From Bacilli bacterium (GTDB lineage Bacteria > Bacillota_I > Bacilli_A > ML615J-28 > CAG-313): a stretch of 64,000 nt of DNA. Position numbers and translations under genes: made by a program. The first letter of the stretch is position 1, and each line of letters starts with the position of its first letter. The DNA is taken from the NCBI GenBank assembly GCA_035362935.1, contig DAOSEC010000009.1, positions 9,501 to 73,500 of the forward strand, in the 5' to 3' direction. The notes under the pieces were generated by a model. That model was given only the letters and a program-made list of their open reading frames with translations. It ran no database searches and was not told the origin of the DNA. Below are positions 1 to 64,000 of the stretch, piece after piece.

Positions 1-2
1 TT

Positions 3-1112
3 ATGATTATTGGTTGTGTCAAAGAAATTAAAAAACATGAGTACCGTGTGGGTATGACTCCGGACAACGCAAAGGAGTATGCACATCATGGTCATACCGT
101 TCTAATTGAAACTGCAGCTGGACTAGGAGCAGGATTCTCAGATCAAGACTACATCAATAGTGGTGCAACAATTGTTTACACTGCGGAAGAAGTTTGGGAA
201 AAAGCAGACATGATTATTAAGGTAAAGGAGCCTTTAGCACCTGAATACGAATTAATGCGCGAAAACCAAATTATTTACACTTATCTTCACTTAGCGGCAG
301 ATGAAAAGTTAACACTTAAAATGATGGAAAAAAAGGTCAAAGGTGTTGCGTATGAAACCATCAAGGATCGTCACGGTAATTTACCATGTTTAAAACCGAT
401 GAGTGAAATTGCTGGAAAACTAAGTGTTCAAGAAGGTGCAAAATTCCTTGAAAAACCATTTGGTGGATCAGGAGTATTACTAGGAGGTGTTCCAGGAACA
501 CCTAAAGCAAATGTAACCATCATCGGTGGTGGTGTTGTAGGAACAAGCGCATGTAAGATTGCTGTTGGTATGGGAGCAAATGTTACCATTATTGATTTAA
601 ACTTAGATCGATTAACATACCTAGATGATATTTTTGGTGATCGTATCCAAACATTATTTAGCACTCAAGCTAACATCGAAAAAGCAGTATTAAGTGCAGA
701 TTTGGTTGTAGGAGCAGTATTAATTCCAGGAGCAGCTGCACCAAAATTATTAAAGCGTGAGTATTTAGCAAAAATGAAACCAGGTAGCGTTATCGTAGAC
801 GTTGCAATCGATCAAGGTGGATGCAGTGAATTTGCTAAGTTAACATACCACGATGAACCAGTGTTTATGCTAGATGGTGTTGTTAACTATTGCGTTGGAA
901 ATATGCCTGGTGCTGTTCCAAGAACATCTACCATTGCATTAACAAACTCAACATTACGATATGGTTTGATGATTGCAGATATGGGACTAGAACAAGCAGC
1001 AAAACGAAGTGTTGATATATTAGAAGGAATCAATACCTATGATGGAAAATGTACTTACAAAGCAGTTGCAGAAACGTTTGGACTTGAGTACACACCATAT
1101 GTTGCAAAATAA
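3..1112 (+). CDS. ald: L-alanine dehydrogenase
   Basis: N-terminus MIIGCVKEIKKHEYRVGMTP, an NAD-binding GxGxxG region (IIGGGVVGT) and ~370 aa length match Ald; the full ORF lies within the window. Confidence 0.9.
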   Translation: MIIGCVKEIKKHEYRVGMTPDNAKEYAHHGHTVLIETAAGLGAGFSDQDYINSGATIVYTAEEVWEKADMIIKVKEPLAPEYELMRENQIIYTYLHLAADEKLTLKMMEKKVKGVAYETIKDRHGNLPCLKPMSEIAGKLSVQEGAKFLEKPFGGSGVLLGGVPGTPKANVTIIGGGVVGTSACKIAVGMGANVTIIDLNLDRLTYLDDIFGDRIQTLFSTQANIEKAVLSADLVVGAVLIPGAAAPKLLKREYLAKMKPGSVIVDVAIDQGGCSEFAKLTYHDEPVFMLDGVVNYCVGNMPGAVPRTSTIALTNSTLRYGLMIADMGLEQAAKRSVDILEGINTYDGKCTYKAVAETFGLEYTPYVAK

Positions 1113-1133
1113 TTAATTAAAAGGAGAATTACT

Positions 1134-1472
1134 ATGTTTTGTTCAAGTTGTGGATCAGAAATAAGCGATAAGGCAGTTGTTTGTGTGCATTGTGGAAAAG
1201 ATGTTACACCAAAGTCACATGCAGAAACCAATGCAAACTCAAAATCCAAGATGGTTGCAGGTCTTTTAGCCATTTTTGTAGGTCCGCTCGGAATTCATAA
1301 TTTCTATTTAGGGTATACAACCAATGGAATTATTCAACTACTATTATCTACCGTTGGAGCATTTCTTGTTGTTGGTCCTTTTGTTGCGTGGATTTGGGCA
1401 ATTGTAGAAGCAGTACAAATTTTTACAGGAAAAATTGACAAGGACGCACAAGGAAACTTATTGAAAGATTAA
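1134..1472 (+). CDS. zinc-ribbon / TM2-domain membrane protein
   Basis: N-terminal CxxC...CxxC (CSSCGSE...CVHCGK) followed by two hydrophobic helices typical of the TM2 domain; RBS aaaggag 8 nt upstream. Confidence 0.65.
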   Translation: MFCSSCGSEISDKAVVCVHCGKDVTPKSHAETNANSKSKMVAGLLAIFVGPLGIHNFYLGYTTNGIIQLLLSTVGAFLVVGPFVAWIWAIVEAVQIFTGKIDKDAQGNLLKD

Positions 1473-1488
1473 GTTATATATCAAATTT

Positions 1489-1515
1489 ACGACTTCTTCG
1501 GAAGTCGTTTTTTGT
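1489..1515 (+). terminator. rho-independent terminator
   Basis: hairpin acgacttc-ttcg-gaagtcgt followed by a T-run. Confidence 0.7.
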
Positions 1516-1594
1516 TTTAAACTAGCGTGTAAAAAAATTGACAAACAAGTTAATATATAATAAAATAAACATAACCAATATAAGGAGGATCTTT

Positions 1595-1915
1595 ATGGTA
1601 AAAGAAATTAATCAAAAAGAGTTAAAGGATGAAGTTACAAATAGTGATAAAATCGTCTTAGTTGATTTTTATGCCGATTGGTGTATGCCATGTAAAATGA
1701 TGGCCCCAGTGCTAGAAAAACTTTCGAATGACTTTAGTAGCGAAATTGCGGTACTTAAAATCAACACAGATCACAACGAACAAGCATCACGTGCATTTGA
1801 AATCTTTAGCATTCCGACATTAGTTATATTTAAAGATGGTAAAATGGCTACAAGATTAGTGGGATTTAACTCCGCTGATAAGATTATGGATACCGTAAGA
1901 AAACTTAAAAAATAA
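1595..1915 (+). CDS. trxA: thioredoxin
   Basis: WCMPCK active site (variant of WCGPCK) and ~106 aa; start chosen at ATG 1595 after RBS aaggagga; the longer 1538 start lacks an RBS. Confidence 0.85.
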   Translation: MVKEINQKELKDEVTNSDKIVLVDFYADWCMPCKMMAPVLEKLSNDFSSEIAVLKINTDHNEQASRAFEIFSIPTLVIFKDGKMATRLVGFNSADKIMDTVRKLKK

Positions 1916-2010
1916 GATTTACACCACGCGAAATTGCTATCAAATTAGGGATTATGAACGAGTTCATTGTTCCAAATTTTGTCATTTCGTATGGTGTTTC
2001 CTTCCGTTGA

Positions 2011-2034
2011 TTCAACCAATCATCATTGGTTGAA
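2011..2034. promoter_or_regulatory. perfect 10-bp inverted repeat TTCAACCAAT-N4-ATTGGTTGAA upstream of copZ
   Basis: seen directly in sequence; no T-run after it, so it is unlikely to be a terminator; candidate operator. Confidence 0.3.
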
Positions 2035-2067
2035 ACCTAGTAAATCACCAAAAAGGGGAATATATGT

Positions 2068-2274
2068 ATGAAAACAGAGATAAAGATACAAGGAATGTCG
2101 TGTATGCATTGTGTAAAACGAGTTAAGAACGCTATTGCACAACTTGATGGAGTTACATTTGTTGATGTTTTATTAGATGAAGCAAAGGCTATGGTTGAAT
2201 TCGAAGAATCAAAAGTAACAACAACATTACTAGAAGAAACAATTGTAAAGACTGGTTATACACCAGTTAAGTAA
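2068..2274 (+). CDS. copZ: copper chaperone CopZ (heavy-metal-associated domain)
   Basis: GMSCMHCVKRV MxCxxC HMA motif, 68 aa. Confidence 0.85.
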   Translation: MKTEIKIQGMSCMHCVKRVKNAIAQLDGVTFVDVLLDEAKAMVEFEESKVTTTLLEETIVKTGYTPVK

Positions 2275-2285
2275 ACATAAATAAA

Positions 2286-2312
2286 AACGATGTGAGTTAC
2301 ACGTCGTTTTTT
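2286..2312 (+). terminator. rho-independent terminator
   Basis: acgatgtg-agtt-cacgtcgt hairpin plus a T7 run. Confidence 0.7.
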
Positions 2313-2355
2313 TGTTTTAATTGTGAGATTTTTCTAGTATAATATTTATAAAGAG

Positions 2356-4362
2356 GTGACTCAGATGGAACGACTGATGCATAAATTATATTTTTTTACA
2401 AATCAATCAGACTCTCAATCATTGGTATCAAACATTATTTTTATGAAACACAAAGAGTACACGATTTTGTTTTACCCGAGTGCTTTGGTTGGTGATTGTG
2501 AGTTACTAAAACAATATTTAGCAGAGATTTCATCATCGACAATTGACTATATGGTCATTACATCGCTTGAAGGTATTGGATTTGGTTTCTATAAACAAAT
2601 CACCCAACTTGGTATGCATCCAATCGTAGTCACAGATGATAAAATAGCAAATCATTTGATGTCGTACTTGCCAGTTGATCAATTATATATCATTCAAGAA
2701 CATCAGTTTTTAATCGAGATTGGCGAAGATTTGGTCTTGCAATGTGTTCCAACTCCGTTTTTGCATGAAGCTGGTTCATTTATGATCTATGACCCGACAT
2801 CATTATCTTTAATTTCCGGCAGTCTATTTAGTAGTTTCTCCAAAACAGAAAATGGTAAGGAACCAATTGAAAAATGGACTTCCTTTCATCAAATGTATTT
2901 TCCAGGAAGCGAGTATCTAAAACCGGTATTACAAAAGTGTCAATCACTCAACATCAATACGATTCTACCACAGTTTGGGGAACGCATTGAATCAAGACTG
3001 GTCAAATCAGTTGTGGATACATTGTATATGCTTGACTTTTATAATAACAATCAAATCGGTTTCAAGATTACACCAAGTGGAAGACAATTTAATTATCAAA
3101 CATTTTCGAATCAAATCCTTAGAAGATGGAAAGAAGTATTTGGAACCAACGACGTTTTAGATACTTATCGACAAAGTGAAATTCAAATTGACGATAAAAG
3201 TATTGAAATCATAACTACCTCCTTAAAAGACTTTCAGCTTTGGCACCGGTTGTTTGAGATAGCATATGAAAAAAAAGGCATTTCATGGTTATCCGTTGTT
3301 GAACCAATTGTAAAAAAATTAAATTCCATCTATCAACTAGAATATCCAGTGATTTATCAATCTGTTATCGTCACAGCACAACAAAAAATGATAGTTCTTG
3401 ATGAAGAAAAAGGAGAATTGGCTAAAAAACTAAGTACATTAGAAGAAAATTTATTGTCTACACTAGACCGCATGGGTCGTTGCCCAATAACAAACGAGTA
3501 CAATGAGTCCTTCTTCAAACAATATTTACAAAAAACTCTTGACCTGTCAGATCAAACAAATAAGATTGTCTTGTTTATCGATATTGATCAAATTAAAGAG
3601 ATCAATACAAACTATTCAAAAGAAGCAGGAGATGAAACATTAAAAAATGTTGCCTATGTGATCAACCAGAGTAAATCCAGTGAACACTTGCTATTTAAAC
3701 GCAATGGACCAGGTTTTATCGTATTCATTACTGATACATCGATGGATCAAGCGATAAAAACAGCAGAACGGTTCCGTAATAAAATTGTTGATTCACGTTT
3801 ATTTATTAAACCAATTACAATCAGTATTGCTATGGTTCGTGTTGGGGAACTTGAACCATTAGACAGTGACAATGAGCGGTTAATTGATTTGATTTTTAAG
3901 AAAGCTGAGTATCGATTAAAACAAGCCGCATCCAAAGGTGGGAACCAAATCATAAATGAACAAAGTAGTGATATCGTGGTTTCGGCTGGAAAGATATTGC
4001 TAATTGACCCAGAAGATGTTGTTTTTTTGATGTTAAAACAAGCACTCAGAAAAGAAAATTATGAGACAATTTGGGCTCAGGATGGTGCCTTGGCATTAGA
4101 AGCTCTAGTTCAAAATAAAATTGATTTTATCATATGTGAACGTATGATCCGCAAAATTGATGCATTTTCATTAAAACAACAGATTAATGAGACCATGGAA
4201 CTGAGTAATATACCATTCATGATGATTACATACCACAAAAGCAAGGAATTGATGATCAGAGCAAACCAACTAAACATCGATTATATTGTGACAAAACCAC
4301 TCATTGTTGAAGAGGTGATTGGATATATAAGACGTGAACTAGTAGGACGTGTGAACATATGA
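2356..4362 (+). CDS. degenerate GGDEF-domain protein with C-terminal pseudo-receiver (putative c-di-GMP effector/regulator)
   Basis: GGDEF-fold signature LFIDIDQIKEINTNYSKEAGDETLKNVAYVI...KRNGPGFIVFI...AIKTAERFRNKI, with the GGDEF motif replaced by NGPGF (nt ~3700-3717); C-terminal REC-like fold (ILLIDPED...FIICERMI...VTKPL) with the phospho-Asp replaced by Glu; stop overlaps the start of the downstream GT2 gene (ATGA). Confidence 0.7.
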   Translation: MTQMERLMHKLYFFTNQSDSQSLVSNIIFMKHKEYTILFYPSALVGDCELLKQYLAEISSSTIDYMVITSLEGIGFGFYKQITQLGMHPIVVTDDKIANHLMSYLPVDQLYIIQEHQFLIEIGEDLVLQCVPTPFLHEAGSFMIYDPTSLSLISGSLFSSFSKTENGKEPIEKWTSFHQMYFPGSEYLKPVLQKCQSLNINTILPQFGERIESRLVKSVVDTLYMLDFYNNNQIGFKITPSGRQFNYQTFSNQILRRWKEVFGTNDVLDTYRQSEIQIDDKSIEIITTSLKDFQLWHRLFEIAYEKKGISWLSVVEPIVKKLNSIYQLEYPVIYQSVIVTAQQKMIVLDEEKGELAKKLSTLEENLLSTLDRMGRCPITNEYNESFFKQYLQKTLDLSDQTNKIVLFIDIDQIKEINTNYSKEAGDETLKNVAYVINQSKSSEHLLFKRNGPGFIVFITDTSMDQAIKTAERFRNKIVDSRLFIKPITISIAMVRVGELEPLDSDNERLIDLIFKKAEYRLKQAASKGGNQIINEQSSDIVVSAGKILLIDPEDVVFLMLKQALRKENYETIWAQDGALALEALVQNKIDFIICERMIRKIDAFSLKQQINETMELSNIPFMMITYHKSKELMIRANQLNIDYIVTKPLIVEEVIGYIRRELVGRVNI

Positions 4363-7250
4363 GTTTGTCGATAGAAGTAGTATCGAATGTTTTATTGTCT
4401 TTGATTATTGTCACTGGAATTTTGATCTGTTTGATTTTCGCGAATAAATTCATTCTTAAGTACAATAAGATAGCATTTTTGTATACGAAACAATATTTGG
4501 TATATCGCTATTTTGAACAAGATGAAATACAAACAAAATGTTCGAAAAAGCATCTGTTACTAGCATTTGTTTCTTTAGTAGAACAAATAGATTTAGATGA
4601 TGCGATAAAACAAAGAATGATAGAGGATTTGCATAAAAGAGGAATTTTCAAAAAATACTATAGTGAAGTATCTTCAATTTTTGTACGCAAGCGAAAACGA
4701 GCTATTTTTTATTTATCGTATACCATGAACAAAAATATTGTGAAGCAATTGATGGATCGACTAAGTTGTGAAAAAAATGAGTCAGTGAAACTCTATATTG
4801 CGTATGCATGTAAACATCACCTTGACGAGCCATTTGTACGTAAACTTATGGAAACACTTCCAAATGCATCAAAACTTTACCGATTACGTATTTCTAATTT
4901 AGTCAATCAATATTTAGATGCAAATAACTATTTTATTACAACACTTGTAGATACGCCACATCTTGAGGTAAAAGAATGCTTAGTAAGGTATGCGATGAAT
5001 CACAAGCATCAAGTATTAAACCAATTTTTAAGGGATGAGCTAAATCGAGTAGAACACTATATATCTAAAGTCAAAGGATTTGAAGATTACATCAATGAAG
5101 ATGTGATAGATATTGTTGAGTATCAAACCAGTATCATTAAAACTCTATTTGTGATTTACGAAGACAGAACAATCATAGAAGCATATAAAAAAAGTTCAAA
5201 CGAATCCATTCAACATGTCATAATTGATTACTATGCTAAACAAGAAACCATAGAAGGCATGAAACAAATATTGCTATCTGCGAATGGATCTATTGTAGAC
5301 GATTATCGAAAAGAAGTAGTGACTTCATTGACCGATCTCAATCCTGATTTGTTCATAGAGTTAATTGAGCTTTTTCACACAACTAAAGAAGACAATGTTA
5401 GAGTTTTAATTGCATCAATATTGGCGTTTCGTAGTGATTATTTGATTTTGAAGCTAACTACAAAAAAGAAACAACTGTATTTGAAAACAATAAAGTCAAT
5501 TGTAGAGTATGGATTTGTGGCAGAAATAATTCGTTTTCTAAATCAAAATAAAAATAAGTTCATCGAAGAAGAGTTACTCAATACAATACAACCAGTGCTA
5601 CTTGTCAATGAAGCACTGCAACTTGAGTTTAGACAGTATCTCGATCAGCATATACTAGAAAAAATTGGATTCACAAAGAAAGACATTAAAACACTAAGTC
5701 CAAATATTACAAAATTAGAGCGTCGCAAGATTCGATGGCTAACAAGAATACTGATTGTATCAATTGTCTTTTTCCCTATAATTTATGTGTTAAGATACTA
5801 TAACTCATTGTTTTCCACCAACATAACCTTGCTCCTCATTAGGTATGTGGTTGATATCAATTACTATTTGGTATTTTATTATATTATTGTAAACTTGATT
5901 TACTTCATTTTAATTATATTATCATTAAAAGGGTCAAGACAACAAAGTTTTGATTGGAACATGAAATCAAAAACAATGATGTTTGAACGAGGAATGTTAT
6001 CTTCGATTTCAATTATTGCTCCTGCATACAATGAAGAGTTATCAATTGTAGATAGCATCAACTCACTTTTAAATTTACATTATCCAAACTATGAAGTCAT
6101 CGTTGTAAACGATGGATCAAAAGATGGTACCATGTCACAATTGGTATCGGCGTTTGAGTTGGAACGAAAAAATATTACAATCCACTCAAAAATACCAACC
6201 AAACATATCCGTGGAGTATATAAAAACAAACACATTCCAAACCTAACTGTGATTGATAAAGAAAATGGTGGAAAAGCAGATGCACTCAACGTAGGAATCA
6301 ATATGGCAAGATATGACTACATCTGTGGAATTGATGCCGATTCCATGCTTGAGTCTGAATCATTGTTAAGATTAATGAGTGTTACAATAGATGCGAAGGA
6401 AAAAATCATTGCGTTGGGAGGAAATATTTATCCGGCAAATGGTTGTAAAATCGACCGAGGAGTTGTTGAAGAAAAGGGACTGCCATCTAATATGTTAGCA
6501 AGACTACAGTCGATTGAATATTTACGAGCATTTACATCTGGTAGAATTGGTTGGGCAAAATTGAAAACACTGCTCATTGTATCGGGAGCATTTGGATTGT
6601 TTGAAAAAACAATGTTGATTGAGGCAGGAGGTTACTTAACAGTTAGCGGTGTTTTTAAAAAACACACGGTTGGCGAAGATATGGAGTTAGTGGTGCGATT
6701 AGCACGGACAGCACTTGAGAAAAAAATGAATCATAGGATTGATTATGTGTACCACGCGAACTGTTTTACAGAGGTGCCTACAGACATGAAAAGTTTATTG
6801 AAACAGAGAAATCGATGGCATCGTGGACTAATTGATATCTTATCGTATCACCGAAAGTTAATTTTTCATCCCTCTTACAAGCAAGTTGGGATGATTGGCT
6901 TGCCATACTTTACCATCTTTGAAATGATTGGACCATTATTTGAAGTACAAGGATACTTGATGTTATTTCTTGCATTGGCCTTTGGTCTATTAAACGTTCC
7001 TATCTTGCTTGCCATCTTTACTTCAACAATCATGTTAGGAATTGTGATATCACTTCTTTCCTTATGGGTGACAGAACGTGATTCCCAATATTTGGGTATA
7101 AAAGATACGTTGTTACTCGTTATTTATGCGATACTTGAAAATCTTGGATATCGACAACTAATCAGCTTGTATCGTGTAGTTGGTTTTTTTGCTTCCTTAA
7201 GAGAGACCGGTACTTGGGGAGCAATGGTGCGAAAAGGATTTAAAAAATAG
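4359..7250 (+). CDS. family-2 processive beta-glycosyltransferase (PgaC/IcaA/cellulose-synthase-like) with ~470-aa N-terminal TM + helical-repeat extension
   Basis: GT2 motifs VVNDGSKDG, GIDADSM (DxD) and QRNRWHRG (QxxRW); N-terminal TM, central TM block and C-terminal TMs; 963 aa. Confidence 0.8.
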   Translation: MSLSIEVVSNVLLSLIIVTGILICLIFANKFILKYNKIAFLYTKQYLVYRYFEQDEIQTKCSKKHLLLAFVSLVEQIDLDDAIKQRMIEDLHKRGIFKKYYSEVSSIFVRKRKRAIFYLSYTMNKNIVKQLMDRLSCEKNESVKLYIAYACKHHLDEPFVRKLMETLPNASKLYRLRISNLVNQYLDANNYFITTLVDTPHLEVKECLVRYAMNHKHQVLNQFLRDELNRVEHYISKVKGFEDYINEDVIDIVEYQTSIIKTLFVIYEDRTIIEAYKKSSNESIQHVIIDYYAKQETIEGMKQILLSANGSIVDDYRKEVVTSLTDLNPDLFIELIELFHTTKEDNVRVLIASILAFRSDYLILKLTTKKKQLYLKTIKSIVEYGFVAEIIRFLNQNKNKFIEEELLNTIQPVLLVNEALQLEFRQYLDQHILEKIGFTKKDIKTLSPNITKLERRKIRWLTRILIVSIVFFPIIYVLRYYNSLFSTNITLLLIRYVVDINYYLVFYYIIVNLIYFILIILSLKGSRQQSFDWNMKSKTMMFERGMLSSISIIAPAYNEELSIVDSINSLLNLHYPNYEVIVVNDGSKDGTMSQLVSAFELERKNITIHSKIPTKHIRGVYKNKHIPNLTVIDKENGGKADALNVGINMARYDYICGIDADSMLESESLLRLMSVTIDAKEKIIALGGNIYPANGCKIDRGVVEEKGLPSNMLARLQSIEYLRAFTSGRIGWAKLKTLLIVSGAFGLFEKTMLIEAGGYLTVSGVFKKHTVGEDMELVVRLARTALEKKMNHRIDYVYHANCFTEVPTDMKSLLKQRNRWHRGLIDILSYHRKLIFHPSYKQVGMIGLPYFTIFEMIGPLFEVQGYLMLFLALAFGLLNVPILLAIFTSTIMLGIVISLLSLWVTERDSQYLGIKDTLLLVIYAILENLGYRQLISLYRVVGFFASLRETGTWGAMVRKGFKK

Positions 7251-7272
7251 ACCCCTCTAGGTCTATTTTTTC
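7243..7272. terminator. bidirectional rho-independent terminator
   Basis: aaaaaatagacc-cctc-taggtctatttttt lies between convergent genes. Confidence 0.7.
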
Positions 7273-8000
7273 TTTGGTATGAATAGTTCAAATACAGCAT
7301 TCGAATAGTATTTTTTGACAGCATCAAGTTCATCTTGAGAACGAACCGTCCAAGCAATGATAATGACTCCACGTTTTTGCAAGTTGGTTAGTCTTCGCAT
7401 CGGTAGTAATGTGTGTTCATAATTAATGAAGTGAGGTTTTACAATGGGATATAAAACAATATGTTTGATTAATTGCTTATTGATCCAAGGTTCTTTGGAA
7501 TCTTTCATATCATAGGCTACGAGTCCTCTTTTGATGGTTGGTGCATGTTTCGTAAACCAATGGATAATAAATGGATTAAAGGACTGAACTGCATAATCTC
7601 CATCATAACCATTTAATACATCTAGTAAAACAGTGCATATCTCATCAATTCGTTTTGTGTTTTTGATTTCAATGAGAAGTGGGACTGCACCGGCTATTTC
7701 AGATAATACATCTTTAAGCAAAGGGATAGTTTGATTGCTTCCAAGCAGTGGATACTCTTTGATTTCATCGTATGTAGAAGTTTCGACCTCTAAAGGAACT
7801 CCACATAATCTTGTCAATGTAGAATCATGAAATACGACGATTTGTGAATCTTTAGTTATGTGAATGTCGAATTCCATTGCATAACCACGCTCTTTTGCTA
7901 ATTGAAAAGCTTTCATGGAATTTTCTGGGACAACTTCGTTGTCGGTGTGAAGACCTCTATGAGCGATGTCGTATGTTTTCATCCATTCCAATGAAATCAC
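7263..8000 (-). CDS. glycerophosphodiester phosphodiesterase
   Basis: GDPD motifs HRGLHTDNEVVPENSMKAF...EFDIHITKDSQIVVFHD; GTG start. Confidence 0.85.
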   Translation of the reverse strand: MISLEWMKTYDIAHRGLHTDNEVVPENSMKAFQLAKERGYAMEFDIHITKDSQIVVFHDSTLTRLCGVPLEVETSTYDEIKEYPLLGSNQTIPLLKDVLSEIAGAVPLLIEIKNTKRIDEICTVLLDVLNGYDGDYAVQSFNPFIIHWFTKHAPTIKRGLVAYDMKDSKEPWINKQLIKHIVLYPIVKPHFINYEHTLLPMRRLTNLQKRGVIIIAWTVRSQDELDAVKKYYSNAVFELFIPKKK

Positions 8001-8037
8001 CTCTTTCTAAATGTATTCTACCTTAATTTAAATGGTT

Positions 8038-8075
8038 TGTAAATACTACGTTTTACTTATGTAAATACTGCGTTT
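8038..8075. repeat. tandem direct repeat TGTAAATACTRCGTTT x2 (22-bp period) in the GDPD/MFS divergent intergenic region
   Basis: seen directly; sits immediately upstream of the MFS -35 element. Confidence 0.4.
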
Positions 8076-8085
8076 CATTTACTCG

Positions 8086-8113
8086 TTGACAAATACAAGG
8101 GTTTTCGTATAAT
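8086..8113 (+). promoter_or_regulatory. sigma-A type promoter (TTGACA-16-TATAAT)
   Basis: consensus hexamers about 30 nt upstream of the MFS RBS. Confidence 0.55.
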
Positions 8114-8145
8114 AGAGTTATAATATACGCAAGGAGTGTGGCATT

Positions 8146-9561
8146 TTGAAACTAGATTCGAAAAAAATATTGTTTGTTGGCTTAGCATTTTTCTTAATCT
8201 CTATCTTTTGGCAAGTGTATGACATTACCATTCCGAAAATACTAATGTATAAATTTGGGTTAAATCACAGCGTATCTGGTGTGATTATGGCTGTTGATAA
8301 TATTTTGGCATTAACGCTATTACCACTCTTTGGAGCATTATCTGACCGAAGTCGTCATAAACTAGGGCGCAGAACCCCATTTGTAATTATTGGTACAATC
8401 GCTGCTGTCATTGCATTTATGGGATTAACATTTTCTGATAATTATCAACTTCAATTGATTGAAGAAGCTGGTATTGTTGAATATGTTGATGGATTAGAAG
8501 CGGTACTTCCAGCAGGTCAAGTATTGACTGAGGCACAACTTATTGAAGTACGTGCGAGAGCCTGGGATGTCACAGTGAACAACCCAATGAATATCGTTGT
8601 ATTTTCTGGTCTTTTACTCATTGTTCTAATCGCGATGTCAACGTTCCGCTCACCAGCGGTTGCGTTAATGCCTGATGTGACGGTGAAACCACTTAGATCA
8701 AAGGCCAATGCAATCATTAACTTAATGGGTGGAGCGAGTGGAGCTATTGCACTTGTATTGATGATGGTTTATAAAACCGATGCAACCCGGTTTAATCATA
8801 ACATGATGCTATTCTTTACGATTGCCGCTATTATGTTAATATCACTCGGTGTCTTTTTATGGAAAGTAAAAGAACCAATCTTAGTAAAGCAAATGGAAGA
8901 AGACAAAATCAAATATGGCATTGTCGATGAAATGGAAGAAGTCAAAGAAGAAAAGTTACCAAAAGCACAACTTACTTCCTTAATTTTAATTCTATCATCT
9001 ATTTTCTTGTGGTTTATGGGTTATAATGCCGTTACATCTAAATTTTCAGTTTATGCAAAAGACATTCTTAATATGGGGGCAACCTTACCACTGATGATAG
9101 CTAATATTGCTGCTATTCTTACTTACATACCAGCAGGTATGGTAGCAAGTAAGATCGGGCGAAAAAACACGATTATGATTGGTGTTGTTATGATGGTAGT
9201 ATCGTTTGGTTCTGCATATTTCTTAACACCAACATCCAATTACTTAATGTATGTTGTACTACTATTAGCAGGTATGGGTTGGGCTTCGATTAATGTTAAC
9301 TCTTACCCAATGATAGCAGAACTTTCAAAAGGATCAAACGTCGGAAAATACACTGGATATTATTATACATTCTCAATGAGTGCACAAGCGATAACCCCTG
9401 TTATTTCTGGGGTATTGATGGATGTAATCGATCCTAGAATTTTGTTTCCATACGGAGCGTTCTTTATTTTCTTAGCATTCTTTACTATGATTATGGTAAA
9501 ACATGGAAATGCAAAACCAATTCCACAAAAGGCTGTCGAATACTTAGGGACAGATGACTAA
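8146..9561 (+). CDS. MFS transporter
   Basis: 12 predicted TM helices, MFS loop motif GALSDRSRHKLGRRTP, TTG start with RBS aaggag. Confidence 0.8.
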   Translation: MKLDSKKILFVGLAFFLISIFWQVYDITIPKILMYKFGLNHSVSGVIMAVDNILALTLLPLFGALSDRSRHKLGRRTPFVIIGTIAAVIAFMGLTFSDNYQLQLIEEAGIVEYVDGLEAVLPAGQVLTEAQLIEVRARAWDVTVNNPMNIVVFSGLLLIVLIAMSTFRSPAVALMPDVTVKPLRSKANAIINLMGGASGAIALVLMMVYKTDATRFNHNMMLFFTIAAIMLISLGVFLWKVKEPILVKQMEEDKIKYGIVDEMEEVKEEKLPKAQLTSLILILSSIFLWFMGYNAVTSKFSVYAKDILNMGATLPLMIANIAAILTYIPAGMVASKIGRKNTIMIGVVMMVVSFGSAYFLTPTSNYLMYVVLLLAGMGWASINVNSYPMIAELSKGSNVGKYTGYYYTFSMSAQAITPVISGVLMDVIDPRILFPYGAFFIFLAFFTMIMVKHGNAKPIPQKAVEYLGTDD

Positions 9562-9573
9562 TTATAACTATGT

Positions 9574-9606
9574 AGGCTGAAACCATTTGGTTTCAGCCTT
9601 TTTTAA
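9574..9606 (+). terminator. rho-independent terminator
   Basis: aggctgaaacc-atttg-gtttcagcct plus a T-run. Confidence 0.75.
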
Positions 9607-9621
9607 TAAAGCGATTTCATT

Positions 9622-9673
9622 ATTCTAGAATTCGTTGAAAAAATCTGTAAACTATGTTATAATATTCTAGAAA
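9622..9673 (+). promoter_or_regulatory. pfp promoter (TTGAAA-17-TATAAT) bracketed by two ATTCTAGAA palindromes
   Basis: 10-bp palindrome ATTCTAGAAT at 9622-9631 and ATTCTAGAAA at 9664-9673, flanking the -35 and -10 elements. Confidence 0.4.
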
Positions 9674-9710
9674 AATTTGATATAAATAGAATGGTAAAGG
9701 AGTCCAAACA

Positions 9711-10961
9711 ATGAGTAAAGTATTAAAAGGCGCATGTATTATTGGTCAATCTGGAGGACCAACATCTGTCATCAATACAAGTTTATTAGGAGCTGTGAAA
9801 GCTGCACTTGCATCTAGTTCCATTACGAAAGTACTAGGAGCATTAAATGGAATTGAAGGAGTTTTAAAAGATGAGTTAATCGTTTTCGATGAAGAAGATG
9901 ATAATGAATTAGAACTATTAAGACAAACCCCATCTTCAGTACTAGGAAGTTGTCGCTACAAATTAAAAGACTATAAAGTGGATGATACTGATTATCGTCG
10001 TATTTTAGAAATCTTTAAAAAGTATGATGTTCGTTATTTCTTCTACAATGGTGGAAATGATTCCATGGACACATGTAATAAGATTTCTAAATTCATGTTA
10101 GAAAATAATTATGAATGTCGCGTTATGGGTATTCCAAAAACAATCGACAATGATTTGGCTGGTACCGATCACTGTCCTGGATATGGTTCAGCAGCAAAAT
10201 ACATCGCACAAATTTGTACTGAACTTGCGTTAGATGCACGTGTGTATCCAAATGGACCCGTTGTTATTTTAGAAGTTATGGGAAGAAATGCTGGTTGGAT
10301 GGCTGCATCAAGTGCACTTGCTGGAATTCATGGCGTAGGACCAGACCTAATTTACTTACCAGAAAATCCATTTGATTTAGAAGATTTCATTGAACGCGTC
10401 AAAACCATTTATGCGAAAAAGAAAACAGCAGTTGTTGTTGTTTCCGAAGGAATCAAGGACAAAGATGGAGTTTACATTTCAGAATATGGAAGTGATTTAG
10501 CAAAACAAAAAGATTCATTCGGTCATGCACAAATGGGTGGGCTAGCTGCTTACTTAGGTAGTGCCTTCAAACGTGCAACCGGATTAAAGGTTCGTCCAAT
10601 CGAACTATCATTGTTACAACGTTGTGCTTCACATTCCATTTCAAAAGCGGATAGCGATGAAGCATACATGGCTGGATATGAAGCAGTTCGATACGCAGTA
10701 GCGGGTGGGACAGATAAAATGGCTGGCTATAAAGTGGTTCGTGAAAAAGATTACTATCGTTGTTCAATTGAATTTGTTCCACTAGAACAAGTTGGTGGGG
10801 TTGAAGTTCATTTCCCAACAAAATGGATGAACGAGGATAAAACAGGCGTTACCGAAGAATTTATTCAATATGCTCTTCCTTTGATTCAAGGTGAACTTGA
10901 TTATGTCAAAGAAGATGGTATGAACAAATTTGCTAAATTAAGATTTAAGCGTAGTAAATAA
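9711..10961 (+). CDS. pfp: pyrophosphate-dependent 6-phosphofructokinase
   Basis: PFK fold; GGNDS (Asp in place of the ATP-PFK GGDGS Gly) and PKTIDND (Lys in place of Gly) are the residues that specify PPi use; 416 aa, typical of long PPi-PFKs. Confidence 0.8.
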   Translation: MSKVLKGACIIGQSGGPTSVINTSLLGAVKAALASSSITKVLGALNGIEGVLKDELIVFDEEDDNELELLRQTPSSVLGSCRYKLKDYKVDDTDYRRILEIFKKYDVRYFFYNGGNDSMDTCNKISKFMLENNYECRVMGIPKTIDNDLAGTDHCPGYGSAAKYIAQICTELALDARVYPNGPVVILEVMGRNAGWMAASSALAGIHGVGPDLIYLPENPFDLEDFIERVKTIYAKKKTAVVVVSEGIKDKDGVYISEYGSDLAKQKDSFGHAQMGGLAAYLGSAFKRATGLKVRPIELSLLQRCASHSISKADSDEAYMAGYEAVRYAVAGGTDKMAGYKVVREKDYYRCSIEFVPLEQVGGVEVHFPTKWMNEDKTGVTEEFIQYALPLIQGELDYVKEDGMNKFAKLRFKRSK

Positions 10962-10964
10962 AGA

Positions 10965-10995
10965 AAACTGTGGGGATATTCCTCACAGTTTTTTG
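10965..10995 (+). terminator. rho-independent terminator
   Basis: aactgtgggg-atatt-cctcacagtt plus a T-run. Confidence 0.75.
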
Positions 10996-11064
10996 ATTTA
11001 ATGGTGAATTATAACGTGAACTATGGTATAATATAAGAACGAAAAAACAGGGAGGCATATAAAC

Positions 11065-13062
11065 ATGTTTAAAAAAATATTCCATCTACTATTAGTAGTG
11101 ATGTCACTATTATTTGTAGTCGCTTGTACTACAATTGATAAAACCGCGATTAATATAGAGGTTGTACAACCAAATAAAGTAATATACGAACAAAACGAAA
11201 CCATTGATTTTGATGGTTTGATTGTATATGGTATCAATGTTTCTAATGAAAAGTGGATTATAGCCGAAAACGACTATACCATAAGTGCGGTATCAACCGC
11301 AGTAGTAGGTGATTTTGAAGTCACAGTTACCTACCTAGAGTTTACTGCAACCTTCACAATTGTAGTAAATCCGGAAATAAATGAAAATGCGAATTTAGTT
11401 GATATTAGTATAACAATGCCAAATAAATTATCTTATGTGTTGAATGAAACCTTTAATCCAACTGGTCTTATCGTCAGAAAAGTATTTGATGATGATTCAA
11501 TGATTGCGTTATCTGCAAACGAATACAGTATCACAGGATTTAATAGTACAACCAAAGGTGTAAAAACCATCACAGTTTCTTATTTAACTTATACAAAAAC
11601 ATTTCAGATTACAGTAACAGATCCAACGATTGTTATATCTAGTTTGGAAATTCTATTTATTAATGACTTTCATGGTGCACTTGAAGATGATGGAAATGGT
11701 AGAGGGATGGCAAGGATTGGTCAATATTTGATCAATCAAAAAAATTCAAAACCAGAGCAAGTGATTGTCTTATCTGCAGGTGATATGCTTCAAGGAACTG
11801 CAATTTCAAATCTTAATTTTGGGCGAGTTGTTGTCGAAAGCATGAACATTGCAGGATTTGACGCGATGACAATTGGAAACCACGAGTTTGATTGGGGAGT
11901 TGATAAGATAATTGGCTTTCGTGATGGGAGCCCTGAAAATGGCGAAGCAAACTTCCCGTGGTTAGCAGCGAATATTTTCGAACGCTCAACCAATACTGTC
12001 GTACCTTGGGCTGATCCATACACAATCATTGAACGTGGTGGAGTGAGAGTGGGAATCATTGGCGTGATTGGAGAAGGTTTGACGAGTTCCATCTCACCAT
12101 CCATTTCCAATCCTTATGAGTTTAAAAATCCAGCCCCAATCGTTGCTTCGATTGCCAAAGATCTAAGAACCAATCATGGTGTTACGGTGATCGTAGTCAA
12201 TGCACATGACGGAGAAACAAACTCAACAAGTAAATTAAATAATGCTTTACGCAGTTTAAGTGGTGATGAACGTGTGGATGCAATCATCAATTCGCATACA
12301 CATTATCGCTATGCAAGAACACAAACAAGATCAGATAATTATCAAATTCCTGTCGTTCAAGCAGGAAGTAGCGGAAGCCATATCGGAAAAATCGTGATTC
12401 AAATTGATCCAGTAACAAAAAATGCAACGCAAGCAAGTGGTTCTTACTTTGAAGTCGATTCCTCTTTGGCTGTAAACAATCCTCAAATTGCTCAATTAAT
12501 CGCAACAGAAAATGCACGTATCGCACCAATCATCAACCGAGTGGTTGCAACTGCAGGAGAAACGATGTATTCATCAAGTGTCGCAGACTGGAGTGCAGAT
12601 GTCTTTCGTAAAAAATTTGATGTTGATGTTGGAATCATCAACTACGGTGGAATTCGTTCGAATGCATTTCCAATCTATTCAAATAGTCAAGTAACGGTTG
12701 CTAAAATGATTGAAGTATTGCCATTTGATAATATGATGAAGACTGTTACGTTAACTGGAACAGAATTATTACAAGCATTTCGAACTGGTGGAACCTCTTT
12801 AGCCTACAGTTCAAATGTTGAGATTACCGGATCTGGATCTAGTTTATCCGCTCGAATCAATGGTATCAGCGTTACAGCAAATGGTCAGTATACGGTAGCT
12901 GCGGTCGATTATGTTTTTGATCAAGATCGTTATCCGTTCATTAATGGGTCAGATATCGTTACAACTGGAATCTTAGCACGCGATGTTTTGATTGAAGAGC
13001 TTGATCTCATCACATCAAAATCGATCTTATGGCGACCTTCTTTGGGGGCATATTATGAGTAA
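11065..13062 (+). CDS. lipoprotein with two Ig-like (Big_3-type) domains fused to 5'-nucleotidase/metallophosphoesterase domains
   Basis: lipobox LFVVAC; GNHEFDWG metallophosphatase motif; 5'-nucleotidase-like C-terminal region. Confidence 0.75.
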   Translation: MFKKIFHLLLVVMSLLFVVACTTIDKTAINIEVVQPNKVIYEQNETIDFDGLIVYGINVSNEKWIIAENDYTISAVSTAVVGDFEVTVTYLEFTATFTIVVNPEINENANLVDISITMPNKLSYVLNETFNPTGLIVRKVFDDDSMIALSANEYSITGFNSTTKGVKTITVSYLTYTKTFQITVTDPTIVISSLEILFINDFHGALEDDGNGRGMARIGQYLINQKNSKPEQVIVLSAGDMLQGTAISNLNFGRVVVESMNIAGFDAMTIGNHEFDWGVDKIIGFRDGSPENGEANFPWLAANIFERSTNTVVPWADPYTIIERGGVRVGIIGVIGEGLTSSISPSISNPYEFKNPAPIVASIAKDLRTNHGVTVIVVNAHDGETNSTSKLNNALRSLSGDERVDAIINSHTHYRYARTQTRSDNYQIPVVQAGSSGSHIGKIVIQIDPVTKNATQASGSYFEVDSSLAVNNPQIAQLIATENARIAPIINRVVATAGETMYSSSVADWSADVFRKKFDVDVGIINYGGIRSNAFPIYSNSQVTVAKMIEVLPFDNMMKTVTLTGTELLQAFRTGGTSLAYSSNVEITGSGSSLSARINGISVTANGQYTVAAVDYVFDQDRYPFINGSDIVTTGILARDVLIEELDLITSKSILWRPSLGAYYE

Positions 13063-13555
13063 TGAATTCAAATACACACTTGCTTTTATCAAACATGGTA
13101 ATCATATTTTGATGATCAATCGTGAGAAAAGTCCATGGAAGGGGTCATGGAATGGCGTGGGAGGAAAACTGCTACCTGGTGAGTCGAAAGAAGAATGCAT
13201 CAAACGCGAAATTGTTGAAGAGACCGGTTATGAAATCGATAATGTTCAGTTTAAAGGAATATTAACTTGGGAAAATTTTGATGCAAAAGGGATGGGACTC
13301 TACTTATTTGTTGCGAGTCTTGACGAAGAAATTGATATTAGTCAAATTACACTAACGAAAGAAGGAATTCTCGCATGGAAAGAATATTCTTGGATTGTAT
13401 CACAAGATAACATAGGAGTAGCGAAAAACATTCCACATTTCTTACCCGCTATTATCGAAGACAATAAAACGATTCATTGTCATTGTGTTTTCAATGATTA
13501 TCAGTTATTGGAAGTGTCAATCAATGAACTTACAGACCAATGGGTTCATGTTTAG
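13055..13555 (+). CDS. Nudix hydrolase (MutT-like)
   Basis: Nudix box GGKLLPGESKEECIKREIVEETGY; start ATG 13055 overlaps the upstream stop by 8 nt. Confidence 0.8.
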   Translation: MSNEFKYTLAFIKHGNHILMINREKSPWKGSWNGVGGKLLPGESKEECIKREIVEETGYEIDNVQFKGILTWENFDAKGMGLYLFVASLDEEIDISQITLTKEGILAWKEYSWIVSQDNIGVAKNIPHFLPAIIEDNKTIHCHCVFNDYQLLEVSINELTDQWVHV

Positions 13556-13595
13556 TCTTTACAATAACGTGTATTTTTAGTAAAATGATGAAGAG

Positions 13596-14453
13596 GTGAA
13601 TAAATTGAATAAAGTTGTTATTATATCGGATAGTACCTGTGACTTAACACAAGAACTACTCGATCGAATCCAAGTAAAAACAATACCATTACATGTGATT
13701 TTTAAGGAAAAGTCATACGATGATGGACGCAATCTTACTACAAATCAAATGTATCAAATGATTGAAGAAGTCGGATATTTGCCTACAACATCAGCTGTTT
13801 CACCGGGGGAGTGGATTCATTTTTTTGAACCATTCATTGAGCAAGGGTTCGATATTGTGTATCTTGGAATCGGTGCAGGGCTATCGGCAACATTCCAAAG
13901 TGCAAGAGTTGCCAGTTTGGAATTTCCAGAGGATCGTATCTTTTTGGTTGATTCGCAAAACTTATCTTCCGGGTCAGGATTGCTCGTTTTAACAGCAGCG
14001 AAGCTTCGTGATCAAGGATTGAGTGCTTCAAACATTCAAGAAGCATTAAACTTACTTGTTCCAAAAGTGAGAAGCCAATTTGCGATTGAGACGTTAGAGT
14101 TTTTGCATCGTGGCGGAAGATGTAGTGGGACAGCACGATTGTTTGGAACAATGCTAAAACTAAAACCAATCATCAAAGTGATAGACGGAAAGCTTCAAGT
14201 TGGGAAAAAACCAATTGGTAAGATTACCCGTGCACTTGATGTAATGCTAGACGAACTGATTCTTGTGTTAGATCAGGTGGATCCTGAATTTGTCATGGTA
14301 ACACATAGTGTGGCTAACGATGCTGCAACATACGCGATTGAAAAGTTATTGGGTTTAAACTACTTCAAGAATGTGTATGAAACAGAAGCAGGTTGTGTCA
14401 TTTCAACGCATTGTGGAAAAGGGACGATTGGTATTTTATACATTATGAAATAA
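13596..14453 (+). CDS. DegV family fatty-acid-binding protein
   Basis: VVIISDSTCDL N-terminal signature, ~285 aa. Confidence 0.85.
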   Translation: MNKLNKVVIISDSTCDLTQELLDRIQVKTIPLHVIFKEKSYDDGRNLTTNQMYQMIEEVGYLPTTSAVSPGEWIHFFEPFIEQGFDIVYLGIGAGLSATFQSARVASLEFPEDRIFLVDSQNLSSGSGLLVLTAAKLRDQGLSASNIQEALNLLVPKVRSQFAIETLEFLHRGGRCSGTARLFGTMLKLKPIIKVIDGKLQVGKKPIGKITRALDVMLDELILVLDQVDPEFVMVTHSVANDAATYAIEKLLGLNYFKNVYETEAGCVISTHCGKGTIGILYIMK

Positions 14454-14476
14454 GCAATCTTTAAAAAGGTTGATTT

Positions 14477-14504
14477 GAAAGGGTGTCTGTGACACCTTTT
14501 TTCA
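14477..14504 (+). terminator. rho-independent terminator
   Basis: gaaagggtgtc-tgt-gacaccctttttt. Confidence 0.8.
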
Positions 14505-14563
14505 TTTTCAAATTGAGGGTTCTTATGGTATAATATGAGAGAAGAAAAGGTAATGGTGATACC

Positions 14564-16912
14564 ATGATAAAAGAAATTTTAGCACCAGTTGGCTCGATGG
14601 AAGCATGTTATGCTGCGATTCAAGCTGGAGCAGATGCCATATATTTATCGGGAAAATCGTTTGGTGCCCGTGCTTATGCAGATAATTTTATTAATGATGA
14701 TTTAGCAACTATCATTTCATACGCCCATGTTCGTGAAGTCAAAGTATACGTTACAGTCAATACTTTGATTTTTGATCGTGAAATGGATGAATTACTTCAG
14801 TATGTATCTTTTTTATACGAACACGACTGTGATGCTGTGATTGTACAAGATATTGGCGTGTTGATGCTCATAAAAGAGCACTTTCCAGATTTAGACATCC
14901 ACGCATCCACACAAATGAATGTTCATAATATCAAACAAGCAATGAGGTTAAAAGAACTAGGTGTAACTCGTATTGTGCTAGCAAGGGAAACATCAATCGA
15001 TCAAGTAGAAGCAATTTATCAAGCAACCAAACTAGAAATAGAAGTTTTTGTCCATGGTGCTTTATGTCAATCCTATTCAGGAAACTGTCTACTAAGTTCT
15101 TTCATTGGAAAACGTAGTGGGAATCGTGGAAAGTGTGCTCAACCATGTAGACTTCCATACCAATTACAATCAGATGAAAAAGATTTTTCAGAGGAATATT
15201 ATTTGTCAATGAAAGACTTAATGACTCTTGACGACTTAGAACCAATTCTAAATAGTCATATTGTTTCGCTCAAAATTGAAGGACGAATGAAACGGCCAGA
15301 ATATGTCTATCAGGTGGTACGAACCTATAAATACGCAGTTGACCAATATAAGAAACAAGGATTTATTGACATTCAAGATTCTGATATCAAAGAACTTAAG
15401 AAATTATTCAATCGGGAGTTTACCAAAGGGTATCTATTAAAGGAAAATTTTGGTAAGGTTGTCAATACAAAGCGTCCCAATCATATGGGAATTCTAGTTG
15501 GAAAGGTTATAGATTATTCTAATAAAGTAGCGACAATCGAACTTCAAGAGGAACTCACCATCAACGATGGGATTCGTTTTGTTGGAACTACTGATTTTGG
15601 AATGATTGTTCAACAAATGTCATACAAAAACGATAAAGTGAAAAAAGGGTATCCGAATCAAATCGTATCCTTGGTTGTCACTGAACCTGTTGTAAAAGGC
15701 ATGAGTGTTTATAAGACTTCCGATTATGAACAATTAAAAGCGTTGAAAGTGGATACAACAAAAGAAGTTAAAAAAGTGTCAATCCAAGGTCGCATTGAAA
15801 TGAATCTTGGACAAAAAGCAACGTTATACTTGCGTGATGCAAGAGGTAATGAAGTGGTTGTTTCTTCCAATGATGATGTTGTCCAAGCAAGTAACGTAGA
15901 CTTCTCAATCGATCGTTATATAGAACAAATCAAAAAAACCGGAAATACCCCATTTATGATTGAACATCTTGATGTATACATTCAAAAAGGATCATACTTA
16001 TCGATCAAAGAATTAAATGAGATGAGACGGATTGCAACGTCTGAACTAATGGAAAAGCGAAAAAAGATACATGGATCAAGAAAGGTGGTTCAATCTCTTA
16101 TCAAAAATCCTACTACTATCATTTCACAATCAAAGAAAGGATTGCGGATATTATGTCATACCTTAGAACAACTTGAAGTTGCGATTAACTATGGTATTGA
16201 TGAAATTTATTTCGATGATTTAGACACCTTAGACCAAGCGATGAGATTAAAAGAAGATGTTATTCCAGTGCTACCACGGATTGACTTTGAAGAAGACATT
16301 AATGTTGCCTCATCCAAAGTCGTGGTATCTCAAATTGGAGATTTGGATTTGACAAACATAAAAAGTGTCATCACAGATTTATATTTCAATGTGGTGAATT
16401 CTGAAAGTGTCCATTATTTGCATCAAGTTGGAGTTAGCCGTGTAACCCTTTCCCCTGAGGTAAGTTATCTTCAGATGAAGGAGTTAATCGATGAGTATCA
16501 AAACAAGTATCAAACTCTACCGAATTTAGAAGTTGTAGTGTATGGATTTTATGAAGCGATGATCATGAAGCATTGTATCATCAGTTCAACACTAGGGTAT
16601 AATGTATATGATTGTAATGCATGCTATATCAATCAATACACACTTGTCGACCGGTTAGGATATCGTTTTTCATTGATGAGAGGTCATAACTGTGCGTTAA
16701 AAATGCTAAATGCGAAGCGTCTTAGTTTGCTAGACCAAGTCAATGATATATTTGAACTTGGCATTCATAGTGTGCGTATTCAACTTACACTCGAAACAAA
16801 AGAAGAAACAAATCGTGTGATACAGGCATTTACCGATAAATTACAAGGCAAAGCTGCAAAATTACCATTTCAAGATTTGACCTTTGGCCATTTCAAAGAA
16901 CGAATCGAATGA
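14564..16912 (+). CDS. peptidase U32 family protein, long two-module form
   Basis: U32 signature EVFVHGALCQSYSGNCLLSSFIGKRSGNRGKCAQPCR; 782 aa. Confidence 0.8.
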   Translation: MIKEILAPVGSMEACYAAIQAGADAIYLSGKSFGARAYADNFINDDLATIISYAHVREVKVYVTVNTLIFDREMDELLQYVSFLYEHDCDAVIVQDIGVLMLIKEHFPDLDIHASTQMNVHNIKQAMRLKELGVTRIVLARETSIDQVEAIYQATKLEIEVFVHGALCQSYSGNCLLSSFIGKRSGNRGKCAQPCRLPYQLQSDEKDFSEEYYLSMKDLMTLDDLEPILNSHIVSLKIEGRMKRPEYVYQVVRTYKYAVDQYKKQGFIDIQDSDIKELKKLFNREFTKGYLLKENFGKVVNTKRPNHMGILVGKVIDYSNKVATIELQEELTINDGIRFVGTTDFGMIVQQMSYKNDKVKKGYPNQIVSLVVTEPVVKGMSVYKTSDYEQLKALKVDTTKEVKKVSIQGRIEMNLGQKATLYLRDARGNEVVVSSNDDVVQASNVDFSIDRYIEQIKKTGNTPFMIEHLDVYIQKGSYLSIKELNEMRRIATSELMEKRKKIHGSRKVVQSLIKNPTTIISQSKKGLRILCHTLEQLEVAINYGIDEIYFDDLDTLDQAMRLKEDVIPVLPRIDFEEDINVASSKVVVSQIGDLDLTNIKSVITDLYFNVVNSESVHYLHQVGVSRVTLSPEVSYLQMKELIDEYQNKYQTLPNLEVVVYGFYEAMIMKHCIISSTLGYNVYDCNACYINQYTLVDRLGYRFSLMRGHNCALKMLNAKRLSLLDQVNDIFELGIHSVRIQLTLETKEETNRVIQAFTDKLQGKAAKLPFQDLTFGHFKERIE

Positions 16913-16931
16913 TGAACTTAGGAGGTCTAGA

Positions 16932-17945
16932 ATGAAAAAAATAGATTTGAGAAGTGATACGGTTACACATCCAACCAAAGAAATGTACGAAGCAATGCTG
17001 CATGCGAACATTGGCGATGATGTATTCGAAGATGATCAAGAGGTTCAAGAATTAGAGCTCATGGCTGCCACTTTGTTAGGAAAAGAAGCAGCATTGTTTG
17101 TTCCTAGTGGAACGTTTTCCAATCAATTGGCAATTATCACACACACCTCCACTGGGGATGAAGTCATTGTTGATCAAGAATGTCATATTGTTCTTCATGA
17201 AACTGGAGCAGTGAGTCAAATTGCGAAAGTACAACTCTTTACCTTAGAAAGCAACCATGGTATTTGGGATTTGGAAAAACTAAAGAGATCAATCAAGGTG
17301 GGAGATACCTTTACACCTCACACCTCATTGATTTGCATGGAAAACTCCTTTAATGGTTTGGTTTTGCCACTTGATTATATGAAAGAAGTTTATCAAATTG
17401 CAAGCAAGCGACATATTAAAGTCCATCTAGATGGTGCAAGACTCTTTAATGCAACCACCTATCTTGGAGTAGATGCCAAAGAGTTAGCAAGTTGTGCAGA
17501 TAGCGTAAGCATATGCTTGTCTAAAGGTCTATGTTCCCCTATTGGATCGTTACTTGTTGGTTCAAAAGAGTTCATTCATAAAGCAAGACGCTACCGAAAG
17601 ATGATGGGTGGTGGACTTAGACAAGTTGGGATACTTGCTGCTTGTGGGAAAATTTCTTTGAATAACATGAGACTGCGGTTACAAGTTGATCATGAGAATC
17701 GTAAGTATTTAGAAACTAGACTAGAAGAAATGCCGTTTATTAACGTTAATAAGATACACAATAAAATCAACTTATTGTTTTTTGAGATCAATCATCCAAA
17801 AAGCAGCACATTACACACCTATTTAAGAACACATAACATTTTTATAACTCCATATGAAGATGGAATTCGGTTTGTGGTACACAATGACGTAACCCGAGCT
17901 GACATTGATTTCGTGATTGAAAAAATGAAAGAATATTTAATGTAA
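16932..17945 (+). CDS. ltaE: low-specificity L-threonine aldolase
   Basis: DLRSDTVTHPT N-terminus typical of PLP-dependent threonine aldolases; RBS aggagg upstream. Confidence 0.8.
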   Translation: MKKIDLRSDTVTHPTKEMYEAMLHANIGDDVFEDDQEVQELELMAATLLGKEAALFVPSGTFSNQLAIITHTSTGDEVIVDQECHIVLHETGAVSQIAKVQLFTLESNHGIWDLEKLKRSIKVGDTFTPHTSLICMENSFNGLVLPLDYMKEVYQIASKRHIKVHLDGARLFNATTYLGVDAKELASCADSVSICLSKGLCSPIGSLLVGSKEFIHKARRYRKMMGGGLRQVGILAACGKISLNNMRLRLQVDHENRKYLETRLEEMPFINVNKIHNKINLLFFEINHPKSSTLHTYLRTHNIFITPYEDGIRFVVHNDVTRADIDFVIEKMKEYLM

Positions 17946-18024
17946 ACACTTTCAATTTTCATTATTTTCTTATTTCAAATCAAGACAATTTATGATATCA
18001 TATTATGTGGCAAAAGGAGGTACT

Positions 18025-19002
18025 ATGAAGTATATCAATATCGATCATTTAGGTAGACAAAAGGATTCATTCTTCTTTGCATTAGAAGAAGAGATGTTAA
18101 AACGCATCAAAGATGATGAAGAATATTTCTTCATTTGGCGAGTGTTTCCTGGGGTTGTGATTGGTCGCAACCAACTCGTCCAATCCGAAGTCAATGAAGC
18201 ATATTTGAAAGAAAACAATATTGGTCTTTATCGTCGATTATCAGGCGGAGGTTGTGTGTATTCTGATGAATCATGTATCAAGTTTACATTTATCACAAAA
18301 CAGTTTGACAAAGAGATGATATTTAAACGCTATTTGTCGATGATTGTGGAAACACTACATAAACTTGGGCTTCAGGTTGTGTTTTCTGGTAGAAACGATA
18401 TTTTATATGATGGTAAAAAATTTTCCGGAAATGCCTTCTACCGAAACAAATATGGTGCCGTCTTACATGGGACAATTCTTTACGATACCAATTTTGAACA
18501 TTTGGTCAAATCCATTACTCCAAGCAATGACAAACTGATATCCAAAGGGATTGAAAGTGTGAGACAACGCGTGGTAAATCTTAAAGACTTGATTCAAATG
18601 GAAACCGAAGAGTTTACAACTTATTTGGTGAAATCGATCACATGTGAAGAAATAGTACTTACTGAAGAAGAACTAAGTAGAGTATATGAAGCAGAAGCAA
18701 AGTATTTAACCCATGACTGGATTTATGGAAATAATCCACCATTTACTGCTACATTTTCAAAACGATTTCCAGCTGGTGGGGTGCGTGTTCACTTAGAAAT
18801 TAAAAACAACACGATTAAGCATGTGGAATTATCTGGTGATTATTTTACCATGCAAGAACTGGATGAATTACTCATCTTATTAAAAGATGTTAAGTATGAT
18901 AAAAAAGAGGTATCAAAGGTACTAAGTACTGTTGAAGTCTCAGATTATATATTGAATTTAAGCAACGCAGAATTGCTTGAAGTATTATTTTTGGAGGATT
19001 AA
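18025..19002 (+). CDS. lplA: lipoate-protein ligase A
   Basis: LplA motifs RRLSGGGCVYSDE and KFSGNAFYR; start at ATG 18025 after aaggagg. Confidence 0.85.
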   Translation: MKYINIDHLGRQKDSFFFALEEEMLKRIKDDEEYFFIWRVFPGVVIGRNQLVQSEVNEAYLKENNIGLYRRLSGGGCVYSDESCIKFTFITKQFDKEMIFKRYLSMIVETLHKLGLQVVFSGRNDILYDGKKFSGNAFYRNKYGAVLHGTILYDTNFEHLVKSITPSNDKLISKGIESVRQRVVNLKDLIQMETEEFTTYLVKSITCEEIVLTEEELSRVYEAEAKYLTHDWIYGNNPPFTATFSKRFPAGGVRVHLEIKNNTIKHVELSGDYFTMQELDELLILLKDVKYDKKEVSKVLSTVEVSDYILNLSNAELLEVLFLED

Positions 19003-19010
19003 AATCAAAA

Positions 19011-20111
19011 ATGAGTGATGTAAAAAGAACGATTCTTTATCAAAACCACGTTGAGCTTGGTGGAAACATGGTGGAATTTGCTGGATTTGAAATGCCACTG
19101 TTTTATTCTAATATCACAGAGGAACACCATGCTGTTAGAAATAACGTAGGGATGTTTGATGTGTCCCATATGGGAGAAATTCTTGTAACAGGTAAGGATG
19201 CATTGGCATTTGTCAATCACATTTGTACAAACGACTTTTCAAAAGTAGCAATTAATAAGTTAAACTATACACTATTTTGTTATGAAGATGGTGGATGTGT
19301 CGATGACTCTATGGTTTACCGTATGTGCGAAAATGAATTTTTACTCGTTGTCAATGCTTCAAACTTAGAAAAAGATTATGAGTGGATTGTAAACCAAACA
19401 AATGGATTTGATGTAATAGTTGAAAACGTGAGTGATTATTACGGTCAAATTGCTTTACAAGGACCACTTGCAGAAGCAATCTTCCAACAAATGGTTGGAT
19501 TTGACTTGAGTAAGATTCTATTTTTAGAGTTTACGTTTGATGATGTTTTAGGACAAAAAGCAATTGTGTCAAGAAGTGGGTATACAGGGGAAGATGGTTT
19601 TGAAATCTACGCTGAGAAAAACCACATTGTTACAATCTGGAATCATCTAATCAAACGATATCATGTTACCCCATGTGGATTAGGATGTCGTGACACATTG
19701 CGTTTTGAAGCAGCACTACCTCTATATGGACATGAAATTGATGCAACGATCAATCCTCTTGAAGCTGGACTTGGATTTGCTGTTAAGTTAGACAAACCTG
19801 AATTTATCGGAAAAACTGCGTTAGCTGATCAAAAAGCCAATGGTTTGAAACGCAAAATGGTTGGAATTGAGTTATTAGAACGTAACATTCCACGGCAAGG
19901 ATATCCTGTATTCGCAAACGATGAACAAATTGGTGTTATTACAACAGGATATTTATCACCTTCTAGTGGACTACCGGTTGCGAATGCATTAATATCTCCA
20001 AGTTTTGCAAAAATCGGAACAAATGTATTTGTTCAAATTCGAAAGAAAATGGTACCAGCTGTCGTTCGAGATCGAAAATTTTACAATAAAAAATATAAAA
20101 AAGGAGAATAG
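19011..20111 (+). CDS. gcvT: glycine cleavage system T protein (aminomethyltransferase)
   Basis: GcvT-family length and motifs; position in the gcv operon. Confidence 0.9.
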   Translation: MSDVKRTILYQNHVELGGNMVEFAGFEMPLFYSNITEEHHAVRNNVGMFDVSHMGEILVTGKDALAFVNHICTNDFSKVAINKLNYTLFCYEDGGCVDDSMVYRMCENEFLLVVNASNLEKDYEWIVNQTNGFDVIVENVSDYYGQIALQGPLAEAIFQQMVGFDLSKILFLEFTFDDVLGQKAIVSRSGYTGEDGFEIYAEKNHIVTIWNHLIKRYHVTPCGLGCRDTLRFEAALPLYGHEIDATINPLEAGLGFAVKLDKPEFIGKTALADQKANGLKRKMVGIELLERNIPRQGYPVFANDEQIGVITTGYLSPSSGLPVANALISPSFAKIGTNVFVQIRKKMVPAVVRDRKFYNKKYKKGE

Positions 20112-20114
20112 AAA

Positions 20115-20492
20115 ATGAGTAAAGTGTTAGAAAATGTATTGTATGCTTCTTCCCATGAGTGGGCAAGAATCGAAGGTGATGTTGCATATGTCGGAATTAG
20201 TGATTATGCACAACACGCTTTGGGATCTGTTGTATTTGTTGACTTGCCAAGTGTAGGGGATGAGTTTTCAGCGGAAGAAGAATTTGGTGCGGTTGAAAGT
20301 GTGAAAGCTGCTTCTGATTTAATGATGCCACTTAGTGGAGAAGTATTAGAAGTAAACGAAGCTGTGATTGATCAACCGGAATTGTTAAACAAAGATCCAT
20401 ATGCGAACTGGTTGATTAAAATTCAAATCAAAGATGCAAAAGAAACAAAAAATTTACTTAACGCAACTGATTACACAAAAATTTGTAAGTAA
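20115..20492 (+). CDS. gcvH: glycine cleavage system H protein
   Basis: lipoyl-lysine motif ESVKAASD, 125 aa. Confidence 0.9.
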   Translation: MSKVLENVLYASSHEWARIEGDVAYVGISDYAQHALGSVVFVDLPSVGDEFSAEEEFGAVESVKAASDLMMPLSGEVLEVNEAVIDQPELLNKDPYANWLIKIQIKDAKETKNLLNATDYTKICK

Positions 20493-20506
20493 AGGTGGAC
20501 ATACGC

Positions 20507-21838
20507 ATGTTTAAATACTTCCCACACACGGAACAAGACATAAAGGTCATGTTAGATAAAATCGGTGTGAAGACAATTGAGGAGTTATTTGCAGAAATTC
20601 CTGAATCGTTGCGTTGTGGATGTGATTATGATGTTCCAAGTTCGATGTCTGAAATTGAATTAAGACGTCACTTTGCATCGATCGCAAACAAAAACGCTGA
20701 TTTGGTTGTTTTTCGTGGCGCAGGATCTTATGATCACTACACACCATCGATTATTCCTGCACTGATTTCAAGAGAAGAGTTCTTAACCGCATATACTCCA
20801 TACCAACCAGAAATTGCTCAAGGAACGTTACAATATATTTTTGAGTTCCAAAGTATGATTACGGATTTAACCGGTATGGACGTAAGCAATGCTTCGATGT
20901 ATGATGGCCCAACGGCTACGGCTGAGGCTATGTTTATGGCGGTATCACAAACCAAACAAAATAAAATTTTAATTTCAAAAACAGTCAACCCAAACATTGC
21001 GAAGGTTGTTGAAACTTACGCAAAATACCGTGATATTAAACTAGAATATGTAAACCAAACCAATGGTGTTACCGATGCTGCTGATTTATCTGCGAAGATG
21101 ATAGGAGCAAGTGGTATTATCGTTCAAAATCCAAACTTCTTTGGAATCATTGAAGATTATACTGAGGTAAGCCAAATTGTTCATGATCAAAAAGGTATTT
21201 TGATTATGAGTATTGATCCAAGCACTCTATTAACCATTAAAACTCCAAAAGAGTTTGGTGCCGACATTGTGACAGGAGAATGTCAAAGTTTAGGTGTTCC
21301 TATGAGCTTTGGTGGAGCCTATGTTGGGTTTTTAGCAACCACTGAGAAGTTGATACGTAAGATGCCAGGACGCATCTGCGGGGTTACAAACGATGTTGAT
21401 GGGAAACGTGCATTTGTACTGACTCTTCAAGCAAGAGAACAACATATTCGCCGAGAAAAAGCAAATTCTAACATTTGTTCCAATCAATCTTTGATGGCTT
21501 TATGGGTTACAATATATATGTCAACGATGGGAAAATCAGGTTTAGTAGAGGTGAACCGCCAATCTAGCGCTGGAGCACACTATTTAGAACAACAACTGAT
21601 AAATACAAAACGATTTACAAAAGTATATCACCAACCTTTCTTAAAAGAATTTGTATTAAAAACAGACATTGACCCGAAAAAAATGGAGAAGGCGTTGTTA
21701 AAGCAAGGCATCTTAGGCGGATTACATTTAGGTGATATTGACAAAGCATATCAAGGTCATATATTATTCTGCGTGACAGAAAAGCGCTCTAAAGCTGAAA
21801 TCGACCAATTGGTTCAAGCAATCGAGGTGTTAGCATGA
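20507..21838 (+). CDS. gcvPA: glycine dehydrogenase (decarboxylating) subunit 1
   Basis: P-protein N-terminal half; start at ATG 20507 after aaaggtgga. Confidence 0.9.
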   Translation: MFKYFPHTEQDIKVMLDKIGVKTIEELFAEIPESLRCGCDYDVPSSMSEIELRRHFASIANKNADLVVFRGAGSYDHYTPSIIPALISREEFLTAYTPYQPEIAQGTLQYIFEFQSMITDLTGMDVSNASMYDGPTATAEAMFMAVSQTKQNKILISKTVNPNIAKVVETYAKYRDIKLEYVNQTNGVTDAADLSAKMIGASGIIVQNPNFFGIIEDYTEVSQIVHDQKGILIMSIDPSTLLTIKTPKEFGADIVTGECQSLGVPMSFGGAYVGFLATTEKLIRKMPGRICGVTNDVDGKRAFVLTLQAREQHIRREKANSNICSNQSLMALWVTIYMSTMGKSGLVEVNRQSSAGAHYLEQQLINTKRFTKVYHQPFLKEFVLKTDIDPKKMEKALLKQGILGGLHLGDIDKAYQGHILFCVTEKRSKAEIDQLVQAIEVLA

Positions 21839-23292
21839 AATATTATGATAAGTTAATATTTGAAATTTCCAAATCAGGTCGAGTAGGATATACCTTACCA
21901 AACAATGAATTTGAGTCGTTTGATTTAGAACAAGTAATTCCAATTCATTTAAGAAGAACCTTAGACAATCATATGCCTGAAGTGAGTGAACTCGATATCG
22001 TAAGACACTATTCAAATGTATCACGTAAAAACTTTGGGATTGAAAAGGGATTTTATCCGCTTGGTTCTTGTACAATGAAATACAATCCAAAAATCAATGA
22101 AGAACTTGCAGGACTGCCAAAATTACGCAACCTTCATCCATTGCAACCAGCATCTACTGTTCAAGGTGCACTTCAAATCTATTATGAAACACAAAAAATG
22201 TTATCATCCATTTCTGGACTCGCCGAGTTTTCATTAAACCCATTTGCGGGTGCACATGGAGAACTTGTTGGTCTTATGATCATGAAAGAATATCATCATG
22301 CAAGAAAAGATTTCAAACGTACCAAAGTAATCGTACCAGATAGTGCTCATGGAACCAATCCAGCAAGTGCGACTGTAGTTGGATTTGAATCGATTGAAAT
22401 TGCTTCAAACGAAGAAGGAACTGTAAATATTGAGGCTTTAAAAGCAGCGTTAAGCGATGAAATCGCTGGAATTATGCTTACCAACCCAAATACATTAGGA
22501 ATCTTTGAAAAAGATATTCTAGAAGTCGCTGAACTTGTTCATAGTTGTGGCGGACTCCTTTATTACGATGGAGCAAACCTGAATGCATTATTAGGAGCTG
22601 CTAGACCTGGGGATATGGGATTTGATATCATGCATATTAATCTTCACAAGACATTCTCAACGCCACATGGTGGAGGAGGTCCAGGAAGTGGACCAGTTGG
22701 TGTTTGTGAAAAGTTAGTTAAATATTTACCAAAACCAGTGGTAAAACTTGGTAAAAATGGATATTATTTGGATCAACCAAAAACATCAATAGGTCAAGTC
22801 ACAGGATTTTTAGGAAACTATAGTGTTATTGTTAAAGCATACGCCTTTATCTTAACACTTGGAAAAGAAAATCTAAATATGGTTGGAAAACTTGCAGTAT
22901 TAAATGCAAACTATATCAAAGAATCTTTGAAGGAAGATTACTATTTACCAATCAAGGGATTATGCAAACACGAAGTTGTGTTTGATGGACTTCTTGATAA
23001 ATCAACTGGAGTAACGACACTTGATGTTGCGAAACGACTGCTTGATTTTGACGTTCATCCACCAACAGTGTATTTCCCACTGTTATTTAGTCAATCAATT
23101 ATGATTGAACCGGTGGAAAACGAATCCTTAGATACAATTGATGAATTCATCACTGTGATGAAACAAATCGCCAAGGAAGCAAAATATGACCCAGATATGG
23201 TAAAACACGCACCATACAACACAACAGTACGTCGTTTGGATGAAGTTGGTGCCGCAAGAAAACCAAGAGTGAAGTACCGGGATTTGATATAA
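21835..23292 (+). CDS. gcvPB: glycine dehydrogenase (decarboxylating) subunit 2
   Basis: P-protein C-terminal PLP half (NLHKTFSTPHGGGGPG); overlaps gcvPA by 4 nt. Confidence 0.9.
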   Translation: MKYYDKLIFEISKSGRVGYTLPNNEFESFDLEQVIPIHLRRTLDNHMPEVSELDIVRHYSNVSRKNFGIEKGFYPLGSCTMKYNPKINEELAGLPKLRNLHPLQPASTVQGALQIYYETQKMLSSISGLAEFSLNPFAGAHGELVGLMIMKEYHHARKDFKRTKVIVPDSAHGTNPASATVVGFESIEIASNEEGTVNIEALKAALSDEIAGIMLTNPNTLGIFEKDILEVAELVHSCGGLLYYDGANLNALLGAARPGDMGFDIMHINLHKTFSTPHGGGGPGSGPVGVCEKLVKYLPKPVVKLGKNGYYLDQPKTSIGQVTGFLGNYSVIVKAYAFILTLGKENLNMVGKLAVLNANYIKESLKEDYYLPIKGLCKHEVVFDGLLDKSTGVTTLDVAKRLLDFDVHPPTVYFPLLFSQSIMIEPVENESLDTIDEFITVMKQIAKEAKYDPDMVKHAPYNTTVRRLDEVGAARKPRVKYRDLI

Positions 23293-23293
23293 T

Positions 23294-24640
23294 ATGGTAG
23301 ATCTGGTTATCATAGGAGCTGGGCCAGGTGGTTATGAAACTGCTTTGCTTGCTGCGAAACACAATTTTAAGGTTGTTTTGATTGAAAAAAATGAAGTTGG
23401 TGGAACTTGTTTACAAGCAGGATGCATTCCTACCAAAACATTATATCGAAATGCCGAAGTATTGGAACTAGTGAAAGAGTCACATCAGTTTGGAATTACA
23501 CATGAGAATATACAATTTGATTATGCGGCAGTGAAAAAACGAAAAGATGAAGTCATTTCCGAACTTACAACTGGAATAAAGTATTCACTTGAAAAAGCAA
23601 ATGTGGAACTGATTTATGGGGAAGGCTATATTCTAGACCCCCATCACGTCTATGTTGGAAAACGCAAGATTGAAACTAAGTATATTTTAATTGCAACAGG
23701 TTCCAAAGAATATCGTTTACCAATCTCTGGTATCGACTTGCCTAATGTTTTGACTTCAAAAGAGTTACTGGATATTGATCATGTTCCAAAACGCCTGACA
23801 ATCATTGGTGCAGGTTACATTGGTTGTGAGTTTGCTTCGATATTTTCAGCCTTTGGGTCAAAAGTGACATTGGTAGAATATATGGATTCGATTGTTCCTT
23901 TGCTTGATACTGAAGTATCAAAGCGTCTTCATGCTTTGATGAAACGCTCAGGTATCACAATTCATACCAAAACAAAGGTGTTAGGGATTGAACAAAGTGA
24001 TGAATCACTCGTTGTAAAAGCAGTATGCAAAGACAAGGAATTATTGTTACCTTCAGATACAGTATTGCTTGCAACCGGTAGACAGTCTGTGTTGGATATG
24101 GAATCGCTAAACGAAGCTAATATTTTACACGATTATAAAAAAATACTCGTAAATGAGCATTTTCAAACCAATATAGAATCTATTTATGCGATTGGAGATG
24201 TTGTGGGCGGAAAAATGTTAGCCCATGTTGCATCGTTTCAAGGACAAGTTGCACTTGCACATATGTTAGGTCAAAAACGAGATATCGATTTCAACTTTGT
24301 ACCATCTGCGATGTTCACATTTCCAGAAGTAGCATCAATTGGATATACCGAAGAAGAAGTCATCACAAAAAACATACCATATCATGTATGTAAATACTTA
24401 TTTCGTGCCAATGGAAAAGCAATGGCATTAAAAGAAACCGATGGGTTTGCGAAATTGATTGTGAATCATCAAGAACAAATTATTGGAGCGCACATCATTG
24501 GTCCACATGCATCAGATTTGATTCATGAGATTGGAGCATTGATGAAACTTGGTGTTGGTGTCAAGGCTTATTTGGATCTCATTCATGCTCATCCAACATT
24601 ATCAGAAGTTGTTCAAGAAGCAATTCGTACACTAGAATAA
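23294..24640 (+). CDS. lpdA: dihydrolipoyl dehydrogenase (L protein / E3)
   Basis: GAGPGGY FAD motif and redox-active GGTCLQAGCIPTK. Confidence 0.9.
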   Translation: MVDLVIIGAGPGGYETALLAAKHNFKVVLIEKNEVGGTCLQAGCIPTKTLYRNAEVLELVKESHQFGITHENIQFDYAAVKKRKDEVISELTTGIKYSLEKANVELIYGEGYILDPHHVYVGKRKIETKYILIATGSKEYRLPISGIDLPNVLTSKELLDIDHVPKRLTIIGAGYIGCEFASIFSAFGSKVTLVEYMDSIVPLLDTEVSKRLHALMKRSGITIHTKTKVLGIEQSDESLVVKAVCKDKELLLPSDTVLLATGRQSVLDMESLNEANILHDYKKILVNEHFQTNIESIYAIGDVVGGKMLAHVASFQGQVALAHMLGQKRDIDFNFVPSAMFTFPEVASIGYTEEEVITKNIPYHVCKYLFRANGKAMALKETDGFAKLIVNHQEQIIGAHIIGPHASDLIHEIGALMKLGVGVKAYLDLIHAHPTLSEVVQEAIRTLE

Positions 24641-24676
24641 AAAAAATGGTTAGGGTTTTCTCCCTAACCATTTTTT
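24639..24676. terminator. bidirectional rho-independent terminator
   Basis: aaaaaaatggttaggg-ttttct-ccctaaccatttttt between convergent operons. Confidence 0.8.
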
Positions 24677-24681
24677 ATTAT

Positions 24682-25332
24682 CTAGTCAATTTTTACTTGG
24701 TTTTTTACTTTTGCTTTTTTGTGTACTTCAAGTGATTTGGTATATTCTACCGTATCTATGTTACATCCTTCTCCGATATGAACGACATCACCAGATACTT
24801 TTTTGCATGTTGTGTATTCAAGCGAAATTTTAGTAGCTTCCATTAGTTCTACGGTTGCACGTTTGGATGATCCGAAACCAAATCCAAAATCTTTTGTTAT
24901 TGTGATTTCATCTCCGTAGACTTCTTTGAGCGTGCTATTTCCACTTAATTCGAGTTCAAGGGTATCCACAAGTAATTCTCCCTCAACATCAATTGCTCCA
25001 CTGATGTGAAGCTCTTTCGCTGAACATTTTCCGCCAACTTCCAATGACCCACTGAATTTAGCAACTTCTGTCACCAAATCTTTACCGATGTTCATTCCAC
25101 CAGATACACTAATTTCAGGAGCTTCTAAGCTTCCTAAGATCTTAGTCGCACCAGCTGCTTTAAATAATACAGCTTTAATCGATCCTTCCGACTTGAATGC
25201 ACCACTACTCTTAAATGTTGAACATTCAAAATCATTGGTGAATTTGGTTGCTCCTGCAACTTTAACGTCTTTGTATTGCTTTCCTGAGTGAACGTTTGCC
25301 CCGGAGGCTTTAATGCTTTCAAATTCTTCCAT
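24682..25332 (-). CDS. bactofilin-like polymer-forming cytoskeletal protein
   Basis: repetitive beta-helix GAxK/SG repeats (KVAGATKF...KSSGAFKS...KAAGATKI...). Confidence 0.65.
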   Translation of the reverse strand: MEEFESIKASGANVHSGKQYKDVKVAGATKFTNDFECSTFKSSGAFKSEGSIKAVLFKAAGATKILGSLEAPEISVSGGMNIGKDLVTEVAKFSGSLEVGGKCSAKELHISGAIDVEGELLVDTLELELSGNSTLKEVYGDEITITKDFGFGFGSSKRATVELMEATKISLEYTTCKKVSGDVVHIGEGCNIDTVEYTKSLEVHKKAKVKNQVKID

Positions 25333-25333
25333 T

Positions 25334-25954
25334 TTAATTCATTCCTTTCTCTTTGATTTCATTAATAATGGACTCAAACACATATGTTTTTTCAATGCTT
25401 AAATTAAGATCGATGATGGAATCTGGCTTGTGAACCATAAAGCGGTAATCTTCACCTTGTCGGATAAAATCCATAACATACTCGCTTAGATTTAAATTCT
25501 TTTCATTCACGGCTTTTTTAAGTTGACGCATTGCTTCAACCAAACATTCATTTGGAATTGTGATTTGTTTCTTAATTCTAGAAAATAGAAAAATTAACAC
25601 AATATCGGTGAATTTCGCAGTTGTTTCTCCCTGTAAGTAATCATTTAGAATACCCAAATCGATACCTTCAATTGATACGATTTCTCGCAACAAAAAGATG
25701 CGGTTATTGATTTCAGGATTTAAAATTTGGCTTAATTCTTCGAGTGAATATTTATCCTTTAAATCGATGATTTGATTAATGCGTGCCAAAATCTTATCCT
25801 TTGGGAAAAAGGTTTCTTGGCCACTTGGAACAGATTGCTTGATAAACCAATCTTCTGGTATCAGCATTTCACGCTTCCATCGATACAATTGACCGTAAGA
25901 AATGTTTGTTAAATCCAATAATTCTCGTTTTGAAATCATATTGATCCCTCCCAT
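25334..25954 (-). CDS. YhbD-like (DUF4004) HTH protein
   Basis: N-terminal MerR-like HTH ISKRELLDLTNISYGQLYRWKREMLIP; directly upstream of the bactofilin gene, as in B. subtilis yhbD-yhbE-yhbF. Confidence 0.5.
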   Translation of the reverse strand: MGGINMISKRELLDLTNISYGQLYRWKREMLIPEDWFIKQSVPSGQETFFPKDKILARINQIIDLKDKYSLEELSQILNPEINNRIFLLREIVSIEGIDLGILNDYLQGETTAKFTDIVLIFLFSRIKKQITIPNECLVEAMRQLKKAVNEKNLNLSEYVMDFIRQGEDYRFMVHKPDSIIDLNLSIEKTYVFESIINEIKEKGMN

Positions 25955-26037
25955 TGATAAAATATTGTTTTATCTTGGTTATATTATAACAAAACAATGT
26001 TACGTTGTCAACACTTTTATTTCAAAAATTTATAAAT

Positions 26038-26577
26038 TTATTTATTTTTTATTTGGTTTTTTGCTTGAAGCAATCCAATGATTGTTTTTGCATCGACAAT
26101 TTCGTTTGTTTCTACCATGTTTAGTGCAGTTTCTAGGGGTATTATTACTAATTCTAAAAACTCATCTTGATCTAGTTCTTGTTCGTTCATTATTAGATTG
26201 GTCGCTAAAAAGAGATGGATTACTTCATTTGAATACCCCGGTGTAGGATACATATTACCTAGATAGGTCATTGAATTTGGTAATGCGCCTGTTTCTTCTT
26301 TTAATTCACGATATGCACAACTGATTGGAAGCTCATTTGGGTTTAATTTACCTGCTGGAATCTCAAGCAATACTTTGGAAAATGGATAACGCCACTGCTT
26401 AACAAGCAACACCTCATGCTTGTCTGTTATCGCAACAATTCCAACTCCACCACTGTGTTCAATGATTTCTCTACTTGCCATATTTCCGTTTGGTAACATT
26501 GCTTCATCTACTCGCACCTTAAACACATTTCCATTAAATGGGTATTTTTGATTGATTGTCTTTTCTTCTAATTTCAT
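26038..26577 (-). CDS. nudF: ADP-ribose pyrophosphatase (Nudix)
   Basis: Nudix box PAGKLNPNELPISCAYRELKEETG, 179 aa. Confidence 0.8.
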   Translation of the reverse strand: MKLEEKTINQKYPFNGNVFKVRVDEAMLPNGNMASREIIEHSGGVGIVAITDKHEVLLVKQWRYPFSKVLLEIPAGKLNPNELPISCAYRELKEETGALPNSMTYLGNMYPTPGYSNEVIHLFLATNLIMNEQELDQDEFLELVIIPLETALNMVETNEIVDAKTIIGLLQAKNQIKNK

Positions 26578-26708
26578 AAATTCACATCCTTATTAAACAT
26601 AATATCAAATTATATGTGTTTTATCAATCTTTACAAGCATTTCCAACCCATTGATGAACTACATTTGATATAATAGAAACATCAAAGAAAGGAGTTTACA
26701 TTCTCAAA

Positions 26709-27545
26709 ATGAAGGAATCAATGGAAATAAAACACATCAATTTAAAAATATCGAATCTAAAGAAAACGATTCTATACTATACCGATATACTGGGATTTCG
26801 AGTAACAATCAAACATCCAAAAGAAGCGACGCTTTATATTGAAGATGGGAAACCTCTTATCACATTACACGAAATAGAAGGTGCGTTACCAAAATCAAAC
26901 ACAACAGGACTCTATCATTTCGCAATTTTATTGCCTACACGATCTGATTTGGGGAGTTTGTTAAGAAGATTTATCCAAAAAGGGTATCAAATAGATGGGG
27001 CAAGTGATCATTTGGTGAGCGAGGCACTCTATATGCATGACCCAGATGGAAATGGCATTGAAATCTATGTTGATAAGCCAAGATCTTCATGGAAGTTTGA
27101 GAATAATCAAGTGGTAATGGATACCTTACCGTTTCCGTTTGAAGAAATCCTAAGTTCAACACCAGATATTACCATGGAACAGTTACCGACAAGGACAAAA
27201 ATTGGTCACATTCATTTACATGTGAATCATCTTGTAGAAGCAACCACATATTATACAACTCAATTAAAACTTGATTTAATGCTTGATTATCATAGTGCAA
27301 GATTTTTATCTTATGATGGGTATCACCACCACATTGGAATCAACATTTGGAATGGTAGCAATGCAAGTTTACCAAAACCGAATCAAGTTGGACTAGACCA
27401 TGTCACAATTGAAGTAAAAAATGAATCATTGTATCTATCCATCAAAGAGGCACTAGAACAAACAAACAACATTGAGATTCAATCTAACAATATGTTTGTC
27501 ACTAAGGATCCATCTGGAAATACATTTCAATTTGTAAGAAAATGA
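26709..27545 (+). CDS. tandem VOC-domain metalloenzyme (glyoxalase/ring-cleaving-dioxygenase family, MhqA-like)
   Basis: two VOC repeats (LGFRVTIKH...; IGHIHLHVNHL...) in ~280 aa. Confidence 0.7.
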   Translation: MKESMEIKHINLKISNLKKTILYYTDILGFRVTIKHPKEATLYIEDGKPLITLHEIEGALPKSNTTGLYHFAILLPTRSDLGSLLRRFIQKGYQIDGASDHLVSEALYMHDPDGNGIEIYVDKPRSSWKFENNQVVMDTLPFPFEEILSSTPDITMEQLPTRTKIGHIHLHVNHLVEATTYYTTQLKLDLMLDYHSARFLSYDGYHHHIGINIWNGSNASLPKPNQVGLDHVTIEVKNESLYLSIKEALEQTNNIEIQSNNMFVTKDPSGNTFQFVRK

Positions 27546-27569
27546 AAACGCCTGTACAAGGCGTTTTTT
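27545..27569 (+). terminator. rho-independent terminator
   Basis: aaacgcc-tgtacaa-ggcgtttttt. Confidence 0.8.
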
Positions 27570-27628
27570 CGCTAATGACAAATGATACAATTTGTGATAT
27601 GATAGAAGCAAAGAAGGTTGATGCATTC

Positions 27629-30055
27629 ATGGATATTGATAGGTTAATCAAAGAGTTAACAATAGAAGAAAAAATTTCACTCCTTATGGGAAAAAATGTT
27701 TGGTGGACAAAAGACATCAAACGACTTGAAATTCCGAGTATTATGATGGCAGATGGTCCACATGGCATTCGAAAACAAAAAAATGAATCTGATAATTTAG
27801 GCCTCAATCAAGCGCATCTTGCGACTTGTTTTCCAACAGCTGCTACGGTTGCATGTAGTTTTGATCGTGACTTGGTCTATCAAATGGGTCAAGCCATTGC
27901 GAAGGAAGCTAGGAGTAGAGGGGTAAGTATTGTATTAGGACCAGGAATTAACATCAAGAGAAGTCCACTATGTGGAAGAAATTTTGAGTATTTTTCTGAA
28001 GATCCATACCTTACAGGTGAGTTAGCATACGCATTTATTCGAGGAGTCGAAGATCAAAAGATTGGAACTTCCTTAAAGCATTTCGCATTTAACAATCAAG
28101 AAACGCTTCGAATGACCTTGGCTAGCATCATTGACGAACGTGCAAAGCATGAAATTTATTTGAGTGGATTCAAACGTGCAGTTCAAGCAAAACCAGCCAC
28201 GATTATGACTTCATATAACAAAATAGAAACTGGTTATGTAGCGGAAGATAAAAGCCTACTTCAGGGGTTAGTACGTAATACTTGGGGATACCAAGGAGTT
28301 ATGATTTCAGATTGGGGAGCAGTTAGCAATCGTGTGAAGGCATTAAAAGCCAGTTTAGATATCGAAATGCCTTATAGTGGTGAAAATGACAATTCGGAAA
28401 TGTTAAAAGCGTATAAAGATGGTAGTTTGACAGAGGATGAGATCAATCAATCTGTACGACGAATATTAACTATGGTGGATACTTACCCAGTTGAGAAAGT
28501 AAAGACGCATCTATTTCATCATGAGTTAGCGTGTGAAATAGCGAAGAATTCTGCCGTGTTATTACAAAACACGGATCAATTATGCCCGCTCAACCCAAAC
28601 AAAGAGTTTTTGGTTGTTGGTGAGTTTGCGACAAAACCTCGCTTTCAAGGCGGGGGAAGTTCACATATTTCAACCAATCATATCGAATCATTTCTAGATG
28701 TATTAGAGGAAAAACAAGTCAAGTTTGAATACGCCGCAGGATATAACTTGAAAAAACCAGATGAAATTGATTTGGATTTGATCGAAGATGCAGCTATTAA
28801 AGCAAAGGGAAAAGATGCTGTTATTCTTTTTATTGGATTACCAGAATCATATGAATCCGAAGGGTTTGACCGAACTCACCTGTTCATTCCAAAATCACAT
28901 TCGATCTTGATTGGTCATCTTCAAGAAGTGAACCCGAATGTTGTCGTTGTATTACAATGTGGATCTCCAATCATAATGCCATGGAAAGAGAATGTTAAAT
29001 CAATACTGCATATGTATTTATCAGGAGAAGCAAGTAATCGTGCATGTTATGATCTTCTATTTGGACTTGTGAGTCCATCTGGAAAACTTGCTGAAACGTA
29101 TCCACTTGATTTAGAAGATGTTCCAAGTTATTCTTATTTTCCTGGTGGAAATAACAGCGTCCATTACAAAGAATCGATTTATGTGGGTTATCGCTATTAT
29201 GATACATTTGACGTGGATGTTACGTATCCATTTGGATATGGGTTATCTTATACAACATTTTCTTACAGTCATCTCACAGTATCCAAAAAAACTATAAACG
29301 CGGATGAAGTCGTTCATGTTTCGGTAAGAGTGAAGAATACAGGTTCAATGAAAGCAAAAGAAATAGTATTTTTGTTTGTTAAGAATGCACCGTCGGTGGT
29401 GTTTAAAGCAAAAAAGGAACTAAGAGAATTTGCGAAAGTAGAACTAGATCCGGGTGAGTCAAAAACAATTCATTTTACATTATCAAAAGAAGCATTTTCT
29501 TTTTATAACACGATGATTCATGAATTCCATGTCGAAACAGGGCTCTATCAAATTGAGATTGGTAAGAGTGTGACTGATATTCAGTTAACATCTAATATTA
29601 TGGTTACAAACGAAGAGAAAATTCCTCTGCCACATTATCAAACCAAAGCAAAATCATATTATACATTTAACCAAGATGAAATTTCAGATCAAGACTTTGA
29701 AGGACTATTGGGGTATACACCACCTCCATTAAACATAAAAAAAGTGCGTCCATTTACTCTTGATTCCACGTTAGATGATGTAAAACATACAATGTTTGGC
29801 AGATTACTTCACAAGGTTGTCAAAAAAGAGATGAAGAAAATATCTATTAATGCAGATGATTGGATGAATGAATTAATGGAAAAAGTTGCATCTGAACAAC
29901 CACTTCGGTCTCTTGTTTCTATGGGTGGAGGTGTAATCACGAAAGAAATGATGAATTCATTCATTGAAATGATAAATGCTCATTATGGAAAAGGTATCAA
30001 ACTGCTTATCAAAGCATCAAAATCAAAGCACAAAGATTATAGAAAAGAGCGCTAA
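27629..30055 (+). CDS. bglX: glycoside hydrolase family 3 beta-glucosidase
   Basis: GH3 N-domain with nucleophile motif GVMISDWGA and a C-terminal FnIII-like domain; start moved to ATG 27629 because the annotated 5' extension runs through the upstream terminator. Confidence 0.85.
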   Translation: MDIDRLIKELTIEEKISLLMGKNVWWTKDIKRLEIPSIMMADGPHGIRKQKNESDNLGLNQAHLATCFPTAATVACSFDRDLVYQMGQAIAKEARSRGVSIVLGPGINIKRSPLCGRNFEYFSEDPYLTGELAYAFIRGVEDQKIGTSLKHFAFNNQETLRMTLASIIDERAKHEIYLSGFKRAVQAKPATIMTSYNKIETGYVAEDKSLLQGLVRNTWGYQGVMISDWGAVSNRVKALKASLDIEMPYSGENDNSEMLKAYKDGSLTEDEINQSVRRILTMVDTYPVEKVKTHLFHHELACEIAKNSAVLLQNTDQLCPLNPNKEFLVVGEFATKPRFQGGGSSHISTNHIESFLDVLEEKQVKFEYAAGYNLKKPDEIDLDLIEDAAIKAKGKDAVILFIGLPESYESEGFDRTHLFIPKSHSILIGHLQEVNPNVVVVLQCGSPIIMPWKENVKSILHMYLSGEASNRACYDLLFGLVSPSGKLAETYPLDLEDVPSYSYFPGGNNSVHYKESIYVGYRYYDTFDVDVTYPFGYGLSYTTFSYSHLTVSKKTINADEVVHVSVRVKNTGSMKAKEIVFLFVKNAPSVVFKAKKELREFAKVELDPGESKTIHFTLSKEAFSFYNTMIHEFHVETGLYQIEIGKSVTDIQLTSNIMVTNEEKIPLPHYQTKAKSYYTFNQDEISDQDFEGLLGYTPPPLNIKKVRPFTLDSTLDDVKHTMFGRLLHKVVKKEMKKISINADDWMNELMEKVASEQPLRSLVSMGGGVITKEMMNSFIEMINAHYGKGIKLLIKASKSKHKDYRKER

Positions 30056-30073
30056 CTTGAGCGCTCTTTTTTT
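30041..30073. terminator. bidirectional rho-independent terminator
   Basis: aaagagcgc-taacttg-agcgctcttttttt. Confidence 0.75.
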
Positions 30074-30744
30074 ATTAATTTGATAATATAATCAAAAATT
30101 GGTTTCGATATCTCACTTCTTGCATTGATTTCTGGGTGCCACTGAACTCCTATGATTGGATGAGTAGTATGTTCTACCGCCTCAATTACATCATCATCAG
30201 AGATTGCTGCTACAATGAAACCAGGAGCTAAATCTTTGATTGCTTGGTGATGATAGGAATTAATCGCAAAGGAAGATGGCAATATTTCTTTGAATATGCT
30301 TCCTCCTATTAAGGTGACCTGTTGACCTGATGGTATTTTTTGATGGTTTGGCGTTTTTTCTTCTAAATCTTGATAAAGTGACCCACCTAAAAACACATTG
30401 ATTGCTTGATGACCGCGGCATATTCCTAGTAGTGGTCGTCTTTGAGAATAAGCATATTGCACAACCAGTTGATCAATGGTATCTAGTCTTGCATCAATTC
30501 CTTTTGAAATTCCATCTTCATTGGTTTGATTATAAAGGATTGGATCGATATCAGTACCTCCAGTAACCAAAAATCCATCACAAATCGAAAGAATTGGATC
30601 GAGCTCAGATACTTCTAAAGGTAGTACAATTGGAATAATATTCTCCTCAATAAAGGGGCGCAAATAGCGCTGATTTACAAATGCTTTTTCGACATTGTCT
30701 TCTTTTGTTAACCTTGGAGTGACGCCTAATATATATGATTTCAT
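30052..30744 (-). CDS. class-I glutamine amidotransferase / gamma-glutamyl hydrolase (peptidase C26, PuuD-like)
   Basis: catalytic GICRGHQ and WHPE motifs; start chosen at the second ATG (MKSYILG), which has a GAAGGG RBS. Confidence 0.8.
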   Translation of the reverse strand: MKSYILGVTPRLTKEDNVEKAFVNQRYLRPFIEENIIPIVLPLEVSELDPILSICDGFLVTGGTDIDPILYNQTNEDGISKGIDARLDTIDQLVVQYAYSQRRPLLGICRGHQAINVFLGGSLYQDLEEKTPNHQKIPSGQQVTLIGGSIFKEILPSSFAINSYHHQAIKDLAPGFIVAAISDDDVIEAVEHTTHPIIGVQWHPEINARSEISKPIFDYIIKLIKKERSS

Positions 30745-30941
30745 GTTAGATTTTCCCTTCTTCATAACTTAGTTTTATTATATCAAAGTAATGAAAATAA
30801 ACAAGCATTTTTACATTACTTTCCATATTTCACTATACAACACTCGTAAAAAATGCTATAATGAACATATGAAATTATAGATTAGCAACTGCTAAAAAAA
30901 TATATAAACAGGACAAAGAAACGAAAGAATGAGGAAATTGT

Positions 30942-33770
30942 ATGAATGATTTAAAAAATAAAAAACAACAAACAGATGAAGATAAATTAGAACAATTGAT
31001 TGATCAAGTTCTTCCAAAAGAGGAAATCAAACCAAAGGTTCGAAAAAAGAAAGATCAAATTCCATTAGAAATAAAAGCTCCAATGGAAGAGACACTCGAC
31101 GAAGAAGTAAGCAATGAACCAGTGAAAGAAGATTCTATTATAGAGAAAGCAACACCAACACCAAAACCAAAATCAAAAACGAAAAAAGAAAATGGTAGTC
31201 AAGCAAATGTCGAAGCAATAAATGGTATCAATAAGGACACTAATGTGATTCCACCAGTTGTGGTTGTAACCAATTCAATCAATGAAAAACCAAAACCAAA
31301 AAAGAAGAAGAAACAAACGCAAGAAGAAATTTTGCTAGAATATCCATTTGTTCGTTATGACCCCCTTCTTAAGAATGGGTTGAAATCCGAAGAAGTTGTT
31401 ATTCGAAACCATCAAGGGTATACCAATGCAACCAAAAAAGGTAGCACAAAAACGATACTCCAAATTATTATAACGAATGTATTTACCTTTTTTAACTTTA
31501 TTTTTGCCGGGTTGTTTATTTGGATGATGACTGCATCTGCTCCAGTTTCCAATTTTTTATTCATTGGTGTTGTAGTTATTAATACAATTATTGGTATTAC
31601 TCAAGAAATCAAAGCCAAAAAAACAATTGATAAACTATCGCTATTGTCTGCACCAGTTGCAACCGTTGTCCGCGACGGAAAAACCTTTGAAATCCCAGTA
31701 GGTGAGTTGGTACTTGATGACATTGTATTGTATAACCCAGGCAATCAAATCAGTGCTGACTGCGAAATTCAAAAGGGCGAAGTTGAAGTGAATGAATCAC
31801 TATTGACTGGTGAATCTGTACCGGTTAAGAAAAAATCGGGAGCCATGATTTATGCAGGTAGTTTTATTGTATCAGGAACTTGTATTGCTCAAGTAGAAAA
31901 CTACAATGCAGAACTAAAGAAAACAGAAAACTTTATTGATCAACTTGCGAGTCAAGCAAAAAAATACGCACGTCCAAAATCAGAAATCTTAAACTCACTT
32001 AAAATGTTATTGCGCTTTATTGGAATATTGATTATCCCAATTGGAGCTACCATTTTTTACCGATCGTTTTTTACAAAGGGAGCTCCTTATGATGATGCTG
32101 TAACATCTACAGCAGGGGCTATGATTGGAATGATACCAGCAGGATTATTCTTGTTAACCACAGTTGCCTTATATGTTGGTGTAAGTCGCTTGGCAAAACG
32201 CAAAACATTGGTACAGGAGTTACACTGTATTGAAATGTTGGCTCGCGTTAATGTGCTTTGTTTGGATAAAACGGGTACCATTACCGATGGAACCATGAGT
32301 GTAAATGATGTCATTGAATATCGTGCGAAATCAAAGTTCTCAATCAAAGAGATTATTGGGTCGATGAACTTTGTTTTAAAAGAAACCAATCAAACGGCTA
32401 TTTCATTAGAAAAACATTTTGGAAAAAACCGAAGACTAAAGCCAGAAACGGTATTGCCATTTTCAAGTGATCGAAAGTACAGTGCAGTATCATTTCGCGA
32501 AGAAGGAACCTATGTCATTGGTGCACCTGAGTTTGTGTTAAAAGCACAATATGACAAAATCAAGTCAGAAGTGGATGAATATGCGAAAAAGGGATTTCGT
32601 GTGTTAGCCCTAGCCCATTCAAGTTTACCAATAAAAGATGATAAATTACAACGAGTTCCGTCTTTGGTTGCTTTAATCGTGATTCAAGATCGCATACGTG
32701 AAGAAGCTCCAGAAACGTTAAGATATTTTAGAGAAAATGGAGTGGCAATCAAAGTCATTTCTGGGGATAACCCAATTACAGTTTCGCAAATTGCTGATCG
32801 AGTTGGTGTTGTCGATGCACATAAGTATATCTCTTTAGAAGGAATGACCGATGAAGAAGTTATGACCTCAGCAACCAAATATACCGTATTTGGTCGAGTC
32901 ACACCTGAACAAAAACAAACCCTTATTAAAGCACTTAAACAAGCTAAATATACAGTAGCGATGACAGGTGATGGTGTTAATGACATCTTAGCACTAAAAG
33001 AAGCCGATTGTAGTATTGCGATGGCCTCAGGTAGTGAAGCTGCGCGCAACGTATCTCACTTAGTATTGCTCGATTCTAACTTTGCTTCGATGCCAAAAGT
33101 AGTGGCAGAAGGAAGAAGAGCAATCAATAACATCCAACGCACGGCATCCTTATTTCTAGTGAAGACACTTTTTTCACTGATCATTAGTTTGTTTATTGTG
33201 TTTGGGCTCATTGATAAGTACCTTAGCGAACCAGGACAACTTTATCCATTCAAACCGGGAAATCTCTTGTTAATTGAGTATTTCGCAATTGGAATACCAG
33301 CAACATTCTTAGCACTGCAACCGAATAAGAACATCGTTAAGGGGAAATTCCTACCAAATGTCTTGAAAAAAGCATTGCCTGGTGGATTAACAGTTACAAT
33401 TCATGTTTTATTGACGTTTATGTTAGCAAGCACATTAGGTTTCAACCATCCTACTGTGATTACACTCATCGTTTTATCAGCAACATTCACATGTTTGGTT
33501 GTTCTGTATAACGTATCGAAGCCATATAACATTGGTCGAAGCATTCTCGTGATATTTATGTTTTTAGGAAGTATTGGAGCAGTAGTAGCGGATTTTATAT
33601 TTCGGGGAGGAACATTCTTTGGAATTGTGCCACTTGATAAAGTAGGAATCTTGTATTTACTTGTGCTAATTCAAACATCATATACGATTATTTTCTTATT
33701 TTCAAAACTATTTACATCGCTAGATAAAATCAATTTACGTAAAAAAGTCCAAAGAGCTCGCTTGAAATAG
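30942..33770 (+). CDS. cation-translocating P-type ATPase with ~150-aa Lys-rich N-terminal extension
   Basis: TGES, DKTGTIT and MTGDGVNDILALKEAD motifs with 10 TM helices; the N-terminal 1-150 is K/P/E-rich low complexity. Confidence 0.85.
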   Translation: MNDLKNKKQQTDEDKLEQLIDQVLPKEEIKPKVRKKKDQIPLEIKAPMEETLDEEVSNEPVKEDSIIEKATPTPKPKSKTKKENGSQANVEAINGINKDTNVIPPVVVVTNSINEKPKPKKKKKQTQEEILLEYPFVRYDPLLKNGLKSEEVVIRNHQGYTNATKKGSTKTILQIIITNVFTFFNFIFAGLFIWMMTASAPVSNFLFIGVVVINTIIGITQEIKAKKTIDKLSLLSAPVATVVRDGKTFEIPVGELVLDDIVLYNPGNQISADCEIQKGEVEVNESLLTGESVPVKKKSGAMIYAGSFIVSGTCIAQVENYNAELKKTENFIDQLASQAKKYARPKSEILNSLKMLLRFIGILIIPIGATIFYRSFFTKGAPYDDAVTSTAGAMIGMIPAGLFLLTTVALYVGVSRLAKRKTLVQELHCIEMLARVNVLCLDKTGTITDGTMSVNDVIEYRAKSKFSIKEIIGSMNFVLKETNQTAISLEKHFGKNRRLKPETVLPFSSDRKYSAVSFREEGTYVIGAPEFVLKAQYDKIKSEVDEYAKKGFRVLALAHSSLPIKDDKLQRVPSLVALIVIQDRIREEAPETLRYFRENGVAIKVISGDNPITVSQIADRVGVVDAHKYISLEGMTDEEVMTSATKYTVFGRVTPEQKQTLIKALKQAKYTVAMTGDGVNDILALKEADCSIAMASGSEAARNVSHLVLLDSNFASMPKVVAEGRRAINNIQRTASLFLVKTLFSLIISLFIVFGLIDKYLSEPGQLYPFKPGNLLLIEYFAIGIPATFLALQPNKNIVKGKFLPNVLKKALPGGLTVTIHVLLTFMLASTLGFNHPTVITLIVLSATFTCLVVLYNVSKPYNIGRSILVIFMFLGSIGAVVADFIFRGGTFFGIVPLDKVGILYLLVLIQTSYTIIFLFSKLFTSLDKINLRKKVQRARLK

Positions 33771-33807
33771 CGAGCTCTTATCGAATAGTATACTAGAGGT
33801 AGTCATA

Positions 33808-34410
33808 ATGAACAAAATCGAACAAATGATTGTAGAACAAGTGAATCAGATATTAAAATACGATTCAAGTGGACATAATATGGACCATATAATGAGGGTC
33901 TATCATATGGCTTTACAGATATCAAACAAAGAAGGAGGAGACGTTGCTTTGATTGGAATTGCATCTCTTCTTCATGATGTGGATGATAGTAAGTTAGTAG
34001 CCTCATCGACAGAAGATTTGGAAAATGCAACTAGGATTATGAATCTGGTTGGTTTACCTCAAGAAGACATTATGAAGGTAAAACAGATCATTCATGAGAT
34101 CTCCTATACGAAACAAGTATCAGGGGTTAAGACTTCATCCACTGAAGCAAAGATTGTTCAGGATGCGGATCGATTGGATGCGATTGGAGCCATCGGTATC
34201 GCAAGAACGTTTGCGTATGGTGGATCAAATAATCGTCCTTTGTTTGATGGTACCAATTCAAGTAGCTTAACACATTTTTACGATAAATTACTGAAACTGC
34301 ATAATTTGATGAATACAGAGTATGCAAGAGAACTTGCGAAACGAAGACAGGAGTTTCTAGTGGTTTATTTAGATCAACTTCATAAAGAATTAAACGAATC
34401 AAAAGGGTAG
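33808..34410 (+). CDS. HD-domain phosphohydrolase
   Basis: H...HD motif (HIMRVYH...LLHDVDD). Confidence 0.75.
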   Translation: MNKIEQMIVEQVNQILKYDSSGHNMDHIMRVYHMALQISNKEGGDVALIGIASLLHDVDDSKLVASSTEDLENATRIMNLVGLPQEDIMKVKQIIHEISYTKQVSGVKTSSTEAKIVQDADRLDAIGAIGIARTFAYGGSNNRPLFDGTNSSSLTHFYDKLLKLHNLMNTEYARELAKRRQEFLVVYLDQLHKELNESKG

Positions 34411-34430
34411 GAATCATTCCTACCCTAATC
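34401..34430 (-). terminator. rho-independent terminator (minus strand)
   Basis: gggtagga-atcatt-cctaccc; the U-run is present only on the minus-strand transcript. Confidence 0.6.
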
Positions 34431-34432
34431 TA

Positions 34433-35554
34433 CTATATAATTGGTTTTGTCCAAGAACGTCTTGCTTTGTGTTGTTCCACCTCAAAGTCTTTCCATTGGG
34501 ATAATACCTTATTGTTTACTTCAAGTTCAGGACCAGTTTCAGCAACTCGAACACCATTTTTAATCGATGCTTTTAATCCTTCAGCCAGTAATAAGGCGTT
34601 GACACCTCGGCCTTGATATTCTGGTTTTACTGCGATTAAACCCATCTCGAGTGTATCATGGTGCTTGATTGTACGCATCATACGATACCATCCAAGTGGG
34701 AATAATTTTCCATTTGATTTTTTTACTGCCTCAGCAAACGATGGGAAGGATAGTCCAAACCCGATCAGTTCATCGGATTGACTACGAACAAAGATAACAT
34801 AGTCTAAGTTAACTAGCATCACAAATTGTTTGATAAAGAGTTCAATTTGATTGTCGGTTAATGGTACTACGCCATATAAAGGAGCAAATGCCACATTGTA
34901 TAGTTTTAATGCCTCACGTGCAAGTGGAATTGCTTCTTTTCTTGTTTTTGCCTTAATTAGCTTATAACCATAACGTTTGATGGTAAGTTCTGAGATTCGC
35001 TCTAATCGTTCAATTGAATTTGCAGGTATAAAGACTTTATATTCAATCCAATCGGCGTCTTTTACAAACCCGAGCTCTTCCATGTGTCTTACATAATATG
35101 GATGATTGTAATAGGTAATAAAGAGGTTCATTTGATCAAACCCGCGGATTAACATCCCTTGTTTGTCCAAGTCACAAAATCCGAGGGGTCCAATGATTTC
35201 ATTCATTCCTTGAGATTTTGCCCAGTCTGTGACCGTGTTCATCAATGCTTTTGTCACTTCGATGTCATCAATGACATCAAATCTTGTAAAACGTACTCGC
35301 TTTCCACCCGATAAATCATTGTGTGCATGATTGATGATTCCACCAATTCGTCCAACAATTTTTCCATCTTTATATGCCAAAAAAAATTTAGCATCGCAAT
35401 ATTCAAATGCTGGGTTCTTTTTTGGATCAAGGTTCATTATTTCATCCATCGCTAAGGATGGAACAAACTCCTTGACGTCTTTATACAGGTGTACTGGATA
35501 ATCAATAAACTGCTTTAACATACGTTTATTGTTCACTTCTTTGATTGTAATCAT
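34433..35554 (-). CDS. tandem GNAT-fold acyltransferase-like protein
   Basis: C-terminal GNAT-like motif YQGRGVNALLLAEG; 373 aa; family assignment is tentative. Confidence 0.45.
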   Translation of the reverse strand: MITIKEVNNKRMLKQFIDYPVHLYKDVKEFVPSLAMDEIMNLDPKKNPAFEYCDAKFFLAYKDGKIVGRIGGIINHAHNDLSGGKRVRFTRFDVIDDIEVTKALMNTVTDWAKSQGMNEIIGPLGFCDLDKQGMLIRGFDQMNLFITYYNHPYYVRHMEELGFVKDADWIEYKVFIPANSIERLERISELTIKRYGYKLIKAKTRKEAIPLAREALKLYNVAFAPLYGVVPLTDNQIELFIKQFVMLVNLDYVIFVRSQSDELIGFGLSFPSFAEAVKKSNGKLFPLGWYRMMRTIKHHDTLEMGLIAVKPEYQGRGVNALLLAEGLKASIKNGVRVAETGPELEVNNKVLSQWKDFEVEQHKARRSWTKPII

Positions 35555-35709
35555 GTTCTCACGCTCCTTGTCATATTATACGCTATAACAATAAAATTGT
35601 AAAATTATTTTTCAGTATTGTACTACAAAATGAGTATTTTTTTGAACTATGGTGGGTAATTATGTTATAATAAAAGTGGCATAAGCCAGTAAGAAAGAGG
35701 TGGAAATGT

Positions 35710-36201
35710 TTGAAAGAGATCAATATTGCTAACTGGAATCACAATGCGTTCACTTTGTTTGACAAAGATTGGGGACTTGTCACAGCAGGTACAAGTGATG
35801 CGTTTAATACTATGACCATTAGTTGGGGTAGTTTAGGCATCTTATGGAATAAAAAAATTGTCACAATATATATTCGTCCAACAAGATATACATACAAGTT
35901 TATGGAATCGAATGATTATTTTACGCTATCCTTTTATACAGAGAATTATAAAGATACGCTTTTTATGCTAGGCACGAAATCAGGAAAAGAATACCCAAAA
36001 GTAAAAGAAAGCAAACTTCATCCAATCCCGTGTCAAGAAAGCATTACATTTAAAGAGGCAAAATGTACGCTTTTATGTAAAAAAATATATCACTATGACA
36101 TTTCACCCCTACAATTCCAAGACCCAACTCTAGACAAAAATTATCCAAAGTTGGATTATCACCGAGCTTATATTGGAGAAATCATCGCCATTTATGAGTA
36201 A
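35710..36201 (+). CDS. flavin reductase-like (FMN-binding split-barrel) protein
   Basis: TMTISWGSLGILWNKKIVTIYIRP signature; TTG start after aaagaggtgga. Confidence 0.7.
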   Translation: MKEINIANWNHNAFTLFDKDWGLVTAGTSDAFNTMTISWGSLGILWNKKIVTIYIRPTRYTYKFMESNDYFTLSFYTENYKDTLFMLGTKSGKEYPKVKESKLHPIPCQESITFKEAKCTLLCKKIYHYDISPLQFQDPTLDKNYPKLDYHRAYIGEIIAIYE

Positions 36202-36310
36202 GCATGTAAAAGATAGCAATCACAAGTGATTTCTATCTTTTTTAGATATTTTTCCAATAAAAGTGGATCCTTGTTTGTTTAATAGGTGAATGATGTTTTT
36301 TTAGGTCGAT

Positions 36311-36325
36311 TGTGATATAATGAGT
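36311..36325 (+). promoter_or_regulatory. extended -10 promoter TGTGATATAATGAGT (copy 1 of 2)
   Basis: 15-nt string identical to 48181-48195, upstream of the paralogous sigma gene. Confidence 0.55.
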
Positions 36326-36347
36326 TTGAAAAAGAGGGTTGAAACGT

Positions 36348-36863
36348 ATGGAAAGAACAATCGATCAGTACGTACAAATGTTAAAAAATGGAGACAACGA
36401 TGCATTTGATTATATTTACTATGAAACAAAGAATGCGGTATTTATGGTCATTGTATCGATATTAAAGGATAAGTCGTTAGCAGAAGATATTATGCAAGAT
36501 ACCTATATGCAAATGATTAAATCGCTTGATCGGTATCAAATGGGAACCAACTTCAAAAATTGGATTGTCACAATGGCGCGTAATCTTGCGATTAACGAGT
36601 ACAATAAACGCAAAAAGACCATACTGGTTGATGCAACCGAAGATCAAAGCATCCTAGGCCAAGCAATGACACCGCAAGATAAACACGAGTATTTCATCGA
36701 TGATGTGCTAAATCTTTTAGATGAAACGGAACGCCAAGTTGTAATGCTACGTATTGTGGAAAACTATTTACATAAAGATATCGCTAAAATATTAGATATG
36801 CCACTAGGGACAGTGCTATGGATATATCAAAAAGCAATTAAAAAAGTCAAAAAAATGCTATAG
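36348..36863 (+). CDS. ECF (sigma-70 family) sigma factor, copy 1
   Basis: region 2 (DIMQDTYMQMIK...NFKNWIVTMARN) and region 4 HTH (DIAKILDMPLGTV). Confidence 0.8.
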   Translation: MERTIDQYVQMLKNGDNDAFDYIYYETKNAVFMVIVSILKDKSLAEDIMQDTYMQMIKSLDRYQMGTNFKNWIVTMARNLAINEYNKRKKTILVDATEDQSILGQAMTPQDKHEYFIDDVLNLLDETERQVVMLRIVENYLHKDIAKILDMPLGTVLWIYQKAIKKVKKML

Positions 36864-36879
36864 AAAGGTGGGATGAGGT

Positions 36880-38304
36880 ATGAAATTAAACGATCTAAAG
36901 AAAAAGTTAAAAGCAGAAGTAGAAACCTATGTTCCAGATATCATCAATAAAGTCAAACCATCATCACACGATTTGCCAAGTTACAAAGACCACTTAGAAA
37001 TCATCGAAGCTCCAAAGAAACAGACGCCATTTTGGACAAAACGCTTTGCGTTGCAACTTACAAGTTTGGTGTTGATGGTAGTTCTATCGGTTTCCATAAT
37101 CATAGGATCGTTATCACCACAAGAAGCAGTGATGTCCAAAGAAGAGTTTGAAGAAGCAATGACGGAACTTGTCAATGTGGAAGTAAATCTTTGGGATTAT
37201 TTACCAACCGTTTTAAGTCCACAAGAAAGCGGAATGCCAACAAGTTATATGGCTATGTCAGTTTTAAGTCCAATCGGTCGACCAGCTTCAGTTGGCAGAC
37301 CAGAGATGAACGAAAACGAACGTCTTGCGAGTAGACAGTTAGCCAACATTCAAAACCTAATTCAAGCGATTGACATTGAAATGAAACGCATCAATGAGTT
37401 TAATGATAGTAGGTTATCGGTATTAGACAAGGCAAAATCCGAATTTAACCGAAAAAATGGAAAAGCTCAACTATCGTTTGATGTAAATAACCGTCGAGTT
37501 GAAGTGTTAATTGAATCCAAAAATAAAGTAAATCTAAAAGCAACATTACCTGTTGCTACCTATGAGCTTCAATTAGAACAAACCAATCATATCCAAAAAT
37601 TTAAAGGATCAATAGTCTATCAAAACGGACAACAAATCACCTTTGAACTAAGTGAAGAAGAACAAGTGATATCATATGTTGGATTAGAACAAGCAAAACG
37701 ATTGCGTTTTACCAACGTGGATAATATGATAATTGGTGAATTCTTAGAATTTGTAGTGTTGAATGGAAGTTCACAGTTAACAAACAAAGCAATGATCCAA
37801 GTCGATTCAAACCACACATATGTAATCACAGACTATCCACTATTAGAAGAACAAACAGAAGCAGATGTCTATGAGATTGAAGTATACGACAATGAAACAG
37901 GTGATTTTATTCTATCGAAAATCGTACTTGGAGATTTGGAAGTATATCGTTTTGATTTTGATGCATTATCTGGATTTGATACAGTTACGTATCATCAAAT
38001 TGGAGCAGGAGTGAATGCAAGAAAAGAATTTCGTGTTGATGGAGTTCGATTTGAAGACACCAATCAATATGCGATTGTTCATCGTGCATTAGCGATTCGT
38101 ACTGTAGGAAATTCACGATTTGGTGTGACACGATATGTTTTAATTCCATACTTGCTTGTTGAAAAATCCTATTTCGATGTAAATGGACTTCCATCACCAT
38201 TTGTAAATGGTGAAGTTGATATCTATGATATCATAATAAAACTTGAACAATTAGATGTAAAATATCAGATATTTATGAGTGAAGAATCTAGTTTTGAAAG
38301 TTGA
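36880..38304 (+). CDS. putative anti-sigma factor (single-pass membrane protein with large extracytoplasmic domain)
   Basis: 17 nt downstream of the sigma gene; ~60-aa cytoplasmic N-terminus, one TM (LVLMVVLSVSIIIGSL), ~390-aa ectodomain. Confidence 0.55.
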   Translation: MKLNDLKKKLKAEVETYVPDIINKVKPSSHDLPSYKDHLEIIEAPKKQTPFWTKRFALQLTSLVLMVVLSVSIIIGSLSPQEAVMSKEEFEEAMTELVNVEVNLWDYLPTVLSPQESGMPTSYMAMSVLSPIGRPASVGRPEMNENERLASRQLANIQNLIQAIDIEMKRINEFNDSRLSVLDKAKSEFNRKNGKAQLSFDVNNRRVEVLIESKNKVNLKATLPVATYELQLEQTNHIQKFKGSIVYQNGQQITFELSEEEQVISYVGLEQAKRLRFTNVDNMIIGEFLEFVVLNGSSQLTNKAMIQVDSNHTYVITDYPLLEEQTEADVYEIEVYDNETGDFILSKIVLGDLEVYRFDFDALSGFDTVTYHQIGAGVNARKEFRVDGVRFEDTNQYAIVHRALAIRTVGNSRFGVTRYVLIPYLLVEKSYFDVNGLPSPFVNGEVDIYDIIIKLEQLDVKYQIFMSEESSFES

Positions 38305-38323
38305 ACAATGTAAGATGATAACT

Positions 38324-38352
38324 AAAGTAGAAGGGTGACCTTCTACTTTTTC
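38324..38352 (+). terminator. rho-independent terminator
   Basis: aaagtagaagg-gtgac-cttctacttttt. Confidence 0.8.
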
Positions 38353-38429
38353 ATATAAAAAAAGTGATTATTTATTGGAACTGTGATACAATAGGACTAA
38401 CAAATCACATATAAGTGAGGTGAGGCATT

Positions 38430-39101
38430 ATGACGATGGATCAAGTACTAACTTACTTTGAAGAACGAGGTACAGAATCTCGTATCAAACATTTGGTGCG
38501 TGATGGTGTAACGCAAACTTGTTTTGGTGTACCAATGACGGATTTAAGAACTCTTGCGAAGAAAATCAAATGCAATCACGAATTAGGAATGGAATTATGG
38601 AAAAGCAAGTATTTCGAAGCGATGCTACTTGCTTGTATGATTATGGATGGAACGTTATTTTCCGAAGATGAATTACACCAAATGGTTGAGGAAATCAATC
38701 ATTGGTTACTAATCGACTTTTTTGTTCGTTATGTCGTACTTTCCTCACCTGAACTTGATATTGTCTCAAAAAAATGGATGAATCACTCTTGCTTTTTGGT
38801 AGGACGTGCAGGATGGATGATTGAAGTTGAAAAAATCATCAATCATGTTGAACCTGTTTCCAACTATGAAGCATTGTTAGACGATATTAAGCATAAAATG
38901 AAGTACGCACCAGTTAAGAAACAAGAAGCGATGAACCGGATGCTGGTTGAAATTGCGACTCGTAAGAACGAATATTATCATCAAGCAATTGAGATTGCAA
39001 CTACAATTGGCCCACTTGATGATAAACCCGTTAAAAAAGGATGTATCTCAAGTTATGCTCCAATATGGATCGCATCCATTTTAAATAAAAAAGACAACTA
39101 A
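38430..39101 (+). CDS. DNA alkylation repair protein (AlkD/AlkC-like HEAT-repeat glycosylase family)
   Basis: resembles the DNA alkylation repair enzyme family (TESRIKHLVRDGVTQTCFGVPMTDLRTLAKK...). Confidence 0.65.
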   Translation: MTMDQVLTYFEERGTESRIKHLVRDGVTQTCFGVPMTDLRTLAKKIKCNHELGMELWKSKYFEAMLLACMIMDGTLFSEDELHQMVEEINHWLLIDFFVRYVVLSSPELDIVSKKWMNHSCFLVGRAGWMIEVEKIINHVEPVSNYEALLDDIKHKMKYAPVKKQEAMNRMLVEIATRKNEYYHQAIEIATTIGPLDDKPVKKGCISSYAPIWIASILNKKDN

Positions 39102-39119
39102 TGGAAACAGGAGACTCTC

Positions 39120-40259
39120 ATGAAAAAAATATTTTATGTCATAATTGCGATGGTGCTACTAGCCATAGGAATTTCTAACAACCTAACTCTTGCATCAGAA
39201 GAAACACCACAAGCAGTTTATTTTTACTCACCAACTTGTTCCACTTGTGCTCAGTGGGGGCCTTATATGGATCAAATCATCGAATTAGGTGTTAATCTTG
39301 AAAAGGTTAGCACAATGACCCAAGAAGGTTACCGTTTGTTTGAAGATTATAAGCTAACCTATTTGGTTCCAAGAAACGAAGGAACGGTTCCGTTGCTTTT
39401 TGTTGGAGATGAGTTTTACGGTTTTGAAGACTTTGATACGGTCAAACAATTGATATCATCTCAAGAAATCATTGCATTAGCCAATACCCCATTAAAACCG
39501 CTTCAAAGTAGCAATCCTCAAACCATTGCTGGATTTGTTGGGTTTTTATATGTTGTATTTTCTGGGTTGTTAGATGGATTTAACCCGTGTGCAATTGCTA
39601 TGTTATTACTATTTATATCCTTGCTTGGATTTTCGAAAGATAAAAAGATTTTAATAGGAGTTAGCATTTCGTATATTGCGGCATTGTTTTTAACTTATTT
39701 TGCGTTAGGAACATTCTTGTTCCAATTCTTGCACTTGTTTAACTTTGCTAGTTTAACGATATTTTTAAACATATTTATATTAGTATTATGCTCGATTCTA
39801 TTCTTATTTAACTTATATGATTTCTTTATGAGTCGTAAAAACCGTTTTGATAAGATTAAGAATCAATTGCCAAAAGGGTTAAAACGATTCAATCAAAACA
39901 TCATTCGTACGTTTACCAAAAAGATGAAAGAAGGAAGCATCGCAGTTTACTTCTTAGCTTTTTTACTTGGGGTTATTATCTCGTTTACAGAATTTTTATG
40001 TACGGGTCAAGTCTATTTACCAGTCATTATCAGTTTGATTCAGTTTAGTGAAGATTTTCAACTTGGTGCATATTTGTATTTAATTGTGTATAACTTTATG
40101 TTTGTACTGCCTTTGATCGTCATTACTGTGTTCGCCGTGAAATCAAAATCAGTTATGGCTGCTAGTGAAAAAATTAGAGAAAAGATGTATTTAATTAAGT
40201 TAATCAATGCATTGCTTTTCTTAGCAATCGTGATTTACTATATCTTTAAGTTAGTGTAG
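39120..40259 (+). CDS. thioredoxin-like domain fused to CcdA/DsbD-type thiol:disulfide transmembrane reductase
   Basis: signal/TM, CSTC motif in the N-terminal domain, CcdA-like TM Cys motifs (FNPCAIAML; FLCTGQV). Confidence 0.7.
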   Translation: MKKIFYVIIAMVLLAIGISNNLTLASEETPQAVYFYSPTCSTCAQWGPYMDQIIELGVNLEKVSTMTQEGYRLFEDYKLTYLVPRNEGTVPLLFVGDEFYGFEDFDTVKQLISSQEIIALANTPLKPLQSSNPQTIAGFVGFLYVVFSGLLDGFNPCAIAMLLLFISLLGFSKDKKILIGVSISYIAALFLTYFALGTFLFQFLHLFNFASLTIFLNIFILVLCSILFLFNLYDFFMSRKNRFDKIKNQLPKGLKRFNQNIIRTFTKKMKEGSIAVYFLAFLLGVIISFTEFLCTGQVYLPVIISLIQFSEDFQLGAYLYLIVYNFMFVLPLIVITVFAVKSKSVMAASEKIREKMYLIKLINALLFLAIVIYYIFKLV

Positions 40260-40266
40260 GTGGAGT

Positions 40267-40563
40267 ATGAAAGACTGGGTCAAAATAATCAATTCGGAAG
40301 GAATTACGGTGTTTTCTGGCAATATTCTCGATTTGCCACTTAAGAATGATTACGTTATCAAACGGAGCATTGAACTCTTTGATGATGCGGATCCTTGTAT
40401 CATTCATCGTTCTTATGTTATTCGTAAAGTAGTTGACGAAATCAAAATAATGCTTAAGGTCAAAGATCAAACAGGAATCGCTCTTTCCCCATATAAAGAT
40501 CAATTATCGTTTCTTCAGTTTGAAGATCTCACAAAGCTAACCATCTATTTTGGGGTGAAGTAA
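40267..40563 (+). CDS. hypothetical protein (98 aa)
   Basis: strong RBS ggtggag directly upstream; tightly packed between the CcdA and GH18 genes; no recognisable motif. Confidence 0.5.
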   Translation: MKDWVKIINSEGITVFSGNILDLPLKNDYVIKRSIELFDDADPCIIHRSYVIRKVVDEIKIMLKVKDQTGIALSPYKDQLSFLQFEDLTKLTIYFGVK

Positions 40564-41580
40564 ATGTATATAGTAGGATATTTATATGAAAAATCATCAT
40601 GGAATCCGAAGGATGAACACTTTAGTGATTTAACGCATTTGTTTTATAGCTTTGCTAAAATCAAAGATGAATCAGGTAGTGTATATGAAGAGTTTACACA
40701 AGCACACCAACTAAAAGAACTTAAAGAAAACCATCCGAAGTTAAAAGTAGTGCTATCGATTGGAGGTTGGGGTGCTGGTTATTTTTCTGAGACCGCAGCC
40801 AATCCAAGTTCTTTGAGAACGTTTTGTGAATCGACAATTGCTTTAATCGAAACGTATCATTTTGATGGGATCGACCTTGATTGGGAATACCCTTGTACAA
40901 GCGTTGCTGGCATCAAAAGTTCTCGTGATGATAGAGTAAATTTTACGAATATGTTGTTTGAACTAAAGGCCGCACTCCATCAACTAAGTCTTAAGACAAA
41001 GAAAAAATACGTGTTAACCGCTGCATTTGGTGCTTTAATGGGAGATGGACACTCTGTAGAGCTTGATAAAGTCATGTCATTACTCGATTTTGTCAATGTG
41101 ATGACATACGATTTGACAACAAATGGAATCGCAAGTCACAACACGAATCTATATGCATCTCCTCGAACCAATCAAATAGGAAGTGCAGATTATATTCAAA
41201 CATTCATTGATCATGGCGTTGATCCATCTCAATTGTTATTAGGAATTGCCTTTTATGCAAGAAAGCAAGATCAAGTTGTATTTGAAAAAGATATTTTAGG
41301 AAGTAAAGTCTTAGGCAATAGTTTTGGGTCTGCAACATATACCAAAATAAAAGAAGAACTACTAAACAATCCCCTTTATTCCTATGGATATGATGAGGAA
41401 GCTCAAGCTCCGTATTTGTTTGGAGATCACGAATTCTATTCGTATGACGATGAACGTTCGATTAAAGAAAAAGTTAACTATGTTAAGAAAATGGGGCTAA
41501 AAGGCGTGTTCTTTTGGCAATACGCATCGGATCACACACACACACTCATAAAAGCAATCACGAAGGCTCGTCAAGAATAG
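40564..41580 (+). CDS. glycoside hydrolase family 18 (chitinase-like), no signal peptide
   Basis: catalytic DGIDLDWEYP (DxxDxDxE) motif. Confidence 0.8.
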   Translation: MYIVGYLYEKSSWNPKDEHFSDLTHLFYSFAKIKDESGSVYEEFTQAHQLKELKENHPKLKVVLSIGGWGAGYFSETAANPSSLRTFCESTIALIETYHFDGIDLDWEYPCTSVAGIKSSRDDRVNFTNMLFELKAALHQLSLKTKKKYVLTAAFGALMGDGHSVELDKVMSLLDFVNVMTYDLTTNGIASHNTNLYASPRTNQIGSADYIQTFIDHGVDPSQLLLGIAFYARKQDQVVFEKDILGSKVLGNSFGSATYTKIKEELLNNPLYSYGYDEEAQAPYLFGDHEFYSYDDERSIKEKVNYVKKMGLKGVFFWQYASDHTHTLIKAITKARQE

Positions 41581-41644
41581 TGTTTTCATTGACAGCACAA
41601 GTACTCTTTGATACAATAGTCATTGACTAAAAGGTAGGTAATCT

Positions 41645-42544
41645 ATGAAACATTATTTTGTGTTAAATCCGAATGCAGGATTTGAAGACTCTACAAAATA
41701 CTTAATCCCTCAAATAGAACAAGCATTTTTAAACCGCACAGACACCTATGAGATTTATTTAACAAAAGGCGTAGGAGATGCGAAAAACTATGTTCAGTCT
41801 GTTTGTAAACGACTGAGTGAACCAACAAGATTTTATGCTGGTGGTGGAGATGGGACCGTGAATGAAGTAGCAAGTGGTCTTGTTGGATGCAAGTACGCAG
41901 CGATGGGAATCATACCAGTTGGTTCATGTTGCGACTTTGTGAAATCATTAAAAGATCGTCAATTCAAAGACATTGAACGCCAAATCACTGGTGATTTGAT
42001 GGAAGTTGATATCATTAAAGTGAACGATCATTATTCGATTAATGTTGCGAATATCGGATTTGATTCAAATGTCGTAGAACGAGCAGCGCTCTATCGTCAT
42101 AAAATGCCTGTGAAAAAGGCGTATGACAAATCGATTTTATGGAACTTGCTTTTCCGTTATGACAATGAATTTACCCTTACGATTGAAGACGAAGTTGTAT
42201 ATTCAGGAAAATATTTACTCACAGCATTTGCGAATGGTACGGTTTATGGTGGAGGATATTATTGTGCCCCGACAGCAAAAACAACCGACGGTTTGATTGA
42301 TGTTGTAATGGTGCGTAAGATTCCAAGATACAAGTTCATTAAATTGATCAAAGTATACAAAGAAGGTAAACATTTAAGTGATCCACGTCTATCGAACATT
42401 GTTTCCTTTTATCAATGTAAAAAAGCAAAAGTTACCTCAAAGACACTGATGAATGTAAGTTTAGATGGTGAACTTTACAAATGGACAGAAGTCAATGTTC
42501 AAATCTTAGAAAAAGCAATTAAGGTTATTATACCAAGAAAATGA
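41645..42544 (+). CDS. DAGK_cat lipid kinase (YegS/DgkB family)
   Basis: NPNAG...GGDGTVNEV motif. Confidence 0.8.
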   Translation: MKHYFVLNPNAGFEDSTKYLIPQIEQAFLNRTDTYEIYLTKGVGDAKNYVQSVCKRLSEPTRFYAGGGDGTVNEVASGLVGCKYAAMGIIPVGSCCDFVKSLKDRQFKDIERQITGDLMEVDIIKVNDHYSINVANIGFDSNVVERAALYRHKMPVKKAYDKSILWNLLFRYDNEFTLTIEDEVVYSGKYLLTAFANGTVYGGGYYCAPTAKTTDGLIDVVMVRKIPRYKFIKLIKVYKEGKHLSDPRLSNIVSFYQCKKAKVTSKTLMNVSLDGELYKWTEVNVQILEKAIKVIIPRK

Positions 42545-42560
42545 GTAGGACAAACACGTA

Positions 42561-42584
42561 GAAAAAGTAGTTGCCTACTTTTTC
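42561..42584 (+). terminator. rho-independent terminator
   Basis: gaaaaagtag-ttgc-ctactttttc. Confidence 0.75.
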
Positions 42585-42651
42585 TTATGCTTAAAAAATC
42601 TTGAATATTCATAATATTTATGGTAAAATATGATAGGAAAAGGTGAACATT

Positions 42652-43359
42652 ATGGGAAGAAAATGGAACAACATTAAATACGGAAAAGCAGCAAAAGATG
42701 CAAGCCGTAGTAAAATTTATGCAAAATTTGGACTTGAAATTTATGTCGCAGCGAAAAGCGAACCAGATCCAGAAATCAATCGTTCACTCGCTATGGTCAT
42801 TGACAAAGCAAAAACATACAAAGTACCAAGAGACATCATCGACCGTGCCCTTGATAAAGCAAGAGGTGGTAAGGGTGAAAATTACGATCAAGTTCGATAC
42901 GAAGGCTATGGTCCAAACGGGTCTGCAATTATTGTTGATTGCTTAACCAATAACATCAATCGCACGGTATCAGAGGTAAGAGCAGCATTTAGTAAACATG
43001 GTGGTTCTTTGGGTGTAAATGGAAGTGTAACCTTTATGTTTGAACAAACAGGACTTGTTGGAGCAGCAAACGTTACCGAAGATCAAGTATTAGAAGCATT
43101 GATGAACAAAGAATGCGACGTCAATGACATTGAAGTCGAAGATGATAATGTGTTAGTTTACACAACAATTGAAAACTTCAATCTCGCTCAAGAAGCGTTT
43201 AAAACCTTAGGAATCGAAGAATTTACAACATGTGAAATTAGTATGTTACCAATAACACATATCAGTTTAAGTGGAGATGCATTAGACAAATTCGAGCGTC
43301 TTGTGGAAACATTAGATGAACTTGATGATGTGCAAAACGTTTACCACAATGTTGAATAG
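42652..43359 (+). CDS. yebC: YebC/PmpR family transcriptional regulator
   Basis: MGRKWNNIKYGKAAKDA N-terminus; start at ATG 42652 after aaaggtga. Confidence 0.9.
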   Translation: MGRKWNNIKYGKAAKDASRSKIYAKFGLEIYVAAKSEPDPEINRSLAMVIDKAKTYKVPRDIIDRALDKARGGKGENYDQVRYEGYGPNGSAIIVDCLTNNINRTVSEVRAAFSKHGGSLGVNGSVTFMFEQTGLVGAANVTEDQVLEALMNKECDVNDIEVEDDNVLVYTTIENFNLAQEAFKTLGIEEFTTCEISMLPITHISLSGDALDKFERLVETLDELDDVQNVYHNVE

Positions 43360-43388
43360 GGAAAACAATCATGTTTTCTCTTTTTTAA
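43360..43388 (+). terminator. rho-independent terminator
   Basis: gaaaaca-atca-tgttttc plus tctttttt. Confidence 0.6.
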
Positions 43389-43406
43389 AAGATGGAGGTG
43401 TGAAAC

Positions 43407-43952
43407 ATGTTGATACGGGAAATTAATGTATTGAGTGAAGAAGAACGAAATCAAGCAGCAAAGCTCATTTCAAGTGGATTCCCTCATGCTTACCCAACTC
43501 TAAAAGATGGTCATGAGGTCATTGATAGCATAACTTCCAATGGTGCACATTGTTTGGTTGCTTTGATTGATGATATGGTTGTAGGGGTTGTTGGAGCGAT
43601 ACCACAATATGGAACAACTGGATGGGAACTTCATCCGCTCATCGTTCATCCAAATCAACGCCACATGCACATTGGAACCAAACTAATGAATGCCATTGAA
43701 GAGATGGTTAGAAGTCTTGGTGGGGTAATGATTTATTTAGGGACGGATGATGAGTTTGAACAAACAAGTTTAAGTGGCTGTGATTTAATGACTGACTTGT
43801 ATCACCACATTCAAACGATTAAAAACATCAAAAGACATCCATTTGAATTTTATCAAAAGTGTGGATACATTATAGTTGGTGTCATGCCCGATGCCAACGG
43901 ACTAGGAAAACCTGACATTATGATGGCAAAACGGATTGTACCAGGGAAGTAA
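43407..43952 (+). CDS. GNAT acetyltransferase resembling AAC(6')-Ii-type aminoglycoside 6'-N-acetyltransferases
   Basis: GAIPQYGTTGWELHPLIV...IYLGTDD...HPFEFYQKCGYIIVGVMPDANG...KPDIMMAK closely parallels my recollection of E. faecium AAC(6')-Ii. Confidence 0.55.
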   Translation: MLIREINVLSEEERNQAAKLISSGFPHAYPTLKDGHEVIDSITSNGAHCLVALIDDMVVGVVGAIPQYGTTGWELHPLIVHPNQRHMHIGTKLMNAIEEMVRSLGGVMIYLGTDDEFEQTSLSGCDLMTDLYHHIQTIKNIKRHPFEFYQKCGYIIVGVMPDANGLGKPDIMMAKRIVPGK

Positions 43953-44050
43953 ATGCATGAAATCTACAACATTTAACCTTTTAGCAGTGACAAACAAGTA
44001 AAATCATAGTATAATGAATTATATATAACATCCATCAAGGAGGGTAAGAT

Positions 44051-44908
44051 ATGTTTTTTGAACTAGAAAATCAAAAATTAAACGAAGGCGCAAAACGCTA
44101 TTTTGAAAGTTTTGAACATTGGGCAAGAAAAGTCATCGATGAACTCGCAAAAGAACGATATGGAATACATTATATGAAGATTAAAGATAAAAAGGATAAA
44201 CCTTATTTTAAAATGCAAACAATTCAACACAACAAACGAGTTAATGTACTCTTTGAAAGTTTAAAAGATTTGCGTTATCCAGAATTAATTAAGGTTTTAT
44301 TTAAACAACCATTCTATAAGGAATTGTTCGCACCAATATTTGAATTTGGATACAAAGGATTCAAACCATCCTTAATCGAACTCATGTACAAGCGTTTGTT
44401 AGAACCATTCTATAAGCTAGAAAAAAATGAACAAGTGACCTTACGCGAATTAGAACAAATTGCGGGTTATACTGGGGATTTTATTGAAACGGTAAGATTA
44501 TATTATGTATCACGTAATGATTACTTGATGAACATTGCAGCTTCGATTATGAGCATCAGTGATTCACTCGGTGTAAAACTGAACAAAGATGATTTGGTCG
44601 CAGCCGATGATTATCATTTGTATGTAGTAGAAAATTATACCGATACCGCACTTTATCCAGGGGACCGATATACGATTACTCTTGACATCGAAGAACGAAT
44701 GAATGCAAGTGGGTATGATGTAAAGTGGTTTATCAAAGGAAAACAAGATCCAAAACAAACAGGAAAACACTTTGTGATTGATATCAAAGAATCACATTTG
44801 GATGATTTCCTTCTCATTGAATGTTTGGTTGTTGGAAAACAAAAGTATCACCGATATGGTGAATACGATGATCGTTTGATTATTTCAATCAATGTACTCC
44901 CTATTTAA
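44051..44908 (+). CDS. hypothetical protein (285 aa), monocistronic
   Basis: RBS aaggaggg, own TATAAT at ~44018; no recognisable domain. Confidence 0.6.
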   Translation: MFFELENQKLNEGAKRYFESFEHWARKVIDELAKERYGIHYMKIKDKKDKPYFKMQTIQHNKRVNVLFESLKDLRYPELIKVLFKQPFYKELFAPIFEFGYKGFKPSLIELMYKRLLEPFYKLEKNEQVTLRELEQIAGYTGDFIETVRLYYVSRNDYLMNIAASIMSISDSLGVKLNKDDLVAADDYHLYVVENYTDTALYPGDRYTITLDIEERMNASGYDVKWFIKGKQDPKQTGKHFVIDIKESHLDDFLLIECLVVGKQKYHRYGEYDDRLIISINVLPI

Positions 44909-44982
44909 ATAAAATAGCGAATACAAAGCAAACCTGAGCACAATTTGATACAATAATAAAAACAAGAAGAAAGGAGGTAACT

Positions 44983-46653
44983 ATGAGCAAACTAAAAATA
45001 TTCGCATTAGGCGGATTAGGAGAAAACGGTAAAAATATGTTTGTAGCAGAAGTAGATGGACGTATTTTTATTTTTGATGCAGGACTAAAATACCCCGCGG
45101 TTGATTTGTATGGAGTTGACGCTGTATTTCCGGATATCAGCTACTTAATTGAACATCAAGATCGCATTGAAGGGATCTTTATATCTCACGGACATGAAGA
45201 TCACATTGGATCTTTGCCATATTTACTTAGACACATTAACATCCGTGTATACGGAACCCATTTTACAATTAAGTTGATTGAAGATTTATTGATCGAGGAA
45301 GGAATGGCAATTGAAGAGTTCCGATTATATCGTATCAATGAAAATAAGACATTAAAATTTGGTGACTGCTTGGTATCTTTTTACAATACCACGCACTCCA
45401 TTCCAGAATCGGTTGGGATTGCACTACATACCGATCAAGGTATTGTATTATATGCCCCTGATTTTAATTTTGATCAAAACGCTGAGATTAAATATCGTAC
45501 TTCATTTGACAAATTAATTGAGTTTTCGAAAAAAGGGGTTCTAGCCTTACTAGCCGAAAGTATAGGTTCTGGAACAATGACAAGACCAATCAATGATTAT
45601 TTACTTACTCACGTGATTACGGATGTATTCAACCGAGGGAATAATCGTGTGATTGTAACGGCATTTAGCTCGGATTTGGACCGTATTCAAAAAATAATCA
45701 ATATCGCAGTGAACAACAATCGTAATGTTGCGATCATTGGACGCAAAGCACAACGCATTGTAGATATCGCAATGAATACCGAATACCTAAAAATACCAAA
45801 AGATCGATTGGTTAATTTAAAGTACATTGATGATAAAAATAAAAATGAATTTGAAAATTTAGTCGTTATTGTGACTGGTAATCGTCACGAACCATTTTAT
45901 GTCTTGCAACGAATGGTCAATAAGGTAGATCGTTTGATTGCCTTAAATGATACCGATCATGTCATCAGCATGACGCCACCAGTGCCTGGTACGGAAAAAA
46001 TAGCGTTACGAACAATTGACACCCTATATCGTAATAATATTAAAGTGACAAAAGTGGGTAAGGGAATTATGAGAAGTTCCCATGCGAACGCAGATGATCT
46101 TAAAATGATGTATAATATCTTAAAACCAAAATACATCATTCCAGTCATTGGAGAATATCGTCATCAAATCAAACAAGCCAATATTGCCAAAGAAGTTGGT
46201 TATCCAAATGATAAAGTAATCTTATTAGAAAATGGAGAAGCAATTGAGTTTGAAGCTGGAGCAGTAACATCCCGTAGTCAAATTCAAAACGGGGATATTT
46301 TGGTGGATGGTTCTATCATCGGTGACATCAATGAAGTGGTCATCAAAGATAGAGAAATGCTAGCAGAAGAAGGTATTTTTATTATTTCATGTAATATCAA
46401 TGCCAAATCAAAGAAAATATTGAACGCACCAGAGATTGTAACCAAAGGATTTGTCTATGGAGAATCCAAGGAAGAAATCGATTATTATGTCAAAAAGAAA
46501 TTTGATGCAACGCTTCACTTTTTCTTTGATAAAAAATATATCGAATGGAATGAACTAAACAATGTGCTTCGCGAGGAAATCGGAAGAGAGATTTTTCGAA
46601 TTTCGAAAAAGAAACCAATCGTCATTCCAGTCATTGTCGATGCTGCTGCCTAG
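44983..46653 (+). CDS. rnj: ribonuclease J
   Basis: MBL motif HGHEDHIG, beta-CASP, 556 aa. Confidence 0.9.
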   Translation: MSKLKIFALGGLGENGKNMFVAEVDGRIFIFDAGLKYPAVDLYGVDAVFPDISYLIEHQDRIEGIFISHGHEDHIGSLPYLLRHINIRVYGTHFTIKLIEDLLIEEGMAIEEFRLYRINENKTLKFGDCLVSFYNTTHSIPESVGIALHTDQGIVLYAPDFNFDQNAEIKYRTSFDKLIEFSKKGVLALLAESIGSGTMTRPINDYLLTHVITDVFNRGNNRVIVTAFSSDLDRIQKIINIAVNNNRNVAIIGRKAQRIVDIAMNTEYLKIPKDRLVNLKYIDDKNKNEFENLVVIVTGNRHEPFYVLQRMVNKVDRLIALNDTDHVISMTPPVPGTEKIALRTIDTLYRNNIKVTKVGKGIMRSSHANADDLKMMYNILKPKYIIPVIGEYRHQIKQANIAKEVGYPNDKVILLENGEAIEFEAGAVTSRSQIQNGDILVDGSIIGDINEVVIKDREMLAEEGIFIISCNINAKSKKILNAPEIVTKGFVYGESKEEIDYYVKKKFDATLHFFFDKKYIEWNELNNVLREEIGREIFRISKKKPIVIPVIVDAAA

Positions 46654-46670
46654 ATAGGTAAATATATTTC

Positions 46671-46699
46671 TTGCATTTTCAAGCAATTTATAGTATAAT
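46671..46699 (+). promoter_or_regulatory. sigma-A promoter TTGCAT-17-TATAAT for rpmG
   Basis: consensus hexamers and spacing. Confidence 0.6.
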
Positions 46700-46737
46700 T
46701 CATTAGTCAATTAGTAGTATGTTAGGAGGTCAGTAGT

Positions 46738-46893
46738 ATGCGAGTAAGTATTATGTTAAAATGCACTGTGTGTGGAGAAGAAAATTATTTAACTGAAAAG
46801 AGTAAACGTAACGATCCAGATCGTATGGAACAAAGTAAATATTGTCCACGATGCAAAAAAAGCACGCCTCATAAAGAAAAGGGTAAAAAATAA
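46738..46893 (+). CDS. rpmG: 50S ribosomal protein L33 (zinc-ribbon type)
   Basis: translates to [51 protein letters not shown]; RBS taggaggt; absent from the ORF track because it is 51 aa. Confidence 0.85.
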
Positions 46894-46910
46894 TTCACTT
46901 TGATACATAT

Positions 46911-46945
46911 AAAACATGGTTCCTTTGGTAGGGAACCATGTTTTT
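46911..46945 (+). terminator. rho-independent terminator
   Basis: aaaacatggttccc-tttggta-gggaaccatgttttt. Confidence 0.85.
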
Positions 46946-47070
46946 ATTTCATTCGATATAGTTTGTCTTCTTATTTTGTTACAAACATTGATTATTTTTA
47001 AAAAAATGATGAATTTACCAATAAAATAAGATGTTTCATCGTTACTATAGTGTAAAAAGGGGGAAGTATT

Positions 47071-48132
47071 ATGAGAATTTTTACGAAATTATTATCGATG
47101 ATGGTGTTGCTTACATCAACATTTGTATTTGTAGGTTGTGGAACTGCGTTTACCATTGATGGAAACCCAACGTTTCAAACCACAGACGAAGTATATGCAT
47201 TTTCAGCTATATCAGCTGTATCGCTATTAAATCAACAATATACTACAAACAGTGGTATGACTCCGATGTCATTTATGGCAGACGAGGACGAACCAATCAT
47301 TACTACAGAACTTGATCAACTCAATCGTTATTTAAATATTATGGAAAAATTTGTTGGTAGTAGCCAATCACTTGCAGTGGAGTTGGTCACTTCTGATTTG
47401 CCAGAATATGAAACAAAAGTTAATTTTACAACAAAAAACATCTTAGGAGAAGATGTTGTATATGCAATTTACTATAATGAAGTGTTTCTAGATGATAGTA
47501 GTGAAGAAGATGATGAATATGAAACAGAATTATTCGGACTTATGACTTATAATGAAATTGACTATCAATTATCAGGAAAAAGAGAAATGGAAGATGATGA
47601 AGAATCCATTCGAATAACAGCATCAATAGATGAATTCAACTATGTCAATGTGAAATATGAATTAGAAGAAGAAGAGAGAAAATTTATTTTTGAAGAATTT
47701 ATCAATGGTGAATTGATGAATAGCACCAAAGTCAAGGTAGAAACCGAAGATGATGAAATTGAGGTTAAGCTTGAGTTTGTTGCTGGTGAAGCTAAGGGAA
47801 AATACAAATTTGAACAAGAAATCAAAGATGAAAAGACAATACTGAAAGTTTCATATGAGGTTGTCGATGAATTGAACAATGTAGAATCAGGTGAAATTGA
47901 AGTGTATGTTGTTATTGATGAAGTTACAGGTGAAACAGTGTATAAATATGAAATTCAAGTAGAAGACGATGACAGTATTTATGAATATGAACGTGATCGT
48001 GAAGAAGATGACGATGACGAAGATGATGATGAAGATGAAGATGATGAAGAAGATGAAGATGATGAAGATGAAGAAGAAGATGAAGATGAAGAAGAAGATG
48101 AAGATGAAGAAGAAGATTCATCTAATATCTAA
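47071..48132 (+). CDS. lipoprotein with novel domain and ~45-residue poly-Asp/Glu C-terminal tail
   Basis: lipobox FVFVGC; paralogous to the ectodomain of the downstream anti-sigma (EVYAFSAISA.. vs EIYAFSAASG.., LDQLNRYLNIMEKFVG vs IDQITQYLYVVESLVG); tail is DEDDDEDEDDEEDEDDEDEEEDEDEEEDEDEEED. Confidence 0.7.
   Translation: MRIFTKLLSMMVLLTSTFVFVGCGTAFTIDGNPTFQTTDEVYAFSAISAVSLLNQQYTTNSGMTPMSFMADEDEPIITTELDQLNRYLNIMEKFVGSSQSLAVELVTSDLPEYETKVNFTTKNILGEDVVYAIYYNEVFLDDSSEEDDEYETELFGLMTYNEIDYQLSGKREMEDDEESIRITASIDEFNYVNVKYELEEEERKFIFEEFINGELMNSTKVKVETEDDEIEVKLEFVAGEAKGKYKFEQEIKDEKTILKVSYEVVDELNNVESGEIEVYVVIDEVTGETVYKYEIQVEDDDSIYEYERDREEDDDDEDDDEDEDDEEDEDDEDEEEDEDEEEDEDEEEDSSNI
47990..48120 (+). 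repeat. GAR/GAY codon simple-sequence tract encoding a poly-acidic tail
   Basis: (gaagatga)n-like low-complexity coding repeat. Confidence 0.8.
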
Positions 48133-48180
48133 TCGGTGTTGTTAAATTTTCAGCTAATCGCTATTAGAAAATAATCGTGC

Positions 48181-48195
48181 TGTGATATAATGAGT
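48181..48195 (+). promoter_or_regulatory. extended -10 promoter TGTGATATAATGAGT (copy 2 of 2)
   Basis: identical to 36311-36325. Confidence 0.55.
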
Positions 48196-48209
48196 CTGAG
48201 GTAATGGCT

Positions 48210-48743
48210 ATGGAAAATCTTGATCAGTATATCCCAGCACTTTTATTAAAAAACGAGGAATCATTTGAAATCATCTACCATGAAACCAAATCATCCGTCT
48301 ATGCGATTATTCTTTCAATTATGAAAGATCACTCTCTTTCAGAAGATGTGATGCAAGAAACATACATCAAAATGATTGCCTCAATTAGACAATATAAGGA
48401 AGGAACAAATTTTCGAAATTGGCTGCTTACGATTGCACGAAACACAGCCCTTGATTATTATAGAGCTAGAAAAAAAGAGACTCTGATGGATGATATCGCA
48501 CTCGAATCGATTCCATCACCTGTATCACATAATGCAATTGATTCGATGATTGCTGAAGAGTTATTGAATTGTTTAAATCAAGATGAAAGAGAAGTTGTCT
48601 TGCTTCGGGTTGTCGATACACTTAAATTTAAAGACATTGCTGTTATCACAAAAAAACCAATTGGAACAGTGCTATGGTTGTACAACCAAGCAATTAGGAA
48701 AATGAGAAGATATGAAGGAGGTGTGGATTATGAAAAAAGCTAA
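48210..48743 (+). CDS. ECF (sigma-70 family) sigma factor, copy 2
   Basis: paralog of the 36348 gene (ETKSSVYAIILSIMKDHSLSEDVMQETYIKMI...NFRNWLLTIARN...GTVLWLYNQAIRKM). Confidence 0.8.
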   Translation: MENLDQYIPALLLKNEESFEIIYHETKSSVYAIILSIMKDHSLSEDVMQETYIKMIASIRQYKEGTNFRNWLLTIARNTALDYYRARKKETLMDDIALESIPSPVSHNAIDSMIAEELLNCLNQDEREVVLLRVVDTLKFKDIAVITKKPIGTVLWLYNQAIRKMRRYEGGVDYEKS

Positions 48744-49962
48744 TATCAAAAAAATTCTAAAAAATCATATTGTAAATACCACACCAAATATTCATCATTT
48801 GATTGATATTAATCAAATTACAATAGAACCGCTTATGTCACAAATAAGACCAAATATCAAAACATTCCGTCAACAAAGATTCGCATTTAAGATGTTATTT
48901 ACTATTTTATTAATCACAATCAATGTGCTAGCTATTTTTTCAATTCCTCTAGTAGGTGATCATCCAGATGACGAAATTATTGTTAATCCTATTCCTCTAA
49001 GCCATAAGGAAGAAATTTATGCATTTTCTGCTGCTTCGGGTTTAACTGCTTACACAGTATCCTTTGATTATAACAAAAACAATTTGCTAAGATTGAGTTC
49101 ACATTCACTTCTAATTGAAGATGAAATTGATCAAATTACACAGTACTTATATGTTGTTGAGTCATTGGTTGGAGACAAGTCTGATATGGTTATCACTTCT
49201 AGTGATTCTGCTGAGAAACCGGGTTACTCCTATAAAATATCATATCAAACTATAGATTTAACCAACCAATTGCGTACATATTCGTTATACTATAATGAAG
49301 AGGTTGTCGATGATGACACAACACGATTACAAGGTATTATCGAACTAGATACCCTTGAATATCATGTAGAAATAACGGATACCACCAAAGAAGATGAAAG
49401 AAAAATTACAGTACGATTAAATCAAAACCAAATCGATGCAAACTACATTAAAATTGAACATATTATGGAGGAAGACGAACAAAAGTTTTCATATGAAGTG
49501 ATTGAAATGTTCGAAACCATTCATTCATTCACGATTAAAGTTGAAGAAGAAAATAATCGAATTAAAGCAGAAATCGAGTATGAAAGTGATGTAAAGAAGT
49601 TGAAGTTAGAATTTAAAAGAAAGGTTGAAAACACCATTTCAACCATACTCATTGAGTATGAACTTGAACATAATGATGAGGAAGAAGAAGGATTAATGCT
49701 GATTCAAGTTATTTTCGATTCAAACACACAAATGTATAAGTATGTATTTCAAATTGAGACGAACCAAATTGATAAAGTATTAGAAAAAGATCGTTTTGAT
49801 CGCTCCAAAGAAGATGATGAGGATGATGACGACGACGAAGAAGATGAAGAAGACGAAGAAGATGATGACGGCGACGATGATGAAGATATTGAAGAAGATG
49901 AAGAAGATGAAGAAGATATTTTTAACGTTGAGATCTATTACTATGATTCATTTTCGCTTTAG
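48730..49962 (+). CDS. putative anti-sigma factor with acidic-tail ectodomain
   Basis: start overlaps the sigma gene by 14 nt (RBS gaaggaggtg); cytoplasmic N-terminus, one TM, then an ectodomain homologous to lipoprotein 47071, ending in EDDEDDDDDEEDEEDEEDDDGDDDEDIEEDEEDEED. Confidence 0.6.
   Translation: MKKANIKKILKNHIVNTTPNIHHLIDINQITIEPLMSQIRPNIKTFRQQRFAFKMLFTILLITINVLAIFSIPLVGDHPDDEIIVNPIPLSHKEEIYAFSAASGLTAYTVSFDYNKNNLLRLSSHSLLIEDEIDQITQYLYVVESLVGDKSDMVITSSDSAEKPGYSYKISYQTIDLTNQLRTYSLYYNEEVVDDDTTRLQGIIELDTLEYHVEITDTTKEDERKITVRLNQNQIDANYIKIEHIMEEDEQKFSYEVIEMFETIHSFTIKVEEENNRIKAEIEYESDVKKLKLEFKRKVENTISTILIEYELEHNDEEEEGLMLIQVIFDSNTQMYKYVFQIETNQIDKVLEKDRFDRSKEDDEDDDDDEEDEEDEEDDDGDDDEDIEEDEEDEEDIFNVEIYYYDSFSL
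49810..49920 (+). repeat. GAR/GAY codon simple-sequence tract encoding a poly-acidic tail
   Basis: low-complexity coding repeat. Confidence 0.8.
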
Positions 49963-50100
49963 AAACCATATCTTTATAGTTCTATGATATCTTGCGATCG
50001 AATTGGATGTATTTCTATGTTTTGATATGTCGAGTAAATGATAAATGAATCTTTATCAGATGTATGAAATAAATTCATAAACCATATTAAATATGAATAA

Positions 50101-50134
50101 AAGACCTGAATCATTCCGATTCAGGCCTTTTTGT
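50101..50134. terminator. bidirectional rho-independent terminator
   Basis: aaagacctgaatc-attccg-attcaggcctttttg. Confidence 0.8.
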
Positions 50135-51368
50135 TTTGTTCTTGTTTCGCTTGCTTGATTGCTTCAAATCTTGCTTTTAAAGATTCTTCGAATTTTGATG
50201 TGTTTTTGGGATCATAGTAGGATGCATGTTTGATGATGTCAGGTAAATATTGTTGATTAACCCATGCACCAGGGTAGTCATGTGGATATAGGTAATTGCT
50301 TTGTGACTCATCAAAAGAATAGATGTTTTTTAGATGAAGTGGGAGTGATCCGCTTTTTCCTGCTTCTATGTCTGAAAGTGCTTTATCAACTGCAATCAAC
50401 GCGGAATTGGATTTTGGTGATAATGCCATTTCAATTACAATTACCGATAATGGAAGTCTAGCCTCAGGCATTCCAAGTTGAATCGCTGCATCACAGGCTG
50501 CTATGACTCTTGGACCAATCGATGGGTTAGCAAGTGCAATATCTTCATAAGCGGTCGCAATGAGGCGTCTTGTCAGAATAATGAGTTCTTCGGCTGCGAG
50601 CAGTTTTGCTAAATAATGAAGACTGGCATCCACATCAGACCCACGGATTGATTTTTGTAATCCACTTAAGGTATCAAAGTAGTTATCACTGCTTCCATCA
50701 ATTAGAATCGATGGACGAAGCAATACACTTTTGGCTAAATCAAAAGTGATATTTGTTCCTTCTAGTGCTAATATTACTACTTCAATCATATTAAGAACAC
50801 TTCGAACTTCACCATTGGCTAAGCTAACCAAATATTCAAGCGCATCCGGATCGATTGTTAAGCTAGGATTAATATAGGATATTCCACGTTTTGCGATTGC
50901 AATCAAATCTTGTTTTTCTAAGGATTTTAGTTTTAGGACGTGACAGCGAGATCGAATCGCAGGATTGACCGAATGATATGGATTGACGGTTGTAATCCCT
51001 ATCATAACAATTTCTCCACTTTCGACAAATGGAAGCAAAAAGTCTTGAATGTCTTTTTTCATACGATGAATTTCATCAATGATGACAACACTTGCTTTGT
51101 GGAATCTTGATTCATGCATGATTGTTTTTAGGGCATCCTTGTTATCAATGGAAGCATTAAATTTAAACGATTTGTAACCACTTGTTTGTGCAACCACCTC
51201 AGCAATGGTGGTTTTTCCGTTTCCAGGATCTCCGTATAATATCAAAGAAAATAATTTTCCTTTTTCTACCATTTTACGGATTACACCATTTTGACCGACT
51301 AAATGATCTTGACCTACTATGTCATCAAACGTTTTGGGACGCATGCGAAATGCCAACGGCTCCATCAT
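50121..51368 (-). CDS. rarA: replication-associated recombination protein A (AAA+ ATPase)
   Basis: Walker A GDPGNGKTT, Walker B VVIIDEIHR, RarA/MgsA C-terminal helical region. Confidence 0.9.
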   Translation of the reverse strand: MMEPLAFRMRPKTFDDIVGQDHLVGQNGVIRKMVEKGKLFSLILYGDPGNGKTTIAEVVAQTSGYKSFKFNASIDNKDALKTIMHESRFHKASVVIIDEIHRMKKDIQDFLLPFVESGEIVMIGITTVNPYHSVNPAIRSRCHVLKLKSLEKQDLIAIAKRGISYINPSLTIDPDALEYLVSLANGEVRSVLNMIEVVILALEGTNITFDLAKSVLLRPSILIDGSSDNYFDTLSGLQKSIRGSDVDASLHYLAKLLAAEELIILTRRLIATAYEDIALANPSIGPRVIAACDAAIQLGMPEARLPLSVIVIEMALSPKSNSALIAVDKALSDIEAGKSGSLPLHLKNIYSFDESQSNYLYPHDYPGAWVNQQYLPDIIKHASYYDPKNTSKFEESLKARFEAIKQAKQEQNKKA

Positions 51369-51428
51369 CTCACCATCTTTCTACTATGAATTATTTTATC
51401 ATAAGTGGGTTGAAAATACAATTTTACC

Positions 51429-51458
51429 TTGCATTTTTATTTGTTTTTTTGTATAATT
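51429..51458 (+). promoter_or_regulatory. promoter TTGCAT-18-TATAAT for tRNA-Thr
   Basis: hexamers upstream of the tRNA 5' end. Confidence 0.5.
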
Positions 51459-51472
51459 ACCTTACATCTTGC

Positions 51473-51546
51473 GCTCCTATAGTTCAGTGGTAGAACGCAG
51501 CAATGGTAATGCTGAAACCTGAGTCCGATTCTCAGTAGGAGCACCA
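51473..51546 (+). tRNA. tRNA-Thr (anticodon GGU), CCA encoded
   Basis: hand-folded cloverleaf: acceptor GCTCCTA/TAGGAGC, D-arm GTTC..GAAC, anticodon arm CAGCA-ATGGTAA-TGCTG, T-arm CTGAG-TCCGATT-CTCAG, discriminator A, then CCA. Confidence 0.8.
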
Positions 51547-51556
51547 TGAGGAAAAT

Positions 51557-51590
51557 CAAACTATTGGGAGACCAATAGTTTTTTTATTTG
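51557..51590 (+). terminator. rho-independent terminator
   Basis: aactattgg-gag-accaatagttttttt. Confidence 0.75.
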
Positions 51591-51599
51591 GAGGTCCTT

Positions 51600-52502
51600 A
51601 TGAATAAGATTAAAAAAATACCAATGTTTTCTTCCTCTTTTGTTGCCTCAAGGTTAACAAACGGATGGAGTGAAGATGAAAAATGGAAGGTTACGGTCAG
51701 AAATAGTGAGTCATATGTAGTGCGTTTTAGCTCTAAAAAGGAGTTAGGCCAAAAAGAAATCGAATTTACGTGTATGAAAAACATATGCAAAAACACAAGA
51801 TTTGTTCCAGAAGTCATTACGTATGGGGTATTGGAAGATGATGATCTTTGCTACATCGTGTATCGTTTTGTAGAAGGTGTAGAACTTATCGACATCATCG
51901 ATAAAATGTCAGAAAGTGATCAATATCGTTTAGGACTCCAAGCGGGAACAACATTAAAAACCATACACAAAGAAGTTAGGACATCTGTCATTTCTCCTTA
52001 CGAGCAAATGAAGCGGAAGATTGAACGAAAAAAAGAATTATATGCTACCTCAGGTTTGGTTGAACCCTATCACGATCTGATTGTGCAATATCTTGATGAT
52101 AACCTCGAACAACTAAAGGGGCAAACAACCTCATTTTGTCATGGGGACTTTCACTTAGGAAATATGTTACTAGGGAAAGATAACAATTTATATGTTATTG
52201 ATTTTAATCGTTCTAACATTGAAGATTCCTATCAAGATTTTAACCGAATGTTAAGCTTTGGGGTAAAACATAGCATTCCATTCGTGCAAGGGCAGATTAA
52301 GGGGTATTTTGGCAATGAGGCACTTCCAGAACGTTTTTTCCGTATTGCATTGTTTTATGCGTGTATGGATATTGGGTTTGGAATTTTGTGGGCAATGCAA
52401 TTTGGTGAAGAAGAAATCAAAGTCCATAATAGTTTGGTTACGCAAATATTAAGAGATTTTTCTAACTTAACATCGGTGATACCCGTTTGGTGGAAGGAGT
52501 AA
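51600..52502 (+). CDS. phosphotransferase-enzyme-family (APH/choline-kinase-like) protein
   Basis: Brenner motif HGDFHLGNMLL and IDFNRS; start at ATG 51600 after ggagg. Confidence 0.7.
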   Translation: MNKIKKIPMFSSSFVASRLTNGWSEDEKWKVTVRNSESYVVRFSSKKELGQKEIEFTCMKNICKNTRFVPEVITYGVLEDDDLCYIVYRFVEGVELIDIIDKMSESDQYRLGLQAGTTLKTIHKEVRTSVISPYEQMKRKIERKKELYATSGLVEPYHDLIVQYLDDNLEQLKGQTTSFCHGDFHLGNMLLGKDNNLYVIDFNRSNIEDSYQDFNRMLSFGVKHSIPFVQGQIKGYFGNEALPERFFRIALFYACMDIGFGILWAMQFGEEEIKVHNSLVTQILRDFSNLTSVIPVWWKE

Positions 52503-52505
52503 ACA

Positions 52506-53360
52506 ATGAGAATAAAATATTTCGATACAGTAAAACAATTTTTAAATGAGTTTAATGAGATACTTCTTGAAAAAGAAGAAGTGAATCAACTCATTTTGTT
52601 TAATGCGAACAATATGTTAGTGCAAGAACAAGTAGAAGGTTCTTTTTATGGTGGAGTATGGAATGAAGAAGGTGTTCTAAAGTTTATTTTTTTACATATG
52701 CCACCTTATAATTTGTTGATTTCCTCTATTGGAGAGGTAGATAATCGAGTTACTGAGAGTTTCGCAATGGATATTGCATCAAATCATCCTCTCATTCGTG
52801 GGATCAATGCGAGAAAGGAAGTAGCGTATGTATTTTCAAATGCTTTTGTTACAATAAGACGATGTAACATTGAAACACATTTTACTCTAGACATTATGAA
52901 ACTAACAAAGACAAACGATTGTAATTTACCAAATGGAATCTTTCGCAAAGCAACAGATCAAGACATTCCACTCATTGTTGAATGGAATCAAGCCTTTTTT
53001 GCTTATATTGGTGAAACCATTGAAGTATTAGAGGATTACATTAAAAAAATTAAAACTCGTGTCAATGAAGGAAAATACTATTTATTTGAAACACCAGACA
53101 ATATTGTTGTATCGATGGCTGCTGCGTCAAGATATTTGACATATGGTGTCGCAATCGGTCCTGTATTTACTCCTGAAATTTATCGCAATAAAGGATATGG
53201 AATGGCTGTTGTGCACCATTTGTGTCAAGCACTGTTACAAGATGGACATCGATATGTTACCCTTTATGTCGATCAAAAAAACCCAGTATCCAATCATGTT
53301 TACTTAAAGATAGGATTTGAAATCGTAGAAGATCAACTAGATATCCGCTTTGTTGAGTAA
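52506..53360 (+). CDS. GNAT family N-acetyltransferase with N-terminal extra domain
   Basis: C-terminal GNAT motif YRNKGYGMAVVHHL...; 4-nt gap from the APH-like gene. Confidence 0.65.
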   Translation: MRIKYFDTVKQFLNEFNEILLEKEEVNQLILFNANNMLVQEQVEGSFYGGVWNEEGVLKFIFLHMPPYNLLISSIGEVDNRVTESFAMDIASNHPLIRGINARKEVAYVFSNAFVTIRRCNIETHFTLDIMKLTKTNDCNLPNGIFRKATDQDIPLIVEWNQAFFAYIGETIEVLEDYIKKIKTRVNEGKYYLFETPDNIVVSMAAASRYLTYGVAIGPVFTPEIYRNKGYGMAVVHHLCQALLQDGHRYVTLYVDQKNPVSNHVYLKIGFEIVEDQLDIRFVE

Positions 53361-53441
53361 ACAAACAATAAGGTTTACAAAAAACAAAATTGAAAACAAG
53401 CAAAGTTATGGTATAATAAAGGATGTTGAAGAGGTGAAAAT

Positions 53442-53798
53442 ATGAAATTACTTATGAATTTACTATGGTTAATCTTCGGTGGAATTTTTGTGACCATCGC
53501 ATGGTTTTTAATAGGTGTATTATTATGCATCACTATCATTGGTATACCATTTGGTAAACAATGTTTTAAGATGGCAGAATTGACGTTTGCTCCATTCGGA
53601 CGAGATGTTCAATCAAGATTTGAAAAATATCCAATTGCGAATGCAATTTGGGCAATTGTAGCTGGGTGGGAAATGGCGCTAGCCAACATTACCACTGGTC
53701 TCATTTTATGTGTAACGATAATTGGAATTCCATTTGGACTCCAATCGTTCAAAATCGCTATCTTATCATTATTCCCATTTGGGGCAAAAATAAAATAA
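53442..53798 (+). CDS. YccF-like (DUF307) inner-membrane protein
   Basis: duplicated ITIIGIPFG TM motif. Confidence 0.7.
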   Translation: MKLLMNLLWLIFGGIFVTIAWFLIGVLLCITIIGIPFGKQCFKMAELTFAPFGRDVQSRFEKYPIANAIWAIVAGWEMALANITTGLILCVTIIGIPFGLQSFKIAILSLFPFGAKIK

Positions 53799-53811
53799 TA
53801 AGGAGTTACTC

Positions 53812-56800
53812 ATGTACAAATCACTACGAAAACTAGCTGTTATCATTGTATTTGCGTTAGGAAGCATCTTTTTAATTGGGTGTGATACCAAGATTGATCC
53901 AAGTGATTGGGGACTTCCGAATACTACAATTGATGTTACCATTGGAGCTACCCATCAAATTAACTTAGGTGCAGATGAAGTTGGAAACGACGCATTTGCT
54001 TATACTTCATTTAATACTAGTATTATTAGTGTTTCTACGACTGGATTAATCGAAGGGTTGGCTTTGGGTCAAACGCAAATCACGATTTCGTATAAAGAAG
54101 ATCCATCGCTTTTTTCAGTTACATTAACAGTTAATATTGTAGCTGCTCAACCGACAAGTGTTGTAGTTACAGGAGATAGTAATCTACAACTTGGATCATC
54201 ACTAACACTATCTGCTAGCGTTCTTCCTGTAACAGCTCCACAAACAGTTACTTATAGTAGTTCGGATGAGACGGTTGCTACAGTTTCTAGTGCTGGGGTT
54301 GTAACTCCATTAAAAGAAGGTACTGTTACTATTTATGCACAATCCACGAGTTCAACAATTGTTGGATCGAAACAAATTACAATTACTAGACCAATTGCGA
54401 CGGATGTTATTATCGTTGGTGGAACTGCTGTTACACTAGGATCAACACTTGCTTTATCGGCAAGTGTAACGCCAGAATTTGCTAATCAAACCATTACATG
54501 GACAAGTTCTAATGAAACCATCGCAACGGTATCATCAACCGGTGTTGTTACACCATTACAAGTAGGTTCGGTTGTCATAAAAGCAACATCCAATGTTATC
54601 ACAGTGTTTGATGAAGTTACCATTACAATCACTGCACCATTACCAACTTCTGTTGTAGTAAGTGGTCCATCAGTTGTAGTTGTCGGTCAAACCATTACAT
54701 TAACAGCAAACGTGTTATCAAGTTATGCAGATCAAAGCATTACTTGGTCTTCAAATAATACATCAATTGCAACTGTTTCAACCTTAGGTGTTGTAAGCGG
54801 GGTTGTGGTAGGATCTACAACCATTCGTGCGACTGCATCTAATGGTATTTATCAAGATTATACAGTTACAGTGAGTCTTCCTTCTGCGACATCTGTCGAA
54901 GTGGTTGGACCATCTACAATAGCAGTCAATCAAACAGCAACCTATACTGCAAATGTGCTTCCAGCATTAGCAAATCAAGCGGTTACTTGGACTTCTAGCG
55001 ATGAAGCCATCGCAATCATTAATCAAGATGGTGTGGTTACTCCAGTTTTTGAAGGAACTGTAATCATAAAAGCAACCGCTCATAGTGGTGTTTATAAAGA
55101 AATAACAATTACTATCACCGGACCAACAGCAACAAGTATTGAAATTGCAGGAAATTCTAATCTTGAAATGGGAAGTACCCTTTCACTTACAAGTTCGGTA
55201 TTACCAATTGAAGCTCAGCAAACTGTGACTTGGTCATCATCAAATACAAGCATTGCAACTGTCAGCGCAAGCGGTGTTGTGACACCTAGAAATGCGGGTG
55301 TTGTTGTTATCCGTGCAACTTCCACACAAAACCCAAGTGTGTTTGAAGAAATTACGATAACAATCACAAGACCAGATGCAACTAGTGTTATGGTGGAGGG
55401 ATTTAATTTTGTGTTTATTGGTTCTGAAGCAGAATTTACAGCGTTCGTATTTCCTTCCTTAGCAAATCAATCTGTTGTATGGGAAAGTTCAGATGAAGCG
55501 GTTGCAACGGTAAGCAACCAAGGATTGGTCATTGGAATTGCTGCTGGAGATGTTACAATCACTGCAACAGCGGAAAGCGGAGTTTTTTATGCCTATGAAC
55601 TATCTGTGAAACCATTGATGAATGAGTTTTATGTTGATCCTAGTTATGCTGGTAGATATGGGGAAACCATATCGCTCGGATTTGATCAATATATTTATTT
55701 AGGACTAAATGGGTTTGCAACAATCTCAGAAGCAGTCAATGCCATTCCAGCAGATCTTGATTATGCAACGATTGAAGTTGCAGCAGGAACATATCCACAA
55801 AGTTTACTAATCAATAGCAGTAACATTAATATCGTAGGTCCAAACTATGGAGTTGATCCAAGAAACGATGTTCGTGGTCCTGAAGCGATCATCACTGGTC
55901 AAATTGTACTAGGATATGGAACAAGCGATTTAGAAGGAATCACCATTGGCGGGTTTAAGTTTACTGGTCAAGCACAAATCATACAAGCAAACAATACTGC
56001 AATTGACTTGTTTGACTTTATGTACAATGTCATTGAGGACATCAATTATGTTACTACAACCAATCGAGGATTTATCCAGTTTGTAGCATCGTCTACATCA
56101 AAGGGAGTCAATAACTCTTATTTTGCTTATAACTTATTCCAAAATATTTATAATACAGTAACTTCAAATATATTGGTTCGTCCAATCTGGATGGAGTATG
56201 CTTCAAATGTATATATTACAGACAACGATTTTGTTCGATTTGAGCGAGATGTTTATCTAAAAGACATCAGTCAAGATGTTACAATAACTGATAATCGGTT
56301 TGAACAATCAAAATATCGTTTTATTCATATCAATGGATTCTTTGGTGGATTCATTTCAGTCGTCAATAACACAATGGAAACATCTCTGGATGCGGCTGTT
56401 GCAATCTATGGTCGGTTAGAATATGAACCGGGAATGACAATCCAAGTCAATCATAATCACATCACAGATGTGAATCGTGGAGTGTATGTTGATCCAGAAT
56501 ACTCATTAAATAGCAACTGGGTTGTCAATAAGCCAGTCATTGCTGAAGTGAAATACAATGTGATTATGGTGAACCACGCAACCAATTATTGGGGTCAAGG
56601 AAGTGATGTGTTCGCTGTTGACTTTACACAAAATTATTGGGGTAGTGTAGTTCCAACAAGCGCGAAGTTTACCAATGTTCCAACCGACAATTGGGCAAAT
56701 TACTATACGAATGTACTTGATGTACCAGCGGCGTATACCATCGATTACCAATATCCTGAGAGTATTACGTTGACAAATCAACCATCTTTGGTTCATATTG

Positions 56801-58152
56801 GGAATAACTATCAATTAGAAGTCGATTTTGCTCCACTGTCTACAAATGTTTTTGATGTGTTATGGGTTAGTTCAAATCCAAATATCGCCACTGTTTCAAA
56901 AGATGGTGTGATTGAAGCATATCAAGTTGGGCAAGTCACAATTACTGGTTATGCATGGTTCAATCGTCATGTTAACATTTCATTTACACTCAATACCAAC
57001 TACGCACCAGGAATTGCATTTTCGTTCCCAACGATGGATAACTTATTTGTTGTAGGTGATACATTTACATTAAATTCTACTCCATATCCAACTATATATA
57101 GTCAAGAAACGATTCAATTTGTCTCAAGCAACGAAACGGTTGCGACAGTTGCAAATAATGGACTTGTTACTATGGTTGGAACAGGGGATGTCACGATCAC
57201 AGCAAGATTTGCATCCAATCCTAATGTATCTCATAGCATGAGTTTTTACGTCAGCGAGGTGAACAACTTGAACAACTTAATGGATAAATTAGCAGCCGTT
57301 CAATACGCAAGTGTCGAACCTTACAATTTCACAGTTTGGGGTTCAACAACGTATGCTCATAGCACGATTAAGAGTGTATCAATGTATTACTTTGGTCCAA
57401 ATCCAGTCACACAAAGCATTATAAACAAAAGTCCGTATACAAGAACAGAACGCACAATGTCAGCACTCCCTGCCGGTATCACACAATACAATCCACAAAA
57501 TATTCATTGGATTGTTGTTCATGATACAGGTAACTCAACTGCTGGGTCAGGAGCGCTCGCACATTCAAACTATTTACATAATTTAACAAACAATCCAAAT
57601 AATACAACAGCAGTATCATGGCATTATACAGTTGATGATGCGGCAATCTATCAACACATTCCAAACAATGAGCGTGCATTCCATGCAGGAGATGGATCGA
57701 CCTTGGTTGGAAACCATTCAACTTACCTTGGTGGAGGAAATACAAATGGTATTGGTATTGAAATGGCTATTGGAAACGGGTATGATATTTACCGAGTTTG
57801 GCAAAAATCAGCAAAACTTGCTTCAAGACTCGCAGTAGAATATAATCTGCCACTTGCAAACATCAAGTATCACAATGATTTCTCTGGAAAAGATTGTCCT
57901 CAAACATTGCGCAAATCAGGACTAATCTCTCAATTTGAAATCATGAAGGAAATTGAGTATGAAGTTGCGAAAAATCATCCAACTGCGATCATTACATTCC
58001 AATCGCACAACCCAAGATATTTAGATGATACAGGTCGTGTGTTAGAATTACCAATCTTAGGTACAACTGTTTCTTACACGATCACTATTTCTGAAAATGG
58101 CAATATGGTAAGTAGAACATTCAATACCTATTTACCAGGTAAAACATATTAA
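53812..58152 (+). CDS. giant surface lipoprotein: ~8 Ig-like (Big_2-type) repeats + right-handed beta-helix region + C-terminal PGRP/Amidase_2 N-acetylmuramoyl-L-alanine amidase
   Basis: lipobox LIGC; ~90-aa repeats ending ..TVS..GVVTP...G.V.I.A; C-terminal HDTGNSTAGSGALAH...SWHYTVDD...IGIEM amidase_2 signature. Confidence 0.8.
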   Translation: MYKSLRKLAVIIVFALGSIFLIGCDTKIDPSDWGLPNTTIDVTIGATHQINLGADEVGNDAFAYTSFNTSIISVSTTGLIEGLALGQTQITISYKEDPSLFSVTLTVNIVAAQPTSVVVTGDSNLQLGSSLTLSASVLPVTAPQTVTYSSSDETVATVSSAGVVTPLKEGTVTIYAQSTSSTIVGSKQITITRPIATDVIIVGGTAVTLGSTLALSASVTPEFANQTITWTSSNETIATVSSTGVVTPLQVGSVVIKATSNVITVFDEVTITITAPLPTSVVVSGPSVVVVGQTITLTANVLSSYADQSITWSSNNTSIATVSTLGVVSGVVVGSTTIRATASNGIYQDYTVTVSLPSATSVEVVGPSTIAVNQTATYTANVLPALANQAVTWTSSDEAIAIINQDGVVTPVFEGTVIIKATAHSGVYKEITITITGPTATSIEIAGNSNLEMGSTLSLTSSVLPIEAQQTVTWSSSNTSIATVSASGVVTPRNAGVVVIRATSTQNPSVFEEITITITRPDATSVMVEGFNFVFIGSEAEFTAFVFPSLANQSVVWESSDEAVATVSNQGLVIGIAAGDVTITATAESGVFYAYELSVKPLMNEFYVDPSYAGRYGETISLGFDQYIYLGLNGFATISEAVNAIPADLDYATIEVAAGTYPQSLLINSSNINIVGPNYGVDPRNDVRGPEAIITGQIVLGYGTSDLEGITIGGFKFTGQAQIIQANNTAIDLFDFMYNVIEDINYVTTTNRGFIQFVASSTSKGVNNSYFAYNLFQNIYNTVTSNILVRPIWMEYASNVYITDNDFVRFERDVYLKDISQDVTITDNRFEQSKYRFIHINGFFGGFISVVNNTMETSLDAAVAIYGRLEYEPGMTIQVNHNHITDVNRGVYVDPEYSLNSNWVVNKPVIAEVKYNVIMVNHATNYWGQGSDVFAVDFTQNYWGSVVPTSAKFTNVPTDNWANYYTNVLDVPAAYTIDYQYPESITLTNQPSLVHIGNNYQLEVDFAPLSTNVFDVLWVSSNPNIATVSKDGVIEAYQVGQVTITGYAWFNRHVNISFTLNTNYAPGIAFSFPTMDNLFVVGDTFTLNSTPYPTIYSQETIQFVSSNETVATVANNGLVTMVGTGDVTITARFASNPNVSHSMSFYVSEVNNLNNLMDKLAAVQYASVEPYNFTVWGSTTYAHSTIKSVSMYYFGPNPVTQSIINKSPYTRTERTMSALPAGITQYNPQNIHWIVVHDTGNSTAGSGALAHSNYLHNLTNNPNNTTAVSWHYTVDDAAIYQHIPNNERAFHAGDGSTLVGNHSTYLGGGNTNGIGIEMAIGNGYDIYRVWQKSAKLASRLAVEYNLPLANIKYHNDFSGKDCPQTLRKSGLISQFEIMKEIEYEVAKNHPTAIITFQSHNPRYLDDTGRVLELPILGTTVSYTITISENGNMVSRTFNTYLPGKTY

Positions 58153-58157
58153 ATTGA

Positions 58158-58193
58158 GTAAGACACATTAGGTTATTCTAGTGTGTCTTTTTT
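58158..58193 (+). terminator. rho-independent terminator
   Basis: gtaagacacattag-gttatt-ctagtgtgtctttttt. Confidence 0.75.
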
Positions 58194-58292
58194 ATCATTG
58201 CATTCGAGTAAAAAAAAATAAAAAGACTTTTAAATTCGTATTCTTTCGTGTATAATATAAATGTTGAAAACGCTTTTTAGAGGAGGATTATT

Positions 58293-60359
58293 ATGAAAGA
58301 ATATCAAACGAATGCGTTACGGAACATTGCGGTCTTAGGACATATGGGTAGTGGGAAAACATCTTTAGTGGAATCACTCGCATATATTACTAAGGCTATT
58401 GAAAAAAAAGGTGAAGTAGAGCGTAAGAATACTGTTTCTGACTACTCGATTGAAGAACAAACCCGCCAAACATCTCTTTCTACAAGTTTGATCCCCATTG
58501 AATGGAATGGTTATAAGTTAAACTTTTTAGATTTGCCAGGATCTGATGAATTTGTTGGTGAATTAAACAATGTATTAGGTGTTGTTAAAGGCGCTATCAT
58601 TGTAATTGATGCAACAAAAGGGATTGAAGTTGGAACCGAACGTTTGTGGGACGAAGTGTCTGAACGCGGAATTCCTACAATTTTGTTCATTAACAAAATG
58701 GACAAAGAAAACATTAAATTTGATGAACTGATTGAAAATATTCGTGAACGCTTTGGAAAAAAAGTGGTTCCTTTTGCTTGGCCTGTTGGGAAAAAAGAAG
58801 GATTCGACGGATTTGTGAACGTAGTTGAAATGAAGGCTCGTATATTTGATGGACAAACCTGTGTGGATGCTCCTATTTATGAAGAACGTCGCGCTAAGGT
58901 TGAAGAGTTAAATTTCATGATTAAAGAAAGTGTCGCAGAAACAAGCGAAGAATTACTAGATAAATTTATCATGGGAGAAGAACTAACGATTGAAGAAATC
59001 CGCACAGGACTTCGTACTGGTGTTTTAGCTGGTGATTTATACCCTGTCTTAGTTGGAAGTGTTGTGAAAAACATTGGTGTTCACACTCTTCTTGATATGG
59101 TTGTTAATTATATGCCAGAACCTCAAGATTTGAAACCGATGGAAGGTATTGATCCAAAAACAAATCAAACCATTACAAGACATTCTTCTGATCAAGAACC
59201 ATTTTCAGCGTATGTGTTTAAAACAATGATTGACTCCTTTGTGGGATCGATTAACTTCTTTAAAATTTACTCTGGAACATTAAAAGTCGCACAAGAAGTT
59301 TATGTACCAAATACCGATACAACTGTTAAAATGGGGACAATCGGCTCTATGATGGGTAAAACACAACTTCCTGTTGAAGTGTTGCATGCGGGTGACATTG
59401 GTGTGGTTGCGAAAATGCCAGAACTTGCAACTGGATATACATTCTGCGATAAGAAAGCTCCAGTCATGTTTGAGAAAGTAACCCATCCAACACCTACGAT
59501 TTATGTTGCAATTCAGCCGAAAAACAAAGCCGATGAAGATAAAATTTCGTCTGCACTTCAAAAATTAAGTCAAGAAGATGAAACATTAGTGATCAAACGA
59601 AATCCAGAAACTGCGCAACTTCTTGTTGGTGGTCAAGGGATGACTCACTTAGGCTACATTTTAGAAAAAATGAAGAATATGTTTAAAGTTGATCTTGATA
59701 TTACTGATCCTAAGATTGTATATCGTGAAACGATTCGTTCTAAGGGAGAAGCTCAAGGTCGCCATAAGAAACAATCTGGTGGAGCTGGTCAATTTGGTGA
59801 TGTTTGGATTCGCTTTGAACCAACTGACAAACCATTTGAATTCGCAGAAGAAGTATTTGGTGGATCTGTTCCGAAAAACTACTTCCCTGCGGTTGAAAAA
59901 GGATTGATTGAAACCATGGAAAAAGGTCCATTGGCAGGGTTTCCAGTAATAGGAATCAAAGCAGTTCTATACGATGGATCATACCATGCGGTAGACTCAA
60001 ATGAGTTGTCATTTAAATTAGCTGCTCGTTTGGCATTTGAAAATGCTGTGAAGAAACTAAGACCTACCATTTTAGAGCCAATCATGAAATTAGACATTAT
60101 CGTGAAAGATGATTTCATTGGTGATGTATTAGGTGATATTAACAAACGCCGTGGTCAAGTTCTAGGTATGGAACCAAAAGGACGTGGATTACAAATGGTT
60201 TCTGTTGAGGCACCAGAAGCCGAAATTATTAAGTACGCAACGGACTTAAGAGCGATGACTCAAGGTAGTGGTAGATTCACACGTGAATTTGTTCGCTACG
60301 CAGAAGTTCCTGAACATTTAATTGAAAAGATTGTTGCTGAATACAAAAAACAACAATAA
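58293..60359 (+). CDS. elongation factor G family translational GTPase (divergent paralog)
   Basis: G-domain with unusual P-loop GHMGSGKTS, DLPG, NKMD; EF-G domains II-V (C-terminal IGDVLGDINKRRGQVLGME). Confidence 0.8.
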   Translation: MKEYQTNALRNIAVLGHMGSGKTSLVESLAYITKAIEKKGEVERKNTVSDYSIEEQTRQTSLSTSLIPIEWNGYKLNFLDLPGSDEFVGELNNVLGVVKGAIIVIDATKGIEVGTERLWDEVSERGIPTILFINKMDKENIKFDELIENIRERFGKKVVPFAWPVGKKEGFDGFVNVVEMKARIFDGQTCVDAPIYEERRAKVEELNFMIKESVAETSEELLDKFIMGEELTIEEIRTGLRTGVLAGDLYPVLVGSVVKNIGVHTLLDMVVNYMPEPQDLKPMEGIDPKTNQTITRHSSDQEPFSAYVFKTMIDSFVGSINFFKIYSGTLKVAQEVYVPNTDTTVKMGTIGSMMGKTQLPVEVLHAGDIGVVAKMPELATGYTFCDKKAPVMFEKVTHPTPTIYVAIQPKNKADEDKISSALQKLSQEDETLVIKRNPETAQLLVGGQGMTHLGYILEKMKNMFKVDLDITDPKIVYRETIRSKGEAQGRHKKQSGGAGQFGDVWIRFEPTDKPFEFAEEVFGGSVPKNYFPAVEKGLIETMEKGPLAGFPVIGIKAVLYDGSYHAVDSNELSFKLAARLAFENAVKKLRPTILEPIMKLDIIVKDDFIGDVLGDINKRRGQVLGMEPKGRGLQMVSVEAPEAEIIKYATDLRAMTQGSGRFTREFVRYAEVPEHLIEKIVAEYKKQQ

Positions 60360-60365
60360 TCTAAT

Positions 60366-60406
60366 AAAAAACGTGTCCAACCTGAATTTGGTTTGGACAC
60401 GTTTCT
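60366..60406 (+). terminator. rho-independent terminator (weak T tract)
   Basis: aaacgtgtccaa-cctgaatttggt-ttggacacgttt. Confidence 0.6.
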
Positions 60407-60424
60407 TAATAGGAGGATAAACAT

Positions 60425-61357
60425 ATGACTATTTTTATTGAACCAAAAAAGATACGCTATCATAATTATGACAAAGTGGTGGAGATGTTTCCTGATATTA
60501 CGTTTGTGAGTGAAGAAATTAATTCCTATCAAGCGGATGTCATAATGGTATATCCTGAATTTTGTACGAAAGAAAACTTAAGCAAGTACCCTAATTTAGA
60601 ATGGATTCATCTCTTAACAGCTGGGTATGAAACCTTAGATATGGATGCTGTTAGAGAAAAAGGAGTCACACTAACCAACTCCAAAGGTGTCTTTAGTACT
60701 ACGATGGCAGAAGATGTCATTTCAAAAATGTTGATGATTAATCGCAACATCAAACTGTATTTAGAGAATATGAAACAACACATTTGGTATACACCTAGAA
60801 CAGAACTAGAACTAATTGGATCAACTGCTGGTATCATTGGCGCAGGTTCGATTGGAGTTGAGGTTGCGAAACGATTGAAAGCATTTGATATGAATGTGAT
60901 TGGTTACAAACGAACACAATCTACGCTACCTTATTTTGACCATATTTACGTTGGAGTGGATGGGTTAAAAAAAGTCATAGAACAAAGTGATTATATTATC
61001 GTTGCGATTCCTTTAAGCAAAACTACTTACCACTTGTTTGATGCGGAAAAATTCTCATGGATGAAACCAAGTAGTGTATTTATCAATATGGCTAGAGGAA
61101 ATATAGTGGATCAAGATGCATTGATTGAGGCTTTAAAGAATAAGAAAATCCGAGCTGCAGCACTTGATGTGACAAGTCCTGAACCTCTTCCATATGAAAG
61201 TGAGTTATGGGACTTGGAAAATGTGTTTATAACACCACATTGTTCGGTTGTGAGTCCAATGCTTTATACAAGAATGACGAATCTTGTAATAGAAAACATC
61301 AAACGGTATCAAAATAAATTACCACTGGATAATATAGTTACAAATAAAAGCCAATGA
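60425..61357 (+). CDS. D-isomer-specific 2-hydroxyacid dehydrogenase family protein
   Basis: NAD-binding GIIGAGSIGVEVAKRL, catalytic R/E/H region, 310 aa. Confidence 0.8.
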   Translation: MTIFIEPKKIRYHNYDKVVEMFPDITFVSEEINSYQADVIMVYPEFCTKENLSKYPNLEWIHLLTAGYETLDMDAVREKGVTLTNSKGVFSTTMAEDVISKMLMINRNIKLYLENMKQHIWYTPRTELELIGSTAGIIGAGSIGVEVAKRLKAFDMNVIGYKRTQSTLPYFDHIYVGVDGLKKVIEQSDYIIVAIPLSKTTYHLFDAEKFSWMKPSSVFINMARGNIVDQDALIEALKNKKIRAAALDVTSPEPLPYESELWDLENVFITPHCSVVSPMLYTRMTNLVIENIKRYQNKLPLDNIVTNKSQ

Positions 61358-61474
61358 TTTGTTTTGTTTCATTTAGTTAAGTTGTAATTAACATAGTTCA
61401 CAATTGTTCTAACAATAGAAACGGAATATTTTAAGATTTAGCCTATGTTTTAAAGAATAGTTAAGGAATAACTA

Positions 61475-61502
61475 ATTGACTTGCTTCATAGAAATGCTAT
61501 AA
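61475..61502 (+). promoter_or_regulatory. sigma-A promoter TTGACT-16-TATAAT
   Basis: hexamers about 20 nt upstream of RBS aagaggtgga. Confidence 0.5.
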
Positions 61503-61523
61503 TTGTATTAAAGAGGTGGATTT

Positions 61524-62828
61524 ATGCCGGTAATCATCGATAATGTCAAAGTAGGAACGTTTATCAAAGAAAAACTGAAAGGGAAAAATATGTCGCAAGA
61601 TGATCTTGCAAATTATTTGTCGATCTCGAAATCTGCTGTTTCGCAAAATTTATCAGGAAAAAGTTCGTTTGATCTACAAAATTTGCTGATGATTTCCGAG
61701 TTATTTGATGTGACACTGGATCAGCTACTCACGCAAAAAATAGATTCCGACCAGATACCGGTATCCGAATTTGAACGACTTGCGCGGAAAGGTCTATCTG
61801 AAGTCATGACACTAGGACTAGATAATCCAAACATCTTTCATCTAGATATTTACGGAAAATATTTTGTAGAATATGTTTTGGCTTTGAATGACATTGAATT
61901 GTTTGAATATCTACATATCAATGCTCTAATTGAGTTAAATGCTAATTCAGGCAGAGAAAAAGATATATTACTTCAAATAATATTGTTTTGTATCAAACAC
62001 AACAGTGCAGTTTATCCATATTATATCGGATTTTATGCAACAGTAGCAGGGTCATTTCGCATTGATGATGGAACAATAGAAAAGTTTATATGGAAATATA
62101 TCGAAGATAAGCATCAAGAACAATTGATTTTATCTCTATTTTATATTGAGTATATGAAGACCAAAAGAGTACTTAAATTTTGGAAAAAAACAACCACCTA
62201 TCATATTTTATCATATCATGAGTGGTTAGAAATATGTGCAATATATCACCTTGAGTTTGTTTTCTCAATTATTCACAAACCATTAATGGAACACATTCAA
62301 TTGTCAAAAATGATAGGACTCTTTCACCAATATCACTTTTATAATGGGATTAAGATACTATCACAAACGATCTGCAGTGTTCCAAATGAGTATGAGCAGA
62401 AATTAGGTTATGATATTCAAGAATCCTTTGAACTACTTTGTGAATTAGACTTTAGTGATATTATCGAAAACATGATCAACAGTTTTCCAGCACTGATCGT
62501 ACAACCTGGGATGATTAAAGCAATCAAATCAAACTCAAAAAAAGTCATTGAGTTGCTATACACAAAATTTGCTAATAAACTTCACTTCCGTGATATTGGA
62601 GCAGTTGTTGCATCGACAGGTAATCATCAACTTATGAGTCAATTGTTGAATCAGTTAACAACCGATGATAGGAATTTGGCACTATCGTTTACCAAAACAG
62701 ATGATATTGATATGATGCTGGTTCTTATCAAAGGAGGAGCAACATTTTCAAGAAAATACTACAATCAATTTGCTGAGGAAAAAATGAATCATTTAGTACA
62801 TCACCTTATCAAGAGCAGTGAGGAATAA
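61524..62828 (+). CDS. HTH-XRE domain protein with ~350-aa all-helical C-terminal domain (function unknown)
   Basis: N-terminal FIKEKLKGKNMSQDDLANYLSISKSAVSQNLSGKSS Cro/C1-type HTH; remainder rich in helix-forming residues with no catalytic motif. Confidence 0.65.
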   Translation: MPVIIDNVKVGTFIKEKLKGKNMSQDDLANYLSISKSAVSQNLSGKSSFDLQNLLMISELFDVTLDQLLTQKIDSDQIPVSEFERLARKGLSEVMTLGLDNPNIFHLDIYGKYFVEYVLALNDIELFEYLHINALIELNANSGREKDILLQIILFCIKHNSAVYPYYIGFYATVAGSFRIDDGTIEKFIWKYIEDKHQEQLILSLFYIEYMKTKRVLKFWKKTTTYHILSYHEWLEICAIYHLEFVFSIIHKPLMEHIQLSKMIGLFHQYHFYNGIKILSQTICSVPNEYEQKLGYDIQESFELLCELDFSDIIENMINSFPALIVQPGMIKAIKSNSKKVIELLYTKFANKLHFRDIGAVVASTGNHQLMSQLLNQLTTDDRNLALSFTKTDDIDMMLVLIKGGATFSRKYYNQFAEEKMNHLVHHLIKSSEE

Positions 62829-62830
62829 AA

Positions 62831-63541
62831 ATGGAGTTTTTTAAAAATAATTTTGAAATAATAATAATAGTCCTTTCAATCATTATGCTGCTTATATTGA
62901 TTAGAGTTTATCTTTACAATGTATATTATTCTAAGTACTTTACAAACAAAAAGTTTCAAGTCCGTAGTACTTATGAAATAAATCCGAAAGATCAATCAAA
63001 AAGTTTTGTAATATATGTGTATAATAAAAACATCAACGATGTTTCGATCAATTCATTGGGATTTATTTATCGTAATCAAAGCATTGACTATTTCAAAAAA
63101 ATAAAAGAAGAACTGATTGCGAAAGATGATATGAAGTTAGTTATTCCTTCAAGGGATGCGATAAAAGTTATAGTGCCCGTGGACGAATTTGAATTAATAA
63201 TTTATGAAAACAATCGCAGTAAAAAGACGATTGGTTCAATACTTTGTTATGTGACCGATACACTTGGAGTACAATCCAAATACAAAGCAAAAAGTGTGCA
63301 GTATATTGTTAAGAAAGATTATCGCCAACGGGTCAAAGATTTGAAAAACCAGGTAAAAAAAGCAAAACAAGAGGTTAGGATAGAGCGTCGCAATGACCAA
63401 AGGATTAGAAGAGAAGATCAATCCCATCAAAGAAAGATTAAGAAAGAGGTAAATCACATCAAAAAAGAACCAAATCGAAAACTTTTAAAATTCATGGATT
63501 CAATAGATAAAATGATGAGAAAATTATTTAAAAAGCCATAA
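62831..63541 (+). CDS. single-pass membrane protein with highly basic coiled-coil C-terminus (function unknown)
   Basis: N-terminal TM IIIIVLSIIMLLILI; C-terminal K/R-rich QRVKDLKNQVKKAKQEVRIERRNDQRIRREDQSHQRKIKKE; 2-nt gap from the upstream gene. Confidence 0.6.
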   Translation: MEFFKNNFEIIIIVLSIIMLLILIRVYLYNVYYSKYFTNKKFQVRSTYEINPKDQSKSFVIYVYNKNINDVSINSLGFIYRNQSIDYFKKIKEELIAKDDMKLVIPSRDAIKVIVPVDEFELIIYENNRSKKTIGSILCYVTDTLGVQSKYKAKSVQYIVKKDYRQRVKDLKNQVKKAKQEVRIERRNDQRIRREDQSHQRKIKKEVNHIKKEPNRKLLKFMDSIDKMMRKLFKKP

Positions 63542-63553
63542 TGGCTTTTTTCA
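63530..63553 (+). terminator. rho-independent terminator
   Basis: aaaaagccat-aa-tggcttttttc. Confidence 0.75.
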
Positions 63554-63614
63554 TATTTTACTTGACACTCACGTAACGTAATAGTTTATACTATGGGTGA
63601 AGCGGGGTGATGCA

Positions 63615-64000
63615 CGTGTTAAAAGTGAAAGAAGTTGCTAAAATTGCTGGGATTAGTGTGCGAACACTTCGTTATTATGATGAAGTGGGACTACTTCGTC
63701 CTTATGTTGATCCGGTGAATCAATATAGGTACTATCAGAAAAAGGACTTGAAACGATTGTGGGAAATACTATTTTTGAAAGAACTTGGATTTTCCATCGA
63801 ACAGATTCGCTCCTTTGTTGAAAGTAATATCACTAAGCAAAATGAGTTTTTATCGTTACAAAAAGAAGAACTTATAATGAGAAAAAGACGGATTGATCAA
63901 ATGATTGATTCTGTAGAACAAATTCAAAAGAAAGGGTTTGAAACAAATATGTTGAATGATTTTAATTTAGAGGACATTAAAAAACACCAAAAAAAGTATG
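63615..64000 (+). CDS. MerR family transcriptional regulator (3' end beyond window)
   Basis: VKEVAKIAGISVRTLRYYDEVGLLRP MerR HTH; TTGACA-18-TATACT promoter at 63561-63590. Confidence 0.7.

What the first reader, a model, noticed from the sequence alone, without database searches (positions are those of the whole stretch)
2356..7250. Translationally coupled degenerate-GGDEF/pseudo-receiver protein and giant GT2 processive synthase: candidate c-di-GMP-gated exopolysaccharide module of unusual architecture
The first gene has an authentic GGDEF fold (LFIDIDQIKEIN...GDETL...KRNGPGFIVFI...AERFRNKI) whose catalytic GG(D/E)EF is replaced by NGPGF. It also has a C-terminal receiver-like domain in which the phospho-acceptor Asp is Glu. 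Both features are typical of non-enzymatic c-di-GMP receptor or adaptor proteins. Its stop overlaps (ATGA) the start of a 963-aa GT2 enzyme. That enzyme carries DxD and QxxRW processive-synthase motifs (PgaC/IcaA/BcsA/HasA class) and an unusual ~470-aa N-terminal TM plus HEAT-like helical extension. From established knowledge, degenerate GGDEF receptors activate EPS synthases in Listeria (PssE with PssC) and B. subtilis (YdaK with YdaM). Here only two genes are present, with no BcsB-like, deacetylase or export partner, and the extra domains sit on both proteins. That suggests a compact, differently wired polysaccharide synthase.
Basis: partly seen in the sequence, partly recalled or inferred. 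Interest (0 to 1): 0.6.

Follow-up and report, generated by a model that had tools for sequence, protein, structure and literature searches.

The report
Dead-sensor regulator coupled to polysaccharide synthase
A two-gene operon pairs a membrane sugar-polymer synthase carrying a large helical docking domain with a soluble regulator whose three signalling domains have all lost their catalytic or ligand-binding residues; the pairing recurs in at least 67 genomes and has not been described in the papers I could search.

Summary
The sequence observation is confirmed. Gene 1 (2365-4362; the ATG at 2365 is the likelier start) has a GGDEF fold with NGPGF in place of GG(D/E)EF, and a receiver domain whose acceptor Asp is Glu. 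Its stop overlaps (ATGA) the start of a 963-aa GT2 with DAD, GED and QRNRW motifs and TM helices after QRNRW.

Two corrections:
- The first 237 residues are an ODP-family (oxygen-binding di-iron) domain. It keeps only 2 of the 6 scored di-iron ligand positions.
- The RxxD I-site used by PelD, BcsE and, from memory, PssE/YdaK is absent (SSEH).

The pair is not a one-off. It lies adjacent in 67 of 67 informative loci from Mollicutes-like Bacilli, Clostridia and Spirochaetota, with an ATGA junction in 43. The GGDEF signature is degenerate in 69/69 partners, RxxD is absent in 68/69, and the acceptor is Glu in 66/71. ODP ligands are intact in Clostridia and many spirochaetes.

Diderm relatives encode a true Asp receiver, a TPR/YaiO porin, a separate HEAT protein and the GT2.

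Best reading: a synthase-dependent exopolysaccharide module in which the dead GGDEF-REC pair regulates the synthase through its HEAT domain. Gating by c-di-GMP is possible but unsupported.

The parts
2283..2311 (+). Intrinsic-terminator-like hairpin ending the upstream CopZ-like gene; marks the 5' boundary of the module
   Evidence: 12-bp stem followed by a T run; sequence read.
2350..2367 (+). Ribosome-binding site AAAGAGGTGA and the likely true start codon ATG at 2365. The GTG at 2356 given in the finding lies inside the RBS.
   Evidence: Sequence. Public gene calls give 665 aa.
2365..4362 (+). Gene 1: 665-aa soluble regulator with the architecture ODP*-helical linker-coiled coil-GGDEF*-REC*
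2365..3075 (+). ODP-family (oxygen-binding di-iron protein, metallo-beta-lactamase fold) domain, aa 1-237. The di-iron ligand motifs are degenerate: HQDPD becomes SLEGI, FLH is kept, SGD becomes SGS, and PQHG becomes PQFG.
   Evidence: PF19583, 70.6 bits. Family profile against PDB 6qrq and 6qnm. Motif table. Coordinates.
3085..3456 (+). Conserved helical linker (aa 241-325) and long predicted helix or coiled-coil stalk (aa about 327-364) before the GGDEF domain
   Evidence: Secondary structure from AF2, low confidence. Conserved columns such as W..R.F...KG..WL.VVEP.V.KL.
3487..3954 (+). Degenerate GGDEF domain, aa 375-530. The signature is NGPGF (nt 3703-3717). SSEH occupies the I-site position (nt 3676-3687). 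Equivalents of Asp327, Asn335 and Asp344 are kept (FIDID, EIN, AGDET).
   Evidence: PF00990, 60.4 bits; TIGR00254, 66.7 bits. KRNGPGF is invariant among the 4 closest homologues. Family table.
3994..4344 (+). Pseudo-receiver domain, aa 544-660. The acceptor is Glu592 (IICER, nt 4129-4143). Thr622 and Lys644 are kept.
   Evidence: PF00072, 51.8 bits. Alignments. Acceptor is Glu in 66 of 71 family members.
4359..4362 (+). ATGA overlap of the gene 1 stop and the gene 2 start (translational coupling)
   Evidence: The same 4-nt overlap occurs in 43 of 67 related loci, and 62 of 67 junctions lie within -11 to +5 nt.
4359..7250 (+). Gene 2: 963-aa HEAT-like-GT2 membrane synthase
4380..4442 (+). TM1 (aa 8-28), which anchors the N-terminal extension
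   Evidence: Hydropathy. AF2 helix 2-51.
4461..5723 (+). Cytoplasmic alpha-solenoid (HEAT-like) domain, aa 35-455, proposed as the docking platform for gene 1's product
   Evidence: AF2 gives about 24 helices at pLDDT 80-93. The profile finds 334 representative proteins, with the domain N-terminal in every one of the 150 listed hits. Relatives hit HEAT_2 above cut-off. The cytoplasmic side is inferred from the positive-inside rule and the position of the GT domain.
5736..5933 (+). TM2 (aa 460-480) and TM3 (aa 503-525)
   Evidence: Hydropathy. AF2 helices 452-479 and 489-535.
5991..6863 (+). GT-A fold family-2 glycosyltransferase domain, aa 545-835. Motifs: NDGSKD (nt 6102-6125), GIDADS (6327-6344), VGEDM (6669-6683), QRNRW (6804-6818).
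6930..7193 (+). C-terminal TM helices after QRNRW (aa 858-880, 885-905, about 914-945); putative glycan channel
7242..7271 (.). Bidirectional terminator-like hairpin shared with the convergent GDPD gene; marks the 3' boundary of the module

Best explanation
This is a minimal, monoderm form of a widespread but undescribed synthase-dependent exopolysaccharide system.

Gene 2 is a membrane-embedded, processive-type family-2 glycosyltransferase. It would polymerise a sugar from a nucleotide-sugar on the cytoplasmic face and thread the chain through its own TM channel. It carries a roughly 420-residue cytoplasmic HEAT-like solenoid between TM1 and TM2.

Gene 1 is made in step with it through ATGA coupling. 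It is a soluble, probably dimeric regulatory subunit with no enzymatic activity of its own. Its GGDEF*-REC* pair, with Glu in place of the phospho-Asp (possibly acting as a built-in phosphomimetic), is the output module. That module would contact the HEAT domain and so set synthase activity or assembly.

The N-terminal domain is the input. In Clostridia and many spirochaetes it is an intact di-iron ODP sensor, expected from the characterised ODP to respond to O2 and Fe(II). In this window's lineage (Acholeplasmatales-like Bacilli) the iron ligands are gone. Here the regulator would act as a constitutive or differently gated activator. A guanine nucleotide at the remnant GGDEF half-site is one possible gate, since the base-recognition Asn and Asp are kept.

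Shown: domain identities, motif states, synteny, coupling and fusions.
Inferred: the REC*/HEAT contact, the direction of regulation, the ligand and the polymer. The polymer may contain GlcNAc.
For: Domain and motif assignments.

Processive-synthase character:
- D, DxD, ED and QxxRW are invariant.
- TM helices follow QRNRW.

Obligate partnership:
- The partner gene abuts the N-extended GT2 on the same strand in all 67 loci where both genes could be scored, across Bacillota and Spirochaetota.
- The junction is an ATGA overlap in 43 of 67 loci, and 62 of 67 lie within -11 to +5 nt.

Not a decaying gene:
- KRNGPGF, AGDET and the acceptor Glu are invariant among homologues down to 31% identity.
- The Gly at position 2 of the five-residue signature (NGPGF) is kept in 57 of 69.

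REC-HEAT-GT2 as the functional core:
- Diderm relatives encode a stand-alone true-Asp REC, a TPR+YaiO outer-membrane barrel, a separate HEAT_2 protein and the GT2, in one operon.
- A Myxococcota relative has Hpt-REC-GGDEF*-REC*(Glu), then a HEAT protein, then the GT2.
- Some relatives fuse a REC to the C-terminus of the HEAT-GT2.
- In every one of the 150 listed hits the N-extension sits at the protein's N-terminus, and the full-length ones (about 950 aa) match this GT2 architecture.

Export function: a TPR/beta-barrel porin in diderm operons; a membrane-anchored extracytoplasmic third protein in 31 loci, sometimes fused to the GT2; GH16-like and CE4 neighbours in spirochaetes.

Loss of input: ODP ligands are 6/6 intact in 27 partners but lost in 22 of 24 Mollicutes-like/Bacilli members, this one included.
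Against: - No experiment exists for any member.
- The REC*/HEAT contact rests only on co-occurrence, gene order and fusions. No complex model could be run.
- The AF2 model of gene 1 is poor (pLDDT 60), and the TM part of gene 2 is low-confidence.
- The Pfam HEAT models do not hit the window protein itself.
- Glu as a phosphomimetic is an analogy from other response regulators, not a test.
- The polymer is unknown. The best family match (PgaC/IcaA) is far below its cut-off (110 against 422 bits).
- Five Acholeplasmataceae loci carry a PAS-GGDEF gene with an intact GG(D/E)E signature directly downstream of the GT2. This keeps a c-di-GMP link alive.
Confidence: 0.5

Rival explanations
1. Gene 1 is a c-di-GMP receptor, like PelD, BcsE, PssE or YdaK, that activates the synthase when c-di-GMP rises.
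For: - The GGDEF fold has a dead active site, as in known receptors.
- The precedent of degenerate GGDEF or REC*-GGDEF* regulators of GT2 or Pel synthases (BcsE and PelD: PMC7439463).
- A PAS-GGDEF gene with an intact GG(D/E)E signature lies immediately downstream of the GT2 in five Acholeplasmataceae/Mariniplasma loci.
- Asp327, Asn335 and Asp344 equivalents are kept in this clade, so a guanine nucleotide could still bind at the A-site.
Against: - The RxxD I-site that binds c-di-GMP in PelD and BcsE (PMC7439463) and, from memory, in PssE and YdaK is absent here (SSEH) and in 68 of 69 family members. That position is not conserved at all.
- No PilZ or MshEN domain was detected in either protein.
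- No c-di-GMP riboswitch was found.
- No other GGDEF gene is in the 64-kb window.
- In Clostridia members the guanine-recognition residues are also lost (7 of 8), yet the module is conserved.
Confidence: 0.2
2. Gene 1 is a GTP (or other nucleotide) sensor. The remnant GGDEF half-site binds GTP without turnover and couples polymer synthesis to nucleotide or energy status. From memory, the degenerate GGDEF of Caulobacter PdeA works this way.
For: - The Mg/base-recognition positions (D in FIDID, N in EIN, D in AGDET) are kept in 23 of 26 Mollicutes-like/Bacilli members.
- Keeping these positions is inversely associated with an intact ODP site (odds ratio 0.18, Fisher p 0.003, not corrected for phylogeny). 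That pattern is what one would expect if one input replaced the other.
Against: - The acidic residues of the signature are replaced by Pro-Gly.
- By my reading of the alignment, the phosphate-binding Lys and Arg of the C-terminal helix (KxxGR) are altered (AASKGGN). This was not tested with a tool.
- The association is confounded by shared ancestry.
Confidence: 0.15
3. Gene 2 is not an exported-polymer synthase. It is instead a membrane GT2 that glycosylates a lipid carrier, glycolipid or teichoic-acid-like acceptor (the GtrB, ArnC, DPM or PcManGT type), and gene 1 is an unrelated neighbour.
Against: - QRNRW and the VGED motif are invariant.
- Two to three TM helices follow QRNRW.
- 361-382 residues align to hyaluronan synthases.
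- Diderm relatives sit in operons with a TPR/beta-barrel porin.
- Neighbours include GH16-like and CE4 genes and a large extracytoplasmic partner.
- The partner is adjacent in all 67 loci scored, with ATGA coupling in 43.
Confidence: 0.07

Closest known systems
E. coli-type cellulose secretion regulator BcsE with synthase BcsA (PMC7439463)
   Same: A soluble regulator built from catalytically dead signalling domains (REC* and GGDEF*, plus a degenerate N-terminal domain) serves a membrane GT2 synthase. The logic of repurposed signalling modules is the same.
   Different: - BcsE binds c-di-GMP at an RxxD I-site; that site is absent here.
- The domain order is NTD-REC*-GGDEF* in BcsE and ODP*-GGDEF*-REC* here.
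- BcsE acts through BcsF, BcsQ and BcsR, and BcsA has a PilZ domain. Here there is a HEAT domain on the synthase and no PilZ.
- There is no detectable sequence relationship beyond the domain families.
Degenerate-GGDEF c-di-GMP receptors of EPS synthases: PelD (Pseudomonas), PssE (Listeria, PMC4125290), YdaK (B. subtilis)
   Same: A degenerate GGDEF protein is encoded next to a polysaccharide synthase.
   Different: Those proteins are membrane-anchored and use an intact I-site. For PssE and YdaK this is from memory and from the discussions read. Gene 1 is soluble, lacks RxxD, and carries ODP and REC domains.
Oxygen-binding di-iron protein ODP of Treponema denticola (PDB 6qrq, 6qnm; Muok et al. 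2019, cited in PMC7319448 and PMC7666581)
   Same: Same Pfam family (PF19583) and the same fold over the whole domain. Relatives of gene 1 keep the HQDPD, (F/Y)LH, SGD and PQHG ligand motifs. Fusions of ODP to signal-transduction domains were noted by the original authors.
   Different: The characterised ODP is a single-domain chemotaxis sensor that works with an MCP. Here the domain is fused to GGDEF*-REC* and wired to a synthase. In this window only the His of FLH and an Asp-to-Glu change remain (2 of the 6 scored positions), so iron binding is unlikely.
PgaC/IcaA poly-beta-1,6-GlcNAc synthases (TIGR03937)
   Same: This is the best-scoring curated family for the GT2 domain. It shares the membrane GT2 with D, DxD, ED and Q(R)xRW motifs and flanking TM helices.
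   Different: The score is 110 bits against a cut-off of 422, so this is not an equivalog. The window has no PgaD/IcaD, no deacetylase and no PgaA. The extra 450-aa N-terminal TM plus HEAT-like domain is unique to this family.
Class I hyaluronan synthases (Chlorella virus HAS, Xenopus HAS1) and chitin synthases
   Different: Identity is 16-17%. Those enzymes have no HEAT domain and no coupled regulator.
Stand-alone membrane GT2 synthases of Mycoplasma (PMC11658790)
   Same: In Mollicutes, a single membrane-embedded GT2 synthase is held responsible for producing a homopolysaccharide. This fits the window having no export partner.
   Different: As far as I read, those synthases are not reported with a HEAT domain or a GGDEF/REC partner. 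Sequence relatedness was not tested.

Membership tests
GGDEF domain (PF00990 / TIGR00254) | Profile match above the curated cut-off | tested here: met
   PF00990 scores 60.4 bits against 23.8, and TIGR00254 scores 66.7 against 37.4. The family profile hits PleD structures at E 7.6e-33.
Active diguanylate cyclase | GG(D/E)EF signature with the catalytic acidic residues | tested here: not met
   The window has NGPGF. None of 69 family members has GG(D/E)EF.
I-site c-di-GMP receptors (PelD, BcsE, PssE, YdaK type) | RxxD motif five residues upstream of the signature | tested here: not met
   SSEH occupies that position. RxxD is absent in 68 of 69 members and the position is not conserved.
I-site c-di-GMP receptors (PelD, BcsE, PssE, YdaK type) | Measured c-di-GMP binding | not testable with these tools
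   Needs DRaCALA or ITC on purified protein.
Response-regulator receiver (PF00072) | Profile match above the cut-off, with the conserved Thr/Ser and Lys | tested here: met
   51.8 bits against 30.2. Thr622 and Lys644-Pro are kept.
Phosphorylatable receiver | Acceptor Asp at the end of beta-3 | tested here: not met
   Glu592 (IICER). The acceptor is Glu in 66 of 71 members.
ODP family (PF19583) | Profile match above the cut-off, covering the domain | tested here: met
   70.6 bits against 27.2. The family profile hits 6qrq_B at E 1.5e-27 over profile positions 15-248.
Functional di-iron ODP sensor | Ligand motifs HQDPD, (F/Y)LH, SGD and PQHG | tested here: not met
   The window has SLEGI, FLH, SGS and PQFG. 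The motifs are intact in 27 relatives, for example L033, L052 and L006.
Processive membrane GT2 synthases (BcsA, HAS, CHS, PgaC, NodC class) | D, DxD, (T/G)ED and Q(Q/R)xRW motifs | tested here: met
   D585, D659-A-D661, E773-D774 and Q816-R-N-R-W820 are all invariant in A1.
Processive membrane GT2 synthases (BcsA, HAS, CHS, PgaC, NodC class) | TM helices flanking the GT domain, including helices after QxxRW, and fold similarity to solved synthases | tested here: met
Processive membrane GT2 synthases (BcsA, HAS, CHS, PgaC, NodC class) | Demonstrated polymer product | not testable with these tools
   Needs expression and glycan analysis.
PgaC/IcaA equivalog (TIGR03937) | Score at or above the curated cut-off of 422.3 bits | tested here: not met
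   110.1 bits.
PilZ-gated synthase (BcsA or Alg44 type) | PilZ domain on the synthase or its partner | tested here: not met
   No PilZ hit in Pfam or NCBIfam at E up to 0.1. Only 15 residues follow the last predicted helix.
HEAT repeat proteins (PF13646 / PF02985) | Profile match, or an alpha-solenoid fold of paired helices | tested here: inconclusive
   There is no Pfam HEAT hit on the window protein. AF2 gives a confident all-alpha solenoid. Homologous N-extensions in P0034, P0065 and P0130 hit HEAT_2 above cut-off. No solenoid appears among the listed hits of either structure search, which are taken up by the GT domain.

The most novel reading that the evidence does not exclude
The module may represent a previously unrecognised family of synthase-dependent exopolysaccharide systems found in at least four phyla.

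Its core would be a REC-type regulator, a HEAT adaptor and a GT2 synthase. A fossil GGDEF-REC pair would have become a nucleotide-independent protein-protein output module.

In anaerobes (Clostridia, Spirochaetota) this would wire a di-iron O2/Fe(II) sensor directly to polymer secretion, giving oxygen-triggered matrix production without any second messenger. In the window's lineage even the sensor is dead, leaving a pure scaffold or activator.
Probability: 0.35. Interest if true: 0.75.

Novelty: new variant of a known kind. Interest (0 to 1): 0.6.

Why it matters
Synthase-dependent polysaccharide secretion (cellulose, PNAG, alginate, Pel) is the model for how bacteria build biofilm matrix. In the well-studied systems control runs through c-di-GMP, although exceptions exist: RiGT2 was c-di-GMP-independent in vitro.

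This family keeps the fold of c-di-GMP and two-component parts but has lost every residue that defines their chemistry: 69/69 dead GGDEF, 68/69 without an I-site, 66/71 with a Glu acceptor. It is nonetheless strictly conserved and translationally coupled to its synthase.

Three things follow:
- It offers a natural case of signalling domains turned into protein-protein adaptors.
- Members with an intact ODP give a directly testable link between oxygen or iron sensing and matrix production in strict anaerobes and spirochaetes. One cultured host was found (Parasporobacterium paucivorans DSM 15970).
- It points to three protein families with no characterised member: the synthase N-extension, component 3, and the regulator's helical linker.

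For this window specifically, the result is a clear annotation: a regulated EPS synthase pair in an Acholeplasmatales-like bacterium, with all three of the regulator's signalling domains degenerate.

Tried and rejected
- Word-indexed homologue searches returned only 6 full-length GT2 homologues and, among 10 hits, only 4 proteins with the regulator's architecture. Repeating the search with the profile A1 added nothing, so that search was wasted. The family size came from the genome scan and the exhaustive profile search.
- Rfam on 1-10000 at E up to 1 gave no hit. There is therefore no c-di-GMP riboswitch or other known leader.
- The promoter scan found no convincing sigma-70 site upstream. 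Only a TATAAT at 2338-2343 without a good -35 is visible by eye.
- The AF2 model of gene 1 from 4 sequences was poor (mean pLDDT 60), so I ran no further search on it.
- The afdb50 library was unavailable.
- Component 3 has no PDB or Pfam match by profile. There is one weak GH113 hit, E 0.0024, in one member. My reading of a clan GH-A TIM barrel from its motifs is unverified.
- The ODP paper (PMC6660769) is not held. ODP ligand motifs were therefore taken from alignments to PDB 6qrq and 6qnm.
- Cluster look-up gave no source names for the NCBI members.
- I considered and rejected the idea that gene 1 is a decaying pseudo-regulator. Its degenerate motifs are themselves invariant at 31% identity.
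- I considered an E. coli yaiO-yaiP analogy from memory but could not test it, and one literature search found nothing relevant.
Full report

Yes. The ORF listing gives 2356-4362 (+, 668 aa from GTG) and 4359-7250 (+, 963 aa). The sequence upstream reads AAAGAGGTGACTCAGATGG. The ATG at 2365 has a proper Shine-Dalgarno spacing, while the GTG at 2356 lies inside the RBS. Public gene calls on identical contigs also give 665 aa.

The junction is CATATGAGT, so the stop TGA overlaps the next ATG by 4 nt. A terminator-like hairpin (2283-2311) follows a small CopZ-like gene upstream. A bidirectional hairpin (7242-7271) follows gene 2. The pair therefore looks like a self-contained two-gene unit.

The identical GT2 protein occurs on 10 contigs from ENA, JGI and Logan assemblies with the same neighbours. 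These are real genes of a real organism.

**2. Gene 1**

Pfam finds three domains above their cut-offs:
- ODP (PF19583): 70.6 bits.
- GGDEF (PF00990): 60.4 bits.
- Response_reg (PF00072): 51.8 bits.

NCBIfam agrees.

A profile of the family hits the solved oxygen-binding di-iron proteins 6qrq (E 1.5e-27) and 6qnm (E 1e-21) over the whole N-terminal 240 residues, followed by flavodiiron proteins. Alignment to those structures gives the ligand motifs HQDPD, FLH, SGD and PQHG. The window protein has SLEGI, FLH, SGS and PQFG. Only 2 of the 6 scored ligand positions remain, so most of the di-iron site is gone.

The remaining features are:
- A conserved helical linker and a long helix precede the GGDEF domain.
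- The GGDEF signature is NGPGF.
- The I-site position holds SSEH rather than RxxD.
- The Asp, Asn and Asp that bind Mg and guanine in PleD-type cyclases are kept (FIDID, EIN, AGDET). This is my reading.
- The receiver has Glu592 where the phospho-Asp should be, and keeps the Thr and the Lys-Pro.

**3. Gene 2**

The gene hits Glycos_transf_2, Glyco_tranf_2_3 and Glyco_trans_2_3. The best curated family is PgaC/IcaA, at 110 bits against a cut-off of 422, so it is not an equivalog. D585, D659-x-D661, E773-D774 and Q816-R-N-R-W820 are invariant among homologues.

Hydropathy gives this layout:

| Segment | Residues |
|---|---|
| TM1 | 8-28 |
| soluble stretch | 35-455 |
| TM2 | 460-480 |
| TM3 | 503-525 |
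| GT domain | 545-835 |
| helices after QRNRW | 858-905 and about 914-945 |

From the positive-inside rule and the cytoplasmic GT domain, I infer that the 35-455 stretch is cytoplasmic.

AF2 with 6 sequences gives a confident all-alpha solenoid of about 24 helices for residues 60-440 (pLDDT 80-93). The GT core is moderate and the TM region weak.

**4. The pair is a conserved family**

A scan of one genome per GTDB species found at least 576 loci encoding relatives. Among the best 80, the full-length N-extended form occurs in these groups:
- Acholeplasmataceae, Izemoplasmatales and Mariniplasma.
- Unclassified Bacilli. These are the closest to the window, at 49-51% identity.
- Clostridia, including the cultured Parasporobacterium paucivorans DSM 15970.
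- Spirochaetota (Sphaerochaeta, Treponemataceae, Leptospira, Marispirochaeta).

In every locus where both genes could be scored (67 loci), the ODP-GGDEF-REC gene sits immediately upstream on the same strand. The junction is the same ATGA overlap in 43 of 67 loci, and 62 of 67 lie within -11 to +5 nt.

An exhaustive profile search with the N-extension alone found 334 representative proteins (E up to 1e-3) among 1.84 billion. In every one of the 150 listed hits the domain sits at the N-terminus. The full-length ones are about 950 aa, and the six longest that I scanned by Pfam all carry the GT2 domain. The extension therefore belongs to this synthase family.

**5. Motif states across the family**

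| Feature | Count |
|---|---|
| GGDEF signature degenerate | 69 of 69 |
| RxxD absent | 68 of 69 |
| REC acceptor Glu | 66 of 71 |
| ODP ligands 6/6 intact | 27 partners |
| ODP ligands lost, Mollicutes-like/Bacilli | 22 of 24 |

The degeneracy is conserved rather than random. KRNGPGF, AGDET and the Glu are invariant among homologues down to 31% identity.

The 27 partners with intact ODP ligands include all 8 Clostridia and 14 Spirochaetota. The window belongs to the group that has lost them.

Intact ODP and retention of the guanine-recognising Asn and Asp are inversely associated (11/15 against 28/7, odds ratio 0.18, Fisher p 0.003). This is not corrected for phylogeny, so it is only a hint that one input replaced another.

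**6. Distant relatives show the core logic**

Shorter GT2 homologues without the N-extension occur in Bacteroidota, Ignavibacteria and Myxococcota. They sit in operons with this gene order:
- a stand-alone receiver with a true Asp (LILLDVMLP);
- a TPR plus YaiO outer-membrane beta-barrel protein;
- a separate HEAT_2 protein of 375-410 aa;
- the GT2.

One of them (L090) also has a CHASE3 hybrid kinase and a REC-kinase upstream.

A Myxococcota locus has Hpt-REC-GGDEF*-REC*, again with a Glu acceptor (LLLES). A HEAT protein and the GT2 follow.

Other variants fuse a REC to the C-terminus of the HEAT-GT2. Three loci have only GGDEF*-REC* without ODP.

The conserved triad is therefore a REC-type regulator, a HEAT domain and the GT2. 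The GGDEF*-REC*(Glu) pair is an old output module with interchangeable inputs. The TPR/beta-barrel protein marks the system as a secretion machine in diderms.

**7. Accessory genes that the window lacks**

In 31 loci a 700-1230-aa protein with an N-terminal TM anchor and a large extracytoplasmic domain flanks the pair. It has no Pfam or PDB match. Two representatives are fused to the GT2. The 64-kb window has none.

Spirochaete loci add a convergent GH16-like lipoprotein in 12 loci; the Pfam hit is on the L006 member only. They also add a CE4 deacetylase in 8 loci. Together with weak Chitin_synth_2 hits, this hints at a GlcNAc-containing polymer. That remains conjecture.

For a Mollicutes-like host, the precedent of stand-alone GT2 synthases in mycoplasmas (PMC11658790) makes a two-gene system plausible.

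**8. Mechanism**

I commit to the following. Gene 2 is a processive synthase-translocase. Gene 1 is a non-enzymatic, probably dimeric regulatory subunit made in step with it. Its GGDEF*-REC* end contacts the cytoplasmic HEAT solenoid and sets synthase activity or assembly. The Glu acceptor may mimic the phosphorylated state that true-Asp receivers supply in the diderm versions. The N-terminal ODP domain is the input: a real di-iron sensor in Clostridia and spirochaetes, and a relic here.

For this window, that leaves either a constitutive activator or gating by a guanine nucleotide at the remnant half-site.

- Shown: domains, motifs, synteny, coupling and fusions.
- Inferred: the contact, the direction of control, the ligand and the polymer.
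- Confidence: about 0.5.

**9. Rivals**

The fold, the precedents and five Acholeplasmataceae loci with a PAS-GGDEF gene carrying an intact GG(D/E)E signature right after the GT2 argue for it. The missing I-site across the family, the absence of PilZ and the absence of a riboswitch argue against it.
- GTP sensor, about 0.15.
- Non-polymerising lipid GT, about 0.07.

**10. Comparison with known systems**

It works most like the BcsE/BcsA arrangement, in which a dead REC*-GGDEF* regulator serves a GT2 synthase (PMC7439463). It also resembles the PelD, PssE and YdaK arrangements. It fails their defining I-site test, has a different domain order, and uses a HEAT adaptor instead of PilZ or BcsF/BcsQ/BcsR.

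The ODP family is known as a chemotaxis O2/Fe(II) sensor, and fusions to signalling domains have been noted (PMC7319448; PMC7666581). I found no paper linking ODP, a dead GGDEF-REC pair and a HEAT-GT2 synthase. The library searched is incomplete.

**11. Verdict**

This is a new variant of a known kind of system, and it belongs to a sizeable family with no characterised member. It is worth experimental follow-up, preferably in an ODP-intact member alongside this one.

Noticed in passing
L006:1787-5008; L033:8946-11093; L046:8685-11969; L029:1634-3793, and about 27 other loci (absent from the window): A third conserved gene flanks the regulator-synthase pair. It encodes a 700-1230-aa protein with an N-terminal TM anchor and a large extracytoplasmic domain. 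Members are 30-57% identical across Clostridia, Spirochaetota and some Bacilli. It has no Pfam or PDB match. Conserved motifs (FFVKGVN, NTIRVY, VAEFG) look like a clan GH-A TIM barrel to my eye. Two representatives (P0034, P0123) are fused to the GT2.
   Followed up: partly
L012:8722-9627, L018:8709-9710, L020:8723-9628, L023:8784-9722, L025:8790-9710: In five Acholeplasmataceae/Mariniplasma loci, a Cys-rich PAS domain plus a GGDEF domain with an intact GG(D/E)E(M/L/I) signature is encoded directly after the synthase. This is a possible real diguanylate cyclase in the operon, and the main reason a c-di-GMP link cannot be dismissed.
   Followed up: partly
L085:3109-7398; L089:2865-7383; L090:965-8160; L088:2818-7389: Diderm relatives (Bacteroidota, Ignavibacteria, Myxococcota) have an operon of a true-Asp stand-alone receiver (or Hpt-REC-GGDEF*-REC*), a TPR+YaiO outer-membrane barrel, a separate HEAT-repeat protein and a short GT2. 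In L090 the GT2 has a SPOR domain, and a CHASE3 hybrid kinase lies upstream. This looks like an undescribed synthase-dependent secretion system.
   Followed up: partly
L006:9865-10596 (-); L062:8117-8905 (-); L058:9299-10273 (-), and other spirochaete loci: A GH16-like lipoprotein (12 loci; the Pfam hit is on the L006 member only) and a CE4 polysaccharide deacetylase (8 loci) are conserved, convergently oriented, just downstream of the synthase in spirochaetes. They are possible polymer-processing enzymes.
   Followed up: partly
P0065, P0130, P0097 (representative proteins): These variants of the synthase carry a receiver domain fused to the C-terminus (HEAT-GT2-REC). At least two have an Asp at the acceptor position by eye.
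   Followed up: partly
Partner genes of the 61 loci in which both the ODP motifs and the GGDEF base-recognition residues could be scored: An intact ODP iron site and retention of the GGDEF guanine-recognition Asn and Asp are inversely associated (odds ratio 0.18, Fisher p 0.003). The test is not corrected for phylogeny.
   Followed up: partly
window 2069-2275 (+): A 68-aa CopZ-like heavy-metal-associated protein (MSCMHC motif) with its own terminator lies directly upstream of the module. In the relative L009 the same position holds a CopA-type P-type ATPase plus CopZ, so the ATPase appears to have been lost here.
   Followed up: no
window 53812-58152 (+); 36880-38304 (+); 61524-62828 (+): Three sizeable ORFs (1446, 474 and 434 aa) gave no NCBIfam match at E 1e-10, while their neighbours are ordinary housekeeping genes (glycine cleavage, EF-G, RNase J).
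   Followed up: no
window 7263-8000 (-): A glycerophosphodiester phosphodiesterase (GDPD) gene converges on the synthase and shares its terminator. This neighbour is kept in the 54%-identical relative L009. Whether it is functionally linked is unknown.
   Followed up: no
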